Source: a virus (lineage: Duplodnaviria > Heunggongvirae > Uroviricota > Caudoviricetes). Taken from it: a stretch of 64,000 nt of DNA. A program made the position numbers and the translations under genes. The notes under the pieces were generated by a model. That model saw only the letters and a list, made by a program, of their open reading frames with translations, was not told the DNA's origin and searched no databases. How positions within the stretch are numbered: position 1 is the first letter of the stretch; each line of letters opens with the position of its first letter. Location: positions 93,946 to 157,945 of the IMG/VR virus record IMGVR_UViG_3300028898_000252. One strand, written 5' to 3'. Positions 1-64,000 of this stretch are shown here, piece after piece.

Positions 1-451
1 ATTTCGTCCTTTTGTCAGATTCAATACCAGGAATAAGAGGATATTTTTTAATTTCATTTTCTGTTAAAAACCATAACCACTCAAGATCATATTTATCTTT
101 TTCTTTTTTAAGAAAGATTCTATTTTCTAAAAAGAAATTGTTGCTATAAAATTCAAAAACAATAGGAAAATAGTGTTTTCCTTCAACCCACCATTCTTTG
201 TGATCTATGATTATAGTTGCCCCACCAAGTTTACAGATTGGTTTTTCAACTGCGGGACCAGTTGTTCTATGAAGTTTTTCATCCATAAACCATCTTTTTT
301 CTCCGTCACAATATTGGACACTTGGTTGATCATTTTCTCTTTGATAAAGTTTTCCTTCTTTAAGCCAACACAAGTCTTTATTATAGGTTTCGACAACTCC
401 TGTAAAGTTTTTCGGAGCAAAACTAAACCTCTCGACATATATTTTGTTCAT
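1..451 (-). CDS. Hypothetical protein with LHRxxGPA motif (partial, runs off window start)
   Basis: Hand-translated, absent from the ORF track: ATG at 451, open to the edge. MNKIYVERF...KLHRTTGPAVE...EWWVEGKHYF...IFLKKEKDKYDLEWLWFLTENEIKKYPLIPG. Clear paralog of 456..830. Confidence 0.85.
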   Translation of the reverse strand, partial: MNKIYVERFSFAPKNFTGVVETYNKDLCWLKEGKLYQRENDQPSVQYCDGEKRWFMDEKLHRTTGPAVEKPICKLGGATIIIDHKEWWVEGKHYFPIVFEFYSNNFFLENRIFLKKEKDKYDLEWLWFLTENEIKKYPLIPGIESDKRTK

Positions 452-455
452 GTTT

Positions 456-830
456 TTATACCATATTTAAGTTTTCTATTATTTCTATAAAATCTTTATT
501 TTTTTCCATTCCTGGTATTATTGGAAACTCTTCAATTCCTTTTTCTGTTAAGAACTTAAGCCAATATAAGTCATATTTACCTTTTTCTTTTTTAAGAAAG
601 ACCGAGTGTTCAATAAACCAATTTAATGAAGAAACAAAGTATATATCTCCATCAACATACCAATATTCATTTCCAGCCATATATTTGATGGCTGGACCAT
701 CTATTCTGTGAAGTAATCCATCTCTGTAATATTCAATTGATCCGTTTACTCCGTTTGTCCTATCGATGATTCCCGTATAGTTTTCTGGGGCATCTTTCCA
801 GTATGGAAACTTTAGTGTTGTCTGTGACAT
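456..830 (-). CDS. Hypothetical protein with LHRIDGPA motif
   Basis: LLHRIDGPAIKY...EYWYVDG; C-terminus VFLKKEKGKYDLYWLKFLTEKGIEEFPIIPG closely matches the neighbouring ORF. Confidence 0.85.
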   Translation of the reverse strand: MSQTTLKFPYWKDAPENYTGIIDRTNGVNGSIEYYRDGLLHRIDGPAIKYMAGNEYWYVDGDIYFVSSLNWFIEHSVFLKKEKGKYDLYWLKFLTEKGIEEFPIIPGMEKNKDFIEIIENLNMV

Positions 831-866
831 GTTTTATTGCCTTATTTTCGATAAAATCTCGCATAA

Positions 867-1012
867 TTTCCTGGGTTTTATTGTCTTGGTTTTTCCTGGA
901 AAATAGTTTATTATTATATTCTAGCCCGCTCTAGGCATATAAGAATGACTGTTTAAACAAGAATTCCTAGGAAAACAAGTGATAAATTCAAATATTACAT
1001 ATTCCTTGGAAT
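867..1012. repeat. Cluster of TTCC-W(1-2)-GG(AA) palindromes in an intergenic region
   Basis: TTTCCTGG 867-874, TTTTCCTGGAAAA 891-903, TTCCTAGGAA 964-973, ATTCCTTGGAAT 1001-1012. Confidence 0.45.
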
Positions 1013-1141
1013 TTTCCATGTAAAATCATTCAAAATCAGAAAGAATTTCCTCTTTTAACATTTTTGGTTGGTAGCAGAAAGAGGTCATAAATCAGTATAT
1101 CATACCAACTGATAAAAGGGCTGTAAAGAGGGAAAGATAAA

Positions 1142-1618
1142 TCAAAGCAAGAATAAAAGATTTTCAATTTCGATATTTGAAAGTTCGAAATAATTTTCTT
1201 TTTTAAGATTTGCCATTTTTAGGCGAGCAGACGAGGCTAAAAGATATTTCATAGCAGGAGATGTTTCTTCTCTTGTATAAAAACCAGAAACAATAAGTTC
1301 TTTTAAAATTTCAATTAACATTCCAGGTTTATCAAGAGCTTGGGAAATTGATACATCATGAGGCTCTCCATTTTTATCATGAATTACCACAGATCCTTTT
1401 GTGACAAGTTGGAGAAGTTCTTCTTTCGTTAATTTACTTCCATAGTTTGGGAGATATTTATTTTCACCTTTTAATACTGAGGTAACTTGTTTTCTAATAC
1501 CATCTAAAAGTTTATTATGTGTGGTTACGACAGGATGTACTCCTGGTTTGAAACCAAGTTCTTTATACTGTCTATCAAGATCCTTGTTTTCAAACACTAT
1601 GTCAAATATCTTTATCAT
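1142..1618 (-). CDS. Hypothetical protein, N-terminus MIKIFDIVFE
   Basis: 158 aa ORF, divergent from 1657..2217. Confidence 0.75.
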   Translation of the reverse strand: MIKIFDIVFENKDLDRQYKELGFKPGVHPVVTTHNKLLDGIRKQVTSVLKGENKYLPNYGSKLTKEELLQLVTKGSVVIHDKNGEPHDVSISQALDKPGMLIEILKELIVSGFYTREETSPAMKYLLASSARLKMANLKKENYFELSNIEIENLLFLL

Positions 1619-1656
1619 GATGTTTATAAATACTATTTATTTTCTTATATTTAAAA

Positions 1657-2217
1657 ATGATGCTTTTCTTAAAACAATTTATTTTTGAAAAAACCGATGA
1701 AAATTCTACAGTAGAATTATCTACACTGGCAAATACCATAGAAGATCTTTTCAATTTCATATCAGAACATTTTCCAGGCACAAATTTATATACAAAAATT
1801 GTAAATTTAGTAGAGATAAAATCTACTGATAATTTTTTTAACATTGCTAAAGATATTATCGAATATGGAGATGAGGGTTTTTTTAGTTTGATAACAGAAA
1901 ATGCATATATGAAAAATCTCACAGTAACAAAAAACTATAGTGGCCTTCCATCGGAAATAGAGAAAGAAAGATTTTTTGCACAAGATAAGAAATCAAACTA
2001 TTTTATTCCGTTTGTAACTGGTACAAAACTTCCTAATAAAATCTATCAGTTTAAATTTGAAAAGTATGATTTGGTAGAGTTTAAATCAAAGAAAAAAGAA
2101 GACTCATATGTGAGATTTGCAAAGAATCAAGCACCTATAGTTTACTATATCGATATATCAGCACAAGAAACAGTTCAAGAATTTTTAACAAAAATTCTTG
2201 AACAAATAAATTCTTAA
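1657..2217 (+). CDS. Hypothetical protein, N-terminus M(M)LFLKQFIFE
   Basis: 186 aa ORF converging with 2214..2522. Confidence 0.75.
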   Translation: MMLFLKQFIFEKTDENSTVELSTLANTIEDLFNFISEHFPGTNLYTKIVNLVEIKSTDNFFNIAKDIIEYGDEGFFSLITENAYMKNLTVTKNYSGLPSEIEKERFFAQDKKSNYFIPFVTGTKLPNKIYQFKFEKYDLVEFKSKKKEDSYVRFAKNQAPIVYYIDISAQETVQEFLTKILEQINS

Positions 2218-2522
2218 CCCATTTTTTGTCTTGTTTGATTTGGCATTGTTGCTAAATCATTTTTAAGTTTTCTCAAAATACCAATCATATCAAGAATTAT
2301 TCTGTTTCTTTCTCCAACTTGTGGGAGGCGAAGTATATCTTCTTCCATAAGTTCTTCACCTTCTTCAATAAGTTCGCCACAAGTTTCGATTGTATCTGTA
2401 ATAACTTTATCAACCTTGGTTAAATATTTATCAAGCTCTCCATGTCCTGGATTTACAATTTTTGATAAAAGTCCTTCTTTTAGAACTGTTTTCATTTCAT
2501 TTTTAAATTGAACTTTTTTCAT
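2214..2522 (-). CDS. Hypothetical helical protein (possible head-internal protein)
   Basis: 102 aa, VLKE motif near the N-terminus; tight junction with the upstream gene. Confidence 0.7.
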   Translation of the reverse strand: MKKVQFKNEMKTVLKEGLLSKIVNPGHGELDKYLTKVDKVITDTIETCGELIEEGEELMEEDILRLPQVGERNRIILDMIGILRKLKNDLATMPNQTRQKMG

Positions 2523-2525
2523 TAT

Positions 2526-3173
2526 TTATCGGCCTCTTATTTTATCCATTATTCCACGAAAAAATCCTGGTTCTCTCGTTTTTGGAATATTTGCATCAAC
2601 TTCGGAGCTAGATGCCGTAGTAGCCATATTTGCATTTCGCATTAGATTGCGGGCCTCTTCTGTATCAAAATCTCTTGGAAGTTTAAGTCTTAATTCTTTT
2701 GCTTTTTCTGTTACAACCTTAAACATGTTTGAAATAGCGAAATAAAGTTTTGCGACTAAAACTTTGGCTTCTTTTCTTACGACGGGTTCTTCTGAATCTA
2801 AAAGTGGAAGAACATCATCAACGGCGCCGACAACTGTTTCAAGTTTTTCTGAAAGGTCATTTACTGTTTGAAATGAATCCATTTCGGCAGATTTTAAAGC
2901 TGCTCTAAGTTTACCAAGAGGTTTTGTTGCTTCGCCATATTGACCAGGACCAACATTACCGCCTGTAAGAGATACATGTTTTTCTTCTGGTGCTCTTCCC
3001 CAAACTTCGTTTAAACTTTCGTGAAGTGCAACTTCTTCTTTAGAGTCAAATTCTTTTTTTGCATCTTTAAAACAGTCGTGTTTAAGCATTTCTTTTAATG
3101 CGTCTTTGTGTTTCAGTAACACTAATTCATAGTTCGCTACAGCTTCTGTTAAAGCATTTATTTTTTTAGCCAT
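2526..3173 (-). CDS. Hypothetical helical protein (possible head-internal protein)
   Basis: 215 aa, AGGAG RBS upstream, several L-x-E motifs (ALTE, SLHE, SLNE). Confidence 0.75.
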   Translation of the reverse strand: MAKKINALTEAVANYELVLLKHKDALKEMLKHDCFKDAKKEFDSKEEVALHESLNEVWGRAPEEKHVSLTGGNVGPGQYGEATKPLGKLRAALKSAEMDSFQTVNDLSEKLETVVGAVDDVLPLLDSEEPVVRKEAKVLVAKLYFAISNMFKVVTEKAKELRLKLPRDFDTEEARNLMRNANMATTASSSEVDANIPKTREPGFFRGIMDKIRGR

Positions 3174-3274
3174 TAATAGTTTTCTCTCCTATTGTATTAT
3201 ACAATCAAGAATAATTAATTTGTCGAAATTATAATTCAGAAAAAAGCATGTCAAATAATTAATTTTGTAAAACA

Positions 3275-6200
3275 ATGGCACTTTATAGACATCAAGAAAA
3301 TGGTAAAATTTTTATCATTTTAGAAAGCGAACTTCAAAAAAATAAAAAGGAACCATATTCTGGTGATGACTTTATTGCGCCACTAAAAAAAGAAATTTCT
3401 GAGCAGGTTGGATTAAACAGTCTAAATGCTAAAGATAAATTTCCTATTCAGAAAACATATGTTGAGGGAAATGTTGGTGGCGGTGAGAATTCAATATCAA
3501 CAGTTTCAGAAGAACAAAATACTTTTATTAAAGCTATAGCATCAGAAGAAGCAAAACTGAATTTTGCTACGACTTCGGACAGCGGGCAACTGACAGTTAA
3601 AATAAAAAGAGGAAAATACAGTCCAGCACCAGAAGCTATGGATTGGCAAGATGCTCTTAACGATATTGAGATAAATAAAGAAGAATCAAAAATAAATGTA
3701 TCTGTTGAAAAACTATTGAGTGAAAACAATGTTTACAGCCCCTCAAATCCAATAATAAAAGAAAACGACCCAGATGAAAATAAAATTGTTTTAGGAACAA
3801 TAGCGTATAAAACACTTGGAGTTCATGGTCCAAGAAAATTTCCTTCGACTGTAGAATCAGATCCTAAAATAAATCAACTTACAATTGAAGATATGAAATC
3901 TGTTGGATTGAAAATTCTTTTGGCAAGTTCTGGAGAATCTAACTCTGCAATAACAAATTCAGCAGGAAATAGTATAGCTGCTATCGATGCTGCAAACCTA
4001 GTTCCTAGCGCGACAGAATTAGGTAGCAAAATTACATTTGGTTTGACAAAAGCTTCAAAAATTCTTGAAGATATAAAACCTGGATTTAAAGCAACTGATA
4101 ACGGAGATTCTGTAATAGACAATTCTTATTCGATTACCTCTTTTGGGAGCCCAAACAATCCTTTTAAACCTTTTACTGGTACAGGCTCACCTTTATCTTT
4201 AGCAAAAACACTAGCAACGTTAACAACAATATCTTTTTTGCTTAAAAAGATCGCAATATCATTAAACCTAACAGGAAGAACTCAAGGCGATCACCTAGCA
4301 AATGGAAGTTCAAGAGACCGCCAAAAATTATTTGGAAGTTCAACAGCTAATGCTGGTTCTGATTTGTTACAAAACATATTAGATCCATTTGAATTACCTC
4401 AAATTACAAATGACTTCTTTTTATCAATAGATGCTGGATTTAAACAATTCTTTGGACTAGGTGATTCCCTTATTAGTTCGATAAGAGCTTCTGAAGACAT
4501 TACAAGTATGAAAAACTTCGGATATTATTCAATTTTTATTCGAAAATTAAATGCTGGTATACAAGAATTGATTTTAGGTGGATTTGGTTCGTTGTTACAA
4601 AATGTGAATCTTGGACAAGGATCAGAAATAAGAGAAACCCTTTCGCCAGAAAACTTAATGGAAAAACTTAAGTCAAATTTCGTGCTTAAATTTATTAAGT
4701 TTTTAGCCTTGATTGGAGATAAAGTTTTGATTGTAAATGAATTACAACAACAATCTCCTGTTCCTGGTTTAGAAACCACAATATCCGCAATAGATGGTAT
4801 ACAAGAAAAAATTTCAAATGATGATCAAAGAGTAAATCCTGGTATTTTTGTTGTTAAACATCGTTTAGATCAAACCAATGGTGGAACTGCGTATGCTAAT
4901 AGCAATTTACAGTCTATGCTTTTGATGCCGCAATCTATTATAGAGGCAGATAAACTTTTAAACGGAGAAGAGAATCCAGCGGCAAAAGCTACAAGAAAAC
5001 TTTCAGAATCAAATGTTGTTCATACGAACGATTACATAAATGGAAGAATTCCAAAAGCTGAAGTTAAAAAAATGGAAGATTATCTTGAAAGAGATTATAT
5101 GCCATTTTATTTTCATGATTTAAGAACAAATGAAATTATTTCATTTCATGCTTTTTTAGATTCTGCCTCTGACAGTATTCAAGCAGAATATAATGAAGTT
5201 GAAGGATATGGAAGAATTGGTGTTGTTCCAATTTATAAAAATACAAAAAGAAGTATAAGTTTTTCTTTTAAAGTATTAGCAGTAAATGATTCCGATCACG
5301 ATCAAATGTGGTATAAATTAAATCGTCTTGCTGCATGTTTGCATCCTCAATATTCCGAAGGACGTATTTTATCCCACCAAGGAAATAAATTTATTCAACC
5401 ATTTTCTCAAGTTTTTGCGGCAACACCTCTTATAAGATTAAGACTTGGCGATTTATGGAAATCGAATTATTCTAAGCTTGCTGTTGCTAGACTGTTTGGT
5501 TTGTCTGGACAAATTCAAGGCAGAGAAGAAACATTTAAACTAGCAACCGAAAGACAAATATCTATTAGACAGCCAACTGATAATATTCGTGCCCAACAAC
5601 AAAGACGAAACAATGAAGCTGCAACTTTACGCAGACCATTACAGCCTGGAGATTCTGTGGAGATTCGACCAACTTCTAATAAAAACCGATGGCCTGTTGT
5701 TGTTCCAAATGATTCTGTTTCGACAAATGCAAGACAACTCGGGCAACAAATTGGACAATATAGAATTGTTCCTGGTGCTTTTTTATACATTCCTTCTGGT
5801 TACGTTCGAGGAGAAATTGTTGAGTTCCACCCTTCCACAAGAGGAACAGGAAATAACTATCTCGTAAGAATAACAGACACAAGACCCGACGGACAACAGC
5901 TTGGTTTTAGAACAATTTCTGGAAATCGTCGTGGTCAAAGTCCAACATCGCTATTTAACATGGTTAACGACGATCCAACAGGGGATGTTGTGTGTGTCAA
6001 TCCAGACAGGTTAACTAGAATTCTGCCTCCAAGAGAAAATGTGGAACCAGCAGATCCAATAACCCAAAGAGAAACTATTAACACAACCGTTGCAGATTTT
6101 TTTAAATGCGATGGAGAGAACGCAAATCCAATTATGAAAGCCTTTTGTACAACAGAAGGTAAAGGACTTGCTTGTGTTATAAAATCAATGAATTTTGAAA

Positions 6201-6463
6201 ACATTATGGATGCTCCTTGGATAACAGATAAATTTGATGGAAGAGTTCCTTCTCTTGTTACCGTTAATATGGAAATAACGCCAATTTATGATATAAATCC
6301 AGGATTAGATTATAAAGGTGCAATGACTGCACCAATATGGCCATCTGGTCAAATTGTTACAAATTTAATGGGAAAGAATCACTCTTCAGATGAAGGCCAT
6401 AAAAACTTTCACCAAAGCAGAGTTGTGTATAACTTTCCATCTGTAAGAGGTCCTAGAACATGA
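3275..6463 (+). CDS. Baseplate / tail tube initiator-like protein with long N-terminal extension
   Basis: PFYFHDLRTNEIISFHAFLDS...EGYGRIGVVPIYKNTKRSISFSFKV resembles gp48/gp54-like tube-initiator domains; lies just upstream of the LysM-like and hub genes. Confidence 0.6.
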   Translation: MALYRHQENGKIFIILESELQKNKKEPYSGDDFIAPLKKEISEQVGLNSLNAKDKFPIQKTYVEGNVGGGENSISTVSEEQNTFIKAIASEEAKLNFATTSDSGQLTVKIKRGKYSPAPEAMDWQDALNDIEINKEESKINVSVEKLLSENNVYSPSNPIIKENDPDENKIVLGTIAYKTLGVHGPRKFPSTVESDPKINQLTIEDMKSVGLKILLASSGESNSAITNSAGNSIAAIDAANLVPSATELGSKITFGLTKASKILEDIKPGFKATDNGDSVIDNSYSITSFGSPNNPFKPFTGTGSPLSLAKTLATLTTISFLLKKIAISLNLTGRTQGDHLANGSSRDRQKLFGSSTANAGSDLLQNILDPFELPQITNDFFLSIDAGFKQFFGLGDSLISSIRASEDITSMKNFGYYSIFIRKLNAGIQELILGGFGSLLQNVNLGQGSEIRETLSPENLMEKLKSNFVLKFIKFLALIGDKVLIVNELQQQSPVPGLETTISAIDGIQEKISNDDQRVNPGIFVVKHRLDQTNGGTAYANSNLQSMLLMPQSIIEADKLLNGEENPAAKATRKLSESNVVHTNDYINGRIPKAEVKKMEDYLERDYMPFYFHDLRTNEIISFHAFLDSASDSIQAEYNEVEGYGRIGVVPIYKNTKRSISFSFKVLAVNDSDHDQMWYKLNRLAACLHPQYSEGRILSHQGNKFIQPFSQVFAATPLIRLRLGDLWKSNYSKLAVARLFGLSGQIQGREETFKLATERQISIRQPTDNIRAQQQRRNNEAATLRRPLQPGDSVEIRPTSNKNRWPVVVPNDSVSTNARQLGQQIGQYRIVPGAFLYIPSGYVRGEIVEFHPSTRGTGNNYLVRITDTRPDGQQLGFRTISGNRRGQSPTSLFNMVNDDPTGDVVCVNPDRLTRILPPRENVEPADPITQRETINTTVADFFKCDGENANPIMKAFCTTEGKGLACVIKSMNFENIMDAPWITDKFDGRVPSLVTVNMEITPIYDINPGLDYKGAMTAPIWPSGQIVTNLMGKNHSSDEGHKNFHQSRVVYNFPSVRGPRT

Positions 6464-6741
6464 GATATGACAAATCACCACTTTTAAATTTCGGTACACA
6501 ATATGGAACATCCGAATTTATTCCCAAAATTAGAAAAGCGATTGAAACAGGACAAATACGCTATGAAGAACATATTTTAACTGGACGAGAGCGTCTTGAT
6601 ACTTTAGCTGCTCAATATTATGGGGATTCTTTTAAATATGATATTTTAGCCGCCGCTTCAAACATTGGTAACTGTTTACAGGTTCCTCCTGGTACTGTTG
6701 TTATTATTCCCAATTTAGAAGATATTGATCTCATTACTTAA
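6460..6741 (+). CDS. LysM-like baseplate wedge / tail X-like protein
   Basis: GRERLDTLAAQYYGDS...ILAAASNI...VPPGTVVIIP. Confidence 0.75.
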   Translation: MRYDKSPLLNFGTQYGTSEFIPKIRKAIETGQIRYEEHILTGRERLDTLAAQYYGDSFKYDILAAASNIGNCLQVPPGTVVIIPNLEDIDLIT

Positions 6742-6748
6742 CTGTGAG

Positions 6749-9700
6749 ATGGTAAAAAAATTAGATAAAATATATTATTACAAAGCTGTTGAGAAACTTG
6801 CGCCATATTTTGGCGTTTTAACAACAAAGGATTTGTCTTCGGCAATTGCCCTCGAACAGCTACAGGGGTTGTCAAATAATATAAGAAATATTGATAGTTC
6901 AATTCAACCATCTCAAGCCGAAGCAAAAATTGTAGACCTGATTATTAATACTAGAGAAGGTGCGCTTCCAGTAATTGATGAAGTTAGAAACCGCACAGCC
7001 ACAGGTGCAACTGGTCAAATTATTGACGGAGTTCGCAGAACTCCACCAACAGAATACCCAGAATCTTCAAGAAATGATTTACATACGGCTCTAGATTATT
7101 ATACGAGAGGCTCAAACACTATAAATCAAGCGGATTTACAATCGAAAATTAGTAATTTTGTAAAACTTCACCATAGTTCAAAACTTAATGAAAATCAATT
7201 TTCTACTGCCGATATTGGAGAAATGTTAAACAAACAAGACGACGATAATATAGTTAAAAAACTTTCAGCGATTGAAATTTTCAGTCCAAATATTTCTCCG
7301 TCGGCAAAAGATACAGAAGGACTTTCTATTTTATTTAATGGTATACCAAATATAGAGCTTAGCAGACTTATTCCATATCTCGATGTTCAGTTTATGTTTG
7401 GAAAGCCCACAACTGATTACGATGGAAACTTATCGGCACCTTCTATTTTTAAATTTTTAGAAGGTGCTGTAAAAGTAAGAGACAACTCTACTTTAGCACT
7501 TTTAGCCAAAGGAAATCAAGTCGAAGGAAGAATTGAGGGTGCGCGCAACGATACTGGAAATCTTGCTATTGCTGGAATGGAGCTTTTCACTTCTCCGCAA
7601 ACTATGGTTAACGCCGACACTCCTAATCCAAAATATAACAGATTAAACAGTTCTACAAATGAATATAATTTAAGATCAACATCTGTTATTGATAAATTTC
7701 GCCCATTTTTAAGTTTCAAACAACTTTCAATTGACGTTGCCCCATCTGTTGGTTTATTTTCATTTAAAACAGCAAAAATGGAATTTATTTTGCATGATAG
7801 AAGTAGACTGCATGAAATTGCAGATTTGGTTAAACCTGATTTATATGGAACAACAGAATTAATGGTTGAATATGGATGGGCACATCCTGATGGAGCCGAA
7901 TTGAACAATTCTTATGCTGATTTATTTAATTCCACAAGAATAAAAGAAAAATATGGAATAAAAAATGTCCAATTTACTTTTGATGAAGTAGGTCAAGTTA
8001 ATATAACTCTCGAACTTTTTACAAAAGGTGGAACAGATATTTATACCTCAAATATTGCAACAGCTTCGGAAGCGACGCGGCAATCAATTGTAAGAATTCA
8101 AGAACTTAGTGATATAATTTCAAGATTTAGACAAGCAATTCCAAATCAATCTAGTGGGAATACAGCCTCAAGAGAAATTAGAGGAATTCAAGCATTAGAT
8201 ACTGCATCAGATATTCAATCAAACATTAGACTATCCCCAGAAATTATTAATCAAATAAGAGAATTAAAACAAAGTTTAGGCCCTATTTCTTCGCGAAATA
8301 GAGACGTTTCTGCACTTTTAGATTCTTTAACGTCTATGTTTCAAACAATAAATCAAAATAGAAATACTAGAGGGAATAATAGACAAGCGGGACAAACTTC
8401 TGCTCTCGAACAATTATCAAATTCAATTCAGTCGGATATAAGGCAACAGTTTTCTATTCTTAAAGATGGATACGACCCATTCTATCCAGTTGGATTTGAA
8501 TTGCCTGATAGAAGAATTCAGGGAGCTCCTGTAAGAAGACCCTCAGAAACTTTCAGAAGGGTATTAAGAAGCGGCGATGGCGCTAATCAAAGACAACAGA
8601 CTGTTCCTGGGCAAAATATTTCTAATAACCTATTAAATGAATTTAACAATGAACAAATATCGCTTGGTAAATTATTAATGACATTTATTGGACAACCACT
8701 TGCGGCAACAGGAAAGTACGACGAAATACAATTTGTTTTTTATCCTTTTAACAATTATTCTGGATACGCTAGGTTTTTGCACACTGGGCAATTTATGATT
8801 GATTTAAGGTTCATGATTGAGCAATACTTTCGATTTAGAATGGAATCTGTTTCTCGCGCGGCCAACGTGAACTTGAATGACTTTATGCAATTTATTCAAT
8901 CAACAATTATAGATGATCCCGCCGCACCTGTTTACGGTGTTGATGATTTTTATGAAAAAACAGTTGATAGAAATACAAACCAACCTCAAACAACTGCAAG
9001 ATTCGACGCTGTTAGACTTCAAACTGAAATAAGCGAAAGGTTGCGAAACATAACACCAGATGGAACCTTTAAACAACCAACAATAGAACTTTATATTGAA
9101 AGTATTCCTCGAAAAAATTTCGTCCCAAATTCACTAGAAGAAACAATAGACAATTCTAAAACAATTCTAAAAATTCATGTCTATGACAAACAAGCATCAC
9201 AGTATGAAGGTCTTGGAAGTATTTTAGAAATTGCAAGAGACAATACCCTTTCTGCTTTTTCAACAATAACTGCTGATTCAACAAACCAAAATTCTAGAAT
9301 TGGTCAAGCCCAAAAACAACAAATAGAACAAATAATAGGTAGTGCTGTAAGAAATGGTTTAATTGAAAGAATAGAACCATCAAGGAGAGAGCTTAATCCT
9401 GATGGTAGATATTCCTATTATAAATTTGTTGGAAGTCAAGGAAAACTCAAAGAATTTATAATGAAGACAATGCCATACATTATATATGGATGTGCGGGAA
9501 CAACAATTCAAACAGCAACCCTTACATCCCAAAATGACCCTGCTTTATCTTCTGTTAACATGATACGAAGCACAAATGCCAATCCTCAAAGAGCAAACGG
9601 CGAACAACCTGGTGGATTACCTATACAAATTATTCCTGCGGAATTGAATGTCTCTTGTTTTGGAAATACGTTAATCAATTTCGCGCAAAGAGTTTTTATA

Positions 9701-9904
9701 GATTTTCAGACAGGAACAACCGTAGATAACATTTATGTTGTAAATGGTCTTAATCACACAATAACGCAAGGTGAGTTTAAAACAGACATAAAATTTGTAT
9801 TTTACGATGGATATGGAAAGTATCGCTCATTTATCGATCAGGTAAATGCATTTACAGTTCAATTAGATGATATTTCCCGTTCAAATTCAAATAGAAGAGT
9901 CTAA
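6749..9904 (+). CDS. Baseplate hub protein (gp27/GpD-like)
   Basis: C-terminal ELNVSCFGNTLINFAQRVFIDF...IYVVNGLNHTITQGEFKTDIKF; MVEYGWAHP; ATG at 6749 preferred over the TTG at 6725. Confidence 0.65.
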   Translation: MVKKLDKIYYYKAVEKLAPYFGVLTTKDLSSAIALEQLQGLSNNIRNIDSSIQPSQAEAKIVDLIINTREGALPVIDEVRNRTATGATGQIIDGVRRTPPTEYPESSRNDLHTALDYYTRGSNTINQADLQSKISNFVKLHHSSKLNENQFSTADIGEMLNKQDDDNIVKKLSAIEIFSPNISPSAKDTEGLSILFNGIPNIELSRLIPYLDVQFMFGKPTTDYDGNLSAPSIFKFLEGAVKVRDNSTLALLAKGNQVEGRIEGARNDTGNLAIAGMELFTSPQTMVNADTPNPKYNRLNSSTNEYNLRSTSVIDKFRPFLSFKQLSIDVAPSVGLFSFKTAKMEFILHDRSRLHEIADLVKPDLYGTTELMVEYGWAHPDGAELNNSYADLFNSTRIKEKYGIKNVQFTFDEVGQVNITLELFTKGGTDIYTSNIATASEATRQSIVRIQELSDIISRFRQAIPNQSSGNTASREIRGIQALDTASDIQSNIRLSPEIINQIRELKQSLGPISSRNRDVSALLDSLTSMFQTINQNRNTRGNNRQAGQTSALEQLSNSIQSDIRQQFSILKDGYDPFYPVGFELPDRRIQGAPVRRPSETFRRVLRSGDGANQRQQTVPGQNISNNLLNEFNNEQISLGKLLMTFIGQPLAATGKYDEIQFVFYPFNNYSGYARFLHTGQFMIDLRFMIEQYFRFRMESVSRAANVNLNDFMQFIQSTIIDDPAAPVYGVDDFYEKTVDRNTNQPQTTARFDAVRLQTEISERLRNITPDGTFKQPTIELYIESIPRKNFVPNSLEETIDNSKTILKIHVYDKQASQYEGLGSILEIARDNTLSAFSTITADSTNQNSRIGQAQKQQIEQIIGSAVRNGLIERIEPSRRELNPDGRYSYYKFVGSQGKLKEFIMKTMPYIIYGCAGTTIQTATLTSQNDPALSSVNMIRSTNANPQRANGEQPGGLPIQIIPAELNVSCFGNTLINFAQRVFIDFQTGTTVDNIYVVNGLNHTITQGEFKTDIKFVFYDGYGKYRSFIDQVNAFTVQLDDISRSNSNRRV

Positions 9905-9967
9905 TTTCCTCGACCTTGACACTCCTCGCGTTCGTGCTTACGAGTAGCCAGCTAGGAGCAAAAAATC

Positions 9968-10960
9968 ATGGAAAAAAATCCGTACGAAATCTTGGGAGTT
10001 GAGAAGGGTTGCGCCGAAGAAGAATTAAAAAAAGCATATAAACAAAAATGCTTTGAATTTCACCCAGATAAATTTGCAACAGAATCGCAAGAAAAACAAA
10101 AAGAAGCGGAAGACAAATTTAAAGAAGTCCAAAAAGCATACAATTCTATAAAGGATGGATCGTATGAAGCGTCGCAACAATCACAAGAAGAGTATGGATT
10201 TTCTGATTTTTTCTCAAGTGTGTTTTCAAAATTTCAAAACAGAGCACAAAAACTTTCCAATATCCAAGTCGAACTACCAGATTCAATTCAATTGAGCTTT
10301 GTAGAAGCTATTACTGGTTGTAAAAAACATATTCACTATAATTTTGGGTTAAACTGTGCAACATGCGGCGGGCATGGAGTTGTACCAACAAAAAATCCAT
10401 GTAAAGAATGTAATGGCAAAGGTACAAAGACTGTTGACGAAAAAAGAACATTTGGATTGTTTAGACAAACAACCACTTGTGGTGTTTGCGGCGGCTCTAA
10501 AAAAGAAATGATAAAATGTGGAGATTGTAAAGGCGAAGGTCATATACAATATACATTAGAAGAAGAAATTGTTTTTGAACCTTGTTATCCAATAAACAAA
10601 AAAATCATAAGAAAAATTCAAGATATTGAATATGTTTTTATGCTCAAGGTTCAAACTGTTATTCCTGAATCAACTAAAATGGAAATTTTTGAAAATGAAA
10701 GAATTTTAGCCATTGATTTTAGTCTTCCATTTAGTGATTTCTTACTTGGAGGTAAATTTAAATTAAATATCGAAGACAACCAAGGAGATTTTTGGTTTGA
10801 AACTAAAACTGGTGAACAATATGTACTTGTTAAAGATAAAGGATTTCCACATAAAGGCTTAAGATTGCCACTTAAAATTAACATTTCTCCGAAAATTCCA
10901 ACCGAATTAACAGAAAAACAAAAAGAAGTGTTAAACAATTTGAAAAATCTTGGTTTATAA
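9968..10960 (+). CDS. dnaJ: DnaJ (Hsp40) co-chaperone
   Basis: J domain NPYEILGV...HPDK; four CxxCxG repeats (CATCGG, CKECNG, CGVCGG, CGDCKG); AGGAG RBS. Confidence 0.92.
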   Translation: MEKNPYEILGVEKGCAEEELKKAYKQKCFEFHPDKFATESQEKQKEAEDKFKEVQKAYNSIKDGSYEASQQSQEEYGFSDFFSSVFSKFQNRAQKLSNIQVELPDSIQLSFVEAITGCKKHIHYNFGLNCATCGGHGVVPTKNPCKECNGKGTKTVDEKRTFGLFRQTTTCGVCGGSKKEMIKCGDCKGEGHIQYTLEEEIVFEPCYPINKKIIRKIQDIEYVFMLKVQTVIPESTKMEIFENERILAIDFSLPFSDFLLGGKFKLNIEDNQGDFWFETKTGEQYVLVKDKGFPHKGLRLPLKINISPKIPTELTEKQKEVLNNLKNLGL

Positions 10961-10967
10961 TTGTTTT

Positions 10968-11213
10968 ATGGATAAAAAAGATACAACAAAGGAATATAAA
11001 CTTTCGGATCAATTAATTGGCCAACTTGCAAACTTAGTTTGTGTAGCAATGGCAACTCAAACAAATGCCGTAGATCATTTTAGAATGATTAGAGTTGTTG
11101 AAAGTGACCAAAAAGGAATGGAAGGAAAGCTAGTGTTAACTCCTTCATATGTTGAAACTTACAACAAACAAGTTCAAGAATTAACTGAACTCGTTGAAAA
11201 ATCACAAGCTTAA
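10968..11213 (+). CDS. Small hypothetical protein
   Basis: YKLSDQLIGQLANLVCVAMATQTNAVDHFRMIRV; ATG at 10968. Confidence 0.75.
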   Translation: MDKKDTTKEYKLSDQLIGQLANLVCVAMATQTNAVDHFRMIRVVESDQKGMEGKLVLTPSYVETYNKQVQELTELVEKSQA

Positions 11214-11962
11214 TACTCTATAGAGTAAAATATATCTGCTTTTATATATTTTAATTTGTTTTGACCAAGACAATAAAGTTTATTTAAACTTAATGAATTA
11301 AAAATAATATTTAGTTTTGGTTTTCGTTCATTAAGTAAAACGATATACGTTTGTTTACTTGTTTTTAATGCTGTTCCTGGTACCACAGCTTTCATTTCTA
11401 GAATATATTTTAAATCGACAACTTCTTTTGTTTGATAAATTAATTCAAAGGACTCAATCGAATGGTAACTCCACTCATTGAGTCCTTTTTCTTTTTTTAA
11501 GTCGGCACTATTAAAAAGTTTAACCACAAGAAAAGAAATGTTAAAGTTCGCAATTTTTTTCGATTTTTTTATCATTGCGATTTCTTCTTTTTTCGATTTG
11601 CAAAGATGATATTCGCCTTTATAGTAATAAATAAATCCTGTTATTTCCGCCACATATCCATCTAAAATTTGATTCTCGTCAATTTCATCGCGCAAATTCA
11701 ATTCTTTAAATTGTTTTACAATATCTTTTGTATGCGATTTAGAAAAATTCTTATATGTTATTTGAGCTTCTCTTGTTGTCTGAAGTTTACATTGCAGTTT
11801 AATATTTGGAGTAAACCAAGAAGAAAAATTTTGGTTAAATTTTATTTCGTTTGGGAAAATATAGCCTTTATATAGTTTTTTTGGCCTCACAAGTTTTCCG
11901 ATTGGTTCATCTTTTATTTTTTTAAACTTAAAATTTCCCACAACAAAATTAACTACAATCAA
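11210..11962 (-). CDS. Hypothetical basic protein
   Basis: 250 aa ORF; start codon uncertain. Confidence 0.6.
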   Translation of the reverse strand: MIVVNFVVGNFKFKKIKDEPIGKLVRPKKLYKGYIFPNEIKFNQNFSSWFTPNIKLQCKLQTTREAQITYKNFSKSHTKDIVKQFKELNLRDEIDENQILDGYVAEITGFIYYYKGEYHLCKSKKEEIAMIKKSKKIANFNISFLVVKLFNSADLKKEKGLNEWSYHSIESFELIYQTKEVVDLKYILEMKAVVPGTALKTSKQTYIVLLNERKPKLNIIFNSLSLNKLYCLGQNKLKYIKADIFYSIEY

Positions 11963-12018
11963 ATAATTTTAAAGTTTCAACTATAACAACTAAAATAAAA
12001 GCTTATAGAAAAGAAGTT

Positions 12019-12025
12019 ATAATTA
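12019..12025 (+). promoter_or_regulatory. Putative late promoter RTANTTA (representative site)
   Basis: ATAATTA 11 nt before the neck gene; the motif recurs before many structural genes. Confidence 0.5.
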
Positions 12026-12036
12026 AGAATGTTAAA

Positions 12037-13344
12037 ATGACATCAATTGGAAGCGGCTTTAATCAAACAATAAATCCAACATCATATGGTTTATATGATA
12101 GTTCACCACTATTTCAATCAGACGCTGATAATCTTGTAAGATTTGTATTAACAAAATTTGGAGAACAAGTTTTAAGCGTTGAGCTTACAAAAAAAATAAT
12201 TTGGAATGCTTTTGAAGAAGCAACAGTCCAATTGAATGCTCTTCTTGTTGAATACCAAGCAAAAAGTAATTTAGCTTCCCTTTTAGGTTCCCCTACGGCA
12301 AGTTATATTTCTGGTTCTAACGGGTTATTTTCCATTAATTTATCAAATACATTTGTTCAACAAAATTTAAACTTTTTAGATTCTCTATCGGGTCCATATA
12401 CTGGGTATATCGGAATTGGAAACTGGGCCGAATCTTATTCTGGATCTATAATTTTAACAGCTAGTCGCCAAGATTATGATCTATACACTGAATTAAAAGA
12501 CGAGGCGGGGAATACATTATTTGGATATCAACCATCGGGCTCCAATGTAAGGTTTACAGTTTATGAAGTTTTTCATTTTGAACCTGTTGAATATATCTTT
12601 AACTCAAACTATGGATCTACAATCGCGTATGGCTCTGATTTTACAACAGAAGCAGGAGTTGCGGTACCAGATACAAAATATTTCGTTCTTCCTCTTTATG
12701 AAGATGTTTTAAGGGCTGGTCTTTATGAAGACGCAAGAAGAATTAGAAGATCCCATTATTCTTATGAACAATTTGGAAGAAATCTCAGACTATATCCAGT
12801 TCCAGGAGTTGGAGATTTTATGGCTTCAGGTTCTGTTCGAAGAGTTTGGGTTAGAGTTGGATTTAAGCAGCCTCCATATGACCCAAGAATGGATTCTAAT
12901 TTTGTTCAATCTAGTGCTTCATTAGGATCAGGATTACATCCTGGCACGGGGCCAGGAGGCACATATAATTTTGCCTCAAATCTATACGGAGTTTCTAACC
13001 CAGCAAATGTGCCATTTGGAATTGTAAATTATGATAGTTTAAACATATGGTGCAGAAACTGGATCAGAGAATATTCTCTTTATTTATGCGCTGAAACTCT
13101 CGGATGGATTCGTTCAAAAACAAATGTTGTGCCTATTCCTGGGGCAGAACTCACATTAAATGGTGAAAAACTACTAAGTTATGCTGGTGATGGAATTGAA
13201 AAACTTAAAACAACTGCCAGAGAATATTTGGATGGTTTAAGCTATGATAAACTTATGGAAAAAGAAGCTAACAAAATGGAACAAACAAATAAACTTCTAT
13301 CTCTTTTGCCTTATCCGCCACAAGTAGTAATTAGAGTAAGATAA
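12037..13344 (+). CDS. Neck protein (T4 gp13-like head-tail adaptor)
   Basis: WIREYSLYLCAETLGWIRSK...PIPGAELTLNGEKLL resembles the gp13 C-terminus; position before gp14/gp15-like genes. Confidence 0.75.
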   Translation: MTSIGSGFNQTINPTSYGLYDSSPLFQSDADNLVRFVLTKFGEQVLSVELTKKIIWNAFEEATVQLNALLVEYQAKSNLASLLGSPTASYISGSNGLFSINLSNTFVQQNLNFLDSLSGPYTGYIGIGNWAESYSGSIILTASRQDYDLYTELKDEAGNTLFGYQPSGSNVRFTVYEVFHFEPVEYIFNSNYGSTIAYGSDFTTEAGVAVPDTKYFVLPLYEDVLRAGLYEDARRIRRSHYSYEQFGRNLRLYPVPGVGDFMASGSVRRVWVRVGFKQPPYDPRMDSNFVQSSASLGSGLHPGTGPGGTYNFASNLYGVSNPANVPFGIVNYDSLNIWCRNWIREYSLYLCAETLGWIRSKTNVVPIPGAELTLNGEKLLSYAGDGIEKLKTTAREYLDGLSYDKLMEKEANKMEQTNKLLSLLPYPPQVVIRVR

Positions 13345-13345
13345 G

Positions 13346-14062
13346 ATGGCACGACTTTTCATTACAGAAAAAGAATTGCAGTTTCATGCAGATATAACCC
13401 AAGAAATCATAAAAGACGTAATTGGACAAAAAATTTATTATTATTCAATTTCTGCAACTAAATCAATAATGAATGAAACTTATGACGAGGCCATAGAAAA
13501 GGTTTTTGATGGTCCTATTATAGTTGACGCGCTTTGCGGACAACCTGAATGGGAAAACATCGCCGATGCCCACGGTTCTTATCTTCGTGGCAAAATGGAA
13601 GTGTTATTTCAAGCAAAAGATCTTTTGTTGAAAAAAATAAAAATTTCTGAGGGGGATTTTATTACATATGGAAATCACGCATATGAAATAGTTTCTTATG
13701 TTCCAATGAACAACATGTGGGGACAAGAAGAATTCGATAGATCATTTAAAGCTACTTGTATTACAGCAAGACCTGGACGTTTTGATCCTTCTTCTTTCAA
13801 TACTCCTTCTTCGGAAGGTATGGAAGGTGGAATCCAAAAAGAATTTGTTCAACAACGCGGTTTGAAACAAACAAAAGAGGGCGCAACTAATGACATTCGA
13901 GAAATGCGCGAACGTCTCGGCGATGATATGGCTCCTAAAACTTTAAATGATGGACCAAGAGTTATTGCGATAAACGATCCAACCCCAGAAAATAGCAGAG
14001 ATGAAGGAATTGTAAATTCCTTCTTAAACGATGACAATGTAGACGATGATTTCTACGACTAA
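13346..14062 (+). CDS. Neck protein (T4 gp14-like)
   Basis: EIIKDVIGQKIYYY...YDEA...ISEGDFITYG; synteny. Confidence 0.65.
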   Translation: MARLFITEKELQFHADITQEIIKDVIGQKIYYYSISATKSIMNETYDEAIEKVFDGPIIVDALCGQPEWENIADAHGSYLRGKMEVLFQAKDLLLKKIKISEGDFITYGNHAYEIVSYVPMNNMWGQEEFDRSFKATCITARPGRFDPSSFNTPSSEGMEGGIQKEFVQQRGLKQTKEGATNDIREMRERLGDDMAPKTLNDGPRVIAINDPTPENSRDEGIVNSFLNDDNVDDDFYD

Positions 14063-14100
14063 TTTTATTTTCCATATTTACTCTTAGAAAATAAAATAAA

Positions 14101-15411
14101 ATGACAGTTGGCAAAATAACACGTCTTGGAAATCAAGAAAATGAGTCGTATAATTATGAACCAGAAATTCCTGTGCCAGAACGATTTATCGACGGTACAA
14201 AAGGTAATATAACGCGACAAAATATAGAGCCACCTTTAGAAACAGTTCCTAATCTCGAACAAATTCCTTTTGGTAGTTTACAAGGGGAAGATCCTGCATA
14301 CGAAACAGTTTATGCTCCTGCGTGTACTTTGCTTGACATTGATCAAAGTGTAAAAAAACTATTTAATGAAACAATAAAGTTTCCTACAAAATACCTGAAA
14401 GGAATAAATAAAATTGCATCATTAAACAAACCAGAAGTGAAAGTTGCTGGCGGCGATCGATTTGCCTTGGCAAAGAAAGTTACTCCATTAAGAGGACAAG
14501 ATGGAACTTTAATTCTTCCATCAATTGCTATAAGAAGAACTAATATTAACCATTCTTTAGGAACACAAAATTCGAGAAGTTTAAATAGCGCAACTGGAGA
14601 AATTGTAATAAAGGTTGGATTGGATGAGGAAAAAGATCCTTTTTATCAAAATCTTATAAATAAAATTGGGCTAAAGTCTATAAGAACTTCGCCTTCTTCA
14701 CAAAGAAAACAAAGTAAAAATAAAAATGACCTAAGCATTAGACAAGGTAGTTTACTAGATCCAAAAACAAACAATAATCTTGTTGAATTTTTAGTTATGC
14801 CTGCCCCAACTTTTGTGGATATTTCGTATGAGGTTGTTTTGTGGACAGAAAACGTAAATTCGATGAATATTTTACTGCAATCGATTTTGGCAGCAAAACT
14901 TCCATTAGACAATGGTTTTGTTTTAACAACTGATGCAGGATATTGGTTTTGTGCTTATTTGGGAGATGAGATTTCTATGGAAGATAATTTTGATGACTAT
15001 TCCGAAAACGAAAAAATAGTTAAAACAAAACTTCAGTTAACAGTTAAAGCATACTTGCTTTCGTCAAATGATGAAACAAATATGTATCCTATTAAAAAAT
15101 ATACAAATGCCATTTCATTTGATTTTGAAATTAAAGATTCTAAAACAAAAGTTTATCTCAAAAAAGAGATAGAAACCATTGGAAACAAACAAATACAGGA
15201 TAAGTTTTTATTAAATAATATATCAGATCCAGATGATCAAAAAGATAAAACACTTGAAGAAAATTTATATTTCGAAAAAGTTATTACCAACTCATTAACG
15301 AATAAAAAAGAAAGAGTTTATGCTGAAGTTTTAAGAAGTAATGAAAGTAAAGAAAAAATTTATAGCGCTACAAATATTGACGAATTGATAAATTTTATTT
15401 CTGATGAATGA
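14101..15411 (+). CDS. Tail terminator / sheath stabilizer (T4 gp15-like)
   Basis: LILPSIAIRRTNI; MPAPTFVDISYEVVLWT...MNILLQSI; synteny. Confidence 0.65.
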   Translation: MTVGKITRLGNQENESYNYEPEIPVPERFIDGTKGNITRQNIEPPLETVPNLEQIPFGSLQGEDPAYETVYAPACTLLDIDQSVKKLFNETIKFPTKYLKGINKIASLNKPEVKVAGGDRFALAKKVTPLRGQDGTLILPSIAIRRTNINHSLGTQNSRSLNSATGEIVIKVGLDEEKDPFYQNLINKIGLKSIRTSPSSQRKQSKNKNDLSIRQGSLLDPKTNNNLVEFLVMPAPTFVDISYEVVLWTENVNSMNILLQSILAAKLPLDNGFVLTTDAGYWFCAYLGDEISMEDNFDDYSENEKIVKTKLQLTVKAYLLSSNDETNMYPIKKYTNAISFDFEIKDSKTKVYLKKEIETIGNKQIQDKFLLNNISDPDDQKDKTLEENLYFEKVITNSLTNKKERVYAEVLRSNESKEKIYSATNIDELINFISDE

Positions 15412-15506
15412 TTTCGTTCAAATTCACTAAAAAACAAGTTTCCTGAAAACTTCGAAATAATTATGTTAGAATTAAAAATTCATTGAAAGGTTTTCAAGGA
15501 TAAATT

Positions 15507-18500
15507 ATGACAGAAACAATTTTAAAATTCCCAGGATACAGTGACAGTGAAATAGATGCTTCGGTAAGAGACACAGTACCAACAGGCGATCCAGTTGCAA
15601 TTATTGGCGCAATGGTACAAGGTCCAGCATTTGTGCCAACTGTCATTGGATCATTATCTGATCAAATAGCAAAATTCGGATCAGTAACACCAGGATATCC
15701 TGCATCTTATGCTTCGCAAAGATGGCTAGAGAATAGAAACAGCGCAGTAATTGTAAGATTATTAGGAGCAGGATCAAACAGTGGTTCTGGAGATTTTGAC
15801 GATACTAGAACAAAAGGAATTGTTAAAAACGCAGGATTTTTTGTTTCTGGATCACAGACTGGAATTTCTGGTGATCTTCGCCACAACGGTTCAGTTCAAT
15901 TTCTTGTCGGAAAACATGCTTTAGCAACAAAAGAATCATATGGATATCCTGTTTTCACAGACAACGATTCTTATACTGCTAGCAGTGGATATGTCAATCT
16001 TGTAAGAGGAATGATTCTTTGTTCTTCTGGTTCTCGTATTATGGTACTAGATGGAACAAACGAAACGTTTGTTGATGCTGTAAACGATATTGCTTCAATT
16101 GATAGCGGATCAAATAGCGTAACTAAAGGAAAATTTAAACTTGTAGTATCAACAAGTTTAGGTTCGAGTTTTTCTGCTTCTGATGGATTGGCAGGAATTA
16201 AAATACTAACAGCTTCATTAAATCCAACAGACAGCGATTATTTCGGAAAAGTGTTAAACACTAACCCAGATAAATTCTTACAAGAAGGGCATTATTTATA
16301 CGCTGATTTTCCAATTGATGCTGAAATTGCCCCAATAGCCAGCGGCGCTTCAAACACAGATAGCGTAGCAATTATTTCTGGTTCTGCTGCAACAACGTCA
16401 ACAGGTGGAATAACATCTGATCCTTTCAGAAATCTTTTTGGAAGATTCGATACGAGGTATTCAACGCCTAAAACACCAATGATAATTTCGCAGCCATTTG
16501 GTAATATTGAATATGATTTATTTAATTTTGAAACCATTTCTGATGGCGATAACGCGAATAGAATGGTAAAAATTTCAATTGCTGGATTAAAAGTTTCTTC
16601 TGATCCTTCTTATGAATACGGTTCATTTACAGTTGTTGTTAGAAGTTTCGAAGATACAGATTTCAACCCACAAATATTAGAACAATTTACAAATGTAAAT
16701 TTAGATAAAGATTCAGATCGTTACATTGCAAAAATTGTCGGAGATATTAAAGCAGAATATAGATTTGATTTCGAGGATGAAAATGATCGCGGAGTAAATA
16801 TCTCTGGTACATATCCAAATAAATCAAAATATATTCGAGTTCGCGTTTCTGATGCGGTTGCATTAAAAACACTTCCTGCGAAGTGCTTACCATTTGGTTT
16901 TAAAGGTGTTCCAACACTTAAAACTTCTGATTCTACAACTGATTCAAGTGGAACGACAAGAATTGGAGCTTCTGGTTCTGTTTCTGGATCGCCTATTGTT
17001 CCACCACTGCCATTCAGATTTAAAATTACCAGAGGAGATGTTTCTTCTACTGCTGCATACACAGGTCAAGCAGGAACAACAGAAATTGTCGATGGTCGTT
17101 TATATTGGGGTATTAAATTTGAACGTAATACCGAGGCAACAAACACAAACATTGTAAGCGAAAGAAATGAACTTATTCCAAGTTATGGTAAACTTTTAGG
17201 TATTTCGAAACTAGATACTTTGTTTACTGGTTCTTTTGTTGACACTTTCAATAATAATAAGTTTTCCCTTTCGAAAGTTGCCCTCCCAACCACAGCAATT
17301 GCTGATCTTACTGCCTCCGTTGCTTCAATCTTAAAAGAATCAGCTTATATAAGAAATGGAACACCAGACGGAACAAACTATACAATAACCGATGGAACAA
17401 TTGGAGCAAGAATCACATTAGCTTCCGTGCTGCAAAAAGGAACTGCTGCTGAATTTAATCGTTTTAGCGACTATAGCAAATTCACAACAATGTTTTACGG
17501 AGGATTTGATGGCGTTAACGTTCTAGACAAAGAAGCTAGAAAATTCACAGACAGATCAACTTCTATTGAATCTGGAAGCGCGGGCTATGGAGGAGCCGCA
17601 TCAAGTTTCGTTTCCCCAGGATTTAGCACAAACATGAATGGAACTGGAGATGCAAACAACCAAATAAACAGCTATAAAACCGCTGTAAGAATTGTAACTG
17701 ATCCGCTAAGTTCTCCAATGTACATAATGGTTCTCCCTGGACAAAGGGAGTCGACTGTTACAGATTACGCTTCGCAAAAGGTTTCTGATTTCGGACGAGC
17801 TTTTTATATAATGGATATTCCCGCGTATGATAGCGACTCTATCAGAATCTTTGACGGAGAAACAAACAGATTTATTGATAATCAAAAAACCGCACAAGTT
17901 TTCGATGCGAGAGCAATCGATAATGGCGCTGTTGCCGTTTATCACCCATCTGTAACAATTGAAGATCCGCTAAATGAAAAAAGAACGGTTGTTCCTGCGT
18001 CGGTAGCTGCACTTGCTGTTTTTGGATTCAATGATAGAGTTACTTATCCTTGGTATGCCGCAGCAGGATTAAATCGCGGAGCACTTACATTTGTTAAGGC
18101 CGTTGCTCAAAAAACAAAAGCTCAAGATAAAAATGTATTTAGCGATACAAGAATAAATCCAATTATCAAAGACGAAGGACTGTTCGTTCTATTCTCTCAA
18201 TTTACCCTCAAACAAGGAACAAATGTTTTAACTTCCAGAATAAATGTTAAACGTCTTTCAATTGAAATTTCTAGACTGATTTCAAATGTTGGATATCCTT
18301 TTATATTTGAAAATCAAACACCAGCAATTAGAGATAACCTTAAACGAGCTTTAGAAAACAAGTTCTCTTTCTTGCAACAAGCAAAAGCGATAAGTGCTTT
18401 TCAAGTTGTGTGCGATAATACAAACAATACAGATATAGATAAAGAAAATCACAAAATTAGAGTTTCTATAAAAGTAAGACCAATCGAATCGGTCGAATAT

Positions 18501-18551
18501 GTTGTGCTTGATTTCGTTATTACAAGATCTGGAACTTTTATTATTTCATAA
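15507..18551 (+). CDS. Contractile tail sheath protein 1
   Basis: N-terminal FPGYSDSEID...GPAF.P; C-terminal VYHP...VPAS...WYAAAGLNRG...RINPI...RINVKRL. Confidence 0.9.
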   Translation: MTETILKFPGYSDSEIDASVRDTVPTGDPVAIIGAMVQGPAFVPTVIGSLSDQIAKFGSVTPGYPASYASQRWLENRNSAVIVRLLGAGSNSGSGDFDDTRTKGIVKNAGFFVSGSQTGISGDLRHNGSVQFLVGKHALATKESYGYPVFTDNDSYTASSGYVNLVRGMILCSSGSRIMVLDGTNETFVDAVNDIASIDSGSNSVTKGKFKLVVSTSLGSSFSASDGLAGIKILTASLNPTDSDYFGKVLNTNPDKFLQEGHYLYADFPIDAEIAPIASGASNTDSVAIISGSAATTSTGGITSDPFRNLFGRFDTRYSTPKTPMIISQPFGNIEYDLFNFETISDGDNANRMVKISIAGLKVSSDPSYEYGSFTVVVRSFEDTDFNPQILEQFTNVNLDKDSDRYIAKIVGDIKAEYRFDFEDENDRGVNISGTYPNKSKYIRVRVSDAVALKTLPAKCLPFGFKGVPTLKTSDSTTDSSGTTRIGASGSVSGSPIVPPLPFRFKITRGDVSSTAAYTGQAGTTEIVDGRLYWGIKFERNTEATNTNIVSERNELIPSYGKLLGISKLDTLFTGSFVDTFNNNKFSLSKVALPTTAIADLTASVASILKESAYIRNGTPDGTNYTITDGTIGARITLASVLQKGTAAEFNRFSDYSKFTTMFYGGFDGVNVLDKEARKFTDRSTSIESGSAGYGGAASSFVSPGFSTNMNGTGDANNQINSYKTAVRIVTDPLSSPMYIMVLPGQRESTVTDYASQKVSDFGRAFYIMDIPAYDSDSIRIFDGETNRFIDNQKTAQVFDARAIDNGAVAVYHPSVTIEDPLNEKRTVVPASVAALAVFGFNDRVTYPWYAAAGLNRGALTFVKAVAQKTKAQDKNVFSDTRINPIIKDEGLFVLFSQFTLKQGTNVLTSRINVKRLSIEISRLISNVGYPFIFENQTPAIRDNLKRALENKFSFLQQAKAISAFQVVCDNTNNTDIDKENHKIRVSIKVRPIESVEYVVLDFVITRSGTFIIS

Positions 18552-18576
18552 AACTCACTTTTAAAACTAAAAAAAT

Positions 18577-18615
18577 AAACGCACTTCTAAGCATATTGGA
18601 GGTGCGTTTTGTTTT
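18577..18615 (+). terminator. Rho-independent terminator after sheath 1
   Basis: Stem AAACGCACTTCTAA / TTGGAGGTGCGTTT followed by a T-rich tract. Confidence 0.7.
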
Positions 18616-18653
18616 TATATCGTAATTACCTTTGATAATAGGAAAATTAAAGA

Positions 18654-21600
18654 ATGGCAGAATTAACATTTAGAAGTCCTGGCGTAAATGTAAAAGAAAT
18701 TGATGTAAGTGGTGGTACAGCAATATTACCTTCTGGTTTACCAGCTGTTGTTATTTCAACAACACAAATGGGACCAGCATTCGTACCAGTTTTAGTTCCA
18801 ACATTAAAAGATTGGAGAACCATTTTCGGGGTACCAGTTACTTACGTTAATTACGGAGCACTTGCTGCAACAGAATGGTTTAGAACCCAACAAGCATTAA
18901 CACAAATAAGAATTTTAGGTGTTGGTGACGGAACTCAAAGAACAGATAGTGGCGATAACCGCGGCAAAGTAACAAGTGCAGGTTTTGTTGTTGGTGATAG
19001 ACAACCACAGTCTAGTTTATCTGGTGCGTATGGAAGTAATGCCTATGCAAACACAGTTTCAGCGGCACCAAACGCAACAGGATCAGCAGGAAGAACTTAT
19101 TTTCTTGGTTGTTACATGTCAGAAAGTAATGGTTCGACTGTTTTTACAGATGCAGGATTAAGTGGCCGTGGGCAATCAATTCTTCGCGGCATTGTAATGG
19201 CAGCTTCTGGTGTAATTCCAACCCTTTCTTCTTCAAGAGGGCCAGATTCATCAATTCCAAATGCTTCTACATCAGCAGATTATTCTGCTGGTACAATAAA
19301 AGGAAGCATAACTGGTACTGTTTACTTGTCTGGCGGTTCTCAAGAATTCGTTATTTTATTAAACGGACACAAAGGAACAAGCGAAACATATCCAAGAGCT
19401 TTAACAGCTTCATTTGATCCAACAGCCCCAAATTATTTAGGAACTGTTCTAAATAAAGATCCTTTAAAAATGGAAGAAGCAGGATATGTTCTATACTCTT
19501 ATTATGATGTTCATAGTTCTCTTGCCGTGCCAACTGGTTCAGGTATTATTGCCACAGCTAATGGTGGAGTTCGCGAAAATATTGCATTTTTAGTTACGGG
19601 GGCAATGTCTAGAAACAGCGGTTCTTCAACCGCACCAAATTATGAATCATTTGAAGATAGATATCGTTCTGCACACACACCTTGGTTTATCTCACAACGA
19701 CAAGGTGGATTATATCAAAACTTGTTCAAATTTCATCTTATTACAGATGGGGAACAAAACCCAGTTAAGGTAAGCGTCGAAAACATTTCTCCATCAACGA
19801 ATGATGTAAATCCATATGGAACTTTTGATATTCTTGTCAGATCATTTAGCGATACAGACAATAACAAAGTTGTTTTAGAAGCTTTTAGAGGCTTAACCTT
19901 AAATCCAAAATCAGCTAAATACATCGCAAAACAAATTGGCGATAAAAACATTTATTACAATTTTGATATCGCAGAAGAACAACAAGGATTAACCGAAACG
20001 GGAAACTACGAACTTCGTTCACGTTATATTCGCGTTGAAATGGATGAATTAGTTGACAATGGAGACATTGACTCTAGTTTACTTCCAATGGGCTTTAGAG
20101 GTCCACAACACTTAGTAACTTCTGGAAGTGCTCCTATGCCTGCATTTAGCGATGCAACCTATTTAACTTCTCAAAATCCATTTAATAAAATATTGGAGCC
20201 GCCCGTTCCGTTCAGAACAACCATTTCAAAAGGAACAGGAACAACAAAAACAGCCGACCGTAATCTTTATTGGGGCGTTCAATTCGAAAATGTTGTATCT
20301 GTTAGCGAACCAAACAGCTCTAAAGTTCTTAACAAGAGCATTTCTTCTAGAACAAAATACTTCCCAGACTTTCAATTAGACTGGATGAACTTTGTTGTAG
20401 ATGGAAATGAAGGTGTTGCTGATTCTGCAGAAAATGGAATATTAGACGCAGATCGTTTCAACAACAATCTTTTCTCTCTCGAAAAAGTAAAAATTTATTA
20501 CAATTCTTCAACAGGTCTGCCAAACACAAGCAGAATAAAAGATTGGACATACGTTCGTGCAGGAAATATATCTACTGATACATCTGCCTTAACAAGAGCA
20601 TTACAAATAACTGACTTAACAGAACCAACAACAAGAACTGTTGGTAAATTTACATGTTATTTCTATGGTGGATTTGACGGAGTAAGAATCTTCAATCTTG
20701 ATACGAAATATCTAACAAACAAAGCTATTATTGAAGAAATGGATTCTTCTAACCGAGGATTCTCTGATGGTCCAACTGTTAAAGCCTATAGAAAATCTTT
20801 AGACTTAGTTTCTGACTCAACAGAAGTCGATGGAAGATTGTTTGTTATGCCTGGTATACGTCACGAAATTATTACAGATGCGGCAATTGATGTTGCGACA
20901 AGATCAAGAAATGACATTTTCTATATTTTCGATCTAGAAGAAAAAGATGTAAATGGAAATGCGATAACAAGTGACACACAAGATGTTTCTATTTCACAAA
21001 CTATTATAAATTTTAGAAATAGAGGCTTAGATTCAAGTTATGCTGCAACTTATTTCCCAGATGTTATAATTCAAGATTCTTATAACAAGGTTTCTGTTAG
21101 AGTACCACCTTCTGTTGCTGTTCTTGGAGCTTATGGATTAAATGATCTTGTCGGCTATTCTTGGTTTGCTCCAGCAGGATTTACCCGCGGTGCATTAAAC
21201 ACGGTTGATAGAACTGCGTTAACTCTTAAACAAGAAAATCTTGACGATCTTTATCCAGAAAAAATTAATCCAATTACTGCATTCAGCGGAGAAGGTGTTA
21301 AAGTTTGGGGACAAAAAACAGTCAACGCAAGTGTATCCTCTCTCGAAAGAATCAACGTTCGTAGACTTTTACTTACACTTAGAAGAAGAATTCGCTTAAT
21401 TTCTAAATCAACATTGTTTGAACAATATACAGATTCTCTCTTACAAGAATTCTCAAAACTCGTTGAACCAGTATTGAAAGAAATACAAGACTTAGGTGGC
21501 TTAGACGGCTATAGAGTTTTTATCAACAACTTAACCACAACCCAACTTGATAAAGCAAATAGAGTAATAAGAGGAAAAATAATTGTTCAACCAACAGAAT

Positions 21601-21662
21601 CTCTTGAGTTTATTGAATCAACATTTGAGCTAACAAGAGGAAGCGTTGTTTTTACAGATTAA
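18654..21662 (+). CDS. Contractile tail sheath protein 2
   Basis: FRSPGVNVKEID...GPAFVP; YFPDV...VPPS...WFAPAGFTRG...KINPI...VWGQKT...RINVRRL. Confidence 0.92.
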   Translation: MAELTFRSPGVNVKEIDVSGGTAILPSGLPAVVISTTQMGPAFVPVLVPTLKDWRTIFGVPVTYVNYGALAATEWFRTQQALTQIRILGVGDGTQRTDSGDNRGKVTSAGFVVGDRQPQSSLSGAYGSNAYANTVSAAPNATGSAGRTYFLGCYMSESNGSTVFTDAGLSGRGQSILRGIVMAASGVIPTLSSSRGPDSSIPNASTSADYSAGTIKGSITGTVYLSGGSQEFVILLNGHKGTSETYPRALTASFDPTAPNYLGTVLNKDPLKMEEAGYVLYSYYDVHSSLAVPTGSGIIATANGGVRENIAFLVTGAMSRNSGSSTAPNYESFEDRYRSAHTPWFISQRQGGLYQNLFKFHLITDGEQNPVKVSVENISPSTNDVNPYGTFDILVRSFSDTDNNKVVLEAFRGLTLNPKSAKYIAKQIGDKNIYYNFDIAEEQQGLTETGNYELRSRYIRVEMDELVDNGDIDSSLLPMGFRGPQHLVTSGSAPMPAFSDATYLTSQNPFNKILEPPVPFRTTISKGTGTTKTADRNLYWGVQFENVVSVSEPNSSKVLNKSISSRTKYFPDFQLDWMNFVVDGNEGVADSAENGILDADRFNNNLFSLEKVKIYYNSSTGLPNTSRIKDWTYVRAGNISTDTSALTRALQITDLTEPTTRTVGKFTCYFYGGFDGVRIFNLDTKYLTNKAIIEEMDSSNRGFSDGPTVKAYRKSLDLVSDSTEVDGRLFVMPGIRHEIITDAAIDVATRSRNDIFYIFDLEEKDVNGNAITSDTQDVSISQTIINFRNRGLDSSYAATYFPDVIIQDSYNKVSVRVPPSVAVLGAYGLNDLVGYSWFAPAGFTRGALNTVDRTALTLKQENLDDLYPEKINPITAFSGEGVKVWGQKTVNASVSSLERINVRRLLLTLRRRIRLISKSTLFEQYTDSLLQEFSKLVEPVLKEIQDLGGLDGYRVFINNLTTTQLDKANRVIRGKIIVQPTESLEFIESTFELTRGSVVFTD

Positions 21663-21690
21663 ATTATAAGAACTTATCTTTATTTTAAAC

Positions 21691-21733
21691 AAATTCCTAT
21701 TTCTAAAATATTTATTCCTAGAAATAGGAATTT
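21691..21733. repeat. Perfect 15 bp inverted repeat between sheath 2 and tube
   Basis: AAATTCCTATTTCTA (21691-21705) / TAGAAATAGGAATTT (21719-21733); the 13 nt loop contains ATATTTA. Confidence 0.85.
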
Positions 21734-21742
21734 TTATTTATA

Positions 21743-22231
21743 ATGGCAGAAACACTACCAGTTGGGAAAATGCTCCCAGTTAAATTTGAACCAGTAATGA
21801 AAAATCGTGCGATTCTTGAAATCGAAGGGATTGATTATTTTTTAATCAAAACATTTTCAGCCCCAGAAGTTCAGGTTGAAAAAGCTGATATTCATTGGAT
21901 CAATGTTCAACGAAAAGTCGCAACAAAAATGACTTTTCAACCAATGAATGTCACGCTGCACCAAGCTATTGCGCCAAGCGCAGGCCAACAAATTCAAGAA
22001 TGGCTAAGACTTTCAACCGAATATATTTCTGGTCGTTCTGGCTATATGGATTTCTACAAACGTGACATTGTTATTAAAGTTCTTGATCCAGTCGGAAACG
22101 TAGTTAATCGTTGGGAAATCCGTGGTGCGTTTTTAACTTCGGCAAACTTTGGCGAATTCTCTCATGAATCCGCAGAGTTACAAGAGATCCAACTTGGAAT
22201 TGAGTATGACGTGGCGTATATGCTACATTAA
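21743..22231 (+). CDS. Tail tube protein (gp19-like)
   Basis: FEPVMKNR...QQIQEW...FYKRDIVIKVLDPVGNVVNRWEIRGAF...NFGEF; follows the sheath genes. Confidence 0.9.
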   Translation: MAETLPVGKMLPVKFEPVMKNRAILEIEGIDYFLIKTFSAPEVQVEKADIHWINVQRKVATKMTFQPMNVTLHQAIAPSAGQQIQEWLRLSTEYISGRSGYMDFYKRDIVIKVLDPVGNVVNRWEIRGAFLTSANFGEFSHESAELQEIQLGIEYDVAYMLH

Positions 22232-22263
22232 ATCCTTAATAATTTCGCATACTTACAAGTGGA

Positions 22264-22292
22264 TTAGCAATTTTTCAACATTTGAATATAAT
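22264..22292 (+). promoter_or_regulatory. Possible sigma70-type promoter for the HNH gene
   Basis: TTAGCA-17 nt-TATAAT, 6 nt before the ATG at 22299. Confidence 0.35.
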
Positions 22293-22298
22293 GATTGA

Positions 22299-23218
22299 AT
22301 GAATACAAAATCTGAACTTGATCTTTCTGAAAATGAAAGAAAAAGAATAAAAACTTATGATTGTCCTGAGTGTGATGTTCAATATAATTTGGATTCTTTA
22401 AGAGTTCACTACTCTAAACTTCACAAAAAATCCTCAAGAGAACTTTGTGCAAAACTTTTTTACGGTGGAATTGAACCAACATGTAAATGTGGTTGCGGAG
22501 GAAAACTTTATTATTTTGGATTAACAATTGGTTTTGGATCATACGTCAAAGGACATCATGTGAGGGAAATTGAAAAAAATCCTTGGAACAAAGAACGAGG
22601 AGTCGAAGCAAAGAAAAAATCAATTGAAACAAAAATGAAACTCTATAAAGAAGGAAAATTTAAATTTTTTGATGGAAAAGAACCTTGGAACAAAGGAAAA
22701 AGAAAAGCAACCAATCCTGAATATGCAGAGCGAATTAAATTTACCGACACAGAAAAATTTAAAACAGGGCAAAAGATAAGACTTGCCAAAGCCAAAAAAA
22801 CCCATTAAAAGGTGCTGCATCACACTTGTGGAAAGGTGGAGTAAGTCCACTAAACGCCTATTGTAGAGCTTCTCAAGAATTTTATAATAAGTGGACGCAT
22901 ACAAAACTTAAAGAATTTAATTTTTCATGTTTTGTATGTGGGATTCAAAACGGAAAATTAGAAGTTCATCACGACAAAGAAACCTTTTCTTCAATTTTAA
23001 GAAAAATAGCGGAAGAAGAAGGTTGGTTAGAAATTCATTTTCTAAATGAACGACTTGAAAATCCAAGTCAAGAAACTTTAAACTTGAAAGAAAAAATTTC
23101 AAAAAAAGTGATAGAATATCATGTTAGTAATAATGTAAGCGGGATTCCTTTATGCGAAAACTGCCACCAAGCAAAACATCCAAATTACAATGTTTCTAAA
23201 GCAAGAAAAAAGAAATAA
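22299..23218 (+). pseudogene. HNH homing endonuclease split by a frameshift
   Basis: ORF1 has a C2H2-like finger, CKCGCG and PWNK repeats; ORF2 has WKGG, CFVCG, LEVHH, LCENCH. One extra A in the A7 run at 22794-22800 would fuse them. Confidence 0.75.
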
Positions 23219-23255
23219 ATAACATTGTAAATTTTTGTGCATATTCTATGAATTT

Positions 23256-23735
23256 ATGTCTAATCAAAAAAATCCATCCCATTTTTTAAAAACTTGGTTT
23301 TGGTCAAAAACACTAGGACATTTTATTGATCAAGAAACGGGAAAAGAAATAGGGCAAAATAAAAATTATCTTTCTGCGGGTCCAATATATACAGGTACCG
23401 CATCTGAGTGGTGCGATATTTTTGTGGATTTATTATTTGACGCCTCAAATCATGTTCAATTAGAAAATAATGTTAAGCCATACAGCATTGCTTCTTTCAA
23501 TAGAGAAACAAAGAAAACATCGTATGTCGAATGTTTTAGTCCTGTACAGAAAATCACAGTAGGAACTGACGCATGGGAAACTTTAAATAATTCAAAAAGA
23601 TTTTCAAAACAAACAGAATTTACTGGTTCTATTGATGAAAAAATACAAGTATGTTTTGATCCAATGTATCCTAATTCTGTAGTCGTTGTTGGAGAGTATG
23701 GAAAAAATCCAATATTAATTTCTGTTATTGTTTAA
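23256..23735 (+). CDS. Stand-alone paralog of the MCP A-domain (copy 1)
   Basis: WFWSKTLGHFIDQETGKEI...AGPIYTGTASEWCDIF...DASNHV aligns to MCP YYWSRSPGKFVNKQTGSEV...AGPAFTGTVREWYETL...DVSNEI. Confidence 0.8.
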   Translation: MSNQKNPSHFLKTWFWSKTLGHFIDQETGKEIGQNKNYLSAGPIYTGTASEWCDIFVDLLFDASNHVQLENNVKPYSIASFNRETKKTSYVECFSPVQKITVGTDAWETLNNSKRFSKQTEFTGSIDEKIQVCFDPMYPNSVVVVGEYGKNPILISVIV

Positions 23736-23763
23736 AGTAATCCTATTGGCTATATCTTTTAAG

Positions 23764-24306
23764 ATGGAAACAACCAAAGAAGAAAAGAAGAAAGTTATAG
23801 GAACAGAAGATGAATTTGGTTCATATTGTCAATACTGGCCAATGAAACCAGGAGTATTTTGTAATAAATTGACTGGAGAATCTCGCGAACCTATAAAAAT
23901 GTCGAGTTTGAAACCAAGTAATCCTGGTCAAAATTTATTTACTAATAAAGAACAAGAAAAATCGTTTTGGTATTCTTCGTTTTACACTTCTTTTATTGAT
24001 ATTTTTTATTGGTTTAAAACTAATAATATTAATCTTGATAAAGTAGTTGTTGGAACTTCTGGATGGAAACTTTTACAAAAATTTGTTTTTGGGCCAAAAT
24101 TTAATGATACAGACAAATTTCTTGGAGTTTATGAAATAGAGGATTGGACAGTAGATCCCATTACCGTAGAACCTGTTTGTATTATAAAATCGATTAAAAT
24201 TCATTATGAACCCCACTTTAACATAGATTATATGTTGTTTGGAGATAGAGACGTTGGTAAAACAGTCTTGGTAAAGCTTTTATATTCTGAGGAACTTTAT
24301 GTTTAA
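23764..24306 (+). CDS. Stand-alone paralog of the MCP A-domain (copy 2)
   Basis: YWPMKPGVFCNKLTGES vs MCP YWSRSPGKFVNKQTGSE (9/17 identical); KVVVGT and IHYEPHF...MLFG also align. Start could instead be the GTG at 23728. Confidence 0.65.
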   Translation: METTKEEKKKVIGTEDEFGSYCQYWPMKPGVFCNKLTGESREPIKMSSLKPSNPGQNLFTNKEQEKSFWYSSFYTSFIDIFYWFKTNNINLDKVVVGTSGWKLLQKFVFGPKFNDTDKFLGVYEIEDWTVDPITVEPVCIIKSIKIHYEPHFNIDYMLFGDRDVGKTVLVKLLYSEELYV

Positions 24307-24751
24307 GCACTTGGTTAAAACAAATGGAAATTTATATTCTATAAACATTAAGTCATATAAACAAATTGTAGGTCTTTTGTCCAAATTAAAGTTTATAGAA
24401 CCTTTAAAAGCAGATAAAATTACTTTGGAATTAAATCCAAATGAAACTATGATTGATTTTTTTGCGTGTGCCTCCTCTGAGATGGTTCGTAATTTTATAG
24501 AATTTTTTCCAAATGTTGGATCTGTTGCAAGCAAATACTTTTACAAAATTAGAGCGTTTCCTGTTTCTGTTAAATTATTAACTGAAGATAAAATCGAAGA
24601 AACAACTTATTATTTAAACTTTTGGTTTGTTATAGATGCCAAAACGAAAGAAAAGTTTATTTGCAAAGTTAATTCAGAAGGACATTATATTAGTTCTGAC
24701 GAACCAGAGGCAGTGAAAAAGTTTTGTGAATTAATAGGAATCGAGTATTAG
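24299..24751 (+). CDS. Hypothetical protein
   Basis: 150 aa ORF overlapping the upstream stop. Confidence 0.7.
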   Translation: MFKHLVKTNGNLYSINIKSYKQIVGLLSKLKFIEPLKADKITLELNPNETMIDFFACASSEMVRNFIEFFPNVGSVASKYFYKIRAFPVSVKLLTEDKIEETTYYLNFWFVIDAKTKEKFICKVNSEGHYISSDEPEAVKKFCELIGIEY

Positions 24752-25404
24752 AAATACCCTAAGTCAAGAATTACCAATTCACCGTTATCACGTTTGCCCC
24801 AATTTTCTTCGTGAAGGTCTACTTGTTGCGGCTTTACTCCACAACGAGCTAATCCTTTAGCTAAAGTCAACATCCAATTATTAACGCGAGTAGTATAATT
24901 TCTATTATTGCTCATAACATTTTCTAAAATTCCATTAAAAATTTCGGCAAGAGAAAAATAATCTCCATTTTCTCTATCCTCTTCGGAAACATCTTTTTCC
25001 GCATCTTTAATAGAAGATATAATTGAACTATCTGAACCTTCTAATTTTTCTAAAAGAGCTGCTCTGAATTCTTCTACGGATTTTATTGGGCTAACTTTTT
25101 CTGCTATTATCCAATAGAAATACGACTTGTCAAAATCATAAATTTTTGTGGCAAACAAATCATCTATACACTGTTTAGCCTTTACTTCATTTTGATTTTG
25201 TCGCCCTGTTAAATCAATTTTCAAAACCAAGTTATTGTTGACTTGATAAACTTCTCTTGTTGAATATTCACTTTTACCAATTAATCTAAAATTAGAAATT
25301 GCATATTTTTCAATGTCTTCATAAAACCTAAAAGACTTTAATGTGTTGATTATACTTTTAATTTCGCTTGTATTAGATTCAAATATAAGTGGTTTAATTT
25401 TCAT
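24748..25404 (-). CDS. Protein kinase-like protein 1, leader MKIKPLIFE
   Basis: LVLKI (beta3 Lys), QNEV (alphaC Glu), DLHEEN (D-x4-N catalytic loop), VILDLG (DFG equivalent). Confidence 0.8.
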   Translation of the reverse strand: MKIKPLIFESNTSEIKSIINTLKSFRFYEDIEKYAISNFRLIGKSEYSTREVYQVNNNLVLKIDLTGRQNQNEVKAKQCIDDLFATKIYDFDKSYFYWIIAEKVSPIKSVEEFRAALLEKLEGSDSSIISSIKDAEKDVSEEDRENGDYFSLAEIFNGILENVMSNNRNYTTRVNNWMLTLAKGLARCGVKPQQVDLHEENWGKRDNGELVILDLGYF

Positions 25405-25406
25405 TT

Positions 25407-26066
25407 TCAAAACATCTTTGTGTAACCATAGTCTAAAATAACAAAATCCCCGTTTAAACGCCTCCCCCAGTTTCTAACGAGTAAGTCTCCTGGATTTATT
25501 TCACAGCGTCTAATGAGGTTTAAAAGGCTTTTAAGCCAGGGCGAATATTTTCCTGTTGGAAAATCTTTTTGAGATTTTAAATAATCTAAAAAAGTATGTA
25601 AAAACTGTTCGCCTTCAAGTTCATAGTTTTTTACTTTTTCTTCTTCTCCACCATAACCTTCAATCCACTGTTCTATATCAAGAAAATTAGAACCTTCTAA
25701 TTCGGCTTTAAGATAATCAATAAAACCCATTGTATCCCTGCCTGGGTTTAGAGGTCTGACTTTTTCAGAAACTAACCATGTATATCCTGTTTCGTCATAT
25801 GCATAAATCTTTGTTAAAAATTTATCTCCTCCGCAAGACTTTATCTTTATTTCGTTTTTTATTTCATCGGTCTCGTCCTTAGATACTTTTAACACATAGT
25901 TTCCAAGATTGTAAACAACTTTAAACGATCCTGCGCCTATTTCTTTACCAGCAAACATTTTTTCAATTTCATCAACAGACATATTTCTTAGCTTGTCAAC
26001 AATGTCATTTAGCTCTTTTGGTAGTTTCGAGAGTGCCATTTCAAATATAAGTGGTTTAATTTTCAT
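25407..26066 (-). CDS. Protein kinase-like protein 2, leader MKIKPLIFE
   Basis: IGAGSFKVVY Gly loop, YVLKV, KNEI, DLLVRN, VILDYG; ATG at 26066. Confidence 0.85.
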   Translation of the reverse strand: MKIKPLIFEMALSKLPKELNDIVDKLRNMSVDEIEKMFAGKEIGAGSFKVVYNLGNYVLKVSKDETDEIKNEIKIKSCGGDKFLTKIYAYDETGYTWLVSEKVRPLNPGRDTMGFIDYLKAELEGSNFLDIEQWIEGYGGEEEKVKNYELEGEQFLHTFLDYLKSQKDFPTGKYSPWLKSLLNLIRRCEINPGDLLVRNWGRRLNGDFVILDYGYTKMF

Positions 26067-26682
26067 TGTCGTCAAATCCTTCAAAGCCATAGTCCAAAAT
26101 AACTAAATCAGATCCATTTCGTGTGCCCCAATTATCATGATATAAATCCCCAGATTCTAAACCGCATAAATCAACTAGTTCCAAAATTGATACCAACCAT
26201 TCGCTATCGATTTTAGTGTTACGGGTTTTTTTATCCTTTAATATTTTAACAAACTCTCTTTCAAGAGAAGAATTCTCTGTACGCGCTATAATAGATAACT
26301 CTTTTAACACATTTGTGTTATTTAAAATACTAGATAAGAGCATTTCAAATTTATCCTTCGACAAAGTTTGAACTTGTTCAGTAATCATCCAGTTATAGTT
26401 ATTTCGATCAAATCCATAAACCTTTGTTAGTAATGAAGAATAACCAGAACATTTATAGACATTAATTTCCTTTTCTATCTCTCTTGAATTGTTGGATACT
26501 TTCAATAGAAATTTACCTGGGGTAAATGTATAATAAATGACTTTGTTTTCGCCTCTGTTAATCTCATTTAGAGAATATTTTTGTTTAATCTTTTTAAGAG
26601 ACATTTCATTCAAATCTTGAATTTCATCGGCAATATCTGAATATCGAGTTTTTGATTCGAAGATAAGAGGTTTAATTTTCAT
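26056..26682 (-). CDS. Protein kinase-like protein 3, leader MKIKPLIFE
   Basis: FLLKV, EKEI, DLYHDN, VILDYG. Confidence 0.8.
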   Translation of the reverse strand: MKIKPLIFESKTRYSDIADEIQDLNEMSLKKIKQKYSLNEINRGENKVIYYTFTPGKFLLKVSNNSREIEKEINVYKCSGYSSLLTKVYGFDRNNYNWMITEQVQTLSKDKFEMLLSSILNNTNVLKELSIIARTENSSLEREFVKILKDKKTRNTKIDSEWLVSILELVDLCGLESGDLYHDNWGTRNGSDLVILDYGFEGFDDNEN

Positions 26683-27344
26683 TTGCGACTTCTTTTCTCT
26701 TTGATTTTAAGGTTCAAATAGTCAATAAACTCATCTGAGGTTTCATCTGGAAAATCTGCGTCGAATAAACGATTAACATTATCCATAAATAAATCTAATA
26801 CACGATAACCATCATTAATATAAAAGTTTTCCAAAAATTGTATCGGATCTATTTTTTCAATAACCGAAACCGTGTTAACTTTTAATAAAGGTTCTCCATC
26901 TGAGCCTGTTAGATAATCATAAAATTTTGTATTTTCATCTACTTCATCTGGATAGACTTCTGAGTACCATTCCGCGAAATCTTGATTTTGAATTGGAATT
27001 AATTCTCCTTTTACGATATTTGTTTGACCAAGCACAAGAGGAATTAAAAGAACGTCAAGAAACATGTTTTGGAAATAGTCTTTTAAACCATAGAGCGCTT
27101 GGCTTTGATCAGGTTTTGAAATAAAATACTTGTTTCCCTTTTTAGAAACAAAAAAACAAGAAACGCCCGACTCAAAGTTTTTGCCAGTCTCTTTTTTCCA
27201 TTCATCCCCCAAACCAAAAGCAGAAGGGGAATCAATATTGTTTCCTATTTTGAGAAACAATTGATTCCCCTTATCGGCGTACTCTAGCCGCGATGTTTTA
27301 ACAATAGCTTTAATTTCTTCGAATATAAGCGATTTAATTTTCAC
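26679..27344 (-). CDS. Putative ADP-ribosyltransferase-like protein, leader MKIKSLIFE
   Basis: ESGVSCF and GSDGEPLL motifs resemble the Ser and Glu strands of R-S-E ARTs; GTG start. The CDS is secure, the function is inferred. Confidence 0.45.
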   Translation of the reverse strand: MKIKSLIFEEIKAIVKTSRLEYADKGNQLFLKIGNNIDSPSAFGLGDEWKKETGKNFESGVSCFFVSKKGNKYFISKPDQSQALYGLKDYFQNMFLDVLLIPLVLGQTNIVKGELIPIQNQDFAEWYSEVYPDEVDENTKFYDYLTGSDGEPLLKVNTVSVIEKIDPIQFLENFYINDGYRVLDLFMDNVNRLFDADFPDETSDEFIDYLNLKIKEKRSRK

Positions 27345-27401
27345 ATATCTAAATATAAAAAATTTTTTTCAACTCTGCAAGTAAATAATTTTCTTATTTT
27401 T

Positions 27402-28070
27402 TTACTTGTTGTATTCAACAGATTCTGCTAGGTCTTCTTTGGAGAAATAATTTTCTTTAAATTCTACACTTGGATAAAAATATCGCGAATTAATCAAAGA
27501 ACCGATGAATATAAAATTTGTTGGTTCTAAAAGCCAGTACTCATTTGTTTCTTTGGCGTCTGGAACACATCCTATGAATTTATCTCCCAAATCTTTTCTT
27601 AATAGTTTGGGGGAGTATTTTTTTTGGGAAAGTTCTTCACTCTCTTCATCGTTTAAATTTAATGTTTTTGTTAAAAACTTTTTCATCAAAAATGAAAGTC
27701 CATAATCAGATTCTCCATCATCTGGACAATCTTCTATTTTCTTTGCGGTCGAAAACATTTTGTTCGCTTTTTCTGTGTCCATTCCATAAATGAAGAATTC
27801 TTCATTTGGATAAACACCATCAAGCGAAGCTAAAGCATCTTCTATACGCCGTGCCACAGAAATTCTTGGCGTAATATCATCTTCAATAATATTTTGGTCT
27901 ACATCTTTATATAAGTTTTTGGCAACTCTTGGAGTAAAAACAAATTCTTTTCCCAAGAATTTAGTTGAAAGATGAAACGCATCAAATATTTCATCGAGAA
28001 GTCTTATACTTATCCTTTCACTTCTGTCAATATTTTCAGCTTCTTCGAATATAAGAGATTTGATTTTCAC
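27402..28070 (-). CDS. Putative ADP-ribosyltransferase-like protein, leader MKIKSLIFE
   Basis: FHLS...FTPRV...EDDITPRISVARRIEDAL...VPDAKETNEYWLLEP, consistent with a His-strand/Glu-strand ART fold; GTG start. Confidence 0.45.
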   Translation of the reverse strand: MKIKSLIFEEAENIDRSERISIRLLDEIFDAFHLSTKFLGKEFVFTPRVAKNLYKDVDQNIIEDDITPRISVARRIEDALASLDGVYPNEEFFIYGMDTEKANKMFSTAKKIEDCPDDGESDYGLSFLMKKFLTKTLNLNDEESEELSQKKYSPKLLRKDLGDKFIGCVPDAKETNEYWLLEPTNFIFIGSLINSRYFYPSVEFKENYFSKEDLAESVEYNK

Positions 28071-28085
28071 GAAAATAAATATGGT

Positions 28086-28337
28086 TTAAAACTGTAAATT
28101 TGCCTTTAGAGTCGGCATCATTTGTAGCCCGACCAGTTTTTTTACAAACTTGTCTTGATCATCTAAAACTACAATTGATGGCACAGCTCTAATTTCATAT
28201 TTATTTGCGATTTCTGGTTCTTCATCAATATCAACATAGCGAACATCCATTTGAAGTTCTTTGCTTAGTCTTTCTACTATTGGTTTTTGTATTTTGCATG
28301 GGCCACACCATGTTGCATAGAATTCGATTAGTTTCAT
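28086..28337 (-). CDS. trxA: Thioredoxin
   Basis: FYATWCGPCK active site; IRAVPSI cis-Pro motif. Confidence 0.93.
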   Translation of the reverse strand: MKLIEFYATWCGPCKIQKPIVERLSKELQMDVRYVDIDEEPEIANKYEIRAVPSIVVLDDQDKFVKKLVGLQMMPTLKANLQF

Positions 28338-28419
28338 TTTTTTATTCTGTTCCTTTGTTTATTTAGATACTGCTTGCCGCAAATAAGATTCTTTAAAAAA
28401 TAACATTTTAAATGTTTTG

Positions 28420-28639
28420 TTATTCATCACAGATAACTTTAAATTTATCATCGATTTCAAACTTAGGCTTGATTTCCAAAGAATCGATGTAGAATAATTC
28501 GTGATCAATTTTACCATTAATCAAATTAAAAATGGCAGGAATTTTTACTATTCCGTTTTCGGTTAAATATTGCTTGCATTCAATGGAATCATAATCGACT
28601 ACCGAGTTAAGATCAATATTGGACTTAATATCAGAAAGA
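28420..28639 (-). pseudogene. 3' fragment of a gene interrupted by the TnpB element
   Basis: Start-less open frame LSDIKSNIDLNS...YLTENGIVKIP...VICDE-stop, resembling the C-termini of 31189 and 31767. Confidence 0.7.
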
Positions 28640-28800
28640 ATGACATACTCCCACTGTTCTTAACAGTGGGTTTCTTGAATTTCTTCAAATTGCTCTCTGG
28701 TTGGATCGCCTTCAAACCCATTGCCAGTTGAGGGTGCCATAGGCAAAGGCGAAGCCTTTGCTTTTTCTCCTCTCCTACCAATCTCATTCTTGATAGGATC
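28620..28800 (-). ncRNA. Predicted TnpB omegaRNA plus flanking guide (5' boundary approximate)
   Basis: TnpB guide RNAs derive from the tnpB 3' end and right end; hairpin at 28650-28670; predicted guide TCTTTCTGATATTAAGTCC. Confidence 0.5.
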
Positions 28801-29868
28801 GACCATCCTTGAAAACGCTATGTTGAAAGCAGCATTTACATCGGCATGATCAACGTGCCCACAGTTTTGGCACTTAAATAATTTTCTTTCCCTATTTCCT
28901 TTTAAACCACAACGAGAGCAGTTTTGAGAAGTCCAAGCAGGAACAATTTCAATAACACTTACACCAGACAAAAAAGCCTTATATTTTATAAATTGTTTAA
29001 ATTTATAAAATGGCCAAGAGTTTAAGGTGAAGTTGCTTTCTTTATGGTATTTCTTCGTATTTTTCTTTGATATTCCTTTTAGGTTTTCTATCTTAATTCC
29101 ACAACCAGTTGCTTTTGCTTCTTTTACAATTACAGTTGTTACCTTATGAAGAGTATCGTTTACTATATTTTTTGCCCTGTTTCCAAGTTTTTTAATAGGT
29201 AAATGACAATTCTTTTGTTGAAGGTTTTTTCTTATTTTCTTGTACTTGTTTTGAACATGAGGAATTGATTTCCCAAATTTCTTAACCTTGCCTGTTGCTT
29301 GGTTTGCTATTACAATAGAATGAGAAGTTGAGTTTAAATCAATTCCAACAAAATTTTCGGTTTCTTTATTTATTATTTCTTCTTGAAAAGAACAAGAGAT
29401 ATAGGCGTATTCCTTGTCAATTTCTACTTGGTTAACTTTTAGAAAGTTAAAATCAAACCAACAATTTAAGTTTAGTTTTAAACAAGGAACATAGATGTTT
29501 TGGTTTTCTTTATCTGATTTTAAATTTTGACTTGGGATTATTAGTTTTACTTTGTCTTTTTTAATGATTTTAAGGGTTTTGTTTGAATGGTATTTTCTTA
29601 AAATTTGATTAGAAATTTCACTTTTCAAACCAACATGTTTAACATCTTTGGAAGATGGAGTTTTTATTCCTTGTTGAGATTTAGCATATAAAGCAACCTC
29701 ATATGCTTTTTGGAACATGTTTTCAAAATCTTTCTTATGGTGTTTGACTTTAAAAGTTTTGATAAGCATTGAGGATTAAGGATAAGTATGGGTGGGAGTA
29801 TATTTTTACTTGTAAAAAATTCGCATTCATCCCAAGGATAAATCCTTGGGTTTTCTGTTCATATTTTC
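28640..29868 (-). mobile_element. Non-autonomous IS200/IS605-family element (tnpB only)
   Basis: Right end GAAACCCACTGTTAAGAACAGTGGGAGTATGTCAT; left-end hairpin CCCAAGGA-TTTA-TCCTTGGG (29831-29850); no tnpA inside. Left boundary uncertain by several nt. Confidence 0.85.
28660..29769 (-). CDS. tnpB: RNA-guided endonuclease TnpB
   Basis: RuvC-I VGIDL, RuvC-II IENL, Zn finger CSRCG...CQNCG, RuvC-III HADVNAAFNI; the stop codon lies inside the right-end hairpin. Confidence 0.92.
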   Translation of the reverse strand: MLIKTFKVKHHKKDFENMFQKAYEVALYAKSQQGIKTPSSKDVKHVGLKSEISNQILRKYHSNKTLKIIKKDKVKLIIPSQNLKSDKENQNIYVPCLKLNLNCWFDFNFLKVNQVEIDKEYAYISCSFQEEIINKETENFVGIDLNSTSHSIVIANQATGKVKKFGKSIPHVQNKYKKIRKNLQQKNCHLPIKKLGNRAKNIVNDTLHKVTTVIVKEAKATGCGIKIENLKGISKKNTKKYHKESNFTLNSWPFYKFKQFIKYKAFLSGVSVIEIVPAWTSQNCSRCGLKGNRERKLFKCQNCGHVDHADVNAAFNIAFSRMVDPIKNEIGRRGEKAKASPLPMAPSTGNGFEGDPTREQFEEIQETHC

Positions 29869-30227
29869 GTAAAATAAATATGAGTTTGGAAACTTTCGGC
29901 CCTGAAAAATTTAGTAAATCTAAACTGTCCAGTGGGGAGCAGCGTTAATGATTCTATTATTTCATTTCCTTTTAATAAAAAGACTTTTGAAAACCACTTA
30001 GAAAACCATCTATTAAGAGATATCCCTATAAATTTCTCATTAAAATTTTTCTCGTACCAATCTACTGCTTTTAGTATATTAAAAGGATATTCATCACTAA
30101 ATTGTAATACCTTAGTTTTTGTTATTGGCGCTTCGTAAATACTAAAACAAATAGTTTCACTTGTTTGAAACCGTTCATTTTCGATATAAGTATACTCAAT
30201 ATTCTTTTTGATTGCCTTTAGTCTCAC
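29859..30227 (-). pseudogene. 5' fragment of the gene interrupted by the TnpB element
   Basis: YEKNFNEKFIG matches YEKIFKHTFNS (31189) and YFEIFKEPFSG (31767); shorter than both paralogs and ends at the element's left end. Confidence 0.7.
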
Positions 30228-30688
30228 CTTGTTACTATCACCCTTGCTGGTTCTACAAAGTTAACTCCAACCGTTTTTAATTTTGTTATTCTTTCTTGTG
30301 AAGTAATTAACAAATCATTAAATCTTTCGTTTTTTACCCCATCTTTGTCCAAACTTTCAATCACATAAAAATAATTTTCATTTGTAAATCTTTCCGCGAT
30401 GTATTTTCTTAAATGACCCGAGAAAAATCCTATTTCTATGCTTGATTCTATGTTTTTTACAATTTTTACTATTTCTTTATTTGAAAAATTCGACCTGTAA
30501 TGTTTGTATAGCGGTGAAGCAATTTTTCTTTTTTGAGAAAACCAAATTTTTTTCTTTATCCTGATAACGTCGTTTTGAGAAACAACCGCCCCATAACCAA
30601 AAATAAAAGAAGCGCCTTTCCAGAAATTTAACATTCCAGCAAATTCATATTCAAACTTATTTTTAAGAGGATTAAAATATTCTCTCAT
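30224..30688 (-). CDS. Hypothetical protein (paralog pair A)
   Basis: KIWFSQKRK...FNDLLITSQERI; similar to 30685..31182. Confidence 0.75.
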   Translation of the reverse strand: MREYFNPLKNKFEYEFAGMLNFWKGASFIFGYGAVVSQNDVIRIKKKIWFSQKRKIASPLYKHYRSNFSNKEIVKIVKNIESSIEIGFFSGHLRKYIAERFTNENYFYVIESLDKDGVKNERFNDLLITSQERITKLKTVGVNFVEPARVIVTR

Positions 30689-31182
30689 TTCGTTACAATT
30701 ATTTGTCCTCTCGTTGTTATTTTGGCTCCAAGATATCTCAATTCATTCAGGCGCTCTTCTGTACAAAACAAAAGATCAGGGAAAATTTCATTGCTTAAAA
30801 AAACGGTTTTATCGCCAAATAAATCTTTATTATATTCAAAAGAAACATGGTAAATATAAGGCATTACTGTTAAATTCGTTTCAACATCTTTTGAAGCATC
30901 ATGAGCATCATAAATCATTAATTTCATATCTTTTTCTATCGATTTACAAGTTTTTTCCAAACCTTCTTTTGAAAACCCATATTTCTTATTTAAGAGATAA
31001 TGTTTCTTAAAAAGAGACTTTAGTTTTCTTTTTTGTGAAAAATAAATTTTCGATAAGATCACAACTTTTGTTGTTCTGAATGCGTTAATTGGAAACCAAT
31101 GGTTGAAATAAGCATAATTTGGTTGGCATCCTACTGTAAATTGAATAAATGTACACATATGCCCATTGTATGAATTTATCAT
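30685..31182 (-). CDS. Hypothetical protein (paralog pair A)
   Basis: KIYFSQKRK...FPDLLFCTEERL. Confidence 0.75.
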   Translation of the reverse strand: MINSYNGHMCTFIQFTVGCQPNYAYFNHWFPINAFRTTKVVILSKIYFSQKRKLKSLFKKHYLLNKKYGFSKEGLEKTCKSIEKDMKLMIYDAHDASKDVETNLTVMPYIYHVSFEYNKDLFGDKTVFLSNEIFPDLLFCTEERLNELRYLGAKITTRGQIIVTK

Positions 31183-31188
31183 TTATGT

Positions 31189-31719
31189 TTAATTCTCAAA
31201 AAAGGAATTATATACGATGTTATCAATTTTTATATTTTCAAAATCGATTTCAAACCAATCCGTTTGAATAATGTTTTCTTTTTCTAAAATCTGAAACGGA
31301 AATTCTTTTATAGATGTTTCAGTTAAATAACTAAACATTTTATTTGAAGACTGACCCATATATATAAAAGGAAAATCTTTTATTGAGTCAAATTCAATAT
31401 TAGAAAATCCTTTTATCTCACTATCTCGAAAAGTTAGTTGAAAAAATTTTTTCTTAGTAAATTTTGAATAAATAAATATTACTTGCGGTCTACCATTTTT
31501 ATAAAAATATAAATGAAATTCATTAGGATTATAATTTCCAACTACAAAAGAATTAAAAGTATGTTTAAAAATTTTTTCATACTTTCCAAGAAAAAAACCA
31601 ATTTCTTGTTTGGATTTTCCTATTAAAAGAATTTCGTCATCTGTTTTCTTGTTTTTAAACAAACAAGATCCTTCTACTGAGTATTCTGCCACAAGCTTTA
31701 TATCTTTAGGATTTAGCAT
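31189..31719 (-). CDS. Hypothetical protein (paralog family B)
   Basis: YEKIFKHTF; YLTETSIKEFP. Confidence 0.75.
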   Translation of the reverse strand: MLNPKDIKLVAEYSVEGSCLFKNKKTDDEILLIGKSKQEIGFFLGKYEKIFKHTFNSFVVGNYNPNEFHLYFYKNGRPQVIFIYSKFTKKKFFQLTFRDSEIKGFSNIEFDSIKDFPFIYMGQSSNKMFSYLTETSIKEFPFQILEKENIIQTDWFEIDFENIKIDNIVYNSFFEN

Positions 31720-31766
31720 ATGTTCCTTTTTTTGATGTTTGAGACTTAGACACCCTCCCCGATTTT

Positions 31767-32369
31767 CTATTTTTGTAAATCATATTTTATATTTTCACCA
31801 CCCCTTACAAGTGTAAATTTTGGAATTAAATTTTTTATGGTTAATTCAAACAACTCAAAAAATAAATTATCGTCATTTAAAAAAATAGAAGATTCTATAA
31901 TTCCATTTTCAGATAAGTAACTATAAATTTTTTCTCCTGAATTAAGCCGCCTAGAATTTAAAAAAATCATTTTTTTGTTTAAAACATATAATTCATTTGT
32001 TCCTATTACAATTGATGCAGTTCCATTTTCAAAAACAACTGTACTATAAAATTTAGGATCATTTAAATTACATCTTTTCAAACTAAAAGATTCGTCATTT
32101 TTAGGAAAGCAATTAACAAATTCATACATCAAATGATGTGGTTCTTCTATTTTTACAAGACCACTAAAAGGTTCTTTAAATATTTCAAAATACTTTTCTT
32201 TAATACTCGAAACCAATTGTGACTTATCATAATACAATCTGGAATTGTATTCCGTTTTTTCTTGTTCTAAAATAGTTAGACCTTTATCATTTCTATACAA
32301 ACAAAACGAATCACATAAATCATGATAAACCAGCTTAAACTCTTGTTTGTTTGCGGTGTCCACCTGCAT
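31767..32369 (-). CDS. Hypothetical protein (paralog family B)
   Basis: YFEIFKEPFSG; YLSENGII. Confidence 0.75.
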   Translation of the reverse strand: MQVDTANKQEFKLVYHDLCDSFCLYRNDKGLTILEQEKTEYNSRLYYDKSQLVSSIKEKYFEIFKEPFSGLVKIEEPHHLMYEFVNCFPKNDESFSLKRCNLNDPKFYSTVVFENGTASIVIGTNELYVLNKKMIFLNSRRLNSGEKIYSYLSENGIIESSIFLNDDNLFFELFELTIKNLIPKFTLVRGGENIKYDLQK

Positions 32370-32426
32370 AAAATAGTTGCTCCAAATTTGCTCGTAAAGC
32401 CCCTGGTGAGGCTTATATGAAGTTTA

Positions 32427-34259
32427 TTATATTTCAAACCTAAAAACTATTCCTTTTGTTTTGTTATACTTTTTATGATTACAAGCAATTGAAATTGAAG
32501 AAGAATTTATTTTCTCTTTGGATGCTGCCTCGGCAATACTCGCATATGTTTCTAGTACATTTCCATTCGAATCCATCTTCTGGACTCTCTTTAATCCTTT
32601 TCTCTGTTTTGGTTCAAATTTTGGATATAAAGATTTCAATTCTTCATCCTTGTATTCCCATCCAAACCCAAATGCGTTTGCTCCTTTTCCTTCACAAACT
32701 AAAACAATGTTTGAAGCAAGAGGAATTCCATCTGCTGTAAATTTACCAAGTATTTTTGCTGCTTCTGTTGGAGATTCAAAACTTTGAATTACTTCACCTG
32801 TTTCTAAATTAATTTGATTAACCTCTTTAGAGATTATTGCCTTTCTATCAGGTACTCCTGCAACCTCTGCCAAATTAAAAGTTATATCGCCGCTAGTGTT
32901 TTTTACATATCTATCTAAATACCTTTGTTCTTCTTTTAAGAGATCTTCGTCTTTTTGTATTTCTTCAAGAATAAAAAAGGCAAACTCATCTTCTTTGTAT
33001 TTTAGCCAAGAATTCTGAAGATGAGAATTTGCATGTTTTGTAAGTTTTAATTCTGTTATATGATTATTCCATCTAACAAGAAATGAGTTTGTGCTTCCAA
33101 TGTAGTATTTTTTGGTTGGAATATGAACAAACGCATATATTCCTTTTTTTAAATTAAGATTTTCGTATTTTAATGCATCAATAAAAAAGGCATCTTTTAA
33201 AGAAAACTTTTTATCAAAAAATTGAATTTCGAACTCCGCAAGCTTTCTTTTCTCGATTTCTTCTTTTTCCTTTTTTTGTTTGATCCACTTTGATTCCAAT
33301 ATAAACTTCTTTCCAAGTATAAGAATTCTATATTCGATAAAGTCAATTAAAGATTTGGCTTGAACATTGTTTGCTTTACAAAAAGCAATTCTATCTTCTT
33401 TAGTTACTAAAGTAATTTTTTCTTCTGTTTCTATGTTTATGATAGAAACATCTTGCGACTCTGCCATTGGTTCAACCAAACTTGTATCAATATATTCTTT
33501 TTTAAACGAAACTCCTTTAATATTTCTTTCCATCGATTTTTCATTTAAAAAGAAAACTAGAGTCGAATAACTCATATTTAAAATTTCTGCTACTTTGTAA
33601 ATTGTATGATCCTTTACACAAACAGAAACACCAGTTGTGAGATTAGTAACTTTAAGATTGTTCCATTCTTTCTGCCTCGATAAAAAAGACATGTTAGCCT
33701 TTGCTTCTTCGCTCATTTTTGATCCTTTATTACTTGGCGGAAGTAAAGGTTTATATTCTGTTTTACTAGTCTCTTTAAAATTTTCCTTTAAAGTAAAAGG
33801 GCCACAAGTTTTTATAACTCTTCCACCTTCTTCTCCATTTCTTAACATTAGCTTAAAAGAAACAGAATCTAATTTATGTTTTTCGGCAAATTCTTTAAAG
33901 TTTAAAATATCGTTTGAATTAAACTCTTCTTTTGTGTCAATATTTACAAAGATTTTATTCTTCAAATAATCTTTTCTTTGGTTTAAACTCGCTTCATTTC
34001 TTGCTTCTTGAGTTCTTGGAGTTGGAGGTTTAACTTTTCCTGCATGTTTTAATCTTTCTTCAAAAGAGTTGTCTTTGAGAATATATTTCTTATAAAAAGT
34101 TCTTTGAGGATCATTTACCATTCTTTTAAACAAAGTTAAAGAGTTTGTAGGGATTCCTTCCTCTGCTGCCCATCCTCTCCAATTAGACACTTCCTTGGTT
34201 TCTTTTGTTTCTATATTATAAATGTTGTATATGGTTTTTTGTTTGGTATTTTTTTCCAT
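32427..34259 (-). CDS. Free-standing GIY-YIG homing endonuclease with NUMOD repeats
   Basis: GIYAFVHIPTKKYYIGST...RWNNH...LQNSW; NUMOD3-like KMSEEAKANMS; two NUMOD1-like C-terminal repeats (FESPTEAA, YASIAEAA). Confidence 0.88.
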   Translation of the reverse strand: MEKNTKQKTIYNIYNIETKETKEVSNWRGWAAEEGIPTNSLTLFKRMVNDPQRTFYKKYILKDNSFEERLKHAGKVKPPTPRTQEARNEASLNQRKDYLKNKIFVNIDTKEEFNSNDILNFKEFAEKHKLDSVSFKLMLRNGEEGGRVIKTCGPFTLKENFKETSKTEYKPLLPPSNKGSKMSEEAKANMSFLSRQKEWNNLKVTNLTTGVSVCVKDHTIYKVAEILNMSYSTLVFFLNEKSMERNIKGVSFKKEYIDTSLVEPMAESQDVSIINIETEEKITLVTKEDRIAFCKANNVQAKSLIDFIEYRILILGKKFILESKWIKQKKEKEEIEKRKLAEFEIQFFDKKFSLKDAFFIDALKYENLNLKKGIYAFVHIPTKKYYIGSTNSFLVRWNNHITELKLTKHANSHLQNSWLKYKEDEFAFFILEEIQKDEDLLKEEQRYLDRYVKNTSGDITFNLAEVAGVPDRKAIISKEVNQINLETGEVIQSFESPTEAAKILGKFTADGIPLASNIVLVCEGKGANAFGFGWEYKDEELKSLYPKFEPKQRKGLKRVQKMDSNGNVLETYASIAEAASKEKINSSSISIACNHKKYNKTKGIVFRFEI

Positions 34260-34360
34260 TGCACTACAGGTAGTCTAACGCAGGGAATAAACCAGACAAC
34301 AGAAAATCTATTGAGGATTAAGTACTGGTTTAGTTTCAGCTGCGGTTTTCACAAAAGAAA

Positions 34361-34385
34361 AAGGGCAGAAATTATTTCTGCCCTT
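34361..34385 (-). terminator. Rho-independent terminator after the MCP gene
   Basis: AAGGGCAGAAA-3 nt-TTTCTGCCCTT, followed on the minus strand by TTTCTTTT. Confidence 0.8.
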
Positions 34386-34414
34386 GGTTTAGTCTCCTCT
34401 TTTCAGAGAAAAAC

Positions 34415-36316
34415 TTATATTACGTTCATATCGAGAACGGTTACAACCCCGAAGAACGAAGAATTCACCATTTTCATTCCGTTGCGGGTCATTAATCCTC
34501 TACGTGGTGTAAAGTGTTCGGTGTCATACACTGTTGGTGTGAGAACCAATGGAATGTATGGAGCGAAAACGAATCCTGATTCAAGGAATCCAGATCCTTT
34601 TAGACCGATGAGGATTTTGTTACGTGGGAAGTATGGATCGCGGTACACAGTAAAGCGGCCAGCGATTGTTCCAGTTGATTCCGCACCAACACTCATTTGA
34701 TCCGAAACTTGGCCATTTCCGTCAACTTTGTAGTTGGCTTTATAACCTTGTGTAGCTTCAAGAACTGTGCTAACGTCTGGTCCACAAACGATAAAGTTAC
34801 CTGAACCGCGGAGGGTTTTACGGTGAATTTCGTTAGAAACATCGATAATGGTTTCGATGAGTGTTTCGTACCATTCGCGAACTGTACCAGTGAATGCTGG
34901 ACCAGCGGCGAGAGAAGCGGAGCGTAACACTTCAGAACCAGTTTGTTTGTTAACAAATTTACCTGGTGATCTTGACCAGTAGTATCTCGCGGCTTTCGCT
35001 TCAAGAAGTAATTGGTTAAGAATTTCGCGGTCGATTTCGAGTGTGACCATTTCAGAAATGATGTTGGTCAATTCAGCTTCTACGTCCATTGAGTAGAAGG
35101 CAGAAAGGTCTTGCGCCATTTCTGGTGACCAACGAGCGCGAAGTTTTCTAGATTGAGCTGTAACAGCTGTTGATTCAATCTTAATTTCAACTTCTGGAAT
35201 CGCTGGTGTTGGAGGTGTCGCGAAATCAGATTCAAATGGAGAAAGTGTGAGGGCACTTCCGTCTGTGTTAACAGTAAGTGAGTCGGCAATCGCTGCTGAC
35301 ATTGTTACTGGACCCGCTGGTACCGCACCTGTATTGCTTACAGCAATAACGAAAAGTACGTGTGAACCATTGAGGTGATCTGGTGTGAATGTAGAAGTAA
35401 GGTAGTTCCAGTTACCACGTTGGTTTAGTTTACGAAGGTTTTTAACTCCTTGTCCACCTTGGTAAGTTGAATCCCAGTTCGCAACACCGTTAGCTGTTGA
35501 GAAACCAACAATCGCGAGTTGATCAACTGCTCTAAGATCAGCACCTGGGATCTTTGTAAGAACTTCAGATGAAGAAACGAAAGCGAAGCAGTAGTCAAGA
35601 GCCGCATTTTCAACGTCTGTTGAGATTTTGCTATCGTAGTCGATCCAACGAGCGTTAAGACCTGTTACTTCGGCTGCTGTTGCAACTGTATCAGAAGCTG
35701 TCCAAGCTGTACCTGACGCACCGAATGCGCCGATATCTGGAACAACTACAGTTGTTGCTGATTTGTGAACTTTCGAGAATCCAGTTCCAACGTTGTCATA
35801 CATACCACCAGCTGCGTTTATTCCACCGCGGATATCGGCACCAGATGGTGAGCCGAAAACTGATTGTCCTTTTTTGTATGTTGAGGTTGTTGCAGCATCG
35901 CTTAAGCTAAGGCCAGCTGTTCCACCGACGTTTGAACCATATGAATAATCCATATAGAAGATGAGTCCTGATGGAAGGCTCATTGGTTGGACTGAAACTA
36001 ATTCATTAGAAATTAGACCAGCGAAAAGTCTGCGAATGATTGGGAATGCAATGGAAATAAATCCAGCGACTTGGCCGCTAGAAGCAAGACCAGCTCCACC
36101 TAATGAAAGCGCGTTGGCTTCCATGAGGACTTGTGGGTTACGGATCATTTCAGCCGCTTGGTTTTCGAGCAAGCGAGCCATTTTTTGTTTGGCACCTTTG
36201 CTTGTGAAACCGTCTAGGAGGCCGTAACCTTCCCATTTTTGAACTAAGCGATCATCCATTCCGCGATTTGGATTAAGTTCTAAACCTTCTGATAATTGTT
36301 GTAATGTAAAAGACAT
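34415..36316 (-). CDS. Major capsid protein (T4 gp23-like)
   Basis: LLENQ; VSVQPMSLPSGLIFY; RKLRARWSPEMAQDL...EIDREIL; APYIPL; FTPRRGLMTR. Confidence 0.95.
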   Translation of the reverse strand: MSFTLQQLSEGLELNPNRGMDDRLVQKWEGYGLLDGFTSKGAKQKMARLLENQAAEMIRNPQVLMEANALSLGGAGLASSGQVAGFISIAFPIIRRLFAGLISNELVSVQPMSLPSGLIFYMDYSYGSNVGGTAGLSLSDAATTSTYKKGQSVFGSPSGADIRGGINAAGGMYDNVGTGFSKVHKSATTVVVPDIGAFGASGTAWTASDTVATAAEVTGLNARWIDYDSKISTDVENAALDYCFAFVSSSEVLTKIPGADLRAVDQLAIVGFSTANGVANWDSTYQGGQGVKNLRKLNQRGNWNYLTSTFTPDHLNGSHVLFVIAVSNTGAVPAGPVTMSAAIADSLTVNTDGSALTLSPFESDFATPPTPAIPEVEIKIESTAVTAQSRKLRARWSPEMAQDLSAFYSMDVEAELTNIISEMVTLEIDREILNQLLLEAKAARYYWSRSPGKFVNKQTGSEVLRSASLAAGPAFTGTVREWYETLIETIIDVSNEIHRKTLRGSGNFIVCGPDVSTVLEATQGYKANYKVDGNGQVSDQMSVGAESTGTIAGRFTVYRDPYFPRNKILIGLKGSGFLESGFVFAPYIPLVLTPTVYDTEHFTPRRGLMTRNGMKMVNSSFFGVVTVLDMNVI

Positions 36317-36361
36317 AATTTATTTTTTTCTCCGAGTATCTATATTCTATTTAGTATCCAA

Positions 36362-38329
36362 TTAACCAATTTTCTTGTTATTTACTAATTCTCTAAATCT
36401 GTCTGCTGAACCGATTACAATTTTGTCGGCTGCGCCACCTGAATTAACTTGTGGTTTACGAGAGACCGATTCATTGAGGGAACCAGCTTTTTTCTCTGTC
36501 TTTTTCGCAGCGTCTGTTTTCGCTTCGCTTAGTTGCTTTTTGATTCTACCAAAAATTCTTTTTGCATCTTCAGGATTTTTTGCTCTATCAATATATTCAA
36601 CAACTAATTCTTTTTGTTTTTTAGATAGACCGTCGTAGTTTGCAAAAATTTTATTTACATATAAAGAACGAGCAGCAACTGTCTCTAATTCTTTTGTATA
36701 TTCTTTAAGAGATTTGATTTGTTTTGATTCTTGTAGACTTGATTCCATATCTTCTGGAGATTTTGTTTCATCCATATCATATTCTTCGTCTACAGCTTCT
36801 TCGTCATCCATAACGATTTCGAACATGTCTTCTTCGTTAAGATCTTCTCCATCAGAAGAAAGGGTCATGTCGTCTTCATCGCCATCTGAATCAACAAGAT
36901 CAACTTTAGATCCAACCGCGTCAGCACCAGCAACTTTACCATCAGTTGTTATGGTAATTGTGGTTTGTCCACCAGATGAATCCATGCCGCCACATTCATC
37001 CATTTCTTTTTCGGCAGCAGCAAGTTGTTCTTTTAGTTTTTTAACTTTTTTGGCCGCTTCTGCTTTTTTTGCCGCGTCTTTGGAAACTGGTTTTCCAACT
37101 TTTTTAGATGATTTTTTGCTTTCCATAACTGATTCTTCAGTTGAACCAAGCATTTCATCCATTTCTTTTTCTAGAGCAGCAATTTCTTCGTCAAGGCTCA
37201 TATCAGATTCGTCAGATTCAACTTCTTCTTCCATGACATCTTCTTTAAGAAGAGATTCGTCTTCTTTTGCTTTGTGTTTGAAAGGAGCTTGTTTTCCTCT
37301 TTCTGGATCTACTAATTTTGGTTTTGAGGCAGACGCCGCAGCCTTTCCAGCCTTATCAGCAACTTTTTCAAGTGCATCAAGTGGCTCCGAAACTTTTTCT
37401 ATTGTGCCATCATCCCCAAATCCTGTTTCTAAAGATTCGAGAAGGCTATTTAAAAATGATCTTGTTTTTGGATGAACTTTCATTATTTGATTTCCTTCAG
37501 TAATTTTTTGAGTTCTGTGATAACTATTATACAATTTTTCAGAATTCTGTATTAACTTATAAAGATTTTCCATTTTTAATGATAAAACATCAAATGAAGA
37601 CTCTCTAATTTCTTTTAATTCCTTCATATTTTCTAATTCTGAATATGTTTCTAGAAGTCTATAAGTAAAATCTGTTACTTCTTTTAGTCCAATTTTTTTA
37701 GAAATGAAAGTATTTGCATATTCATTTTCTAATTCTCCAATTCGACTTCTAGCTTCTTCTAGTTTTTCTGGATTGAATTTTTGTTCTGGTTGTGCCGATG
37801 GTTGTGTTTCAGCAGGAAGTTGTTCTGTGGGTTCTGGTGTTGATTCCATAGGTGTTTCTTCCGCGACTGGTGCCGCAGGAGTTGATTCCATTGGCGGTGG
37901 TGCCATTTCTCCTCCAGTTTGGGGGGCCGCCTGTGTTGGTTGTGGAAGCCCAGTTTGTCCAGAAAAAAGAGATTCAAACGAAACAATAACTTTTCCATCT
38001 GCATCAGGGATTGGCATTGAAGCATTTCCACCAACTGGTGTAATTGGCGCACTGAAACTTGTATCAACAGGTTCTGCTGGTGCTGGTACAGCTGGTTCTG
38101 TTGGCTTTGCGTCAGCTAAAGGTTGTTCTGCTGCGGGTTGTGTTTCTGGAGTATCTAAGTTGAGTGTTTCTGGCTCATCTTGTTCCAGTAAGAATCCTTC
38201 AATTTCTTGATCGACTAATTTTTGAATATGTGGTCTATATTTTTTTAGTACATCATTTTCAACTTCTTGTCTTAAAGCTTCTTTTAATTTTTTACTATCC
38301 GCAATAGCTTGTTCGTAAAGTTTTGACAT
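36362..38329 (-). CDS. Prohead scaffold/core protein (gp22-like)
   Basis: Acidic, low-complexity, many L-x-E sites, located between protease and MCP. Confidence 0.65.
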   Translation of the reverse strand: MSKLYEQAIADSKKLKEALRQEVENDVLKKYRPHIQKLVDQEIEGFLLEQDEPETLNLDTPETQPAAEQPLADAKPTEPAVPAPAEPVDTSFSAPITPVGGNASMPIPDADGKVIVSFESLFSGQTGLPQPTQAAPQTGGEMAPPPMESTPAAPVAEETPMESTPEPTEQLPAETQPSAQPEQKFNPEKLEEARSRIGELENEYANTFISKKIGLKEVTDFTYRLLETYSELENMKELKEIRESSFDVLSLKMENLYKLIQNSEKLYNSYHRTQKITEGNQIMKVHPKTRSFLNSLLESLETGFGDDGTIEKVSEPLDALEKVADKAGKAAASASKPKLVDPERGKQAPFKHKAKEDESLLKEDVMEEEVESDESDMSLDEEIAALEKEMDEMLGSTEESVMESKKSSKKVGKPVSKDAAKKAEAAKKVKKLKEQLAAAEKEMDECGGMDSSGGQTTITITTDGKVAGADAVGSKVDLVDSDGDEDDMTLSSDGEDLNEEDMFEIVMDDEEAVDEEYDMDETKSPEDMESSLQESKQIKSLKEYTKELETVAARSLYVNKIFANYDGLSKKQKELVVEYIDRAKNPEDAKRIFGRIKKQLSEAKTDAAKKTEKKAGSLNESVSRKPQVNSGGAADKIVIGSADRFRELVNNKKIG

Positions 38330-38378
38330 TTAAATTCCCTTCTAATTATCTTATAATTTTTAATTATTCTTTCAAATT

Positions 38379-38409
38379 AAAAAAGCCCGCGCTATGAATA
38401 GGCGAGCTT
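38379..38409 (-). terminator. Rho-independent terminator
   Basis: Minus strand AAGCTCGC...GCGGGCTT followed by a T tract, after the 38438 stop. Confidence 0.7.
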
Positions 38410-38437
38410 GATAATTTTTTAACGTTCTTTTTGATTA

Positions 38438-38944
38438 TTATTCTTCGCGATTAACAAAGGTGTTTCCAGAACCATTTCCCAAACCATTTGTTTCACCAGG
38501 AGGAGGTGAAACATATTTTGAAGTGTGAGGTGAAACAAGTCCGTTACCAAGGAAAGCTCCACGGCTTAAAGATTTCACTCTTAATGTCGCTTCTCTTCCT
38601 TCTGCTGGAATTGTTCTTGGATCAAATGGAACAACTGGGTTTGCGATATTTGGCGCAAATGGTGTCGCAGGTTTTCCTGCTCCTCCGACTTCTACTTCAT
38701 CAAAGTTTGGAGTTCCACTATATTTTCTATCAACCAAACCAAATTGATATCCACCATCATTGATAAAATCTCCTTCAAGCTCTGCTGGTTTATAAAACGA
38801 ATCTTTGATAGCTTGGTCGGACAATTCTCCATTGTAAAGTGGAGATTGAGCAAAAACTATTTTTGCCGCTGTTGTATCCGATGATCCCATTCCGTGATTT
38901 GTTGCTGGGACTTGTCCTAAATATCCTGGTCTAATTCTTGGCAT
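38438..38944 (-). CDS. Pro/Gly-rich hypothetical virion protein
   Basis: 168 aa ORF within the head operon. Confidence 0.7.
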   Translation of the reverse strand: MPRIRPGYLGQVPATNHGMGSSDTTAAKIVFAQSPLYNGELSDQAIKDSFYKPAELEGDFINDGGYQFGLVDRKYSGTPNFDEVEVGGAGKPATPFAPNIANPVVPFDPRTIPAEGREATLRVKSLSRGAFLGNGLVSPHTSKYVSPPPGETNGLGNGSGNTFVNREE

Positions 38945-38967
38945 TTACTTTTACTCTTTTATTACTC

Positions 38968-39519
38968 TTAACTATTATCTAATGTGTTTTTTAATGGATG
39001 CTTAAATGCAATTTTAGCTAGCGGATGCATTTGTTGATGGTTTTGTTGGGGTTGCATAGGTTGTGACATTCCATTTCCATATGGAATATATCCATGTGGC
39101 TGCATAGTGTAGTTTATTGTATTTTCACCTGTGTAACCAATTTGAGGATTTGAAACTGCTGTAAATGCGGGATGGCCTCCTCCTTGGTTAAAAAAAGTTT
39201 GAGATGGAGGATTCATTTCCATTCTCATTTGTTGTGGATTTGTTGTTTTGGCTGTATCGGCAAAAATTGCTTCTAAAACACCTTTTTTGGAAGGATCATT
39301 ACCAGCAACGGCGGCAGCGAGAGCAGAAACAACAGTATTTGTGTTATTGTCTAATCCAAATCTATTTGGTGCCGAACTAAGAATTTGTTGACCACTATTG
39401 TTAGCAGCTTGAAAAACTTCATTAAGTTCTCCACTTGTCAACATTTCTTTTATGATCTCTTTTAGCATTTTTTTCAATTCTGCTCGTCTCAATACAACTT
39501 TATTTTCTTTTGTTTCCAT
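38968..39519 (-). CDS. Hypothetical prohead protein
   Basis: LKKMLKEIIKE N-terminus; Q/P/M-rich C-terminus. Confidence 0.7.
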   Translation of the reverse strand: METKENKVVLRRAELKKMLKEIIKEMLTSGELNEVFQAANNSGQQILSSAPNRFGLDNNTNTVVSALAAAVAGNDPSKKGVLEAIFADTAKTTNPQQMRMEMNPPSQTFFNQGGGHPAFTAVSNPQIGYTGENTINYTMQPHGYIPYGNGMSQPMQPQQNHQQMHPLAKIAFKHPLKNTLDNS

Positions 39520-39520
39520 T

Positions 39521-40240
39521 TTATTTTTCCTTTTTATTAAAGTTTTTTGCCATTTCTAAAAGAGTGTTATAATGTTCTTTTTTTAGATTTTTGTTTTCGT
39601 TCATAACAACTGTTTGTGCAGGTTTTAGTTTTGTTAAAGATTTTTGTTTTGGAGTGGAGGAAACTTGTTTGTCTTCCATAAATGCTTTTGGTGTAGATGG
39701 TTCGGTAACAATATCCCAACAGATTATATGAAGATCATCTGATACTACATCCGCGACAATTCCTTCTGGTAAAGTTTGTCGACTAATTGAACCCATAGCT
39801 CTAGAAGAAATTCCAATTTTTCCACCTGTTTTAAGTGCGCCTCTAATTTTCTTATCTTCTTCTGTTTCAGGGAAAATAACTATTTCTCCATAAACAACAT
39901 CTTCTTCAAGCCAAATCCTTCTAAATCTAAAAGCAGCATGTTTAAATTCAACAACTTCACTGTCTTTGTGATCTAATTCACCGTAAGCCATTCCAGTTTC
40001 AACTTTTGTTTTTATGTACTGTTCTAATTTTGGGACAAGAACATTTCTAGGATAAACTCTTCCATTTTGATTCAGAGTATTACAGCGTTGAATTATGCCA
40101 GAGAGCACTAATGCCTCGCTAAAACTATCCAAATTCGAAATGTCTAAACTTTCGTTCAGAGAATTTTTTGCATTTTTTAAATCAAATATGAAATTTTCTT
40201 TCAAAAGAATTTTTTTTGGTTTTTTAATTACGGTTTTCAT
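39521..40240 (-). CDS. Prohead protease (T4 gp21-like)
   Basis: NQNGRVYP; GELDH (His); GISSRAMGS (Ser); WDIVTEPST. Confidence 0.92.
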   Translation of the reverse strand: MKTVIKKPKKILLKENFIFDLKNAKNSLNESLDISNLDSFSEALVLSGIIQRCNTLNQNGRVYPRNVLVPKLEQYIKTKVETGMAYGELDHKDSEVVEFKHAAFRFRRIWLEEDVVYGEIVIFPETEEDKKIRGALKTGGKIGISSRAMGSISRQTLPEGIVADVVSDDLHIICWDIVTEPSTPKAFMEDKQVSSTPKQKSLTKLKPAQTVVMNENKNLKKEHYNTLLEMAKNFNKKEK

Positions 40241-41076
40241 TATTCTTTAACTTCGCCTCGCTCTGCTCTCAAAATATCTAACACTCCTAGAAAGAATGTG
40301 CAGTGTTCGCTACATGGAACTGGTTCCAAAAGTTTTACTTCTTCTAAAAGTTCTTTATAGTTTTTCTTATTTTTTATTTGATCTATAATCTTTTCTTTTG
40401 TCTCGCAAAGAATTTCAGTTAAGATACTTTTATTATCTGATATAAAAGCATTTAAAATATTTTTTTGATCGGTATCAAACAAAGAAGAATATTTCTCTTC
40501 GAATTTTTGATGCATTATTTTTGCGATTAATTTACTATCGTTATTAATATTTTCTTTCAAATCCACAGGCTGTGAAATTTGCTGTTTTTTATTTACCAAA
40601 AATGAAATTAAACTGTCTTCAAGAACCAAAATATTTATTTTTTTAGATTCAGAAAGAGGGGCATGCCAATTATTAAGCAACACTTGTATTGTTGCAAGTT
40701 CTTTATAGTTTTCAACATACTGATTAAAAAACAAGCCATCTCCATTTAAATTTTTATTAATTTCGTGTATGAGATTTGTTTTTTCTGTTTCAGATTTTGA
40801 AAGATTGATCTTTTTAGTTTCTTTTTTTATTTCATCTAAAAATCTTGAAGCAATTTCTGCCGATAAAAAAGAAGAACTCAAAATTTGTTTAAAGATTTTA
40901 AGTTCTTTTAATATTTCACTTTGTTTTGTGAAATTTTCTTTAATTGTTTTTTTAATTATAAAGATTTCTTTTTCGTTGTTCTCGATAGTCGCTTTAGTTA
41001 ACTTTTGAACTAAAAAGTCATAGACTAGTCCAACATTTCTTTTTTTGTTGTGTGGTACCTTGGTGTCTAAATTCAT
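40240..41076 (-). CDS. Hypothetical head-module protein
   Basis: HNKKRNVGLVYDFL; lies between portal and protease. Confidence 0.7.
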   Translation of the reverse strand: MNLDTKVPHNKKRNVGLVYDFLVQKLTKATIENNEKEIFIIKKTIKENFTKQSEILKELKIFKQILSSSFLSAEIASRFLDEIKKETKKINLSKSETEKTNLIHEINKNLNGDGLFFNQYVENYKELATIQVLLNNWHAPLSESKKINILVLEDSLISFLVNKKQQISQPVDLKENINNDSKLIAKIMHQKFEEKYSSLFDTDQKNILNAFISDNKSILTEILCETKEKIIDQIKNKKNYKELLEEVKLLEPVPCSEHCTFFLGVLDILRAERGEVKE

Positions 41077-41107
41077 TTTAACCTTTGTCGATATTTAACT
41101 ATTTGTT

Positions 41108-43159
41108 TTATTTATTGTTTCTAGAAATTTTATTATAGAATGGCTTAAAATCGCCGCTATCGATTTCAATTTCAACTTCTGAATTTTCATCCTCTTCTTT
41201 TTTCTTAGATTCATTTAAAAGCTTGTTTAAGTTTTTCAAACTAGAGACTACTTCTTTATAAACTCCAGAACTTGGAATATTGCTAGAATTTAACTCTTTA
41301 AAACTTTCTTTTATAAGAGTTGAATAATGATTATCGCGGTCTTTTGAAGTTTCAAATTCTGTTTTTTGAGATGAAACCATATTCATTCCATAGTAAGGAT
41401 TAATAATTTGTTTGTTGAAGTTAGAGGTTTTGACCATAGAAGGAAACATTTTAGAAGGAACAAAATAATTTGGACTTATTGGTGCTTTTTTATCTGGAAT
41501 GTTGACTTTCACAATTTCAGAATCAGAAATGTCAATATTAGGAACGGTTTGTAGGTCTGCTGCAACTGTATTTTGCGGTAATTCAGCATTTCCCTGTTGT
41601 GGATTTTGAATCATTCCTGAACCTGGAACATCATAGTTTGCTGGATCAAATTGATCGGGTTCTTGGCCTGGTTCATTTTTTACAGGCTGTAGAGCTTCAA
41701 ATGTTTTATTTCTAATTGTATCCTGCTCTCTGCCTAGACGAATTCTGATTATGTCAGCATCATTAAATCCAAAAATCTCTTTTTGAATAACTTCTTCATC
41801 CACATGAGGAATGTCTTTTGCTTTGCCAGCTATATCAAGTTTCTTTTCCCAAAGTTCCAATTTTTGTAACACCGCAGCTGTACTTGGATTGGTTAATTTT
41901 AAATTAAAGTTAATTAAATCTTCGCCGTCAAAACCTTTTGCATATAGATGCAACATCGCCATACGTTTTAATTCTGCTAAAACAATTCTTTGTATCGCAG
42001 AAACAGTTTTTGAAAATCTTATATCTTGTGCAGATAAGTTGTTTTTGCCAACAGCTTCATCGTAGCCCAAAAATGCTCTTGGCATTTTAAGAGCGGCAGT
42101 TAATTGTTTGTGAACAAAGGCTATGTCATCAACAGCGGTTTGATGAGTTGCGCCTTCTAAAGTATCAACTTTTGTTAAAGAATCTCTTTTAATTGGTATA
42201 AAGTAGTTTTCTAACATAGAAGAAGGATTCCAGCGATAATCTTGTCGTCCATCATTGTTAGAAACTATACTTTTTGCATTGAATGATTCTTCAACTTTTT
42301 TCATAAATGTTTCAACATCATTTGGGTTAATACCTGTTGTATCAATATAAAACATTCTTCTTGCTGGAGATCTTACAATACGATAAGTTAACATCGCATC
42401 CACCAACATCATTAATACTCTATATGGTCTTCTTGCTCCATCTAACCAACTTGTTCCATGTGGTCTATAAGCATCGTTAGATAAAAATCTAAAATTGGCA
42501 ACTTGGAAATTTTCCAAATAAGAAGAATTTTGTGACGAAGGATTTTGAATATTAGGAGTTGTTATTTTGAATCTAACAGCATTAGGATCATTTTTATCAT
42601 ACTTTTCTTGTCTTTCACAATCGGGTGCAGGAATTTGTTCGATATTGATTATTCCTTCGCGTTCTCTAATATCTAAAAACAAAAAGAAGTCGCCAAATTT
42701 AAGCATACTTCTAACCCAGTATCTTAAATCAGAATTTAATTTGCAAACATCAAAAAAAAGTTCTTCCAAACTCTTTCTTATTTCAATTGAATCTGTTTCT
42801 ATGTGTAACATTTGATCATTTTGATCGACCGCGCAAATTTCATCTGCCAAACCATCTAAAGCGGTTGCGCATTCTGGTGATTGTGCATCCATGTCAATAT
42901 ATTCTCTGTAGCGATAAATTCGATCATATACTCCAAAATATCCCATACCAACAAATCCAGAATAGCTATGCCTATACGCGTTATAACTTGGATAACCAAT
43001 ATTTCCTTGAAGTGCTAATTCCTGTGGAGTTGCAAGATTTCCATAATCTAAACCTTTTATTTTTCGATTAATATTTACCCCAGAACGAAAAAGATTCGCT
43101 ATTCTTTTATAAAATTCTAGCGTCCTATTAACAACTTCATTTTCTTTAGTATCTGACAT
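41108..43159 (-). CDS. Portal protein (T4 gp20-like)
   Basis: YIDMD...ALDGLADE; WVRSMLKFGDFF; DAMLTYRIVRSPARRMFYIDT; ENYFIP; ALKMP; DIRFSKTV. Confidence 0.93.
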   Translation of the reverse strand: MSDTKENEVVNRTLEFYKRIANLFRSGVNINRKIKGLDYGNLATPQELALQGNIGYPSYNAYRHSYSGFVGMGYFGVYDRIYRYREYIDMDAQSPECATALDGLADEICAVDQNDQMLHIETDSIEIRKSLEELFFDVCKLNSDLRYWVRSMLKFGDFFLFLDIREREGIINIEQIPAPDCERQEKYDKNDPNAVRFKITTPNIQNPSSQNSSYLENFQVANFRFLSNDAYRPHGTSWLDGARRPYRVLMMLVDAMLTYRIVRSPARRMFYIDTTGINPNDVETFMKKVEESFNAKSIVSNNDGRQDYRWNPSSMLENYFIPIKRDSLTKVDTLEGATHQTAVDDIAFVHKQLTAALKMPRAFLGYDEAVGKNNLSAQDIRFSKTVSAIQRIVLAELKRMAMLHLYAKGFDGEDLINFNLKLTNPSTAAVLQKLELWEKKLDIAGKAKDIPHVDEEVIQKEIFGFNDADIIRIRLGREQDTIRNKTFEALQPVKNEPGQEPDQFDPANYDVPGSGMIQNPQQGNAELPQNTVAADLQTVPNIDISDSEIVKVNIPDKKAPISPNYFVPSKMFPSMVKTSNFNKQIINPYYGMNMVSSQKTEFETSKDRDNHYSTLIKESFKELNSSNIPSSGVYKEVVSSLKNLNKLLNESKKKEEDENSEVEIEIDSGDFKPFYNKISRNNK

Positions 43160-43169
43160 ATTATTCCAA

Positions 43170-43179
43170 TAAATACTTA
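43170..43179. promoter_or_regulatory. Overlapping divergent RTANTTA sites (portal and 43194 ORF)
   Basis: GTATTTA on minus (43170-43176) and ATACTTA on plus (43173-43179). Confidence 0.45.
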
Positions 43180-43193
43180 ATATTAAATTAAAA

Positions 43194-43718
43194 ATGGAAA
43201 ATTGTACTAATCTTGCAACTCTTGAGACAGATATTAAAGATGAAAATATACAAAACGATATAAAAAAAGCAATTCAACTCTGTAATCTCTATGTTGAAGA
43301 AAAAGATCAGAATTGGCTTCACTTCCGCTGGACAGTTTGGGAAGAAATTTGCAGATTAATGCCAATTAAAACAAAACAGCCATGTTGGCCTTTTGGAAAA
43401 TTAATATATTATAATAGACGATTCATTTTTGGCGATTTAGATGTTTGGGTGGCCCATTACTGGAAATCTTTAAATGGAGGAAATTTATGGATTGAAAGTT
43501 CATATTTAGAAAAATATTCATATAAAGAAAAGATAGTTCCTGTTTCAACAAATTCTGTAGCTTCAGAAGCTACTTTAAATAAAGTAACATCTCCATTTAT
43601 TCATTCAAAAGAGTATACTGCAGCAAAGTATTTATACTTGGAAAAAGAAGAATCAAAATATGCAAAAGAAAAATCAAAAAATAAAAAACGCAAAAGAAAA
43701 CAAGATAAAATTATTTGA
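43194..43718 (+). CDS. Hypothetical protein
   Basis: 174 aa, Trp-rich core. Confidence 0.7.
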   Translation: MENCTNLATLETDIKDENIQNDIKKAIQLCNLYVEEKDQNWLHFRWTVWEEICRLMPIKTKQPCWPFGKLIYYNRRFIFGDLDVWVAHYWKSLNGGNLWIESSYLEKYSYKEKIVPVSTNSVASEATLNKVTSPFIHSKEYTAAKYLYLEKEESKYAKEKSKNKKRKRKQDKII

Positions 43719-44859
43719 ATTTATTTTTGAAGAATATGGAGATGATACTGGTGGCGGTGGTTATTCTGATTTTTCTGCATATGGATCAATTGGTGGTGGA
43801 GGAGTAGATATTTTCAAGAAAACATTTGTCGACCCTTTTTTTGATATTTTTCGCAGTGGACAATACGCCGTTGAAAAAGCAACAGGTTCAATTTTTTACT
43901 TCGCGAAAAAATTACTTGTAAATTTTCCAAGATTATTTTCACCTTCTAAACCACTCATTTTTAATGAAATAAGGGATCAAGAAAAAGCAGCATTTCAAAG
44001 AATGGACAAACGTTATGCCGAAGTTTTACAAAGAAATTCAGAAGCTTTAGAAAATAAAGATTTTAAACTTATTTTGTTTTTACTAAATCCTAAAGCTGCA
44101 TTGAGTTTTAAGTTAATTCAAAAATCACCAAAAGCTGCATTTAATATTTTAAATACTTTTTCTGGTAATAAACTTCAAGATCTTGTATCTGATATAAAAT
44201 CGGCATATTACGCGATTCCCGCAGTTCAGAGAAGAAATTTACGCGTTCAAAAATATATTGAAAAATACAAATATGACGACGAAAAAAATAAAAAAACTCT
44301 ACCAAAATCAACCGTACCTGACGGTGCGGGCTATATGAGCTATGGCGCAGACTACTATTCTTCTTACAACAATGGAATGGATGGTGATATGTCACTTAAT
44401 GAAACGCAAACTGCACAAGAACCATCTGAAAAAGATTTTCTTGAGGCAGCATTAATTTACTTAGATAAAAACCCAAATAAAAAAGAAGAAATGTTTTCTG
44501 ATGTTTATCAAAAATTAAAACCAATCGGAAATGAACTTTTTGAATCTTTGGTTCAGAAATTTACAGCTGTAAAAAAAGCGTCTTCTCTTGAAGATTATTC
44601 AAAATTAACTGGTGCAGATTTAAATGTTGCCAAACAAGAAATGGATAAAATCATTAGCGCGGAACTTCAAAAACAAAAAAATGTTGACACTTTAAAAATT
44701 AAACAAGCGTATGGAAAAATAAAATCGATTATAGAGCCCCAGCTATTAAGCACTTTAAAAAAAGATTATTTTACAAATCTTAACGAAATTTTAAAACCAG
44801 TTTTTAGTTCATTGACACAAGAACAACAAAATAAAATAAAAGAGCTGTTTACAAATTAA
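43660..44859 (+). CDS. Hypothetical protein (start uncertain)
   Basis: KIKLFEFIFEE near the N-terminus, then a Gly-rich segment. Confidence 0.7.
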   Translation: MQKKNQKIKNAKENKIKLFEFIFEEYGDDTGGGGYSDFSAYGSIGGGGVDIFKKTFVDPFFDIFRSGQYAVEKATGSIFYFAKKLLVNFPRLFSPSKPLIFNEIRDQEKAAFQRMDKRYAEVLQRNSEALENKDFKLILFLLNPKAALSFKLIQKSPKAAFNILNTFSGNKLQDLVSDIKSAYYAIPAVQRRNLRVQKYIEKYKYDDEKNKKTLPKSTVPDGAGYMSYGADYYSSYNNGMDGDMSLNETQTAQEPSEKDFLEAALIYLDKNPNKKEEMFSDVYQKLKPIGNELFESLVQKFTAVKKASSLEDYSKLTGADLNVAKQEMDKIISAELQKQKNVDTLKIKQAYGKIKSIIEPQLLSTLKKDYFTNLNEILKPVFSSLTQEQQNKIKELFTN

Positions 44860-44888
44860 TTTTCAATTCATATTATATCATAAATAAT

Positions 44889-45158
44889 ATGAAGGAAAAC
44901 ACACAAGGGATAGATTCCCAACCATCATCAGTTACAGAATTAGAACCATTAGTAAAAGAATTCATTTCTGAACTAAAGAGAATCGATTCAGAAATTGAAA
45001 TTTTAACAATTGATAGAAAAGAATTGTTCGAAAAATATGCTGAAAAAATTGATGTTAAAACATTGAAGCAGGCTATGCGTGTTCAAGCTATTAGAGACAA
45101 AGTATCAAGAAAAGATACTTTTGATACGTTCGTTCATATCTTGGAAGGAGACCTATAA
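44889..45158 (+). CDS. Small DNA-binding protein (GapR / T4 DsbA-like)
   Basis: VKEFISELKRIDSEIEILTIDRKELF...IDVKTLKQAMRV. Confidence 0.6.
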   Translation: MKENTQGIDSQPSSVTELEPLVKEFISELKRIDSEIEILTIDRKELFEKYAEKIDVKTLKQAMRVQAIRDKVSRKDTFDTFVHILEGDL

Positions 45159-45161
45159 ATT

Positions 45162-45551
45162 ATGTCAAGAAAATTTGATTTAAAAGCAAAAAGAAAAACA
45201 ATACCAGAACTTCTATACCAAAGTGATCTCAAAGGAAAGGTTATAAATCCTATTCCTTATATTGAAACAAGCAAACCAGACCCAATGCCTGTTATGTTGT
45301 TTGTTGAAGAAGTTTATAATACAGGCGAAGTAGAAGTTGGAGATTCTGGTGATCCTGCTCCAATTTACGAATACGAAATGCATCAATATCTCAATATGAA
45401 AGCAGTTAGAGAAGTTTTAAGCGATAAGCAATTTGATAAAGTTCGTATTGCCCTTGGAATGGAAACCAGTAAAAAAGCAAAAGAAAAAGGCGAAAAATTA
45501 TTGGCCGCAATTGAAAACAAAATTGCTCAATCAGAGGAAAAGAAAAATTAA
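45162..45551 (+). CDS. Hypothetical protein
   Basis: 129 aa, tight operon junctions. Confidence 0.7.
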   Translation: MSRKFDLKAKRKTIPELLYQSDLKGKVINPIPYIETSKPDPMPVMLFVEEVYNTGEVEVGDSGDPAPIYEYEMHQYLNMKAVREVLSDKQFDKVRIALGMETSKKAKEKGEKLLAAIENKIAQSEEKKN

Positions 45552-45955
45552 TGAAATTTCACGTTAATACTGTAGAAACTCTTTTATCAATCATTAAAAA
45601 TCTTGGTGGAAATCAAAATAATTTAAAACTCCACGAAAGGTTATCTAATTTCGCACTAAGTGTTTACATTAAAAAAGATGGAACACCAATCTTGGTTGAG
45701 ACAGAACGGCTTGTTCAAGAATTTAGAAATATTGGTCAAATGGAACCTATTGTGAGTTTTATGTTCATGCATGAAAGTGCAATTAATCAAATAATAAAAT
45801 TTGAAGAATTGTATGGCGGTTATGCAAACGAAGCAAAACTTAATAATTTATTAACTAATTTAGATTTTACACCTTATGAACAAAAATATTCTAATGGAAC
45901 AGTGCTTGTTTTAACAGAACATTATATTGATGCTATCGAAGGAAAGAATAGATGA
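45551..45955 (+). CDS. Hypothetical protein
   Basis: 134 aa, overlapping stop/start. Confidence 0.7.
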   Translation: MKFHVNTVETLLSIIKNLGGNQNNLKLHERLSNFALSVYIKKDGTPILVETERLVQEFRNIGQMEPIVSFMFMHESAINQIIKFEELYGGYANEAKLNNLLTNLDFTPYEQKYSNGTVLVLTEHYIDAIEGKNR

Positions 45956-46425
45956 AAAATTTGGACATTGGTCAAATTTGTTTCGTAATAGATCCAGAAC
46001 AAGGACCAAGGCCAGTTATTGTCGAAGAATTAATTGAACGCAAATCAAAACATGGCGTAGAATTGTTTTATGTTTTTTTAGCTGGTCCTCCTGGTAATAG
46101 AAGACAGGTCACAGAACAAGAACTTGGAAATGTTCCATTTTATGCAACAATTGAAGAAGTTCAAGAACACTTAGAAAAATTTGCAATGACTTGGATTAAA
46201 ACGCAATGTGAAACAGCAGAAAAGTTAATGCAAGAATGGTATCCAGATATTTTAAATCCATCTAAATCACAACCCACCACCACAAAACAAACATCTAGCA
46301 ATATATTTAGCGAATTATCAGAATTGACAGCACAAGCTGAAAAATCAAAATCAGACGCACAAAACGACGCACCAGAAATAAAAATAGTGAAACCAAAAGG
46401 AAGACCTCCTACAAAGAAAGAATAA
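45952..46425 (+). CDS. Hypothetical protein
   Basis: 157 aa, ATGA overlap. Confidence 0.7.
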   Translation: MKNLDIGQICFVIDPEQGPRPVIVEELIERKSKHGVELFYVFLAGPPGNRRQVTEQELGNVPFYATIEEVQEHLEKFAMTWIKTQCETAEKLMQEWYPDILNPSKSQPTTTKQTSSNIFSELSELTAQAEKSKSDAQNDAPEIKIVKPKGRPPTKKE

Positions 46426-46426
46426 A

Positions 46427-49081
46427 ATGAATATAACTGATACTTTGTTAAATAAAACACATCAAGATGTCGTTTTCGGCGAAAAAGGTCAAAAGGAATT
46501 GCTTAAAGGAGCAGAGATCCTTTATAAAGCTGTTAAATCTACAATGGGACCATCTGGTCACAATGTTATTATCGACAATGGAATATCTCCACCTTTTATT
46601 ACAAAGGATGGAGTCACCGTAGCTAAAAACATTAATTTAAAAGATGATTTGCAAAACATTGGAGCTGAACTTGTTAAAGAAGTCGCATTAAAAACCAATG
46701 AACTGGCTGGAGATGGTCCTCAACCCCTTTATGCTAAGGTTTTGACACCCAGCGGTTGGAAACCAATGGGAGAATTAAAAATTGGAGATGAAATCTGTGG
46801 AACGAACAACACTATTCAAAAAGTTGTTGGCATTTACCCAAAAGGAAAAAAAGAAATTTATCAAATTAAATTTTCTGATGGCCGAACAGTTGAATGTTGC
46901 GAAGATCATCTTTGGACAATAACTGATTACGCAAACAATAAAAAAACAATTCCAACAAAAATAATGAAAGACGATTTCTATAAACATAATCGTCATAAAT
47001 ACTATGTTCAAACTACTCAAGTCGAATTTATCAATAAAGAAAAACTTAAAATTGATCCATACACTTTAGGAGTATTACTTGGAGATGGTAGTTTATCAGA
47101 AAAATCAGATGTTGAAATTTCTGTGGGTCTAAAAGAAGATTACATCTTAGATCAGTTGGTTTTGCCAGAAAACTGCAAAATACGAAAACGTTATTATACA
47201 GAAAATAAACATTTCATAAAAGCAACTATTACTGGTAGTCAAAGAAAAAATCGGCCAGTTAAAAGTCATAAATCTATAATAAAACTAATTTTAAAAGAAT
47301 TAAATCTACTTGGCAAAAATAGTCATTCTAAATTCATTCCAAAAGAATATTTATATTCCTCAAAAGAAAATAGGCAAAAATTATTAAATGGTTTAATTGA
47401 TACAGATGGGTCGATTAATAAAAAAGGTTTGTTTGAATTTAGCACAGTAAGTGAACAATTATGCAAAGATTTCGTTGAGCTTTGTCGAGGGCTTGGAAAA
47501 ACAGTATATTGTTATAAACTAAACAGAAAAGAAAACAGTGCTTATGGGAAAAGTCCAATTTATAGAGTTAGCGAATTGAAAGGATATAAAGGTGGAATAA
47601 AAATTACAGATATTCGAAAAACAAATCAATATACTGAAATGCAGTGTATAAAGGTAAGCAATCCAGATAATTTGTATATTACAGATGATTATGTCGTTAC
47701 ACACAACACTACAACTGCCACTGTATTAGCATATAATCTTTTTAATAACGGTTATAAACTTTCTTCTGCGGGAAGAGATTCTATTGCACTTAAAAAAGGA
47801 ATCGATTGGGCAACAAATGTTGTCATTAGTCGTTTAAAGGAAATCGCAACTGAAGTTAGAAATGATGAAGATATCATCTCTGTTGGAACAATATCGGCAA
47901 ATGGTGATAGAGAAATCGGAAAATTACTTTGTGAAGCAATAAGAAAAGTTGGAGAAGATGGAATTATTACGGTCGAGAAAGCTAAAAGTGTTAAAACAAC
48001 ACTTAGTGTTATTGATGGTCTTAGTTTAGAAGTTGGGTATGTTTCGCCTTTTTTTGTTACCAATCAAGAAAAACTAACATCGGAACTTGAAAAACCATAT
48101 GTTCTTGTAACGAATAAGAAAATTTCTACAAAAGAACAACTTATTCCAGTTATGAGTATTGCTAATGAAAAATCTAGACCTTTATTGATTATAGCCGATG
48201 AAATCGAACAAGAGCCACTCCATATGTTGCTCACAAATAAAATGCACGGTGCAGTTATTTCTTGTGCTGTTAAAGCTCCTTCTTATGGAGATAACAGAAT
48301 TGACATTCTTCATGATATTTGTTTGGTAACAGGCGCGACTTGCTTTGATGCCGCACAATCAATTCAGCTTGAAAAATTAAAAGAAGAACATTTAGGATCT
48401 TGTGAAAAAATAACCATTTCAAAAACTCAAACAACTTTGTTTGGTCTTGGAGACACAGTTAAAAAAGAACAAGTTGACGAAAGAATAAAAGAACTTAAAC
48501 AAACTTTACTATTACCAGTTGATGGGTTAGACGACTTAAAGCGGAACAATATTAAAAAACGTTTAGCCAAACTTGCAGGTGGTATTGCCATCATCCATGT
48601 TGGCGGTTCAACAGAAGTAGAAATAATTGAGAAAAAAGACAGAGTAGATGATGCTTTGAATGCTACACAGGCAGCAGTTCAAGAAGGAATATTACCAGGA
48701 GGAGGAACAGCACTTTTCTATTGCGCGGAATTTCTAAATTCAGAGATTCAAAAAAATGAAACTAAATTAAATGAAGACGAAATTTTTGGTGCAAAAATTG
48801 TATATGAAACTTGCAAAACTCCATTGAAAGTAATCGTCGAGAATACAGGAAAGAACCCAGAAGTTATTATGAATGAATTAGCAAGAGCAACAAACTCTAT
48901 TAATTTCGGTTATAATGCCTTTAGTCACAAATATGAAAACCTAGTTGATAGTGGAGTAATTGATCCAGTTAAAGTTACTAGATATGCACTTGAATTTGCA
49001 AGTTCGGTTGTTGGATTAATGCTAACATGCAACTGTGTTATTTTAACACCAGAAGAAGAAAGAAAAAAGGAAGAAGAATAA
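46427..49081 (+). CDS. groEL: Chaperonin GroEL precursor containing an intein
   Basis: TMGPSG; ITKDGVTVAK; AGDG|TTTATVL; ISANGD; GGSTEVE...KDRVDDALNATQAAVQEGILPGGG; GVIDP.KV; 554 aa after splicing. Confidence 0.95.
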   Translation: MNITDTLLNKTHQDVVFGEKGQKELLKGAEILYKAVKSTMGPSGHNVIIDNGISPPFITKDGVTVAKNINLKDDLQNIGAELVKEVALKTNELAGDGPQPLYAKVLTPSGWKPMGELKIGDEICGTNNTIQKVVGIYPKGKKEIYQIKFSDGRTVECCEDHLWTITDYANNKKTIPTKIMKDDFYKHNRHKYYVQTTQVEFINKEKLKIDPYTLGVLLGDGSLSEKSDVEISVGLKEDYILDQLVLPENCKIRKRYYTENKHFIKATITGSQRKNRPVKSHKSIIKLILKELNLLGKNSHSKFIPKEYLYSSKENRQKLLNGLIDTDGSINKKGLFEFSTVSEQLCKDFVELCRGLGKTVYCYKLNRKENSAYGKSPIYRVSELKGYKGGIKITDIRKTNQYTEMQCIKVSNPDNLYITDDYVVTHNTTTATVLAYNLFNNGYKLSSAGRDSIALKKGIDWATNVVISRLKEIATEVRNDEDIISVGTISANGDREIGKLLCEAIRKVGEDGIITVEKAKSVKTTLSVIDGLSLEVGYVSPFFVTNQEKLTSELEKPYVLVTNKKISTKEQLIPVMSIANEKSRPLLIIADEIEQEPLHMLLTNKMHGAVISCAVKAPSYGDNRIDILHDICLVTGATCFDAAQSIQLEKLKEEHLGSCEKITISKTQTTLFGLGDTVKKEQVDERIKELKQTLLLPVDGLDDLKRNNIKKRLAKLAGGIAIIHVGGSTEVEIIEKKDRVDDALNATQAAVQEGILPGGGTALFYCAEFLNSEIQKNETKLNEDEIFGAKIVYETCKTPLKVIVENTGKNPEVIMNELARATNSINFGYNAFSHKYENLVDSGVIDPVKVTRYALEFASSVVGLMLTCNCVILTPEEERKKEEE
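46718..47707 (+). mobile_element. Class-3-type intein with LAGLIDADG endonuclease, 330 aa
   Basis: Starts PQPLYAKVLTP; block B DHLW; LGVLLGDG and LNGLIDTDG; block F MQCIKV; ends VVTHN|T. Confidence 0.9.
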
Positions 49082-49084
49082 ATA

Positions 49085-49405
49085 ATGGAAAGAGTAATGC
49101 TTGGCAGACGCCAACTAGATAAAATAATACCTGAAAAAATACCAGTATATGATGCTAGAATGGAAAATAATGAAATATTCATTGACCAAGGCGGACACGG
49201 ATTTTTATCTGTTGCGGGTGGAATTGATGCAGGAGAAACAGGAGAGATTACAGGATTACCAATAAAAGTTTACAAATCAACATTAAAAATGATTGATAAA
49301 AGTGAAATTATGGCAGGAAGTGAAACAACGAGCGCTTTTCCAGTATATCTAGACAAATATAAAAGAATTGTTTGGGTGCCTGCCGATTTTGTACATATGA
49401 TCTAA
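49085..49405 (+). CDS. Hypothetical protein
   Basis: 106 aa ORF directly after groEL; no recognisable GroES motifs. Confidence 0.65.
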   Translation: MERVMLGRRQLDKIIPEKIPVYDARMENNEIFIDQGGHGFLSVAGGIDAGETGEITGLPIKVYKSTLKMIDKSEIMAGSETTSAFPVYLDKYKRIVWVPADFVHMI

Positions 49406-49407
49406 AA

Positions 49408-49947
49408 TCAATAGCGTTGTTTTAACAAATAAATGTTTGTTTCATGATTTTCTAAAAATGTACCAATCGTCTGCTCCAAACCAGGAGTTAATAACTTAAC
49501 TGTTTTAAGTTGTTCGAAAACGATTGTGCAAAATGCCATAAAAAATAACTCAGCTTGATAACTTGATTTTACTGTAGTTTTTTCTGATAATTCTGAACTG
49601 AATAATTTTATAAAATTATTTATATGTGTAAGTTGTGGAACAAGACAAACAAAATTTATTGTCGAAAGTCCAATTATTTTTTCTGCGAGTTTATCAATTT
49701 CAGCATCGACAGATTCATATAATCTCATAAACAATAAATGATCACCATAAAACTCTTTTCCTTGCGTTATCCAATGGTTTTGCTGATGAATCAAAGAAAC
49801 TCCGCGAATAACACTTAATAAAACCGCGAGTTCAGCATACTGAGTATTACCATATTTTTTTATTTCTTCACCAAGAAATGTTCTGGCAAAAGATTTATAA
49901 TCTTCTTCTGGTGATCCAAAAACGAATTTTGATATTGCAAACGACAT
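49408..49947 (-). CDS. Dps/ferritin-like protein
   Basis: NHWITQGKEFYGDHLLFMRLYE...IDKLAEKI resembles the Dps ferroxidase motif. Confidence 0.7.
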   Translation of the reverse strand: MSFAISKFVFGSPEEDYKSFARTFLGEEIKKYGNTQYAELAVLLSVIRGVSLIHQQNHWITQGKEFYGDHLLFMRLYESVDAEIDKLAEKIIGLSTINFVCLVPQLTHINNFIKLFSSELSEKTTVKSSYQAELFFMAFCTIVFEQLKTVKLLTPGLEQTIGTFLENHETNIYLLKQRY

Positions 49948-49982
49948 GCCAATAATTATAAAGATAAATAATTATTACCGTT

Positions 49983-50387
49983 ATGAGTTATTCGTATAGT
50001 AAAGCTGGCCCAGGGTTTGTTCCAGAATTTCAAATTTCTGGTTTACCTTTTGTTACATCAAGCAATTCAGCTGCTTCAATTTCTTTTCCCTATCTAACCC
50101 AATGGATTCTGGTAAGGTCTAGCGGTTCGGCTATCACAATGGCATTTACGCCATCTGGATTTTCTACTGGTAACAGTTTTATCCTTCCTGCAAATACAAC
50201 TCTTGGACCTTTAAGATTAAGAGTTACAGATCTTCATTTTAGTGGTTCTGGAATTCAAGTTATGTGCGGATTAACACAAATTGATATAAACAATTGCTAT
50301 GTTTTGGTATCAACAGGCGCTTTAACTTCGCTAACTGGTGGTTTGGCTGTTACAGACACCAATTATTTTGCCTATAGAGGTATTTGA
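49983..50387 (+). CDS. Small beta-rich virion protein, paralog 1 of 3
   Basis: VPEFQISGLPFVTSS...FPYLTQWI...TNYFAYRGI. Confidence 0.75.
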   Translation: MSYSYSKAGPGFVPEFQISGLPFVTSSNSAASISFPYLTQWILVRSSGSAITMAFTPSGFSTGNSFILPANTTLGPLRLRVTDLHFSGSGIQVMCGLTQIDINNCYVLVSTGALTSLTGGLAVTDTNYFAYRGI

Positions 50388-50393
50388 TTAAAA

Positions 50394-50786
50394 ATGAGTG
50401 TATATAAAACTGGTCAATTTAATGTTCCGAATTATCAACTATCTGGCTTACCATATGTTACAAGTTCTGGAATCAACACTATTGAATTTCCATACTTAAC
50501 ACAGTGGATACTTATAAGAACAGCAACGACAACTAGAATTGCTTTTACACAAGGTGCAATAACAACAAACAATGAAATAACTGGTTTAAGTTCTGCTTTT
50601 GTTGAAATGGTGCCACTCCCAGTTCGAATAAAAAAACTTTATATTACGGCTGGTTCTGCAATTGTTATGGCTGGGTTAACTACTATCGAAAATGGTTTTG
50701 ATCTAATCAATACCGCATCATATGCAAGTCTTTCTAGTAGTACAGATTTAGATTCAACAAATATATTCGCCTATCGAGGTATTTAA
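50394..50786 (+). CDS. Small beta-rich virion protein, paralog 2 of 3
   Basis: VPNYQLSGLPYVTSS...FPYLTQWI...TNIFAYRGI. Confidence 0.75.
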   Translation: MSVYKTGQFNVPNYQLSGLPYVTSSGINTIEFPYLTQWILIRTATTTRIAFTQGAITTNNEITGLSSAFVEMVPLPVRIKKLYITAGSAIVMAGLTTIENGFDLINTASYASLSSSTDLDSTNIFAYRGI

Positions 50787-50790
50787 CAAC

Positions 50791-51219
50791 ATGAGTATTT
50801 ATAACGTTTCTGCGGGCTATGGATTTACTCCAAATTATCAACTGTCTGGTTTACCATATGTTACTGGCGTAGGTGTCGTTTCTACAAGATATAAAATAGA
50901 ACTTCCATATGTTTCCCAATGGATTTGTTTTAGATTTACACAAGCGGCAAGAACAGCTTTTATTTCTTTTGACTCATCTGGTTCTCCTACTAATAATATT
51001 ATGAAAATTGAATCAAATTCTTCAAATATGTTTTTTGGTCCATATTATCTGAGAATAAAAGATCTTTATATCGAAAATAGTAATGGCGTTCATGTTATTG
51101 CTGGTCTAACGTCTATTCCAAGAAATGGCGTGCCAAGTTTAGTATCCCCTGTAAACAGTTCAATTACAGGAAGTTTATCTGTTGTCGATACAAATTATTT
51201 TATTTATCCAGGTATTTAA
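50791..51219 (+). CDS. Small beta-rich virion protein, paralog 3 of 3
   Basis: TPNYQLSGLPYVTG...LPYVSQWI...TNYFIYPGI. Confidence 0.75.
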   Translation: MSIYNVSAGYGFTPNYQLSGLPYVTGVGVVSTRYKIELPYVSQWICFRFTQAARTAFISFDSSGSPTNNIMKIESNSSNMFFGPYYLRIKDLYIENSNGVHVIAGLTSIPRNGVPSLVSPVNSSITGSLSVVDTNYFIYPGI

Positions 51220-53312
51220 TCTTTTAAAAGATCTGCTATCGACAAACCAAACATTTTTAACCCAGAAACTGATTGTTTTGTGTTTGGTACATTTTTCTGT
51301 TCTTGATTAAGAATTTCTTTCGATAAAGTTTCTTTATGCAAATTCACATTATTAACATCTGATGATTTAGGTTTTATTGCATTTAAAAATATATCTTGCC
51401 ACGACAAACCATTTGAGTTTTGTTTGTTTTTGCTAAGACCAGTAGGTTCATAAATTAATAAAGCAAAAGATAAGGACATGATCGAATCATCAAATTTTCC
51501 TCTTAGCGCTTGGGTTTTTTTGCCATTCCAAACAAATGTATCTAATTCTCTTGCAAATCTTAAAGAATTAATTTTTAATAGCTTGTTTCTTAAAACGTTT
51601 TCTAATTGAGACAGTAACCTTTCTCTAGATTTTGGAGATGTTGTATGTCCTGGATAAATATTTTCTTTTTCTTCATCTGACATAAGATGAATATTTTCCA
51701 TTATTTTTTCATCATAATAAAGATTTGGGTATTTAATATCTCTTAGTTTAATGGCTGCGGCAATTCCAATTGAATTAAGTTCACAAACAATTTTACCAGT
51801 ATTATACTTATATCCATACTCGGCAACAAGTTCTGCAAACTTGTCTGGTGCCATTTTTCCATAAAATTCTGCAACCTGTTCATCCAAAGTTGTATCAATA
51901 ATATGGCAACAAGAATGATCTTCGCCATCTCCCCTTGCTATATCACAAGATAAAATATATTTATGATTTTCTTCTGGTTGAGCCCATATCCAAAAATCAT
52001 TGTTTTTTGCCTCTTCAGAAATTGGTGAAGTTATATTAGATTTAATCCACTCTATAGTATCTGCATCGAAAAATGTATTTCCAGAACCTTCAAATCCGCA
52101 GCAATATTCTTTATCAATCTTTTTCGCATCCATTGATTTGGTTTCATTTTCAAACCATTTTTCATCTCTATCTGGGTGTACTTGCCACGGTAATTTAACT
52201 GCGTGAAACCCATTAACTCCAACATCTTCACAATGTAAACCAATTCTATCTTTTCTCATTTCTTCAGTATTGGCATTTTTATAAATTTCGTAAAATTCGT
52301 TTTTGCCATTCGGAGAAGAAAATAAAATCGCATCGCCACCTGTTGTAATCGTTGGTCGGGCAGCTTCCCAAATATCTGAAAATTTTTCGATGTGGGCACA
52401 ATTAGAAGAAATGAATCCATTAGTAAAATATTCATTTCCTAGTTCAACATTCAATAAATCATATAATTCAATATCGGAAATAATTTCCTTAATACTTAAA
52501 ACTTCCCCAACATTTAATAATGTATCACCGACTTCCAGAAAATTTGCTTCGACAAATTCGTTTTCTGTAATTTTTACTTTATGTTCATAAGAACATTTCA
52601 ATTCAGCTTTTTCTGTTTTTATTAAAAGGTAAGATTTTTTTTCAGTTTTTTTAATACCAGTAAAATTACTCCATCCACTTGGAGTTAGAACTTTATAATT
52701 TTCATGCTCCATTCTTTGAAATTCTTTCCAAAGATCTTCTATCTTTTTCTCAAAAATAAGATTCAACTCTTCTTTTTTTAAATAAATAACAGAATCTCCA
52801 GACACACATTCATCAATGATTAACAAAGAACAAGCAATACCGCGCACGCTTTCTGGCGTTGTTGGTATCGCCTCAATTTTAGAACCATTTGTAAATTCGA
52901 TATATTTAACAGATTCTTTTTCTGTTTCTGTCAAACCCAACATTGTTTTAATCCACGGAGGAACATCCTTAAACGCGATTCGAATTTTTTGAATCATGTT
53001 TTTGGCAGTTTCAAGTCTTGTGGCCATTAGTCTAATGTCTTTATCCATATGAAACATCGCATACCAAAGACAATAGGCCGACGTAATTGTACTTAAACCA
53101 AGCTGCCTAGATTTAACAACAATATTATATTTAAATTCTAAAAAATCATTTATACAGTCTTCTTGGAATGGATATAATTTTAAAGGAATTCTTCCTTTAA
53201 CTGGGTGTTGGATGTATATATAATTTTTTATAAAATAAATTGGATCTTCTTTGCAGCGCTGTAGTTCTTGAATCTTTATCGAGGCTTGCGCTTTCTGTGT
53301 ATCATTTGCCAT
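51216..53312 (-). CDS. terL: Terminase large subunit with intein
   Basis: LYPFQ; KSRQLGLS; LLIIDE|CAH; LFSSPNG; nuclease SCDIARGDGED...CELN...DDSIMS. Confidence 0.93.
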   Translation of the reverse strand: MANDTQKAQASIKIQELQRCKEDPIYFIKNYIYIQHPVKGRIPLKLYPFQEDCINDFLEFKYNIVVKSRQLGLSTITSAYCLWYAMFHMDKDIRLMATRLETAKNMIQKIRIAFKDVPPWIKTMLGLTETEKESVKYIEFTNGSKIEAIPTTPESVRGIACSLLIIDECVSGDSVIYLKKEELNLIFEKKIEDLWKEFQRMEHENYKVLTPSGWSNFTGIKKTEKKSYLLIKTEKAELKCSYEHKVKITENEFVEANFLEVGDTLLNVGEVLSIKEIISDIELYDLLNVELGNEYFTNGFISSNCAHIEKFSDIWEAARPTITTGGDAILFSSPNGKNEFYEIYKNANTEEMRKDRIGLHCEDVGVNGFHAVKLPWQVHPDRDEKWFENETKSMDAKKIDKEYCCGFEGSGNTFFDADTIEWIKSNITSPISEEAKNNDFWIWAQPEENHKYILSCDIARGDGEDHSCCHIIDTTLDEQVAEFYGKMAPDKFAELVAEYGYKYNTGKIVCELNSIGIAAAIKLRDIKYPNLYYDEKIMENIHLMSDEEKENIYPGHTTSPKSRERLLSQLENVLRNKLLKINSLRFARELDTFVWNGKKTQALRGKFDDSIMSLSFALLIYEPTGLSKNKQNSNGLSWQDIFLNAIKPKSSDVNNVNLHKETLSKEILNQEQKNVPNTKQSVSGLKMFGLSIADLLKD
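52401..52808 (-). mobile_element. Mini-intein (136 aa, no endonuclease) in terL
   Basis: Starts CVSGDS; block B CSYEH; ends YFTNGFISSN|C; inserted directly after Walker B. Confidence 0.88.
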
Positions 53313-53326
53313 TACTTAATTCTCTA

Positions 53327-53956
53327 TTAAAGATAAAAATACTCTGAAAATTTTTCGGCGGACTTTGGGGTAGATGCTATAATAATTCTACCGTGTGGAT
53401 AGACTGTAAGTTTCGCCATTTCAAAATGCTCTTCAAAATTCTCAATAAAATCCGCTTCATCAAAAATAACTGTATCAAAATTAAAGCCGCGGAACGCATC
53501 AACTGCAAGTGCCAAAATTGTTATTGAAGATCCATTGCTTAGGTTCATTTTTCTAGTAGTTGAAACTTCAACTTTCGCTAAATTTTTAACATGCTCTGGC
53601 AACAGATCATACTGCCATTTAAGTTTTTCTAGAAAAAATTTCCCACTTGAAAAACTTGTTCCCATAAATCCTATTGTTTTTCCAGAGTTGAATAATATTT
53701 GATGGAGAGTAAAGGCAACAAGAAAATTAGTCTTGCCAACTTGCCTCATCCCTAAAAGATAATCTCCCTTTTGGTGCTTATTCAGACTTTTATCAAAAAA
53801 CTGTTGATAAAAATTGAAAATAAATGGAATTTTACCTTTAACTGGATGATGTATGTGCAGGCACTCTTTTGCAAAGAGCTCTAAGTCTTCCTCATATTGT
53901 TTAATTTTATCTTGAATTTCTTTTTTTTCTAGGTTTTTAATACATATAATAGACAT
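53327..53956 (-). CDS. Stand-alone terminase ATPase-domain paralog
   Basis: HPVKGKIP (TerL HPVKGRIP); MRQVGKT; RGFNFDTVIFDEA; IIASTP; no nuclease domain. Confidence 0.85.
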   Translation of the reverse strand: MSIICIKNLEKKEIQDKIKQYEEDLELFAKECLHIHHPVKGKIPFIFNFYQQFFDKSLNKHQKGDYLLGMRQVGKTNFLVAFTLHQILFNSGKTIGFMGTSFSSGKFFLEKLKWQYDLLPEHVKNLAKVEVSTTRKMNLSNGSSITILALAVDAFRGFNFDTVIFDEADFIENFEEHFEMAKLTVYPHGRIIIASTPKSAEKFSEYFYL

Positions 53957-53984
53957 CGTAAAACTAACTATAGAATATTATTAG

Positions 53985-54428
53985 TTATTTTACACGAATT
54001 AATGCAAAAACTTTATAAACTGATGTCTTTTGAACACTGTAAACTTGATAAGATAGTGGATCAGACGTTTCTTGAATAGAACTATCTAATATTTCTAAAC
54101 TTATTTTCTTTTTTGCGGGTTCGGAATATTCATTCTTAGATAAAACTTCAGATTTTTCAGCAGTTTCTGAAAGTTTTTCATAATCTTCTTCTATTCTTTT
54201 CATTCTATTTTGAATGTCAGCTAATGCATCTTGTCGCCATTTTCTTTGAAGTTCAAGTTTTACAGATTGATGACCAGCAGAAACAAAAGACTGGTGAACA
54301 ACTTTTAATAGTCCATCATCCATTGCTTCAAATTTAATCCAGTGATTTTTTCTCTCGTCTTGACCTGAATTTTTTGCAAGCGCATTCGCTAATCTTTGAT
54401 ATGTTAGATAATTTTTAACTTGTGCCAT
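53985..54428 (-). CDS. Hypothetical protein
   Basis: 147 aa ORF. Confidence 0.7.
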   Translation of the reverse strand: MAQVKNYLTYQRLANALAKNSGQDERKNHWIKFEAMDDGLLKVVHQSFVSAGHQSVKLELQRKWRQDALADIQNRMKRIEEDYEKLSETAEKSEVLSKNEYSEPAKKKISLEILDSSIQETSDPLSYQVYSVQKTSVYKVFALIRVK

Positions 54429-54452
54429 ATTTTTAATTATTGAAAATTAAAT

Positions 54453-54554
54453 TTAAATCTGTTTTAACAAATTGGAACTTGATTGAATTTTATCGCCCAA
54501 TCCGTCAATTATTTTTATTTCTAGCAATTTACAAATTTGTGACTCGGGAATTTC
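54453..54554 (-). pseudogene. Remnant resembling a cytidylyltransferase-like C-terminus
   Basis: Start-less frame EIPESQICKLLEIKIIDGLGDKIQSSSNLLKQI-stop, hand-translated. Confidence 0.5.
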
Positions 54555-54601
54555 CGAACTGAAAAAACTTTGAACCTTTTAATTTTCTTTGATAATCAGA
54601 A

Positions 54602-54856
54602 TTATACAAAATCAAAAGATATTTTGTGCATTTGTTTTCTTTTGTTAATGTATTTTTTATATATTTCTGAGTTTTTATCAACTTCTATCTTTGCTTTAAC
54701 AAATGTGGTTTCACACAAAAAACAAGCTTTTGACTCTTTGAAAGAAAGAATGTCATCAAAAGTTTTCAAAGTAAACTCACAAACTGGGCAAAAGACAGGA
54801 ATCACTTCGTGATTTTTTGAAACAAATACATAAAATTGTTCTTGATCAGAATTCAT
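54602..54856 (-). CDS. Small zinc-binding protein
   Basis: CPVC...CFLC. Confidence 0.7.
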   Translation of the reverse strand: MNSDQEQFYVFVSKNHEVIPVFCPVCEFTLKTFDDILSFKESKACFLCETTFVKAKIEVDKNSEIYKKYINKRKQMHKISFDFV

Positions 54857-54859
54857 ATA

Positions 54860-57800
54860 TTAATGATATGAAATTTTCGATTGTTTTGTTTCTTCATTTT
54901 GCGAAATTTCAATTATTTGATCCATATATTCTTTTAGAGATTGAATATGAGTTATTACAAAAACTGCTTTAAATTTTTCTTTAAGTTTAAAAAGCAATTT
55001 AACAACATTTCCCAGATTATTTTGGTCTAGAGCATCAAAGCCTTCGTCAATAATCAAAGAATCTAATTTTGGCAATGGAGTTAGTTCCATTAAAGCAGCT
55101 CTAATCGCCAAAGAAGAAATCATTTTTTCCATACCAGAAGCTAATTCAATTACCCTTGTAGATTTATCATCTTGCAAAAAGATATCAAGTGTGTTTACGC
55201 CAACTTCTGTCTGAAATTTAATTTTAAAGTCGGCAACGTCACTTAGATAATCATTTATAAGTTTGTTTATCACTGGAAGTTGTGAATTAAGAAGCATCGC
55301 AGGAATTCCATTTTTTGAAAATGCATCCAGAATAGATTCTAGAATTTTTGCACTTGTAACAAGCTCTTCTTTCAAAGTTATTGAAGATTCAATTGTATCA
55401 ATATTGTTCTCTAGTTTGCCAATTTCCACTGAAATAGAATTTAGCAACTGATATAATTTTTTTCTAGCGATGACTTTTTCTGTTTTTATTTCATCAATTC
55501 CAGATAAAACAAACAATTTCTCACATTTCTCTTTGTATTCTTTTTTCTTTTCAGACATTTCTAAAACATCTGTTTCCAACATTGGAATAATCCTATCTGT
55601 TTTAGCAGAAATTTGAATTTTAATTTCGGAAATTTTTTGTTTGAAACCTAGAATTTCCTTTTCTAGGAAATTTAATTTTTGATTTTCATCTTTTAAAAAA
55701 ATTGATAAGCTATTGAATAGGTCTATTTTAGAATTCGCTTCTTCTTCATTAAAATTTAATGAAATTATTTCATTTTCAAGGTTTTTAAGATCAATTTTTG
55801 CTTGGTGTGCATCTTTTATATAAACACAACTTGGATATGTATCTCCACAAGGAACAACATCAAGTTTTTTCACTATTTTTTTAGAAAGATCTAAATCTTT
55901 TTTTATTGCTATTAATTTAGTTTTAATTGATGTTATTTTTTGGTAGTCTTCTTCTAGAGAAGATAATTCTTTTGATATTAATTCAATATCTGTTTTCTTT
56001 TCCTCAAACTCTACAAGTTTTCTCTCCAGATGTGCTTCTTTTGTTTTAAGCAAAGTTTCGAGATTTTCAAAATTTTTCTTTTCCATTTCTAATTCATTTT
56101 CTTTTTTAGCAAGCAAATTAGAAACGGAAGTTAAAGTCTGATGAAGAAATGTATATTCTTTTACATCTGGTAATTCTTCTATTTCTTTTTCTAAAGAAAA
56201 AATATCAATTTCACATTTCTCTTTTTCGGCTAAGAATTCTTCTAAACGTATTTTATTTTGAGATACTTCATCTTCTAATTTTACTTTATCGTAATTTTTA
56301 AGTTCTCCTTTTTTAAGAATATTATATTCTTCGTTTACGGAAGAATATAAATGTTTGAATATGTCTAAGTCAAGAAATCTATTAAGTAATTCTTTTCTGG
56401 TTGTGGCTCCTGAATTAATGAATGAATTGATTTGACCTTGAGCAGAAAGAGAAGTAAAAAGAAAATCATCTGGTGTTCCTATAATATTTCTTAACACTTT
56501 TTCTGTGTCTGTCCTAGAGATTGAATTTTCGTTTTTTAACTCGTATTGCGAACCATTTCTGTCTAATTTATAAAGTTTCAAAGAAGTCAAAGCCTTATCT
56601 TCTTCTTCAAGTTTTTTATTCTTTGTTTTTTGAATTTGCTTTTCTATTTTACGTTCAAGCAAATAACGCTGCCCAGAAACATTAAACAACATTCTCATCG
56701 AAGCATCTTTTTCTTTATTGTTTACGACAAAAGCAGACTTCACAGGAGCTCTATCTGTGACATTATATAATGTTAGAGCTATAGAACCTATTAATGAAGA
56801 TTTACCTATTCTATTGCGCCCGTGAATGCCTACAAGACCATTTAATTTACTAAAATTTACTTTGTTTTCTTTTCCATAAGAAAGAATATTATCAAATTCA
56901 TATGTTTCAAGTTTGATAATAGCATCGCGAACTTGTTCAGAGATACCAGAAAGTTTTTCTAAGTTTTCTTCAATTATTTTTTTTGCCTTTTCCGTATCGA
57001 TAGATTTATAATTCTCCTTGTTTCTTTCGATAAATTTTGAATACAATTCTTTAATTTTTTCTTTATTGGTTTTTAACTCTTCTTTTGTTATAGATTCACC
57101 TTGAATATCAACCGAATCAACCGAGAGAAGAATCGAATCATCAATATCCACAGATTTTGCACCAAGTTTAGTTGTGCCAAATGTTTTTAGTGAAAGTTTG
57201 TCTGTGTCAGTTATTCTTGTATTGCTCTTTATTCGCAATTTCCAACCATGTGAAATTTTATATTTTTGAACCTGGTCTAATATCAAAGATTTTGTTTTTT
57301 CAACATTTTCCTCGAAAGAAACTGTTAGAAACAAAAATGGATTTGCAACCTTTACAAATGTTTTCTTAAAATTTGTTGAATCATTTATTTCCCAAACCGT
57401 AAATCCTTTTTCAATACTTTCGCCAAAATCTAACTGCGATAGACTACCTGGGTAGTGAATCTTTCCGCTCTTATCCAGATCTTGTCGTTTATGGATGTCT
57501 CCAAGGAACGCATAATCGACAGATTTAAAGAAATCTGTTTCAATCTCTGCTTCGAGGGCTACAATACCATTTTCGTAAACGCATCCAGCGACAGAGCCGT
57601 GAAACACAGCAATGTTCACCAATTTATCATTTATTTTAGCAGACAAAGGCTTCCAGCCATCTTGATCGAATAAAGAATAAAACAAAAAATTTATGTTGTT
57701 TTTTATAAAGTTTTCTGATTTCTTATGAAGATAAAGATTATTTCGATTTAAAGCTTTGATAATCGGCGAAATTGCATCTTCTCTTTGTTCGTTTTTTAAA

Positions 57801-58051
57801 TTGCCATCGTGGTTTCCCAAAATTACGTGAGTTTCGGCTATGTTTGCAAGTCCGTTGAAGAAATCGACTAATAAAGAAATAGATTCTGGTGTTATATTCT
57901 CTGTTTTTGTGTGGAAAATGTCTCCCGCAACCACAACACAATCGACTTCTTGATCTACTAATTTTCTTAGAAAATTGTCAACTATTATTTTATTTTCAAC
58001 TATTCTCTCTTTTCCTTGTATGTGTATATCGGCCAAATGTGCTATTTTCAT
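54860..58051 (-). CDS. Fused Mre11/SbcD nuclease - Rad50/SbcC ATPase (gp47+gp46-like)
   Basis: ADIH, AGDIFH, GNHD, GDIH; then GRNRIGKSS, ASGME signature, IIDEGFDALD, VITH; ATG at 58051. Confidence 0.9.
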   Translation of the reverse strand: MKIAHLADIHIQGKERIVENKIIVDNFLRKLVDQEVDCVVVAGDIFHTKTENITPESISLLVDFFNGLANIAETHVILGNHDGNLKNEQREDAISPIIKALNRNNLYLHKKSENFIKNNINFLFYSLFDQDGWKPLSAKINDKLVNIAVFHGSVAGCVYENGIVALEAEIETDFFKSVDYAFLGDIHKRQDLDKSGKIHYPGSLSQLDFGESIEKGFTVWEINDSTNFKKTFVKVANPFLFLTVSFEENVEKTKSLILDQVQKYKISHGWKLRIKSNTRITDTDKLSLKTFGTTKLGAKSVDIDDSILLSVDSVDIQGESITKEELKTNKEKIKELYSKFIERNKENYKSIDTEKAKKIIEENLEKLSGISEQVRDAIIKLETYEFDNILSYGKENKVNFSKLNGLVGIHGRNRIGKSSLIGSIALTLYNVTDRAPVKSAFVVNNKEKDASMRMLFNVSGQRYLLERKIEKQIQKTKNKKLEEEDKALTSLKLYKLDRNGSQYELKNENSISRTDTEKVLRNIIGTPDDFLFTSLSAQGQINSFINSGATTRKELLNRFLDLDIFKHLYSSVNEEYNILKKGELKNYDKVKLEDEVSQNKIRLEEFLAEKEKCEIDIFSLEKEIEELPDVKEYTFLHQTLTSVSNLLAKKENELEMEKKNFENLETLLKTKEAHLERKLVEFEEKKTDIELISKELSSLEEDYQKITSIKTKLIAIKKDLDLSKKIVKKLDVVPCGDTYPSCVYIKDAHQAKIDLKNLENEIISLNFNEEEANSKIDLFNSLSIFLKDENQKLNFLEKEILGFKQKISEIKIQISAKTDRIIPMLETDVLEMSEKKKEYKEKCEKLFVLSGIDEIKTEKVIARKKLYQLLNSISVEIGKLENNIDTIESSITLKEELVTSAKILESILDAFSKNGIPAMLLNSQLPVINKLINDYLSDVADFKIKFQTEVGVNTLDIFLQDDKSTRVIELASGMEKMISSLAIRAALMELTPLPKLDSLIIDEGFDALDQNNLGNVVKLLFKLKEKFKAVFVITHIQSLKEYMDQIIEISQNEETKQSKISYH

Positions 58052-59139
58052 ATTAGTTTTTCTAGAATTCTTTCTTTTTTTGTTTTCGGATGCCAGACCC
58101 ACTCTTCTACAAAATCTATCTTATTTTTCAAATATCCAAATTCTTGAAGTTCGGCAAAATCTTTTGCTGTTTGGTGAGTGATGTTAGATACTATAATCTT
58201 TGTGCCAAAATCGCGCAATACACTTAAGTTTTGTGCTATAGTTTCTCGTTTTTTAACTTCATTTTTATCTAATGAAATACGAATAATATCTGGTTTAAAT
58301 TTAAATAGCCACTCGAATAGTTTTGATGTTTTTTCAAAACTTGAGCCTAAGATTGGAATTGTGTTTTTATATGGACTACATACATAGTCAAATGGACCTT
58401 CAACTAAAGTTATCTCTTTGAACGAAGAATCAATAAATCCGACATTAAAAATAATTTCTTTTGCGATTGAAGAGTTTACATATTTTGATCTTCCCACAAT
58501 TTCGCTATAAAGCCGTGCTGTGTAAAAATCAAATTCAAGATTTTCATTTACCGAAGGAAATATAATTCTGTTTTCTAAATAAAATTTTTCTTTCTTATCT
58601 GAAAAACTATAACAGATCGAAAGATTATTGTCCCATACTTGTTGTTCGGTAAGTTTTCTATCTTCAAAAAGATATTTTTTTGCTTTTCTATAAAGATGGT
58701 GATACTTTTTTTGTTCTGGTAGTTTTAAAAGCAAAGAAATGTTTTTAGGCATAACAAAAACATTCTCTTCTTTTACCGAAGATTTTCCTAAAATAAAAGA
58801 TTCAATCTTGTCAACAAAAGAAGATCCAGAAAATGAACTAAAATCTATTTTTTTGGTTTGAAACTTTTCGACATATTCTCCAAGAAAAGATTTTTTATAT
58901 TTGTAAAGCAACCAATACAAAGAACGACTTTTGTATCCGCATACCCAGCAATGCAAAGCGAAATCTGTTGTTCTTATAACTAATTTTTTCTTATCGTAAG
59001 AAAAACCTTTTTTTTCTCTACAAATAGGACATATGACACTAATATTCAAACCCGCATTTGATACTTGGTATTCTCCAAAACAAGACTCAATAAATTCGAA
59101 TATCTCAGGATTTGGTGGCATGACTAACATCAATAGCAC
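58048..59139 (-). CDS. DNA primase (Zn finger + Toprim)
   Basis: CPIC...HCWVCG; RIIFP; LVEGPFD; ISLD. Confidence 0.8.
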   Translation of the reverse strand: MLLMLVMPPNPEIFEFIESCFGEYQVSNAGLNISVICPICREKKGFSYDKKKLVIRTTDFALHCWVCGYKSRSLYWLLYKYKKSFLGEYVEKFQTKKIDFSSFSGSSFVDKIESFILGKSSVKEENVFVMPKNISLLLKLPEQKKYHHLYRKAKKYLFEDRKLTEQQVWDNNLSICYSFSDKKEKFYLENRIIFPSVNENLEFDFYTARLYSEIVGRSKYVNSSIAKEIIFNVGFIDSSFKEITLVEGPFDYVCSPYKNTIPILGSSFEKTSKLFEWLFKFKPDIIRISLDKNEVKKRETIAQNLSVLRDFGTKIIVSNITHQTAKDFAELQEFGYLKNKIDFVEEWVWHPKTKKERILEKLI

Positions 59140-59165
59140 CAGAATTACTTATGTTCAATGCTGGT

Positions 59166-59423
59166 CTAGAGTTTTTTCACACCCTTGTTCTGCGCAATAT
59201 GGTAGTAAAAACAATTTGCTTTTTTATTAGTTGGGACAAAATCCATTTTTTTTAGATTAATTTTAAGCGTTGTTTCTTTTTTATTTGTAATAGCATTCCA
59301 AGAAATTTCAGCATAACCATCATATTTCTCTTCATGATATAATTCTGCTAAAAGCTCGTCGATACCTTTTTCCAGTTGTATGCTAAAGGTAATTGCAAAT
59401 TTTTCTAATTTAGATTTTTCCAT
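59166..59423 (-). CDS. Hypothetical protein
   Basis: ATG at 59423 (MEKSKLE). Confidence 0.55.
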   Translation of the reverse strand: MEKSKLEKFAITFSIQLEKGIDELLAELYHEEKYDGYAEISWNAITNKKETTLKINLKKMDFVPTNKKANCFYYHIAQNKGVKKL

Positions 59424-60000
59424 TTCCTGCCCCTTTCGCAATAACATATGCATCAACCATATCTTTTGCGCATTCTTTATATACTTCTTTGCCTTTATTT
59501 TGTCCAGATTTCAATACTTTTTTTGGCAAATAACTTAAAATTTCTTTTTTGTTCGAAATTATAAAATCGAAAACTTGTTCTTTAACTTTTGTTTTTTTGG
59601 ATTTGTCTTGTTTAAATCCTATATTTTTTCTTGCCGAAGAAACTTGGATTTCTTTTATTTTAGCTTGTGGAAACTTTTTCCACATTGAAAGACAAACCAT
59701 AGCATTCATTTTTGCTAAAGTAAAAAGAGTGTGTGCGGTTGTCGCATTGGGAGAAAAAGCCTTTGCGTTAGCTTCAATTCTATATTCTACTACTTTATAT
59801 TTGTTTAAATCAATAACGTTTCCAATTTCATTTTCAAAAAAAGAAATTTTATTAAAGAAATTTTGATAACTATCAAGTTTTTCTTGTTTAAATTCTATTG
59901 CTATTAAATTAATTAATTCCATTTTTAAATCAAAAAATGAAACACCAATAACACTTGATGAAATATCTAAACCTACGATTACTTCTTTTTCGTTGAACAT
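59410..60000 (-). CDS. RuvC-like Holliday junction resolvase
   Basis: VGLDISS; IEA; DMVDAYVIA. Confidence 0.75.
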   Translation of the reverse strand: MFNEKEVIVGLDISSSVIGVSFFDLKMELINLIAIEFKQEKLDSYQNFFNKISFFENEIGNVIDLNKYKVVEYRIEANAKAFSPNATTAHTLFTLAKMNAMVCLSMWKKFPQAKIKEIQVSSARKNIGFKQDKSKKTKVKEQVFDFIISNKKEILSYLPKKVLKSGQNKGKEVYKECAKDMVDAYVIAKGAGNGKI

Positions 60001-60515
60001 TTTTTATACATTTCTAAAAGAAATTCTTGTCTTGGTTGAGCGGGTTTGTTAGTCTTTGTTTTTTTCTTTTTTTTATGGGCAGCTGTAGCTTTTTTAAATT
60101 GACTTTTTTTCTGAGGGACTACTCCAAGTTTCGCTCGATACCCATCTATTTCTTTTTTTGTCCATATTTCATAAACCGTATCTGGTAAATTATTTTCTAT
60201 ATATTTTTTTGCAGCCAAAGCTTTTATTTCAACAATTTTTGTTTTAACTCGATCATCTCTTTTTATTTCAACAATTTTTTTATTTCCATTTTTAAAAAAA
60301 ATATAAAAATCTGGTAAATAAATCTTAGGTCTTTTACGCTTTTTATTTGAAATATAAGGAATGCGAAGTGTTTCATATTCAACTTTTATTATTTCTTCAT
60401 CTTGGTCAAACATCAATGCAACATCTCGCTCCCACCCACTTCTGTAATTTATCTCGCATTCGCACTTGGATATTTTTACTTTTCCTTGATAGTACCATTT
60501 TTTCTTAGTTGCCAT
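59979..60515 (-). CDS. Head completion nuclease (T4 gp4 / TnsA-like)
   Basis: YRSGWE...EYE...IPY...YLPDFYI...VEIK. Confidence 0.75.
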   Translation of the reverse strand: MATKKKWYYQGKVKISKCECEINYRSGWERDVALMFDQDEEIIKVEYETLRIPYISNKKRKRPKIYLPDFYIFFKNGNKKIVEIKRDDRVKTKIVEIKALAAKKYIENNLPDTVYEIWTKKEIDGYRAKLGVVPQKKSQFKKATAAHKKKKKTKTNKPAQPRQEFLLEMYKKCSTKKK

Positions 60516-60537
60516 AGCAGTTCTTGTCAAGTAATAA

Positions 60538-61029
60538 TTACTTTTTGCTTGTCGCTTTCTTTGTGGTCACTACACTAAGAGGGTCTGGGAGGGAAAGGTT
60601 AGTTTCTATAGACTCTATGGAACTAATAATTAGTTCTTTAAAAAAGAGAATAGATCTAAACCAATCAATATCAAGAAATGATAGGTATGTCTCACCCATG
60701 CCAATTGGTATAATCTTCCTGACCCTGAACCGAGTTGCTCCATTAAACTTTTGGTGTTCCCATTCATCCGAGGTTTTTAATTTTTTCCAAATTGTTAAAG
60801 CTTTAGGAAAAATCAAGGAAGTATCATGTACGATATATTTCCCATTTAAAGCAACAGATAATAAAAAATATAAATCTGAACCAAGACCTTTTTCTGATGT
60901 TGCTACACGTTTAATTTCAAAAGAATCTAACTCTTTGTTGTATTTGGAATGTATCATTCCTATAATTTTATCATTTTGCTTTAAGACAATGCCCGCGACT
61001 TTTTCTTTTATATATACTTTTATTTCCAT
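60538..61029 (-). CDS. Possible GNAT-like acetyltransferase
   Basis: VATSEKGLGSDLY (motif A-like); ALTIWKKL. Confidence 0.4.
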   Translation of the reverse strand: MEIKVYIKEKVAGIVLKQNDKIIGMIHSKYNKELDSFEIKRVATSEKGLGSDLYFLLSVALNGKYIVHDTSLIFPKALTIWKKLKTSDEWEHQKFNGATRFRVRKIIPIGMGETYLSFLDIDWFRSILFFKELIISSIESIETNLSLPDPLSVVTTKKATSKK

Positions 61030-61031
61030 GA

Positions 61032-63365
61032 TTAAAAGCTTAAAGGAAGTTTAAACAAAATAGAATCTCCAGTTTTTTTCATTACAGGTTGTGCAAGCGA
61101 TGCTCTTGCGACAACATTAAGATTTTCATCGTGTAAAAGAACTTCTCCAATATGTGTATATTGGGTATCTTGCTCATTCTGATTTTGCGTAGATTTGAGT
61201 GAATCTAACCACGACGAATTTGAAGATGCAGTTTGTTCGAGTGAACGAGCATAGCAATCAATAGTCGTTGTGTACAGCCTGGAGTTGCCTTTAAAGACAA
61301 TTTTATATTGATTACTTCCAAACCAAAATAGAGAAGGATTTTTTATAACAACTATTCCTTCGTTATAAAAAACATTGCCGACAGAATTCCATGTCGCTGT
61401 ATTTTGATCTTCTGTGTTTGAACGATATAAATTACCTCTTCCATCATCTTTTAAGATAATAGAAACTTTCGAATCAGAGCCAGAAATAGCACTATCTGTA
61501 ATAGAAAAGGTTCCTGGTTCTATTCTTGTTCCATAAAATAAATTAGAAATTTCAAAAATTCTTAAATTATTTGAAGACTCATCTCTTGTTTTTTGCAAAA
61601 TGGATGGAACTGCTAGTGGAAATTCATTTAAAGAGCTACTAATCATTGGATCTGGGCCAACGATATTATAACCGATAGAAGAAGTTGACGAATTATACTG
61701 TATCGACGAAATCCAAGATGAAGAAATTATCTGTGACAAATTCACACTACTTAAATCTTTTACCAAATCATTTCTAAAAAAAGAAGAGGAGAGCGAGTTC
61801 AACCACTCAAAATTTGGAACAAAATTTCCATTGTCGTTTGGCAATATTGTTAAATTTCTTTTCAAAGAAGATTCAGATAAGTAAAGCAAGTCGTTTGCCG
61901 TTGAAGCACTTAAAGTTATTTGTAATATTTTAGGAGTTAGCCCAAATAAACGCGGATATTTTCCGAGTATAAATTCTCTTGTGTGATTTTCCAAATTTAT
62001 CAAATGGCCACCAACTTCAAATGCCAGCTCTGCGCTAAACGGCGAAGAAGTTGTTCCAGATTTATTATAAAAGGGAGTGTTTATTATACCGCCATTGAAT
62101 CCATCTTTAGTTCTATAAGGACTTTCTTCTGTAAAAAAAGGCGGAACATAAAACAAAAGATTTGAAGAAGATATACTGGGTCCGTATTGTCGTAAATTTG
62201 CTATTTCGGCTAATGTCAAATATTTATTATAAATTTTAATGTCATGAATTTCTGCATTTAGCGGAAACCTAAAAGAGTACGTTGCTGGTTCGGTAAATCC
62301 TGTATCTCCATTTAAAACATCTAAACCTTCTTGAATTCCTATATCTTCGCCAAAAAAACGAGAAGACCCATTCGACCCAGTGTTTGTTCCAATAAAATAA
62401 TTTCCAACAAATAAACAGTTTGGTCCATCTTGGCTGGCAGAAATAAAGTAGTTTAAACTAGCAGAAGGGATGATAAAAGTTTTGTCTTCTGTGTTGTCTA
62501 TAATAATAGACCCACTTCCTAAATTATAATCTGAAGTTCCCCAGCGAATTGTGATGTTGTGCCAAGTGTCTTTTGTTAAAGAGTTATCTGAAGAAAAGAC
62601 ACAAGTGCTTCCGTTTTCAACAACCTGATTAGGATTTTCGGTCGAGGCTCTCTCCAATTGTAAAATAATTCTAAATTTGTCAGAATTTCCATTGATATCT
62701 TTGCTGGAACCCGTCGCCAATGAAACTGCAATTGCCCCTGAAAAATGTAAAATAGTTCCTGGTGACTCAAAGGCATACCGAGGATTGATCCAAAAATTAT
62801 AGCTAAATGATCCAGTTGGTAAATAAGAAGATGATAAAATAATTGAACTAGACAAAGTAAGCGAATTTGGATAAATTATAACTGATGATGTGTTGAAATT
62901 TGAGGAAGAAAAGAAATTTAGCGTGCTATAATTCGTATAAGCAAAGTGAGCAGCTGGATATTCGGGTTTGTAAAAACAATTATACAGAGAATTTTTAATC
63001 ATCTGTTTTTTGTTATATTCAATACCATCTCCAAAATGTGGAGTGTATGTCAAAATTTCAATTTTCTGTTGATATCTTTGATTTTGTGGAAGTTCGTGAA
63101 CGTGTTCCAAATAAGAACTTAAATAAGAATTTTTATTTAAACTTGTCGAACGTTTGGCTAAAGTAAGCACTTCATTCAAAGAGTTTACGGAAGTGTTAAA
63201 TTCAAGTGAGCGACTCAAATTTACTTTTTCACTTTGACTTCTTTGTTTGAAAACATATTTTGATCCTGTTATTCCTTGAACCGAAGAGGAATTGTAAGAA
63301 ATATTTGGATTTAAAATAGTCTCAATTGTAGAAATATCTTCTTTGTTAATTTTCGAAAAGCTCAT
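61032..63365 (-). CDS. Baseplate/tail protein with LamG-like domain
   Basis: SYNFWINP; WHNITIRW; IHDIKIYNKYLT; C-terminal IGEVLLHDENLNVVARASLAQP. Confidence 0.65.
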   Translation of the reverse strand: MSFSKINKEDISTIETILNPNISYNSSSVQGITGSKYVFKQRSQSEKVNLSRSLEFNTSVNSLNEVLTLAKRSTSLNKNSYLSSYLEHVHELPQNQRYQQKIEILTYTPHFGDGIEYNKKQMIKNSLYNCFYKPEYPAAHFAYTNYSTLNFFSSSNFNTSSVIIYPNSLTLSSSIILSSSYLPTGSFSYNFWINPRYAFESPGTILHFSGAIAVSLATGSSKDINGNSDKFRIILQLERASTENPNQVVENGSTCVFSSDNSLTKDTWHNITIRWGTSDYNLGSGSIIIDNTEDKTFIIPSASLNYFISASQDGPNCLFVGNYFIGTNTGSNGSSRFFGEDIGIQEGLDVLNGDTGFTEPATYSFRFPLNAEIHDIKIYNKYLTLAEIANLRQYGPSISSSNLLFYVPPFFTEESPYRTKDGFNGGIINTPFYNKSGTTSSPFSAELAFEVGGHLINLENHTREFILGKYPRLFGLTPKILQITLSASTANDLLYLSESSLKRNLTILPNDNGNFVPNFEWLNSLSSSFFRNDLVKDLSSVNLSQIISSSWISSIQYNSSTSSIGYNIVGPDPMISSSLNEFPLAVPSILQKTRDESSNNLRIFEISNLFYGTRIEPGTFSITDSAISGSDSKVSIILKDDGRGNLYRSNTEDQNTATWNSVGNVFYNEGIVVIKNPSLFWFGSNQYKIVFKGNSRLYTTTIDCYARSLEQTASSNSSWLDSLKSTQNQNEQDTQYTHIGEVLLHDENLNVVARASLAQPVMKKTGDSILFKLPLSF

Positions 63366-63398
63366 ATTGCGTGTCTTTAATTAACATAAAGATTAGAA

Positions 63399-64000
63399 TT
63401 AATAATCGATTCTTGCAGTTAGTTGCATACTGCGGTTTGCATCTTTGTAAACTGGTCTGTTCACTTTTCCAATTGCTAATAAATTATTATTAGCATCGTA
63501 GAAACCAACAGACGTAAACATAACAAATGATTTTTGTATATCTTCTTGCCCTTGTTCGATTACAACAATTCTTCCGTTTGAATCCACATATGATGGATTG
63601 GAGGAATAGTTGAAATTGCTATATGGTAATTGAACAGTTATAAAAGACGTGTTTAATATTGTTTGATTTTGAAATGCAATGGCCGTATAAGAAGATGAAC
63701 CAAATCTTGTAGAAGATACGTGATCAACGAAATCATCGATTGATGCACTAACCATCAATTGATTAAATGTCCCAGAGAAGCTTTCCGTTCCAGATGGAGA
63801 AACAGAATCTATTGTTCCAGCTATTGATTGTGTAACATCAAAAATTCTTTGTGTGTCAAGGACAGCAATTCCGTTATCCAAATAAAGTAAACCCACTGGA
63901 TAACTTGTATTGCTGCTATCGACAATTGTCGAATAAGCTCCACCAAAACTAAATTCTTGGTTTGTTGAAGATCCAACGTCTGAATAAATTTTTTCTCCAG
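63399..64000 (-). CDS. Baseplate/tail-collar-type protein (partial, extends past window end)
   Basis: C-terminal FTSVGFYDANNNLLAIGKVNRP; the frame stays open from 63896 to the window edge. Confidence 0.65.
   Translation of the reverse strand, partial: GEKIYSDVGSSTNQEFSFGGAYSTIVDSSNTSYPVGLLYLDNGIAVLDTQRIFDVTQSIAGTIDSVSPSGTESFSGTFNQLMVSASIDDFVDHVSSTRFGSSSYTAIAFQNQTILNTSFITVQLPYSNFNYSSNPSYVDSNGRIVVIEQGQEDIQKSFVMFTSVGFYDANNNLLAIGKVNRPVYKDANRSMQLTARIDY

Follow-up and report, generated by a model that had tools for sequence, protein, structure and literature searches.

A shared N-terminal leader as a probable capsid-targeting and cleavage propeptide on kinases and other proteins of an uncultured T4-related phage

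The loading of tagged internal proteins into the phage head is textbook T4 biology. The tags in question are the capsid-targeting sequences (CTSs) of the internal proteins IPI, IPII and IPIII and the N-terminal propeptides of Alt and gp24 (Mullaney and Black 1996; reviewed in PMC9026906, PMC3012670). T4 CTSs are 10–19 residues long and their processing needs both the I/L and the E (PMC9026906, section 2.6) of the I/LxE motifs, in which the protease gp21 cleaves after Glu (PMC12991175). T4 ipII and ipIII begin MKTYQEFIAE, and ipI begins MKTFKEFTS. Alt is an ADP-ribosyltransferase that is packaged and injected (PMC5512222).

Here we describe a set of proteins with a common leader in an uncultured, T4-related phage from wastewater. 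The window analysed is a stretch of 64,000 nucleotides from the 172-kb record IMGVR_UViG_3300028898_000252, the completeness of which is estimated at ~50%. The phage was placed among the T4-related myoviruses because its portal protein belongs to the T4 gp20 family; by tblastn the portal is 34% identical to that of Flavobacterium phage immuto and 33% identical to that of Microcystis phage Mel-JY01. A preliminary description of the window had reported five consecutive genes that share a leader, and this is the case: all five (g1 to g5) lie on the minus strand, two with the leader VKIKSLIFE and three with MKIKPLIFE (Table 1). The synonymous leader codons that it quoted (ATC/ATT, TCT/TCG, CCT/CCA, ATA/ATC and TTC/TTT) are also correct. 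The start of g4 is an internal ATG, the longest open reading frame starting eight codons upstream within the end of g3.

Table 1. Positions of the tagged genes, the head genes and associated features (window coordinates unless marked as genome).
Feature	Position	Strand	Remarks
x1, 158 aa	1142-1618	-	leader variant MIKIFDIVFE; no fold assigned
x2, 186 aa	1657-2217	+	leader variant M(M)LFLKQFIFE; no fold assigned; divergent from x1
g5, 218 aa	24748-25404	-	MKIKPLIFE leader at 25378-25404; minimal kinase paralog
g4, 219 aa	25407-26066	-	MKIKPLIFE leader at 26040-26066; minimal kinase, the protein modelled
g3, 208 aa	26056-26682	-	MKIKPLIFE leader at 26656-26682; minimal kinase (phrog_4301)
g2, 221 aa, GTG start	26679-27344	-	VKIKSLIFE leader at 27318-27344; body without recognisable family
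g1, 222 aa, GTG start	27402-28070	-	VKIKSLIFE leader at 28044-28070; body tentatively of ADP-ribosyltransferase-like fold
Strong terminator	34361-34385		after the major capsid protein gene
Major capsid protein (gp23 family)	34415-36316	-	phrog_138, E 1.9e-69
655-aa acidic protein	36362-38329	-	candidate scaffold/core protein, from its position between protease and major capsid protein
Prohead protease (T4 gp21 / Peptidase_S77)	39521-40240	-	phrog_207, E 5.5e-35; presumed to remove the leader
Portal protein (T4 gp20 family)	41108-43159	-	phrog_213, E 3.6e-51; PF07230 on ortholog
x7, 399 aa	43660-44859	+	leader-like KIKLFEFIFEE at residues 14-24 (nt 43699-43731); adjoins portal gene
x4	genome 106246-106746		GNAT acetyltransferase; tagged, outside the cassette

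The leader is not confined to the cassette. A scan of the record for leader-like N-termini, which the preliminary description had proposed, found the motif [FLIVM][IL]FE ending at residue 8–13 in nine gene calls out of a crude set of 195, where the internal frequency of the motif in proteins would give 0.26 (Poisson P ~1e-11). With g4 and one V-F-E variant the tagged proteins number 11, a set far beyond chance, and one further protein (x7) has the motif at residues 14–24. The leaders have 9–11 residues, follow the consensus M-x(1-4)-basic/hydrophobic-[L/F/I]-[I/L/V]-F-E, end in I-F-E (nine proteins), L-F-E (one) or V-F-E (one), and stand on proteins of at least five unrelated kinds. Since six of the tagged genes, with close leader variants ending [I/L/V]-F-E, lie dispersed in the record, the cassette is only part of a genome-wide set and is not the whole arsenal that it had been taken for; 5 of the 11 are scattered through non-structural regions. 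The motif of x7, a protein without family match, may belong to a longer propeptide.

One way to account for the common start would be descent alone, the leader being a functionless N-terminal segment of tandem duplicates. Three of the genes, g3, g4 and g5, are indeed tandem paralogs (28–34% identity, E 1e-12 to 3e-29 without the leader), but the leader is identical at nine of nine positions, against 28–39% identity in the bodies. The leader is also found on the non-homologous g1, g2, GNAT, x1, x2 and x6, at six loci; with the leader removed, the bodies of g1 and g2 resemble neither one another nor those of the kinases, and g2 has no match in Pfam, PHROGs, Atlas or PDB profiles. We therefore regard descent alone as extremely improbable.

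The cargo in the record comprises five minimal kinases, one GNAT acetyltransferase, one ADP-ribosyltransferase-like protein and four proteins without an assigned fold, and so consists mostly of enzymes that modify proteins or small molecules. The kinase family is represented by g3, g4 and g5 and the dispersed x3 and x5, all five of which carry the leader. K60, E72, D194 and D212-x-G214 are invariant in nine sequences of the family, and the Gly-rich loop, beta-3 Lys, alpha-C Glu, D-x-x-x-x-N and D-x-G of kinases were all found; the catalytic set is complete in four of the five copies, x5 having His at the Asn position. The proteins have no C-terminal lobe and stop 5–13 residues after D-x-G, except for x3, which has a longer tail. 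In the AF2 model of g4 (pLDDT 80, pTM 0.75) the top 50 Foldseek and top 50 VIA-align matches were all kinases, with modest scores (Foldseek E 2e-3, TM ~0.39; VIA-align Z up to 7.3, rmsd 4.0 over 139 residues), and the profile of the family matches STK24/MST4 in the PDB (E 2e-5). The Pfam kinase families give no match at E up to 1, and the sole family match is phrog_4301, a family of more than 3,000 cluster representatives with no assigned function. The earlier assignment of g3, g4 and g5 as kinases is supported by the catalytic residues, the fold matches and the family profile, and the same predicted kinase-like fold is supported for x3 and x5.

The acetyltransferase x4 matches Pfam Acetyltransf_1 (PF00583) with 24.3 bits against a gathering cut-off of 20.7 as well as PHROG acetyltransferase families, and keeps the acetyl-CoA motif. 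For g1 an AF2 model built with 32 homologs (pLDDT 84.7) tentatively suggests an ADP-ribosyltransferase-like fold: almost all of its structural matches are ADP-ribosyltransferases, though weak ones (Foldseek E 0.17 or worse; VIA Z at most 5.8), among them TreX (Z 5.8, rmsd 3.2 over 106 residues), pertussis S1 (5.5), PltA (5.4) and Arr (3.8). The Atlas lead is Arr/DarT/PARP, with scores of 0.88–0.90. The family profile of g1 has no PDB match; the residues H33, E63-D64-D65, R69, S71, Y95 and E177 are invariant in the family.

The leader itself has the appearance of a detachable peptide. It is unpacked and of low confidence in both models (pLDDT 33 for residues 1–10 of g4 and <50 for residues 1–9 of g1), and lies outside both predicted folds, which speaks against a structural strand of a shared fold, the outcome that the preliminary description had named as contrary to a packaging tag. 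Among 15 leaders taken from the window and from three relatives (L013, L014 and L015), the only differences in the I-F-E codons are at third positions, all of them synonymous, and the residues upstream show conservative changes. Sequence comparison indicates that selection acts on the leader peptide. The relatives have g2 orthologs bearing the leader and lack g5; their cassettes lie ~1.1 kb downstream of the major capsid protein gene, on the strand of the head module. Across the four genomes the cassette has 3, 3, 4 or 5 genes, and in L014 the order of g1 and g2 is swapped. Such a swap and the varying gene number would fit recombination at repeated starts, and the common start could on that account be a nucleic-acid or translation element (for efficient initiation or recombination homology), or else a tag read by another system such as a modifying enzyme, the Glu being incidental. 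This explanation appears very unlikely, given that the I-F-E codon changes are synonymous, that the dispersed copies x3, x4, x5 and x6 are alike in peptide and not in nucleotides, and that the leaders of other lineages differ in sequence but keep the [IL]xE ending. The record, which is about half complete, also has no radical-SAM gene.

In L014, for example, the leaders on the same genes read MKLKQFIFE, MKLFKFIFE, MEIKPIIFE and MLKLKKIIFE. An [IL]xE motif within residues 1–16 is present in 85 of the 106 short kinase-family members and 30 of 40 members of the g1 family, and in 28 of 184 other proteins of the genome described here. Many homologs have leaders of the form MKT[LF][KRQ]E[FY]..., resembling those of T4 ipI, ipII and ipIII, and one MKTLKEYY-type leader is common to a kinase and a g1-family protein. 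The leader follows the phage lineage and not the fold. The cultured Alishewanella phage Slicko01 encodes an S77 protease and a kinase homolog (hhalign 95%, E 4e-8); this homolog and the four genes upstream of it all begin with a MK[IF]xxLYESxLEE-like sequence, and by these N-termini Slicko01 has an equivalent cassette.

The window encodes a gp21-like protease, as had been stated: a Peptidase_S77 homolog 29% identical to T4 gp21, with catalytic His91 and Ser145 aligned to T4 H85 and S140, and an ortholog in L013 that carries PF03420. A complex model of protease residues 30–205 with g4 residues 1–45 scored 0.66 against 0.01 for the best control, a score that is a model confidence and concerns cleavage, not targeting. 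Among solved complexes 51 of 78 attain the 0.66 mark, and among mismatched pairs 2 of 108. Three runs agree on at least 89% of contacts, with a partner pLDDT of at least 73, and the most confident contacts join protease 145–150 and His91 to L6, I7, F8, E9 and M10. Ser145 contacts F8 and M10, Ser146 contacts E9, and the E9/M10 bond is placed at Ser145. No solved S77-substrate complex with the substrate as a separate chain was found, 5JBL being the only PDB relative of the protease.

The other head genes are also of T4 type. The major capsid protein matches T4 gp23 by BLASTP (E 3e-29), the N-terminal region included, and has a candidate maturation site L-M-E66|A; the T4 site, L-T-E65|A, is almost equally far from the N-terminus but falls in a different alignment column. 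The 655-aa acidic protein has no family match and contains 19 [IL]xE sites (2.9 per 100 aa); a scaffold role is suggested because the T4 gene order is gp21-gp22-gp23, and by its position this protein is the presumed docking partner of the leader. The terminator after the major capsid protein gene is strong, so co-transcription of the cassette with the head genes is not assured. ATATTTA, which the preliminary description had taken for a late motif, is indeed found 5 nt ahead of both GTG starts, but that role is unsupported: upstream of genes it is not enriched (7 observed against 5.7 +/- 2.3 in shuffles), and it does not mark head genes.

We conclude that MKIK[P/S]LIFE and its variants are probably a T4-type capsid-targeting and cleavage propeptide. 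Apart from the late motif, the computational tests favour the T4-like cleavable leader proposed earlier, in that the leader is unpacked, is found on unrelated folds, has synonymous I-F-E codons and is accompanied by a protease on whose active site it is placed in a controlled complex model. Leader-bearing proteins would be made during prohead assembly and docked by the leader to the scaffolding core. The gp21-type protease, through His91/Ser145, would then cut after Glu9 (P3 Ile, P1 Glu), as the model predicts, freeing the enzyme in the head, and the cargo, after the example of T4 IPI-III and Alt, would leave together with the DNA when the next host is infected and act before phage gene expression. 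A genuine head-protease site could also serve proteins that are not injected, either activated or inactivated late in the producing cell or acting as structural or DNA-condensing internal head proteins. The complex model supports recognition by the protease only, x7 adjoins the portal gene with an internal motif like that of a structural propeptide, and the T4 core proteins gp67, gp68 and gp24 likewise have short cleaved N-termini (PMC5694885). The retained catalytic set in four of five kinases and the acetyl-CoA motif of the GNAT protein, however, would be unexpected of mere packing material. T4 gp21, moreover, is active only inside the prohead and soon self-limited (PMC12991175), so a substrate must normally be inside the head, and we consider proteins that are not injected an unlikely explanation.

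For the injected cargo that we favour, host takeover or anti-defence is the most plausible role; any protein acting ahead of phage transcription is a prime candidate for both. It is conceivable, though we would not call it probable, that the phrog_4301 minimal kinases as a family are dedicated capsid cargo of T4-related phages, injected to phosphorylate host targets before expression. If so, they would be the first phage kinases described as delivered by the virion, and the lineage-specific leader would be a label, readable from sequence, that lists the injected arsenal of each uncultured phage. Should the tag function as it does in T4, sequence alone would suffice to read off which proteins an uncultured phage injects; in the present set kinases dominate, a cargo class without documentation in phage virions in the literature searched. 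The short tag might also be used to load foreign proteins into capsids other than that of T4, and Slicko01, being cultured, offers an immediate experimental system.

Several known systems share parts of this arrangement. As in the giant phages (phiKZ-like phages and SPN3US), conserved N-termini stand on diverged paralogs. In those phages a gp21-like protease processes propeptide-bearing ejection proteins, and many proteins inside the head mature through cleavage by this T4-type enzyme at x-x-E; their propeptides, however, mostly exceed 100 residues and end A/S/G-x-E, whereas those here have 9–11 residues and end I-F-E (PMC5694885, PMC7411985). The kinases described in 2017 (PMC5512222) likewise have an intact catalytic core without the C-terminal subdomain and a predicted delivery with the invading DNA, but are mostly domains of giant multidomain proteins, with no cleavable leader described. 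T7 gp0.7 is also a phage kinase, phosphorylating host proteins as infection begins (as cited in PMC5512222). Unlike the proposed cargo, it comes from an early gene, is made once the DNA has entered and is not a virion component, and no similarity of the minimal kinases to it was found. The closest likeness is to the T4 CTS: a short N-terminal propeptide on unrelated proteins that, judged here from sequence alone, ends at a gp21-family [I/L]-x-E site, with a cargo set that differs between relatives and an ADP-ribosyltransferase-like cargo that parallels Alt. The differences are that MKIKxLIFE has 9 residues and an invariant Phe at P2, sharing with MKTYQEFIAE only the M-K start and the phi-x-E end, and that the cargo is mostly enzymes of ~160–265 aa, 5 of 11 being kinases, in place of the small basic proteins of T4. 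The principle is known from T4; the tag and its predicted cargo are new.

The observation of a shared N-terminal leader is confirmed and extended. As the preliminary description had claimed, five consecutive genes (g1-g5) begin with it in one of two forms; they are located between the tail module and the head module. A genome-wide search had been proposed, and a six-frame scan of the entire record located six more leader-bearing genes (x1-x6); a similar stretch lies further into x7, a 399-aa protein whose gene adjoins the portal gene. Of 195 crude gene calls, 9 have the core [FLIVM][IL]FE with its end at residue 8-13, where its frequency in the rest of the proteome predicts 0.26 (P ~1e-11).

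Coordinates of the leader-bearing genes and other features (window positions unless marked genome)
Feature	Coordinates	Strand	N-terminus or remark
g1	27402-28070	-	VKIKSLIFE, GTG start
g2	26679-27344	-	VKIKSLIFE, GTG start
g3	26056-26682	-	MKIKPLIFE
g4	25407-26066	-	MKIKPLIFE
g5	24748-25404	-	MKIKPLIFE
x1	1142-1618		MIKIFDIVFE
x2	1657-2217		MMLFLKQFIFE
x3	genome 103179-103973		MKLFNFLFE
x4	genome 106246-106746		MNLFNLIFE
x5	genome 110947-111660		MLKTFIFE
x6	genome 125189-125977		MLKKFIFE
x7	43660-44859		KIKLFEFIFEE at residues 14-24
Two small ORFs	23235-24306	+	adjoin cassette
ORF resembling capsid protein	23235-23735	+	
Thioredoxin gene	28086-28337	-	immediately before cassette
TnpB-like gene	28660-29769	-	between thioredoxin gene and head module
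610-aa ORF	32427-34259	-	
Hairpin	34361-34385	-	directly after capsid protein gene
Major capsid protein	34415-36316	-	
Gene	36362-38329		TA[AG]TTAA upstream
Gene	38438-38944		TA[AG]TTAA upstream
Gene	40240-41076		TA[AG]TTAA upstream
Gene	61032-63365		TA[AG]TTAA upstream
Gene	3275-6463		TA[AG]TTAA upstream
Gene	12037-13344		TA[AG]TTAA upstream

The window comprises bases 3309-67308 of a single linear record of 172,135 bp, estimated by CheckV to be ~50% complete. The phage is a distant T4-type myovirus with a portal (Portal_T4), a prohead protease (gp21/Peptidase_S77), a capsid protein of the gp23 family, and a tail sheath and tube of T4 type. In portal and protease the cultured phages nearest to it are Flavobacterium phage immuto and Microcystis phage Mel-JY01 (33-37% identity). 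Several studies have sampled near-identical DNA in metagenomes of bioreactors, activated sludge and wastewater. The locus found no match by blastn in the phage collection; tblastn with g4 and with the protein P0072 gave none, and with x3 gave one weak match at chance level (E 0.3).

Whether the leader is a peptide tag, a DNA element or part of a fold can be judged from its codons and its company. The synonymous codon differences listed in the preliminary description are present, and a comparison of 15 leaders, taken from the window and from three related contigs, shows I-F-E codons that vary at third positions only, with conservative changes in the preceding residues (K/E, I/L, K/F, P/S/Q/K, L/F/I). 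The dispersed copies likewise keep a common peptide in different nucleotides. A structural strand of a shared fold is argued against by the models of g4 and g1, in both of which residues 1-9/10 are the lowest-confidence stretch and are not packed against the domain. The most telling evidence for a tag is the double dissociation of leader and body: one leader type is found on at least five unrelated bodies in this genome, and the same bodies across metagenomes carry differing leaders, all ending [I/L]-x-E. Within residues 1-16, [IL]xE is present in 85 of the 106 short representatives of the kinase family and in 30 of the 40 distinct N-termini of the g1 family, as against only 28 of the 184 other proteins of this genome (Fisher P ~1e-28). 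The cassette is plastic between related genomes, with g2-g3-g4 in contigs L013 and L015, g2-g1-g3-g4 in L014 (leaders MLKLKKIIFE, MKLKQFIFE, MKLFKFIFE and MEIKPIIFE) and five genes in the window. A back-translated leader pattern run over IMG/VR returned 12 single matches, none N-terminal and all attributable to chance. A radical-SAM partner for the tag was looked for in the record, and none was present.

The division of the cassette into three kinases and two unrelated bodies held, within a tagged set that exceeds five genes. Stripped of their leaders, g3, g4 and g5 are paralogs with 28-34% identity; the bodies of g1 and g2 have no counterpart among the other cassette genes. The three paralogs, together with x3 and x5, match phrog_4301, a family that is annotated without a function and has no other copies in the record. 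In an alignment with orthologs the kinases keep the beta-3 Lys, alpha-C Glu, catalytic Asp and D-x-G, and all except x5 keep the Asn of the catalytic motif; the Phe and Glu of the leader are also invariant. The AlphaFold2 model of g4 (pLDDT 80, pTM 0.75) has kinases as all of its top 50 matches in Foldseek (E 2e-3, TM ~0.39) and again in an exhaustive VIA-align search (best Z 7.3, rmsd 4.0 over 139 residues), and the family profile matches STK24/MST4 in the PDB (E 2e-5). They matched no Pfam kinase model, and the proteins stop 5-13 residues past D-x-G, except x3 with its longer tail, so that g3, g4, g5, x3 and x5 are predicted, by sequence and model, to be minimal kinases without the usual C-lobe. 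In their missing C-lobe they recall kinases lacking the C-subdomain for which Iyer et al. predicted delivery by phages (PMC5512222). The family looks like dedicated capsid cargo in many phage lineages. Some representatives of the kinase family, among them P0008, P0010 and P0012, have 450-970 aa and 2-6 matched stretches each, and are either tandem kinase fusions or adjacent genes merged by gene calling.

Other cargo appears to be enzymatic as well in two cases. x4 matches PF00583 above its cut-off, which identifies it by sequence as a predicted GNAT acetyltransferase. The g1 family has 81 metagenomic homologs, and the g1 model (pLDDT 84.7) finds almost exclusively ADP-ribosyltransferases (ARTs), weakly (Z <=5.8; Foldseek E 0.17 or worse); Atlas leads point the same way, the family sequence profile has no match in the PDB, and we tentatively regard g1 as ART-like. 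For x6 the Atlas leads are ART-like and all sub-threshold, from a poor Atlas model (pLDDT 0.47), and g2 gave no lead in Pfam, PHROGs, Atlas or a PDB profile search. x1 and x2, like g2 and x6, received no family assignment.

The gp21-like protease claimed for the window is indeed there, with 29% identity to T4 gp21. Its His91 and Ser145 align with H85 and S140, the catalytic residues of the T4 enzyme, which cleaves after Glu in I/L-x-E (PMC12991175). We modelled protease residues 30-205 with g4 residues 1-45. The complex scored 0.66, a mark attained by 51 of 78 solved complexes and by 2 of 108 mismatched pairs, and the best control 0.01; the runs shared at least 89% of their contacts, and the partner pLDDT was 73 or more. 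In the contacts of highest confidence, L6-I7-F8-E9-M10 of g4 meets protease residues 145-150 and His91, Ser145 touching F8 and M10 and Ser146 touching E9, and this predicted geometry is that expected for a cut after Glu9. The sole solved S77 relative found is the T4 protease alone (5JBL), which makes it unlikely that the model recalls a solved complex.

The complex model supports recognition of the leader by the protease and bears on recognition alone, targeting lying outside its reach. It would also suit the main rival reading, by which the tagged proteins are protease substrates and not injected effectors. We judge it fairly probable that the leader serves as a propeptide, new in sequence, for capsid targeting and cleavage of the T4 type, on a kinase-rich enzyme cargo. 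Packaging, injection and any anti-defence role would follow by analogy with T4 IPI and Alt (PMC3012670, PMC5512222). The tagging principle itself is already established for T4, and a review suggests that it generalises (PMC9026906).

In the major capsid protein, L-M-E66/A lies at nearly the same distance from the N-terminus as L-T-E65/A in T4. E66 was rejected as the aligned counterpart of T4 E65, the two falling in different BLAST columns, and is kept as a similarly placed candidate site. The protein has 633 aa compared with 521 in T4; residues ~130-340 stay unmatched when BLAST aligns it with gp23, and may form an insertion domain. G+C reaches its maximum for the window in this region (0.43).

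ATATTTA does sit 5 nt before both GTG starts, as described, and its proposed role as a late motif found no support: it occurs upstream of genes 7 times against 5.7 +/- 2.3 in composition-matched shuffles, and the motif preceding the head genes is a different one. T4's TATAAATA precedes one gene, and sigma-70-like sites are not enriched (44 vs 48.4). Over the whole record TA[AG]TTAA is enriched upstream of genes (21 vs 9.3 +/- 3.0 in shuffles); often as ATAATTAA, it stands 4-30 nt before many structural-region genes, several of the head region among them, and also before x5 and x6. In L014 the g2 ortholog has TAATTAA in front of it. We regard TA[AG]TTAA as a candidate for a promoter or regulatory motif of the phage. 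The region's clearest terminator-like site, probably a strong terminator, is a hairpin with a perfect stem of 11 bp and a T-run. RNA-library contigs cover parts of the cassette and are silent on transcription, strand and timing.

Several neighbouring genes were also recorded. The first of the two small ORFs adjoining the cassette matches residues 445-574 of the phage's own capsid protein (BLASTP E 2e-16, 28% identity), which makes it a separate copy of a portion of that protein; L013, L014 and L015 have orthologs. The small thioredoxin gene has the same place in L013 and L014, both of which lack the TnpB/IS200-605-type transposase-like gene (phrog_506, E 7e-35). The ~5.7 kb between the capsid protein and thioredoxin genes, holding five small ORFs and the TnpB gene, is absent in L013. 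The 610-aa ORF has an N-terminal part of ~170 residues whose counterpart in L013 is a 176-aa gene, and a C-terminal half that matches the homing-endonuclease families phrog_314 and phrog_7168. Judged by sequence, a homing endonuclease has probably been fused to, or inserted in, a resident gene that lies just downstream from the capsid protein gene.

Many metagenomic leaders on these bodies (MKTLKEYY..., MKTLQEFF..., MKTFREYY...) are close to the starts in the T4 record of ipI (MKTFKEFTS) and ipII/ipIII (MKTYQEFIAE). Processing of the T4 IPIII capsid targeting sequence needs residues 8 (I) and 10 (E) (PMC9026906), the places occupied here by Ile7 and Glu9. The cultured Alishewanella phage Slicko01 (OQ508956.1; L019; host Alishewanella sp. 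SMS8) encodes an S77 protease and, by hhalign at 95% probability, a homolog of the kinases. Four genes lying upstream of this homolog matched no Pfam family and were rejected as relatives of g1 (hhalign probability 0.2%). With it they make up five consecutive tagged genes (85888-89441), three of which continue G[IV]SP[IV][VL][YF]H[SA]T, suggesting that the tagged cargo includes a second family of paralogs. All five Slicko01 genes, the kinase gene included, have MK[IF]xxLY(E)SxLEE-like starts, the same architecture as in the present cassette with another leader.

Follow-up and report, generated by a model that had tools for sequence, protein, structure and literature searches.

A predicted class 3 intein with a LAGLIDADG endonuclease domain in the ATP-binding loop of a phage GroEL

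The GroEL gene in the window analyzed here, a stretch of 64,000 nucleotides from a large T4-like phage of wastewater and activated sludge, is interrupted in its GDG/TTT loop by an in-frame insert, very probably a class 3 intein that is functional and includes a LAGLIDADG endonuclease. In surveys of inteins, the hosts are proteins of replication, repair, and nucleotide metabolism, P-loop ATPases being the favoured targets. For class 3, the hosts described are limited to helicase-like proteins, terminases, and PhoH (PMC2807308, PMC4760082). We found no description of an intein in a chaperonin (GroEL, Cpn60, Hsp60, or thermosome) in the literature, the host list of Tori & Perler 2011 lying outside this search. 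What is new is therefore the chaperonin as a host and GDG/TTT as a site, while the class 3 intein as a kind is known.

Insertion point and boundaries in the GroEL gene

The interrupted open reading frame (46427-49081, plus strand) encodes 884 amino acids. It comprises an N-extein of 97 residues with AGDG at its C-terminus (46427..46717), the insert, and a C-extein of 457 residues plus the stop codon (47708..49081), all on the plus strand. The insert of 990 bp, or 330 codons, is located between the GDG and the TTT of the phosphate-binding loop. It begins with codon 98 (CCT, Pro) at 46718, ends with codon 427 (AAC, Asn) at 47707, and is directly followed by ACT ACA ACT, which encode the phosphate-binding triplet TTT; the first of these codons (47708-47710) is Thr+1. 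The residues at the two junctions read NELAGDG / PQPLY...VVTHN / TTTATVLAY. We take the Asp of AGDG to be equivalent to Asp87 in the Mg/ATP site of E. coli GroEL.

Both flanks matched the NCBIfam GroEL models, with the break at about profile position 86/87 and the C-flank matched from positions 84/87 to the profile end. Including the intein, the open reading frame reached 574.9 bits with NF009487 (cut-off 352) and 572.1 bits with TIGR02348, which is slightly below the cut-off for that model (582.1). An intein-less allele, P0125, could be aligned end to end with solved GroELs (E about 1e-130). The full-length model match and the GDGTTT loop, which is intact once the insert is removed, identify the host as a group I chaperonin (GroEL/Cpn60). 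For the open reading frames directly flanking GroEL, no family was found in PHROGs or Pfam.

The boundaries follow from the same allele, which is located on syntenic contigs, is 94% identical, and has 554 amino acids, that is, 884 minus 330. Comparison of the window with one of these contigs (L027) revealed a single 990-bp gap (46717/8-47706/7), and the placement of an intein at GDG/TTT, 46718-47707, in the first-pass annotation is thus exact to the base. A boundary one residue earlier (GD / G...) is ruled out because the intein-less allele reads GDG-T. An intron can be ruled out as well, given the in-frame insert, the intein motifs, and contigs from RNA libraries: metatranscriptome contigs span both junctions of a shortened allele of the element (see below), so that nothing points to its removal from the transcript. 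In the comparison with the intein-less allele, no co-conversion tract of high identity was found around the insertion, and there is thus no trace of very recent homing in the genome of the window. The base composition of the intein (29.5% GC compared to 33.6-34.4% in the exteins) likewise shows no sign of a recent foreign origin.

Splicing domain, endonuclease domain, and proposed reaction

The 990-bp indel, the structural model, and Foldseek matches delimit an intein of 330 amino acids (P0002; 46718..47707, plus strand), in which a class 3-type splicing domain is interrupted by an inserted LAGLIDADG endonuclease. The N-terminal lobe of the splicing (HINT) domain (46718..47047) was assigned by phmmer and conservation among 114 homologs, the endonuclease domain (47048..47587) by Pfam, Foldseek, and conservation, and the C-terminal lobe (47588..47707) by alignment to the MchDnaB-1 intein and the 114 homologs; all lie on the plus strand. 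The Pfam models Intein_splicing and Hint remained below their cut-offs on the intein, so that its recognition relies on relatives, motifs, and fold.

The N-terminal lobe starts with Pro1-Gln2-Pro3 (46718-46726). Position 1 (Pro98 of the precursor, CCT at 46718-46720) thus holds no Cys, Ser, or Thr nucleophile. Block B, DHLW (46907-46915), contains His64 (B:10, 46907-46909) and Trp66 (B:12, 46913-46915), block F, MQCI, contains Cys310 (F:4, 47645-47647), and block G, VTHN, provides Thr328-His329-Asn330 (47699-47707). The W-C-T triplet, consisting of Trp66, Cys310, and Thr328 (G:5), is therefore complete. Two further cysteines of the N-terminal lobe are Cys27, which is invariant, and Cys60 (46895-46897). 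In phmmer searches, the N-terminal lobe matched gp41-1 (6riz, E 2e-10) and the class 3 MchDnaB-1 intein (6rix) with the His and the Trp aligned. Trp66, Cys310, and Thr328 align with Trp67, Cys124, and Thr143 of MchDnaB-1, and His329 and Asn330 with its His and Asn. Cys310, Thr328, His329, and Asn330 are each kept in all 114 homologs, Trp66 and His64 in 113 each. Of the 195 chaperonin inteins compared, 191 start with Pro1, and all 195 intein-bearing chaperonins have Thr+1. The marks on which the first-pass annotation had based a class 3 type, namely the Pro start, the W-C-T residues in DHLW, MQCI, and VTHN, Thr+1, and two LAGLIDADG motifs, are all in place, and they agree with class 3 as Tori et al. 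2010 defined it, triplet included (PMC2807308).

An AlphaFold2 model of the intein (pLDDT 93.4) supports this assignment. As a whole, the model matched PI-SceI, TliVMA, and PI-PfuI in Foldseek (E 1e-16 to 1e-10), and its HINT lobe matched MchDnaB-1 and the class 3 DnaB intein of M. smegmatis with target-normalised TM-scores of 0.75-0.84; hedgehog domain 1at0 was matched as well. The splicing domain is thus predicted to adopt a HINT fold that is interrupted by the endonuclease insertion.

The endonuclease domain contains two motifs. The first, LGVLLGDGSL (47066-47095), includes LLGDGS at residues 120-125 with the acidic residue Asp123; the second, LLNGLIDTDGSI (47381-47416), includes LIDTDGS at residues 226-232 with the acidic residue Asp230. 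Both Asp residues are retained in 112 of the 114 homologs. With the intein alone as query, Pfam LAGLIDADG_3 scored 23.2-24.1 bits (cut-off 22.5) and Hom_end 21.6 (cut-off 21.1), and the Foldseek matches for this part were I-DmoI and PI-SceI. These features point to a two-motif monomeric LAGLIDADG homing endonuclease.

In class 3 splicing, the block F Cys is obligatory and starts the reaction, which passes through a branched thioester at block F (Tori et al. 2010, PMC2807308). For the GroEL intein, we propose the following course, derived by homology from the inteins MP-Be DnaB, MchDnaB-1, and Msm DnaBi1. Translation would yield the 884-residue precursor, in which the ATP site is split. Since Pro1 is incapable of acting as a nucleophile, Cys310 is predicted to initiate the reaction: its thiol would attack the Gly(-1)-Pro1 bond, assisted by His64 and Trp66, and give rise to a thioester branched intermediate. 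The N-extein would then be transferred to the hydroxyl of Thr+1, and cyclisation of Asn330, aided by His329, would free the intein of 38 kDa. Finally, an O-to-N shift would restore AGDG-TTTAT in a GroEL of 554 amino acids, which would then be capable of assembly and ATP binding. In co-infected cells, the endonuclease of the freed intein may also act on DNA by cutting chaperonin alleles that lack the intein at the conserved GDGTTT-coding site, and repair after the cut would copy the intein into the empty allele (homing). Splicing was not efficient when a W-C-T triplet was grafted onto gp41-1, a class 1 intein (PMC7664689), and the triplet by itself is thus no proof of the mechanism.

Alleles, distribution, and mobility

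Among the closest relatives of the window's GroEL, the site occurs in several states. The alleles P0124 (739 amino acids) and P0127 (711 amino acids) carry mini-inteins of 185 and 157 amino acids, respectively, in which the endonuclease part is the portion replaced or deleted. P0125 and P0130 are empty, with identities of 94% and 70% for the intein-less alleles, and in another close relative, L003, a frameshift lies inside the intein. At the unoccupied site, P0130-type alleles encode GDGTTTAT and P0125-type alleles GDGTSTSC. The exteins of the window's GroEL are 99% identical to those of P0124 and 94% identical to P0125. A split gene or split intein was ruled out for P0127 and P0124, which are contiguous mini-inteins, and for L003, which shows a plain frameshift. 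Activated-sludge contigs identical to the window span both intein junctions, the window-identical sequence was found again in several independent studies, and a full and a mini allele occurred together in one wastewater sample. The full, mini, frameshifted, and empty alleles look like stages of the homing cycle, and the element appears to be actively mobile.

The same site is occupied far beyond these relatives. Retrieval of viral chaperonins from metagenomes gave 267 that have a homologous intein in this position, four of which are true thermosome subunits. An intein profile matched more than 100 other chaperonins with E-values of 1e-100 to 1e-150, which is far from chance. The first-pass annotation had considered a chaperonin an unusual host. 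This is correct with respect to the literature and to deposited phage genomes, but the site is not rare in nature: it has turned out to be common, although not already described. In 50,697 deposited phage genomes, the chaperonin intein was absent, the nearest inteins being at most 35% identical. When 185,579 species genomes were scanned with a single sequence, no cellular copy was detected, and in a profile scan of cellular genomes, the chaperonin-site copies were confined to short MAG contigs (5-8 kb) of probably viral origin.

The history of the intein is decoupled from that of its host. Extein identities range from 14 to 100%, whereas intein identities are mostly 50-65%; some pairs share 19% of the extein and 66% of the intein residues, others 96-100% and 55-70%, respectively. 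Presence and absence on the extein tree require at least 34 changes, with the sampling of presence, absence, and mobility being biased by the way the sequences were found. In the intein tree, the chaperonin inteins group together (support 100%), with PhoH-hosted relatives outside, and two host switches between GroEL and thermosome are seen. The sporadic occurrence at one site and the decoupled history mark the element as a mobile (homing) intein.

These patterns also bear on whether the intein is conserved for the benefit of its host. Oxidation of Cys310 or zinc binding, perhaps together with Cys27/Cys60, might keep the chaperonin inactive until conditions become reducing; the first-pass annotation had suggested that splicing could gate the chaperonin, possibly through the redox state of the Cys. 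Such conditional protein splicing has a precedent in the class 3 intein Msm DnaBi1, which oxidative stress traps reversibly through a Cys48-Cys118 disulfide (PMC6195587), and N-cleavage of MchDnaB-1 is reported to be inhibited by H2O2 (PMC7664689). Besides the presumed catalytic Cys310, Cys27 and Cys60 are invariant in the chaperonin clade, with Cys61 present in 69%, and splicing is necessarily an on-switch as the insertion splits the ATP site. However, the empty alleles and the mini-inteins in the closest relatives, along with the at least 34 presence/absence flips on the host tree, are easier to reconcile with a dispensable parasite than with a regulator that has been retained, and we regard a redox switch as doubtful. 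Slightly less probable still is a chaperonin-specific class 3 lineage across viral GroEL and thermosome genes that has been retained in some lineages as a redox- or stress-sensitive splicing timer; if so, splicing, with an exposed catalytic Cys and two invariant Cys, would set when the viral chaperonin becomes active in infection. Overall, the data fit a selfish homing element whose splicing is required for GroEL function.

We consider it highly improbable that Thr+1 directly attacks the N-terminal junction in a class 2-like manner, or that another nucleophile is used, with Cys310 being structural only. Pro1 rules out class 1 but not class 2, and the sequence is the only basis on which the mechanism is assigned. 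Inteins of the known class 2 (KlbA) type use Cys+1. They also lack the W-C-T triplet (PMC2807308), unlike the intein in GroEL, in which W, C, and T are invariant and aligned to residues that are catalytic in class 3 inteins proven by experiment. To the same degree improbable is a dead relic that no longer splices, the GroEL copy being a pseudogene or a non-chaperonin protein: the frameshift in L003 demonstrates that decay occurs in this lineage, but the 884-codon frame of the window is intact, all catalytic residues of intein and endonuclease are present, the exteins are strongly conserved, and the identical sequence is recurrent in independent studies.

A large, diverse, and apparently active class 3 lineage in this position extends the notion that inteins target nucleotide-binding loops to protein-folding machines and to an ATPase fold other than the P-loop. 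One mobile element connects bacteriophage GroEL and viral thermosome genes, whose sole shared target is the sequence coding for GDGTTT. With its full, mini, broken, and empty alleles, the family provides a natural series well suited to study the homing cycle, and it also supplies new class 3 inteins with Pro1 and LAGLIDADG enzymes predicted to recognise a universally conserved chaperonin sequence. For annotation, hundreds of database entries named GroEL with 850-930 amino acids are unrecognised intein precursors.

Comparison with known inteins

The class 3 prototype, the MP-Be DnaB intein of Mycobacteriophage Bethlehem (PMC2807308), which we compared by its published features, resembles the GroEL intein in Pro1 and in Thr-His-Asn followed by Thr+1. 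Its His65/Trp67 and Cys320 (F:4) correspond to His64/Trp66 and Cys310, and its length of 341 amino acids is close to the 330 found here. Both are phage-derived, carry an inserted endonuclease, and reside in a nucleotide-phosphate-binding loop, which is the P-loop of the DnaB helicase in MP-Be and the GDGTTT loop of a chaperonin, with another ATPase fold, in our case. The HINT lobe of the GroEL intein superposes with those of the solved class 3 inteins MchDnaB-1 (PDB 6rix, 6riy) and Msm DnaBi1 (PDB 6bs8), and the Trp, Cys, Thr, His, and Asn are also aligned at the sequence level. Both of these have a cellular DnaB as host; MchDnaB-1 is a mini-intein of 130-145 residues, and Msm DnaBi1 has Ala1 and Ser+1 and no endonuclease, in contrast to Pro1, Thr+1, and the endonuclease of the GroEL intein.

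The best sequence match in the PDB is the gp41-1 split intein (6qaz; engineered W-C-T variant 6riz). It has in common with the GroEL intein the pattern of N-terminal strands, a Cys where Cys60 is located, and THN as its end. However, gp41-1 is a class 1 intein (Cys1, Phe at B:12, Asp at F:4), is naturally split, and has the phage gp41 helicase as its host. PI-SceI (VMA1), TliVMA, and PI-PfuI have the same two-domain intein-LAGLIDADG architecture (query-normalised TM-score 0.6-0.69), and the host of PI-SceI, V-ATPase subunit A, is also an ATPase. They differ in extra DNA-recognition regions and are only 11-17% identical to the GroEL intein. All three are class 1 inteins with Cys1, and C1A constructs among the Foldseek matches are consistent with Cys1 in PI-SceI-type inteins.

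The class 3 PhoH/P-loop inteins of Mycobacterium and Deinococcus-Thermus (PMC4760082, PMC6195587) belong to the same sequence family as the GroEL intein. They are 29-38% identical to it and mostly start with Ala, after Lys or Arg. The PhoH inteins of Meiothermus, Calidithermus, and Acrocarpospora share with it the (A/P)QPLxxKxLTP start, the F:4 Cys, and THN/T, and inteins of this same type are also found at GK/T Walker A sites.

Boundaries and class of the GroEL intein

The ORF at 46427-49081 (+ strand, 884 aa) matches NCBIfam NF009487 with 574.9 bits (cut-off 352) and, with the insert included, the equivalog TIGR02348 with 572.1, slightly below its cut-off of 582.1; the GroEL profile match is interrupted at position ~86/87. 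The N-terminal 97 and C-terminal 457 residues are GroEL, and the 330 residues in between (46718-47707, + strand; PQPLYAKVLTPSGW...DDYVVTHN) are the intein, flanked by ...NELAGDG and TTTATVLAY.... Codon reading reproduced the coordinates of the first-pass annotation exactly, with CCT (Pro) from 46718, AAC (Asn) up to 47707 and then ACT (Thr+1).

A naturally occurring empty allele pins down these boundaries. P0125, an intein-less GroEL found with the C-extein, is 554 aa long, precisely 330 fewer than the 884 aa of the window's ORF, and is 94% identical to the GroEL of the window. Its contigs (68-95 kb) retain the gene order of the window, namely a T4-type portal, five small genes, GroEL, a 106-aa ORF and terminase, and DNA alignment of the window with one of them (L027, ~83% identical overall) left a single gap of exactly 990 bp where predicted. 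P0125 aligns to solved GroELs over its full length (E ~1e-130); taking the insert out thus leaves an ordinary chaperonin. At the insertion site (marked by a slash), P0125 (L027:6001-7665) reads GDG-TSTSCVLAYH and the window GDG/TTTATVLAYN, which places four amino-acid differences within 10 residues of the site in proteins that are 94% identical. TSTSC occurs in one of 109 intein-less relatives and may represent a target resistant to the homing endonuclease.

Class 3 inteins are marked by a non-nucleophilic first residue, the triplet Trp (B:12)-Cys (F:4)-Thr (G:5), and Thr or Ser at +1 (Tori et al., PMC2807308). The GroEL insert carries all of these sequence marks, as the first-pass annotation had claimed (Pro1, W-C-T, Thr+1), and its sequence and model predict a class 3 type intein. 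Likewise, the class 3 prototype, the DnaB intein of mycobacteriophage Bethlehem, combines Pro as first residue, Thr+1 and an endonuclease (PMC2807308). In Pfam searches, LAGLIDADG_3 and Hom_end were marginally over their cut-offs and the Hint and Intein_splicing matches were weak; the top sequence matches among solved structures were the gp41-1 intein (E 2e-10), MchDnaB-1 (6rix, 6riy) and Msm DnaBi1 (6bs8). His64 and Trp66 align with the block B His and Trp of these three, and Cys310, Thr328, His329 and Asn330 with Cys124, Thr143, His and Asn of MchDnaB-1. Foldseek matched an AlphaFold2 model built from 56 homologs (pLDDT 93.4, pTM 0.91) as a whole to PI-SceI, TliVMA and PI-PfuI (E 1e-16 to 1e-10), its splicing lobe to MchDnaB-1 and the class 3 M. 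smegmatis DnaB intein (target-normalised TM-score 0.75-0.84) and its middle domain to LAGLIDADG enzymes of the I-DmoI type. The two LAGLIDADG motifs noted previously, LGVLLGDGSL and LLNGLIDTDGSI, are both present with their acidic residues retained.

Distribution and mobility of the intein family

The chaperonin intein is a large family rather than a singleton. An intein-only search found more than 110 clusters (90% identity) of Cpn60_TCP1 proteins of 850-930 aa, whose inteins are 50-63% identical to that of the window, and screening 1.84 billion representatives with a profile yielded 6,910 matches at E <= 1e-30, the best 150 of which are mostly 800-940-aa proteins with the intein at residues ~85-100. 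Pro1, Gln2, Pro3, Cys27, Cys60, Cys310, Thr328, His329 and Asn330 are invariant in 114 aligned inteins, while His64 and Trp66 are each conserved in 113 and the endonuclease residues Asp123 and Asp230 in 112. We fetched 267 intein-bearing chaperonins; in the subset of 195 analysed for both positions, the first intein residue is Pro in 191 and Cys in four, and Thr+1 is universal (195/195). Cys-first inteins (CQP...; in P0305, P0309, P0328 and P0335) retain Trp, Cys and Thr and may be transitional forms linking classes 3 and 1.

In four cases the host is a genuine thermosome subunit (NF041082, 587-678 bits; cut-off 450) on a virus-like contig, and a fifth, truncated copy lies on a contig of a Nanoarchaeia MAG (group II chaperonin entries P0377, P0062, P0083, P0106; L030, L031; L023:2515-3294). 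Their inteins occupy the homologous GDG/TT site and are ~55-66% identical to the GroEL-hosted ones, whereas the hosts share only ~20%.

The signature (A/P)QPLxxKxLTP...C...THN/T also occurs in PhoH (RGR/T) of Meiothermus, Calidithermus and Acrocarpospora, at another PhoH site (LPG/T) and in the Walker A motif (GK/T) of terminase- or helicase-like proteins. PhoH or PIN-PhoH proteins (L017, L018, L020; P0300, P0314, P0324 and others) carry related class 3-type inteins at up to three sites (GK/T, LPG/T, RGR/T), sometimes two per protein; where the preceding host residue is Lys or Arg, these inteins mostly begin with Ala, and where it is Gly, with Pro. Among 50,697 deposited phage genomes, no GroEL covered the intein, and the nearest inteins, at most 35% identical, reside in SNF2 and DnaB helicases, primase-helicases, terminases, GyrA and an RNA polymerase subunit.

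Sequence comparisons suggest that the GroEL intein behaves as a mobile element. Among relatives of the window's precursor, intein identity stays at 52-64% while extein identity falls from 87% to 24%. Some of 18,915 pairs have inteins 66% and exteins 19% identical; conversely, others combine inteins 55-70% with exteins 96-100% identical. In a FastTree phylogeny, chaperonin inteins form a single group relative to PhoH-hosted ones (support 100), with thermosome-hosted inteins placed separately twice amid GroEL-hosted ones. An extein tree of 370 chaperonins implies at least 34 changes in intein presence or absence, of which well-supported branches force 29; these counts are indicative only because sampling was biased by the route of sequence discovery and FastTree issued a long-branch warning. 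Here, P0125 is nested within the intein-bearing nearest kin of the window's GroEL.

The closest relatives span every stage of a homing cycle. Besides the full intein of the window, there are mini-inteins of 185 aa (P0124, GroEL 99% identical) and 157 aa (P0127, 88% identical, on 24 contigs), in which the LAGLIDADG domain is replaced or deleted, a copy frameshifted where the endonuclease begins (L003/P0129), and empty sites (P0125, P0130). In the frameshifted relative (L003:2721-5374 of a 185-kb IMG/VR contig, 87% identical), the gene is split into ORFs of 211 and 664 aa immediately before LAGLIDADG motif 1, which may reflect genuine decay or a misassembly.

Genomic context and occurrence in other samples

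The GroEL gene sits within a head-morphogenesis block with head protease (39521-40240), portal (41108-43159) and terminase (51216-53956), a position consistent with the chaperonin helping to fold capsid proteins. A 106-aa ORF (49085-49405, + strand), which has no Pfam or PHROG family, begins 4 bp past GroEL and could encode a chaperonin partner; its position is conserved in L003 and L027, and L010 has a 115-aa ORF. The large terminase appears as two adjacent ORFs on the - strand (51216-53312, 698 aa; 53327-53956, 209 aa), each of which matches TerL profiles in their N-terminal ATPase part. L027 is arranged likewise, and the pair may reflect a gene that has been split, duplicated or interrupted. 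Beyond the window, the virus record (172 kb, estimated ~50% complete) holds no fewer than five other genes with inteins (G000:C1 ~93.8-95.1, 115.5-116.8, 135-138, 153.6 and 162.6 kb; L002). Among these is a DNA polymerase III alpha-like gene that contains several inteins of class 1 type (CLGEDSW...SHN/S).

The GroEL-intein sequence was found in bioreactor, activated-sludge and wastewater metagenomes from several studies, and contigs of a second study, identical to the window, span both extein-intein junctions. One wastewater run contained pieces of the full intein together with a contig carrying 266 other bases in place of 46916-47616 (joint 46915->47617), a mini allele that coexists with the full one in this sample. 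Metatranscriptome contigs span both junctions of the mini allele, which argues against removal of the intein at the RNA level, with DNA carry-over in the library being possible.

Putative splicing mechanism and novelty

Judging from homologous inteins of proven class 3 type, Cys310, activated by His64 and Trp66, would attack the Gly(-1)-Pro1 bond, the N-extein would be transferred onto Thr+1, cyclisation of Asn330 would release the intein and an acyl shift would restore AGDG-TTTAT. The Asp before the break corresponds to the Mg-binding Asp87 of GroEL. Since the intein parts this residue from the phosphate-binding Thr triplet, we infer that the precursor is unable to bind ATP and has to splice before it can function.

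The first-pass annotation had proposed that splicing could gate the chaperonin, possibly through the redox state of the Cys. A Cys48-Cys118 trap in Msm DnaBi1 offers a precedent (PMC6195587) and the chaperonin intein clade has two additional invariant cysteines; however, the intein is often lost and gained among near-identical hosts, which argues that it is mainly a parasite, and such gating is improbable.

The insertion site proved widespread, given the 267 chaperonins, but not already described: the literature covered, with InBase and Tori & Perler 2011 outside its scope, yielded no description of an intein in GroEL, chaperonin, Cpn60, Hsp60 or thermosome, and Novikova et al. (PMC4760082), in the main text of their large survey, do not mention any of these hosts. 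Class 3 inteins known at the time of Tori et al. (PMC2807308) resided in helicase-like proteins and terminases. Because known hosts differ and no description was found, we rate the host protein and insertion site as new, and the wide distribution as previously unrecognised. The chaperonin intein thus adds a new host and site to a known kind of element, the class 3 inteins.

Follow-up and report, generated by a model that had tools for sequence, protein, structure and literature searches.

Short terminase-like genes adjoining terL have been noted before in large cultured phages. In phiM12, the GenBank gene order is gp16 (terS), gp17.2 (annotated as "terminase DNA packaging enzyme large subunit"), and gp17, and the product of gp17.2 (YP_009143010, 196 aa) consists of an ATPase core of about 200 aa only, encoded on the same strand as terL and directly upstream of it. 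Counterparts of gp17.2 occur in phiM7, phiM19, and phiN3 and in three metagenomic T4-like contigs (L015, L016, and L017), one of which carries two tandem ATPase-only paralogs of 215 and 172 aa (L017, positions 3795-8368). In Pectobacterium phage CBB, one of the Rak2-like jumbo myoviruses, terL is directly preceded by a short ORF with a terminase domain; Buttimer et al. (2017, PMC5259590) described this gene, CBB_274, as a truncated large terminase beside CBB_275, considered the arrangement unusual, and linked it to phiM12 and phiN3. T4 also encodes a stand-alone terminase-ATPase-like protein, vs.8 (NP_049732, 219 aa), for which Evans et al. [quoted passage not shown] No functional study of any ATPase-only, terL-adjacent paralog was found in the literature searched. 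In T4 gp17, the N-terminal ATPase domain (2O0H, 2O0J, and 3CPE) is accompanied by N-subdomain II, or lid, by a portal-binding region, and by a nuclease; the lid/transmission subdomain contacts the portal.

The locus considered here comes from an uncultured, jumbo-type wastewater phage, represented by a virus record of 172 kb in IMG/VR that is rated about 50% complete. The window, by which we mean the whole stretch of 64,000 nucleotides that was analysed, has about 31% G+C and encodes 0 tRNAs. Several studies of wastewater, activated sludge, and bioreactors yielded metagenomes with near-identical DNA. A blastn search of positions 50000-56000 against cultured phages gave no match, and neither did a search of viral contigs for loci related to the paralog. 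Three genes on the minus strand (51216-54428) make up the segment of interest, namely, a 147-aa gene, a 209-aa ORF, and terL (Table 1). The 209-aa ORF runs from an ATG to a TAA, and its frame stays open for just seven codons beyond the ATG on the 5' side. The product resembles phiM12 gp17.2 in its length, its position on the same strand directly upstream of terL and downstream of a gene in the terS position, its GKT Walker A, its D-E Walker B, and its end just past the C-motif. The two proteins nevertheless belong to separate clades and share 22% identity by BLASTP (E 5e-10). The junctions differ as well, since the stop and start codons of adjacent genes overlap in phiM12 and L015-L017, an arrangement of translational coupling, whereas in the window 28 nt separate the 147-aa gene from the paralog and 14 nt separate the stop codon of the paralog from the terL ATG at 53312. 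CBB_274 shares the position immediately upstream of terL but is barely related to the window paralog (E 1e-3 over 69 aa), has degenerate motifs (R-G-A-G-L-S in the P-loop and Y-D-S at Walker B), and keeps part of the lid region, which the window paralog lacks. T4 vs.8, like the window paralog, stands alone and has intact Walker A and B motifs, and its profile match to the paralog is marginal and extends over about 50 residues. The arrangement is, therefore, already annotated or noted in cultured phages, and the window paralog is a new sequence family in that class.

Table 1. Positions and characteristics of the features of the terL region and its surroundings in the window.
Feature	Position	Strand	Characteristics
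Cpn60/GroEL-type chaperonin gene	46427-49081	+	884 aa; LAGLIDADG homing-endonuclease/intein insert (Pfam LAGLIDADG_3, Hom_end)
Three tandem paralogous genes	49983-51219	+	134, 130, and 142 aa; converging on the terL end
Full-length TerL gene	51216-53312	-	698-aa precursor, 562 aa spliced; KSRQLGLST Walker A, Walker B, RNase H-like nuclease
Mini-intein in TerL, residues 169-304	52401-52808	-	136 aa; directly after Walker B D-E
Stand-alone terminase ATPase-core gene	53327-53956	-	209 aa; corresponds to about residues 125-320 of T4 gp17, N-subdomain I
Coupling (C) motif A-S-T-P, residues 194-197	53366-53377	-	aligns with T4 T-T-T-P
Walker B and catalytic glutamate V-I-F-D-E, residues 163-167	53456-53470	-	aligns with T4 I-D-E
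F-R-G, residues 155-157	53486-53494	-	Arg156 lies 11 residues ahead of the catalytic Glu
Classical Walker A/P-loop GMRQVGKT, residues 69-76	53729-53752	-	includes the P-loop Arg
Adenine-binding Q-motif F-Y-Q-Q, residues 49-52	53801-53812	-	aligns with T4 gp17 Y-Q
Inverted repeat TAACTA-N11-TAGTTA	53965-53987		in the 28-nt spacer before the paralog ATG
Conserved gene in the terS position of T4-like phages	53985-54428	-	147 aa; 84-95% identical across lineages
Mre11-Rad50 fusion gene	54860-58102	-	1080 aa; Mre11/SbcD-type phosphoesterase and Rad50/SbcC-type SMC ATPase

It is clear from our results that the 209-aa ORF is a genuine stand-alone terminase ATPase-domain paralog and not a pseudogene. 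The protein matches Pfam PF03237 (Terminase_6N) at 38.4 bits (E 1.4e-9), above the curated cut-off of 22 bits, and the PHROG TerL families match it at E 1e-17. T4 gp17, its best match in both sequence and structure, aligns over residues ~125-320 of the PDB entries at 26-27% identity (E 3e-15 to 1e-14), in a register that brings together the Walker A (RQVGKT/RQLGKT), Walker B (FDE/IDE), and C-motif (STP/TTP) sequences as well as the Q-motif. The original prediction had recognised the gene as a terminase-ATPase paralog upstream of terL from the pair HPVKGKIP and HPVKGRIP, and this was borne out, as the former occurs in the paralog and the latter in TerL, and residues 16-169 of the window TerL align with the paralog at 26% identity (E 3e-16), with a second HSP that picks up beyond the 136-aa insert of TerL. 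The clade of the window TerL, which includes Microcystis phage Mel-JY01, the 484-kb uncultured phage LR756508, and many metagenomic TerLs, shares both the fold and the HPVKG-x-IP sequence with the paralog.

The original prediction also correctly placed the end of the protein just past the coupling motif and correctly described it as free of a nuclease, as the protein stops 12 residues after S-T-P and contains no RNase H-like nuclease domain. With terL beginning 14 nt downstream, there is no space for a hidden, frameshifted nuclease remnant. The lid, or N-subdomain II, is not present in the 209-aa protein either, as the alignment with T4 halts at about residue 320 and the structural comparison covers half of the target. 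An AlphaFold2 model built from a 38-row alignment has a pLDDT of 90.3 and a pTM of 0.87, and the top Foldseek match to this model is the T4 gp17 ATPase (2o0j; TMq 0.84, rmsd 2.3 A), with a TMt of just 0.50 against the 360-residue T4 ATPase domain. The combination of a TMq of 0.84 and a TMt of 0.50 indicates that the paralog corresponds to N-subdomain I alone. The TerLs of P74-26, HK97, D6E, and Sf6 likewise match the model structurally. Lacking both the lid and the nuclease, as well as the portal-binding region of gp17, the paralog alone could neither translocate nor cut DNA.

Within this reduced fold, the active site is complete. Q51 of the Q-motif is invariant across all aligned paralogs and TerLs, D166 and E167 are invariant in every aligned sequence, R71, Q72, G74, K75, and T76 of the P-loop are invariant in the six paralog lineages, and S195 and P197 of the C-motif are invariant as well. 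Taken together, Q51, R71, K75, T76, D166, E167, S195, and P197 are unchanged in six lineages that are otherwise 41-57% identical, and about half of the non-catalytic positions of the paralog have changed among these lineages. All the residues known to be needed to bind and hydrolyse ATP are thus retained, from which we infer that the protein probably hydrolyses ATP. The F-R-G sequence ahead of Walker B may be informative in another way. R156-G157 is kept in paralogs and TerLs, with a lysine in L011, and the distance of 11 residues from Arg156 to the catalytic glutamate equals what we take to be the spacing of the trans-acting arginine finger R139 of the P74-26 terminase. This arginine finger was placed between alpha2 and beta3, where T4 has an arginine too (PMC5727402). 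An equivalence of Arg156 with R139, which the spacing suggests, would hint that the paralog may function within an oligomeric interface.

The adjoining TerL differs from the paralog in its Walker A, in which the lysine has moved to the start of the P-loop. This shifted-lysine, or "deviant," type of Walker A was reportedly catalogued by Mitchell and Rao in 2004. The original prediction drew attention to the contrast between the classical sequence of the paralog (GMRQVGKT) and the form found in TerL (KSRQLGLST); the contrast itself is real, but it loses its significance because the form found in TerL is the norm throughout the clade. The shifted lysine, K67, is invariant in 22 TerLs of the clade, most of which have no neighbouring paralog, and among the sampled TerLs a K-S-R-Q-x-G-h-S/T P-loop is the rule in the half of the tree that holds the window TerL, Mel-JY01, and LR756508. 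A compensation of the deviant Walker A of TerL by the classical one of the paralog was consequently rejected, as the deviant P-loop also occurs in relatives that are free of the paralog.

TerL is also interrupted by a mini-intein, which matches the Cat intein 6dsl (E 2e-15), VidaL (E 5e-6), and also gp41-1, and which has the expected ends in Cys1 (C169), a C-terminal Asn (N304), and a +1 Cys (C305). The TerL of L011 (563 aa) represents the exact intein-free allele, reading IIDE-CAHIEKF, and, as L011 still has the paralog, a tie between the paralog and the TerL intein was discarded. A fusion of the paralog to TerL by frameshifting or readthrough was likewise rejected, as frame and spacing vary by lineage from an 11-nt overlap to an 18-nt gap. 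Other phages carry insertions at this same site of TerL, namely, an intein in Desulfovibrio phage 7757 and, in T4-like phages (phiR1-RT g166/g167/g168), split inteins together with homing endonucleases. The terL of L017 has two inteins, a split intein that interrupts Walker A and is accompanied by a free-standing endonuclease gene, and another located ahead of Walker B. Variable intein content is seen elsewhere in the neighbourhood too, where the orthologues of the chaperonin are 554 aa in L003 and 711 aa in L006. The three tandem genes between the chaperonin and terL are conserved in all relatives and have in common an S-G-L-P-[FY]-V-T motif and a C-terminal Y-R/P-G-I, with no Pfam match.

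On the other side of the paralog, the 147-aa protein occupies the position in which terS would be expected, but an assignment as terS could not be sustained, as there was no hhalign match to T4-type gp16 and the AlphaFold2 model was poor (pLDDT 46). Searches of the Pfam and PHROG families and of the Atlas returned no match for this protein. The spacer between the two genes contains the inverted repeat listed in Table 1, one arm of which is the ATAGTTA heptamer at 53965-53971 and the other arm of which overlaps the stop codon of the 147-aa gene. TAACTA-N11-TAGTTA is present as a single copy in the window, where 0.02 would be expected, and the arms, but not the loop, are conserved in all six lineages. 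The repeat may be a candidate for a local operator, a promoter element, or a weak RNA hairpin. The heptamer had been singled out in the original prediction as a site belonging to the paralog, and it is indeed present, on the minus strand. It is, however, not enriched, with 12 copies in the window against an expectation of 11.0 +/- 3.2, and an interpretation of ATAGTTA as a recurrent promoter was rejected for this reason; 3 of the 12 copies lie no more than 25 nt upstream of an ORF start. A scan for sigma-70 promoters and terminators gave no excess over shuffled sequences and no terminator among the three genes. A 687-nt contig from a wastewater metatranscriptome, about 95% identical, covers 53170-53853 across the junction of the paralog and terL, although contigs from RNA libraries can represent DNA carry-over, and this one is accordingly not taken as a sign of transcription.

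Homologues of the paralog were sought by a word-indexed protein search and an exhaustive HMMER search, and the short homologues form a small family at 91%, 86%, 54-57%, and 43-46% identity. In five other lineages (L004, L010, L003, L006-L009, and L011), this ORF again occupies the interval from the 147-aa gene to terL, with the member from L006-L009 present on 18 contigs, and the gene order common to these relatives is the Mre11-Rad50 fusion, one or two small genes, the 147-aa gene, the short ATPase, and TerL. The fusion itself is conserved in relatives (1063 aa), whereas Mre11 and Rad50 are encoded by separate genes in T4 and CBB. The ORF of the paralog is uninterrupted in six lineages, over a dS above 1, and its pairwise dN/dS is 0.20-0.51, with every bootstrap confidence interval below 1, including those for pairs with unsaturated dS (0.17, 0.42, and 0.70). 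By comparison, dN/dS falls within 0.026-0.105 in TerL and 0.035-0.125 in the 147-aa gene. The non-synonymous rate of the paralog is 4-10 times as high as in TerL and in the genes nearby. The N-domain of TerL is nearly constant across lineages in which the paralog drops to 41-57% identity. The paralog of L003 carries a 13-residue deletion that removes the strand just ahead of the C-motif. It is clear from these data that the paralog is maintained by purifying selection, and the suggestion that conservation across related phages be examined was answered in the affirmative for every close relative.

Outside of this group, the gene is missing. On a syntenic 278-kb contig (L031/L032) whose TerL is 45% identical, a six-frame HMM search found TerL to be the sole terminase-like ORF within 4 kb, and the same type of search found no paralog on the L030 contig, which carries the nearest outgroup TerL. 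The latter contig encodes a 712-aa ORF (31-2169) with a weak Cas12f/TnpB-like match, divergent beside terL. The loci of Mel-JY01, Desulfovibrio phage 7757, and LR756508 have no paralog either. Absence from a syntenic relative implies that the paralog is a lineage-specific gain or loss and an accessory outside of the core motor, and, viewed across the broader phage group, the gene can be dispensed with.

The origin of the paralog was approached with a maximum likelihood tree of 94 ATPase cores from which inteins were spliced out. Members of the paralog family group together with strong support, and the stem leading to them is long, at 1.23 substitutions per site. Their clade falls, with weak support, in the deviant-P-loop half of the tree and is not sister to its own TerL. 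A second stand-alone clade, composed of phiM12 gp17.2 and the short ORFs of L015, L016, and L017, is found inside the GKT-type TerLs of the T4 superfamily (support 86/95). In AU tests, neither a single origin for all stand-alone forms (p 0.143) nor a sister relationship between the paralog and the local TerL clade (p 0.285) was rejected. The presence of a classical GKT P-loop beside a TerL with a shifted lysine mildly favours a foreign origin for the paralog.

Of the roles that can be proposed, the most likely, and one that we put forward tentatively, is that of an ATPase that is accessory to the packaging module, is not essential, and works on TerL in trans. Given that the gene is on the same strand as terL, 14 nt away, with no intervening terminator, the two proteins are probably made together. 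The paralog, co-expressed with TerL from a shared unit, would join or cap TerL ATPase assemblies through its conserved active-site and Arg156 face and would thereby tune motor assembly or ATPase firing. The recurrence of the order terS, short ATPase, terL in L015, L016, L017, and phiM12 supports such an accessory role. On the other hand, the deletion in L003 of the strand leading into the C-motif would be surprising if the coupling motif matters to an ATPase of this kind. The original prediction had named a packaging-motor regulator and a hetero-oligomer subunit among its candidates, and such a role is possible. Catalytic sites are dead in other paralogs of this type, as in CBB_274, which suggests that ATPase-only paralogs in general may work through binding and not through hydrolysis.

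The features that mark the paralog as an accessory, however, namely, its fast evolution and lineage-restricted spread, fit a conflict-related role equally well. The paralog might then be a mimic of the terminase ATPase, serving as a decoy or sponge for Avs1-3 or Upx or as a counter to a factor of a satellite or competing phage, an explanation that we consider unlikely but credible. Non-synonymous change at 4-10 times the level of TerL and the neighbours, gain or loss by lineage, and the recurrence, possibly independent, of such paralogs in different phage groups would all be in keeping with conflict, and the position of the gene guarantees that its product is present alongside TerL. Avs2 and Avs3 touch the active site of the terminase ATPase and the bound ATP (PMC13601566), which could explain the conserved residues with no need for catalysis, and the paralog model is similar to the terminase chain in 8dgc, a complex with Avs3 (TMq 0.67). 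Isolated terminase ATPase domains, and vs.8, nevertheless activate EcAvs2 and Upx instead of blocking them (PMC13601566), so that an intact mimic would more probably harm the phage than protect it, and the decoy idea is weakened accordingly. It may also be that the gene is simply an evolutionary leftover that derives from a terL gene by partial duplication or by horizontal acquisition of a 5' fragment, is under relaxed constraint, has little or no function, and perhaps persists merely through its embedding in the terL transcription unit. A dN/dS several-fold above that of the neighbours, the loss of 13 aa near the C-terminus in L003, and the absence of the paralog from syntenic relatives are what such a fragment would predict, and terL is a hotspot for mobile elements (inteins, split inteins, and homing endonucleases) that could have supplied it. 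Against this stand an ORF that is intact in six lineages across a dS above 1 with all dN/dS confidence intervals below 1, catalytic residues that are invariant while about half of the remaining positions differ, and a confidently predicted, compact fold that argues for a selected protein; given the selection data, a pure relic is unlikely.

Other explanations would remove the paralog from the packaging motor or make it part of a different one. Recruitment of the ATPase outside of packaging, either to DNA end-processing or recombination with the Mre11-Rad50 fusion or to a helicase-like role, draws on the conserved cluster that the fusion forms with two small genes, the paralog, and terL and on the proximity of the fold to SF2 helicase and RecA-like cores, as chains of RadD, UvsW, and RecBCD are among the structural matches. 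Elsewhere, though, the short paralogs sit between terS and terL, upstream of a tail sheath gene and away from recombination genes, L031 has Mre11-Rad50 and terL without the paralog, and a lone RecA-like core that lacks a second domain does not make a helicase, all of which make this reading very improbable. The paralog could finally be one half of a second, split terminase, with the nuclease and lid part encoded elsewhere in the genome. Split TerLs are known in T4-like phages (phiR1-RT g166/g168 and PX29 17A/17B), and the record covers just about 50% of the genome. However, the record of 172 kb, about 50% complete, contains no second nuclease domain when searched for one corresponding to TerL residues 345-698 and Pfam Terminase_6C, the known split TerLs are halves of the sole terL with split-intein ends, and the paralog has neither intein ends nor a missing partner alongside; we regard this possibility as extremely remote. 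Returning to an accessory ATPase that acts on TerL, a more specific form can be envisaged, in which the paralog would be a catalytically live, trans-acting partner of the motor that forms mixed interfaces with TerL via Arg156 or would be an interceptor of a terminase-directed factor from the host or a satellite, although we consider either version rather unlikely. Were it to hold, the paralog would represent a third, fast-evolving terminase subunit, acquired convergently by several jumbo and T4-type lineages.

Copies of terL that are confined to the ATPase and sit next to the full-length gene occur in many unrelated large phages, including phiM12-like and Rak2-like phages, other members of the T4 superfamily, and the wastewater lineage described here. 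The present case adds a sequence family and comparative data to this class rather than a new principle. The family is, however, a useful specimen, as it combines a full catalytic set with the absence of the portal-docking and DNA-cutting parts and evolves many times faster than TerL. If such proteins prove to be regulators of the motor or players in terminase-centred immunity, they would constitute an added component for one of the best-studied viral machines.
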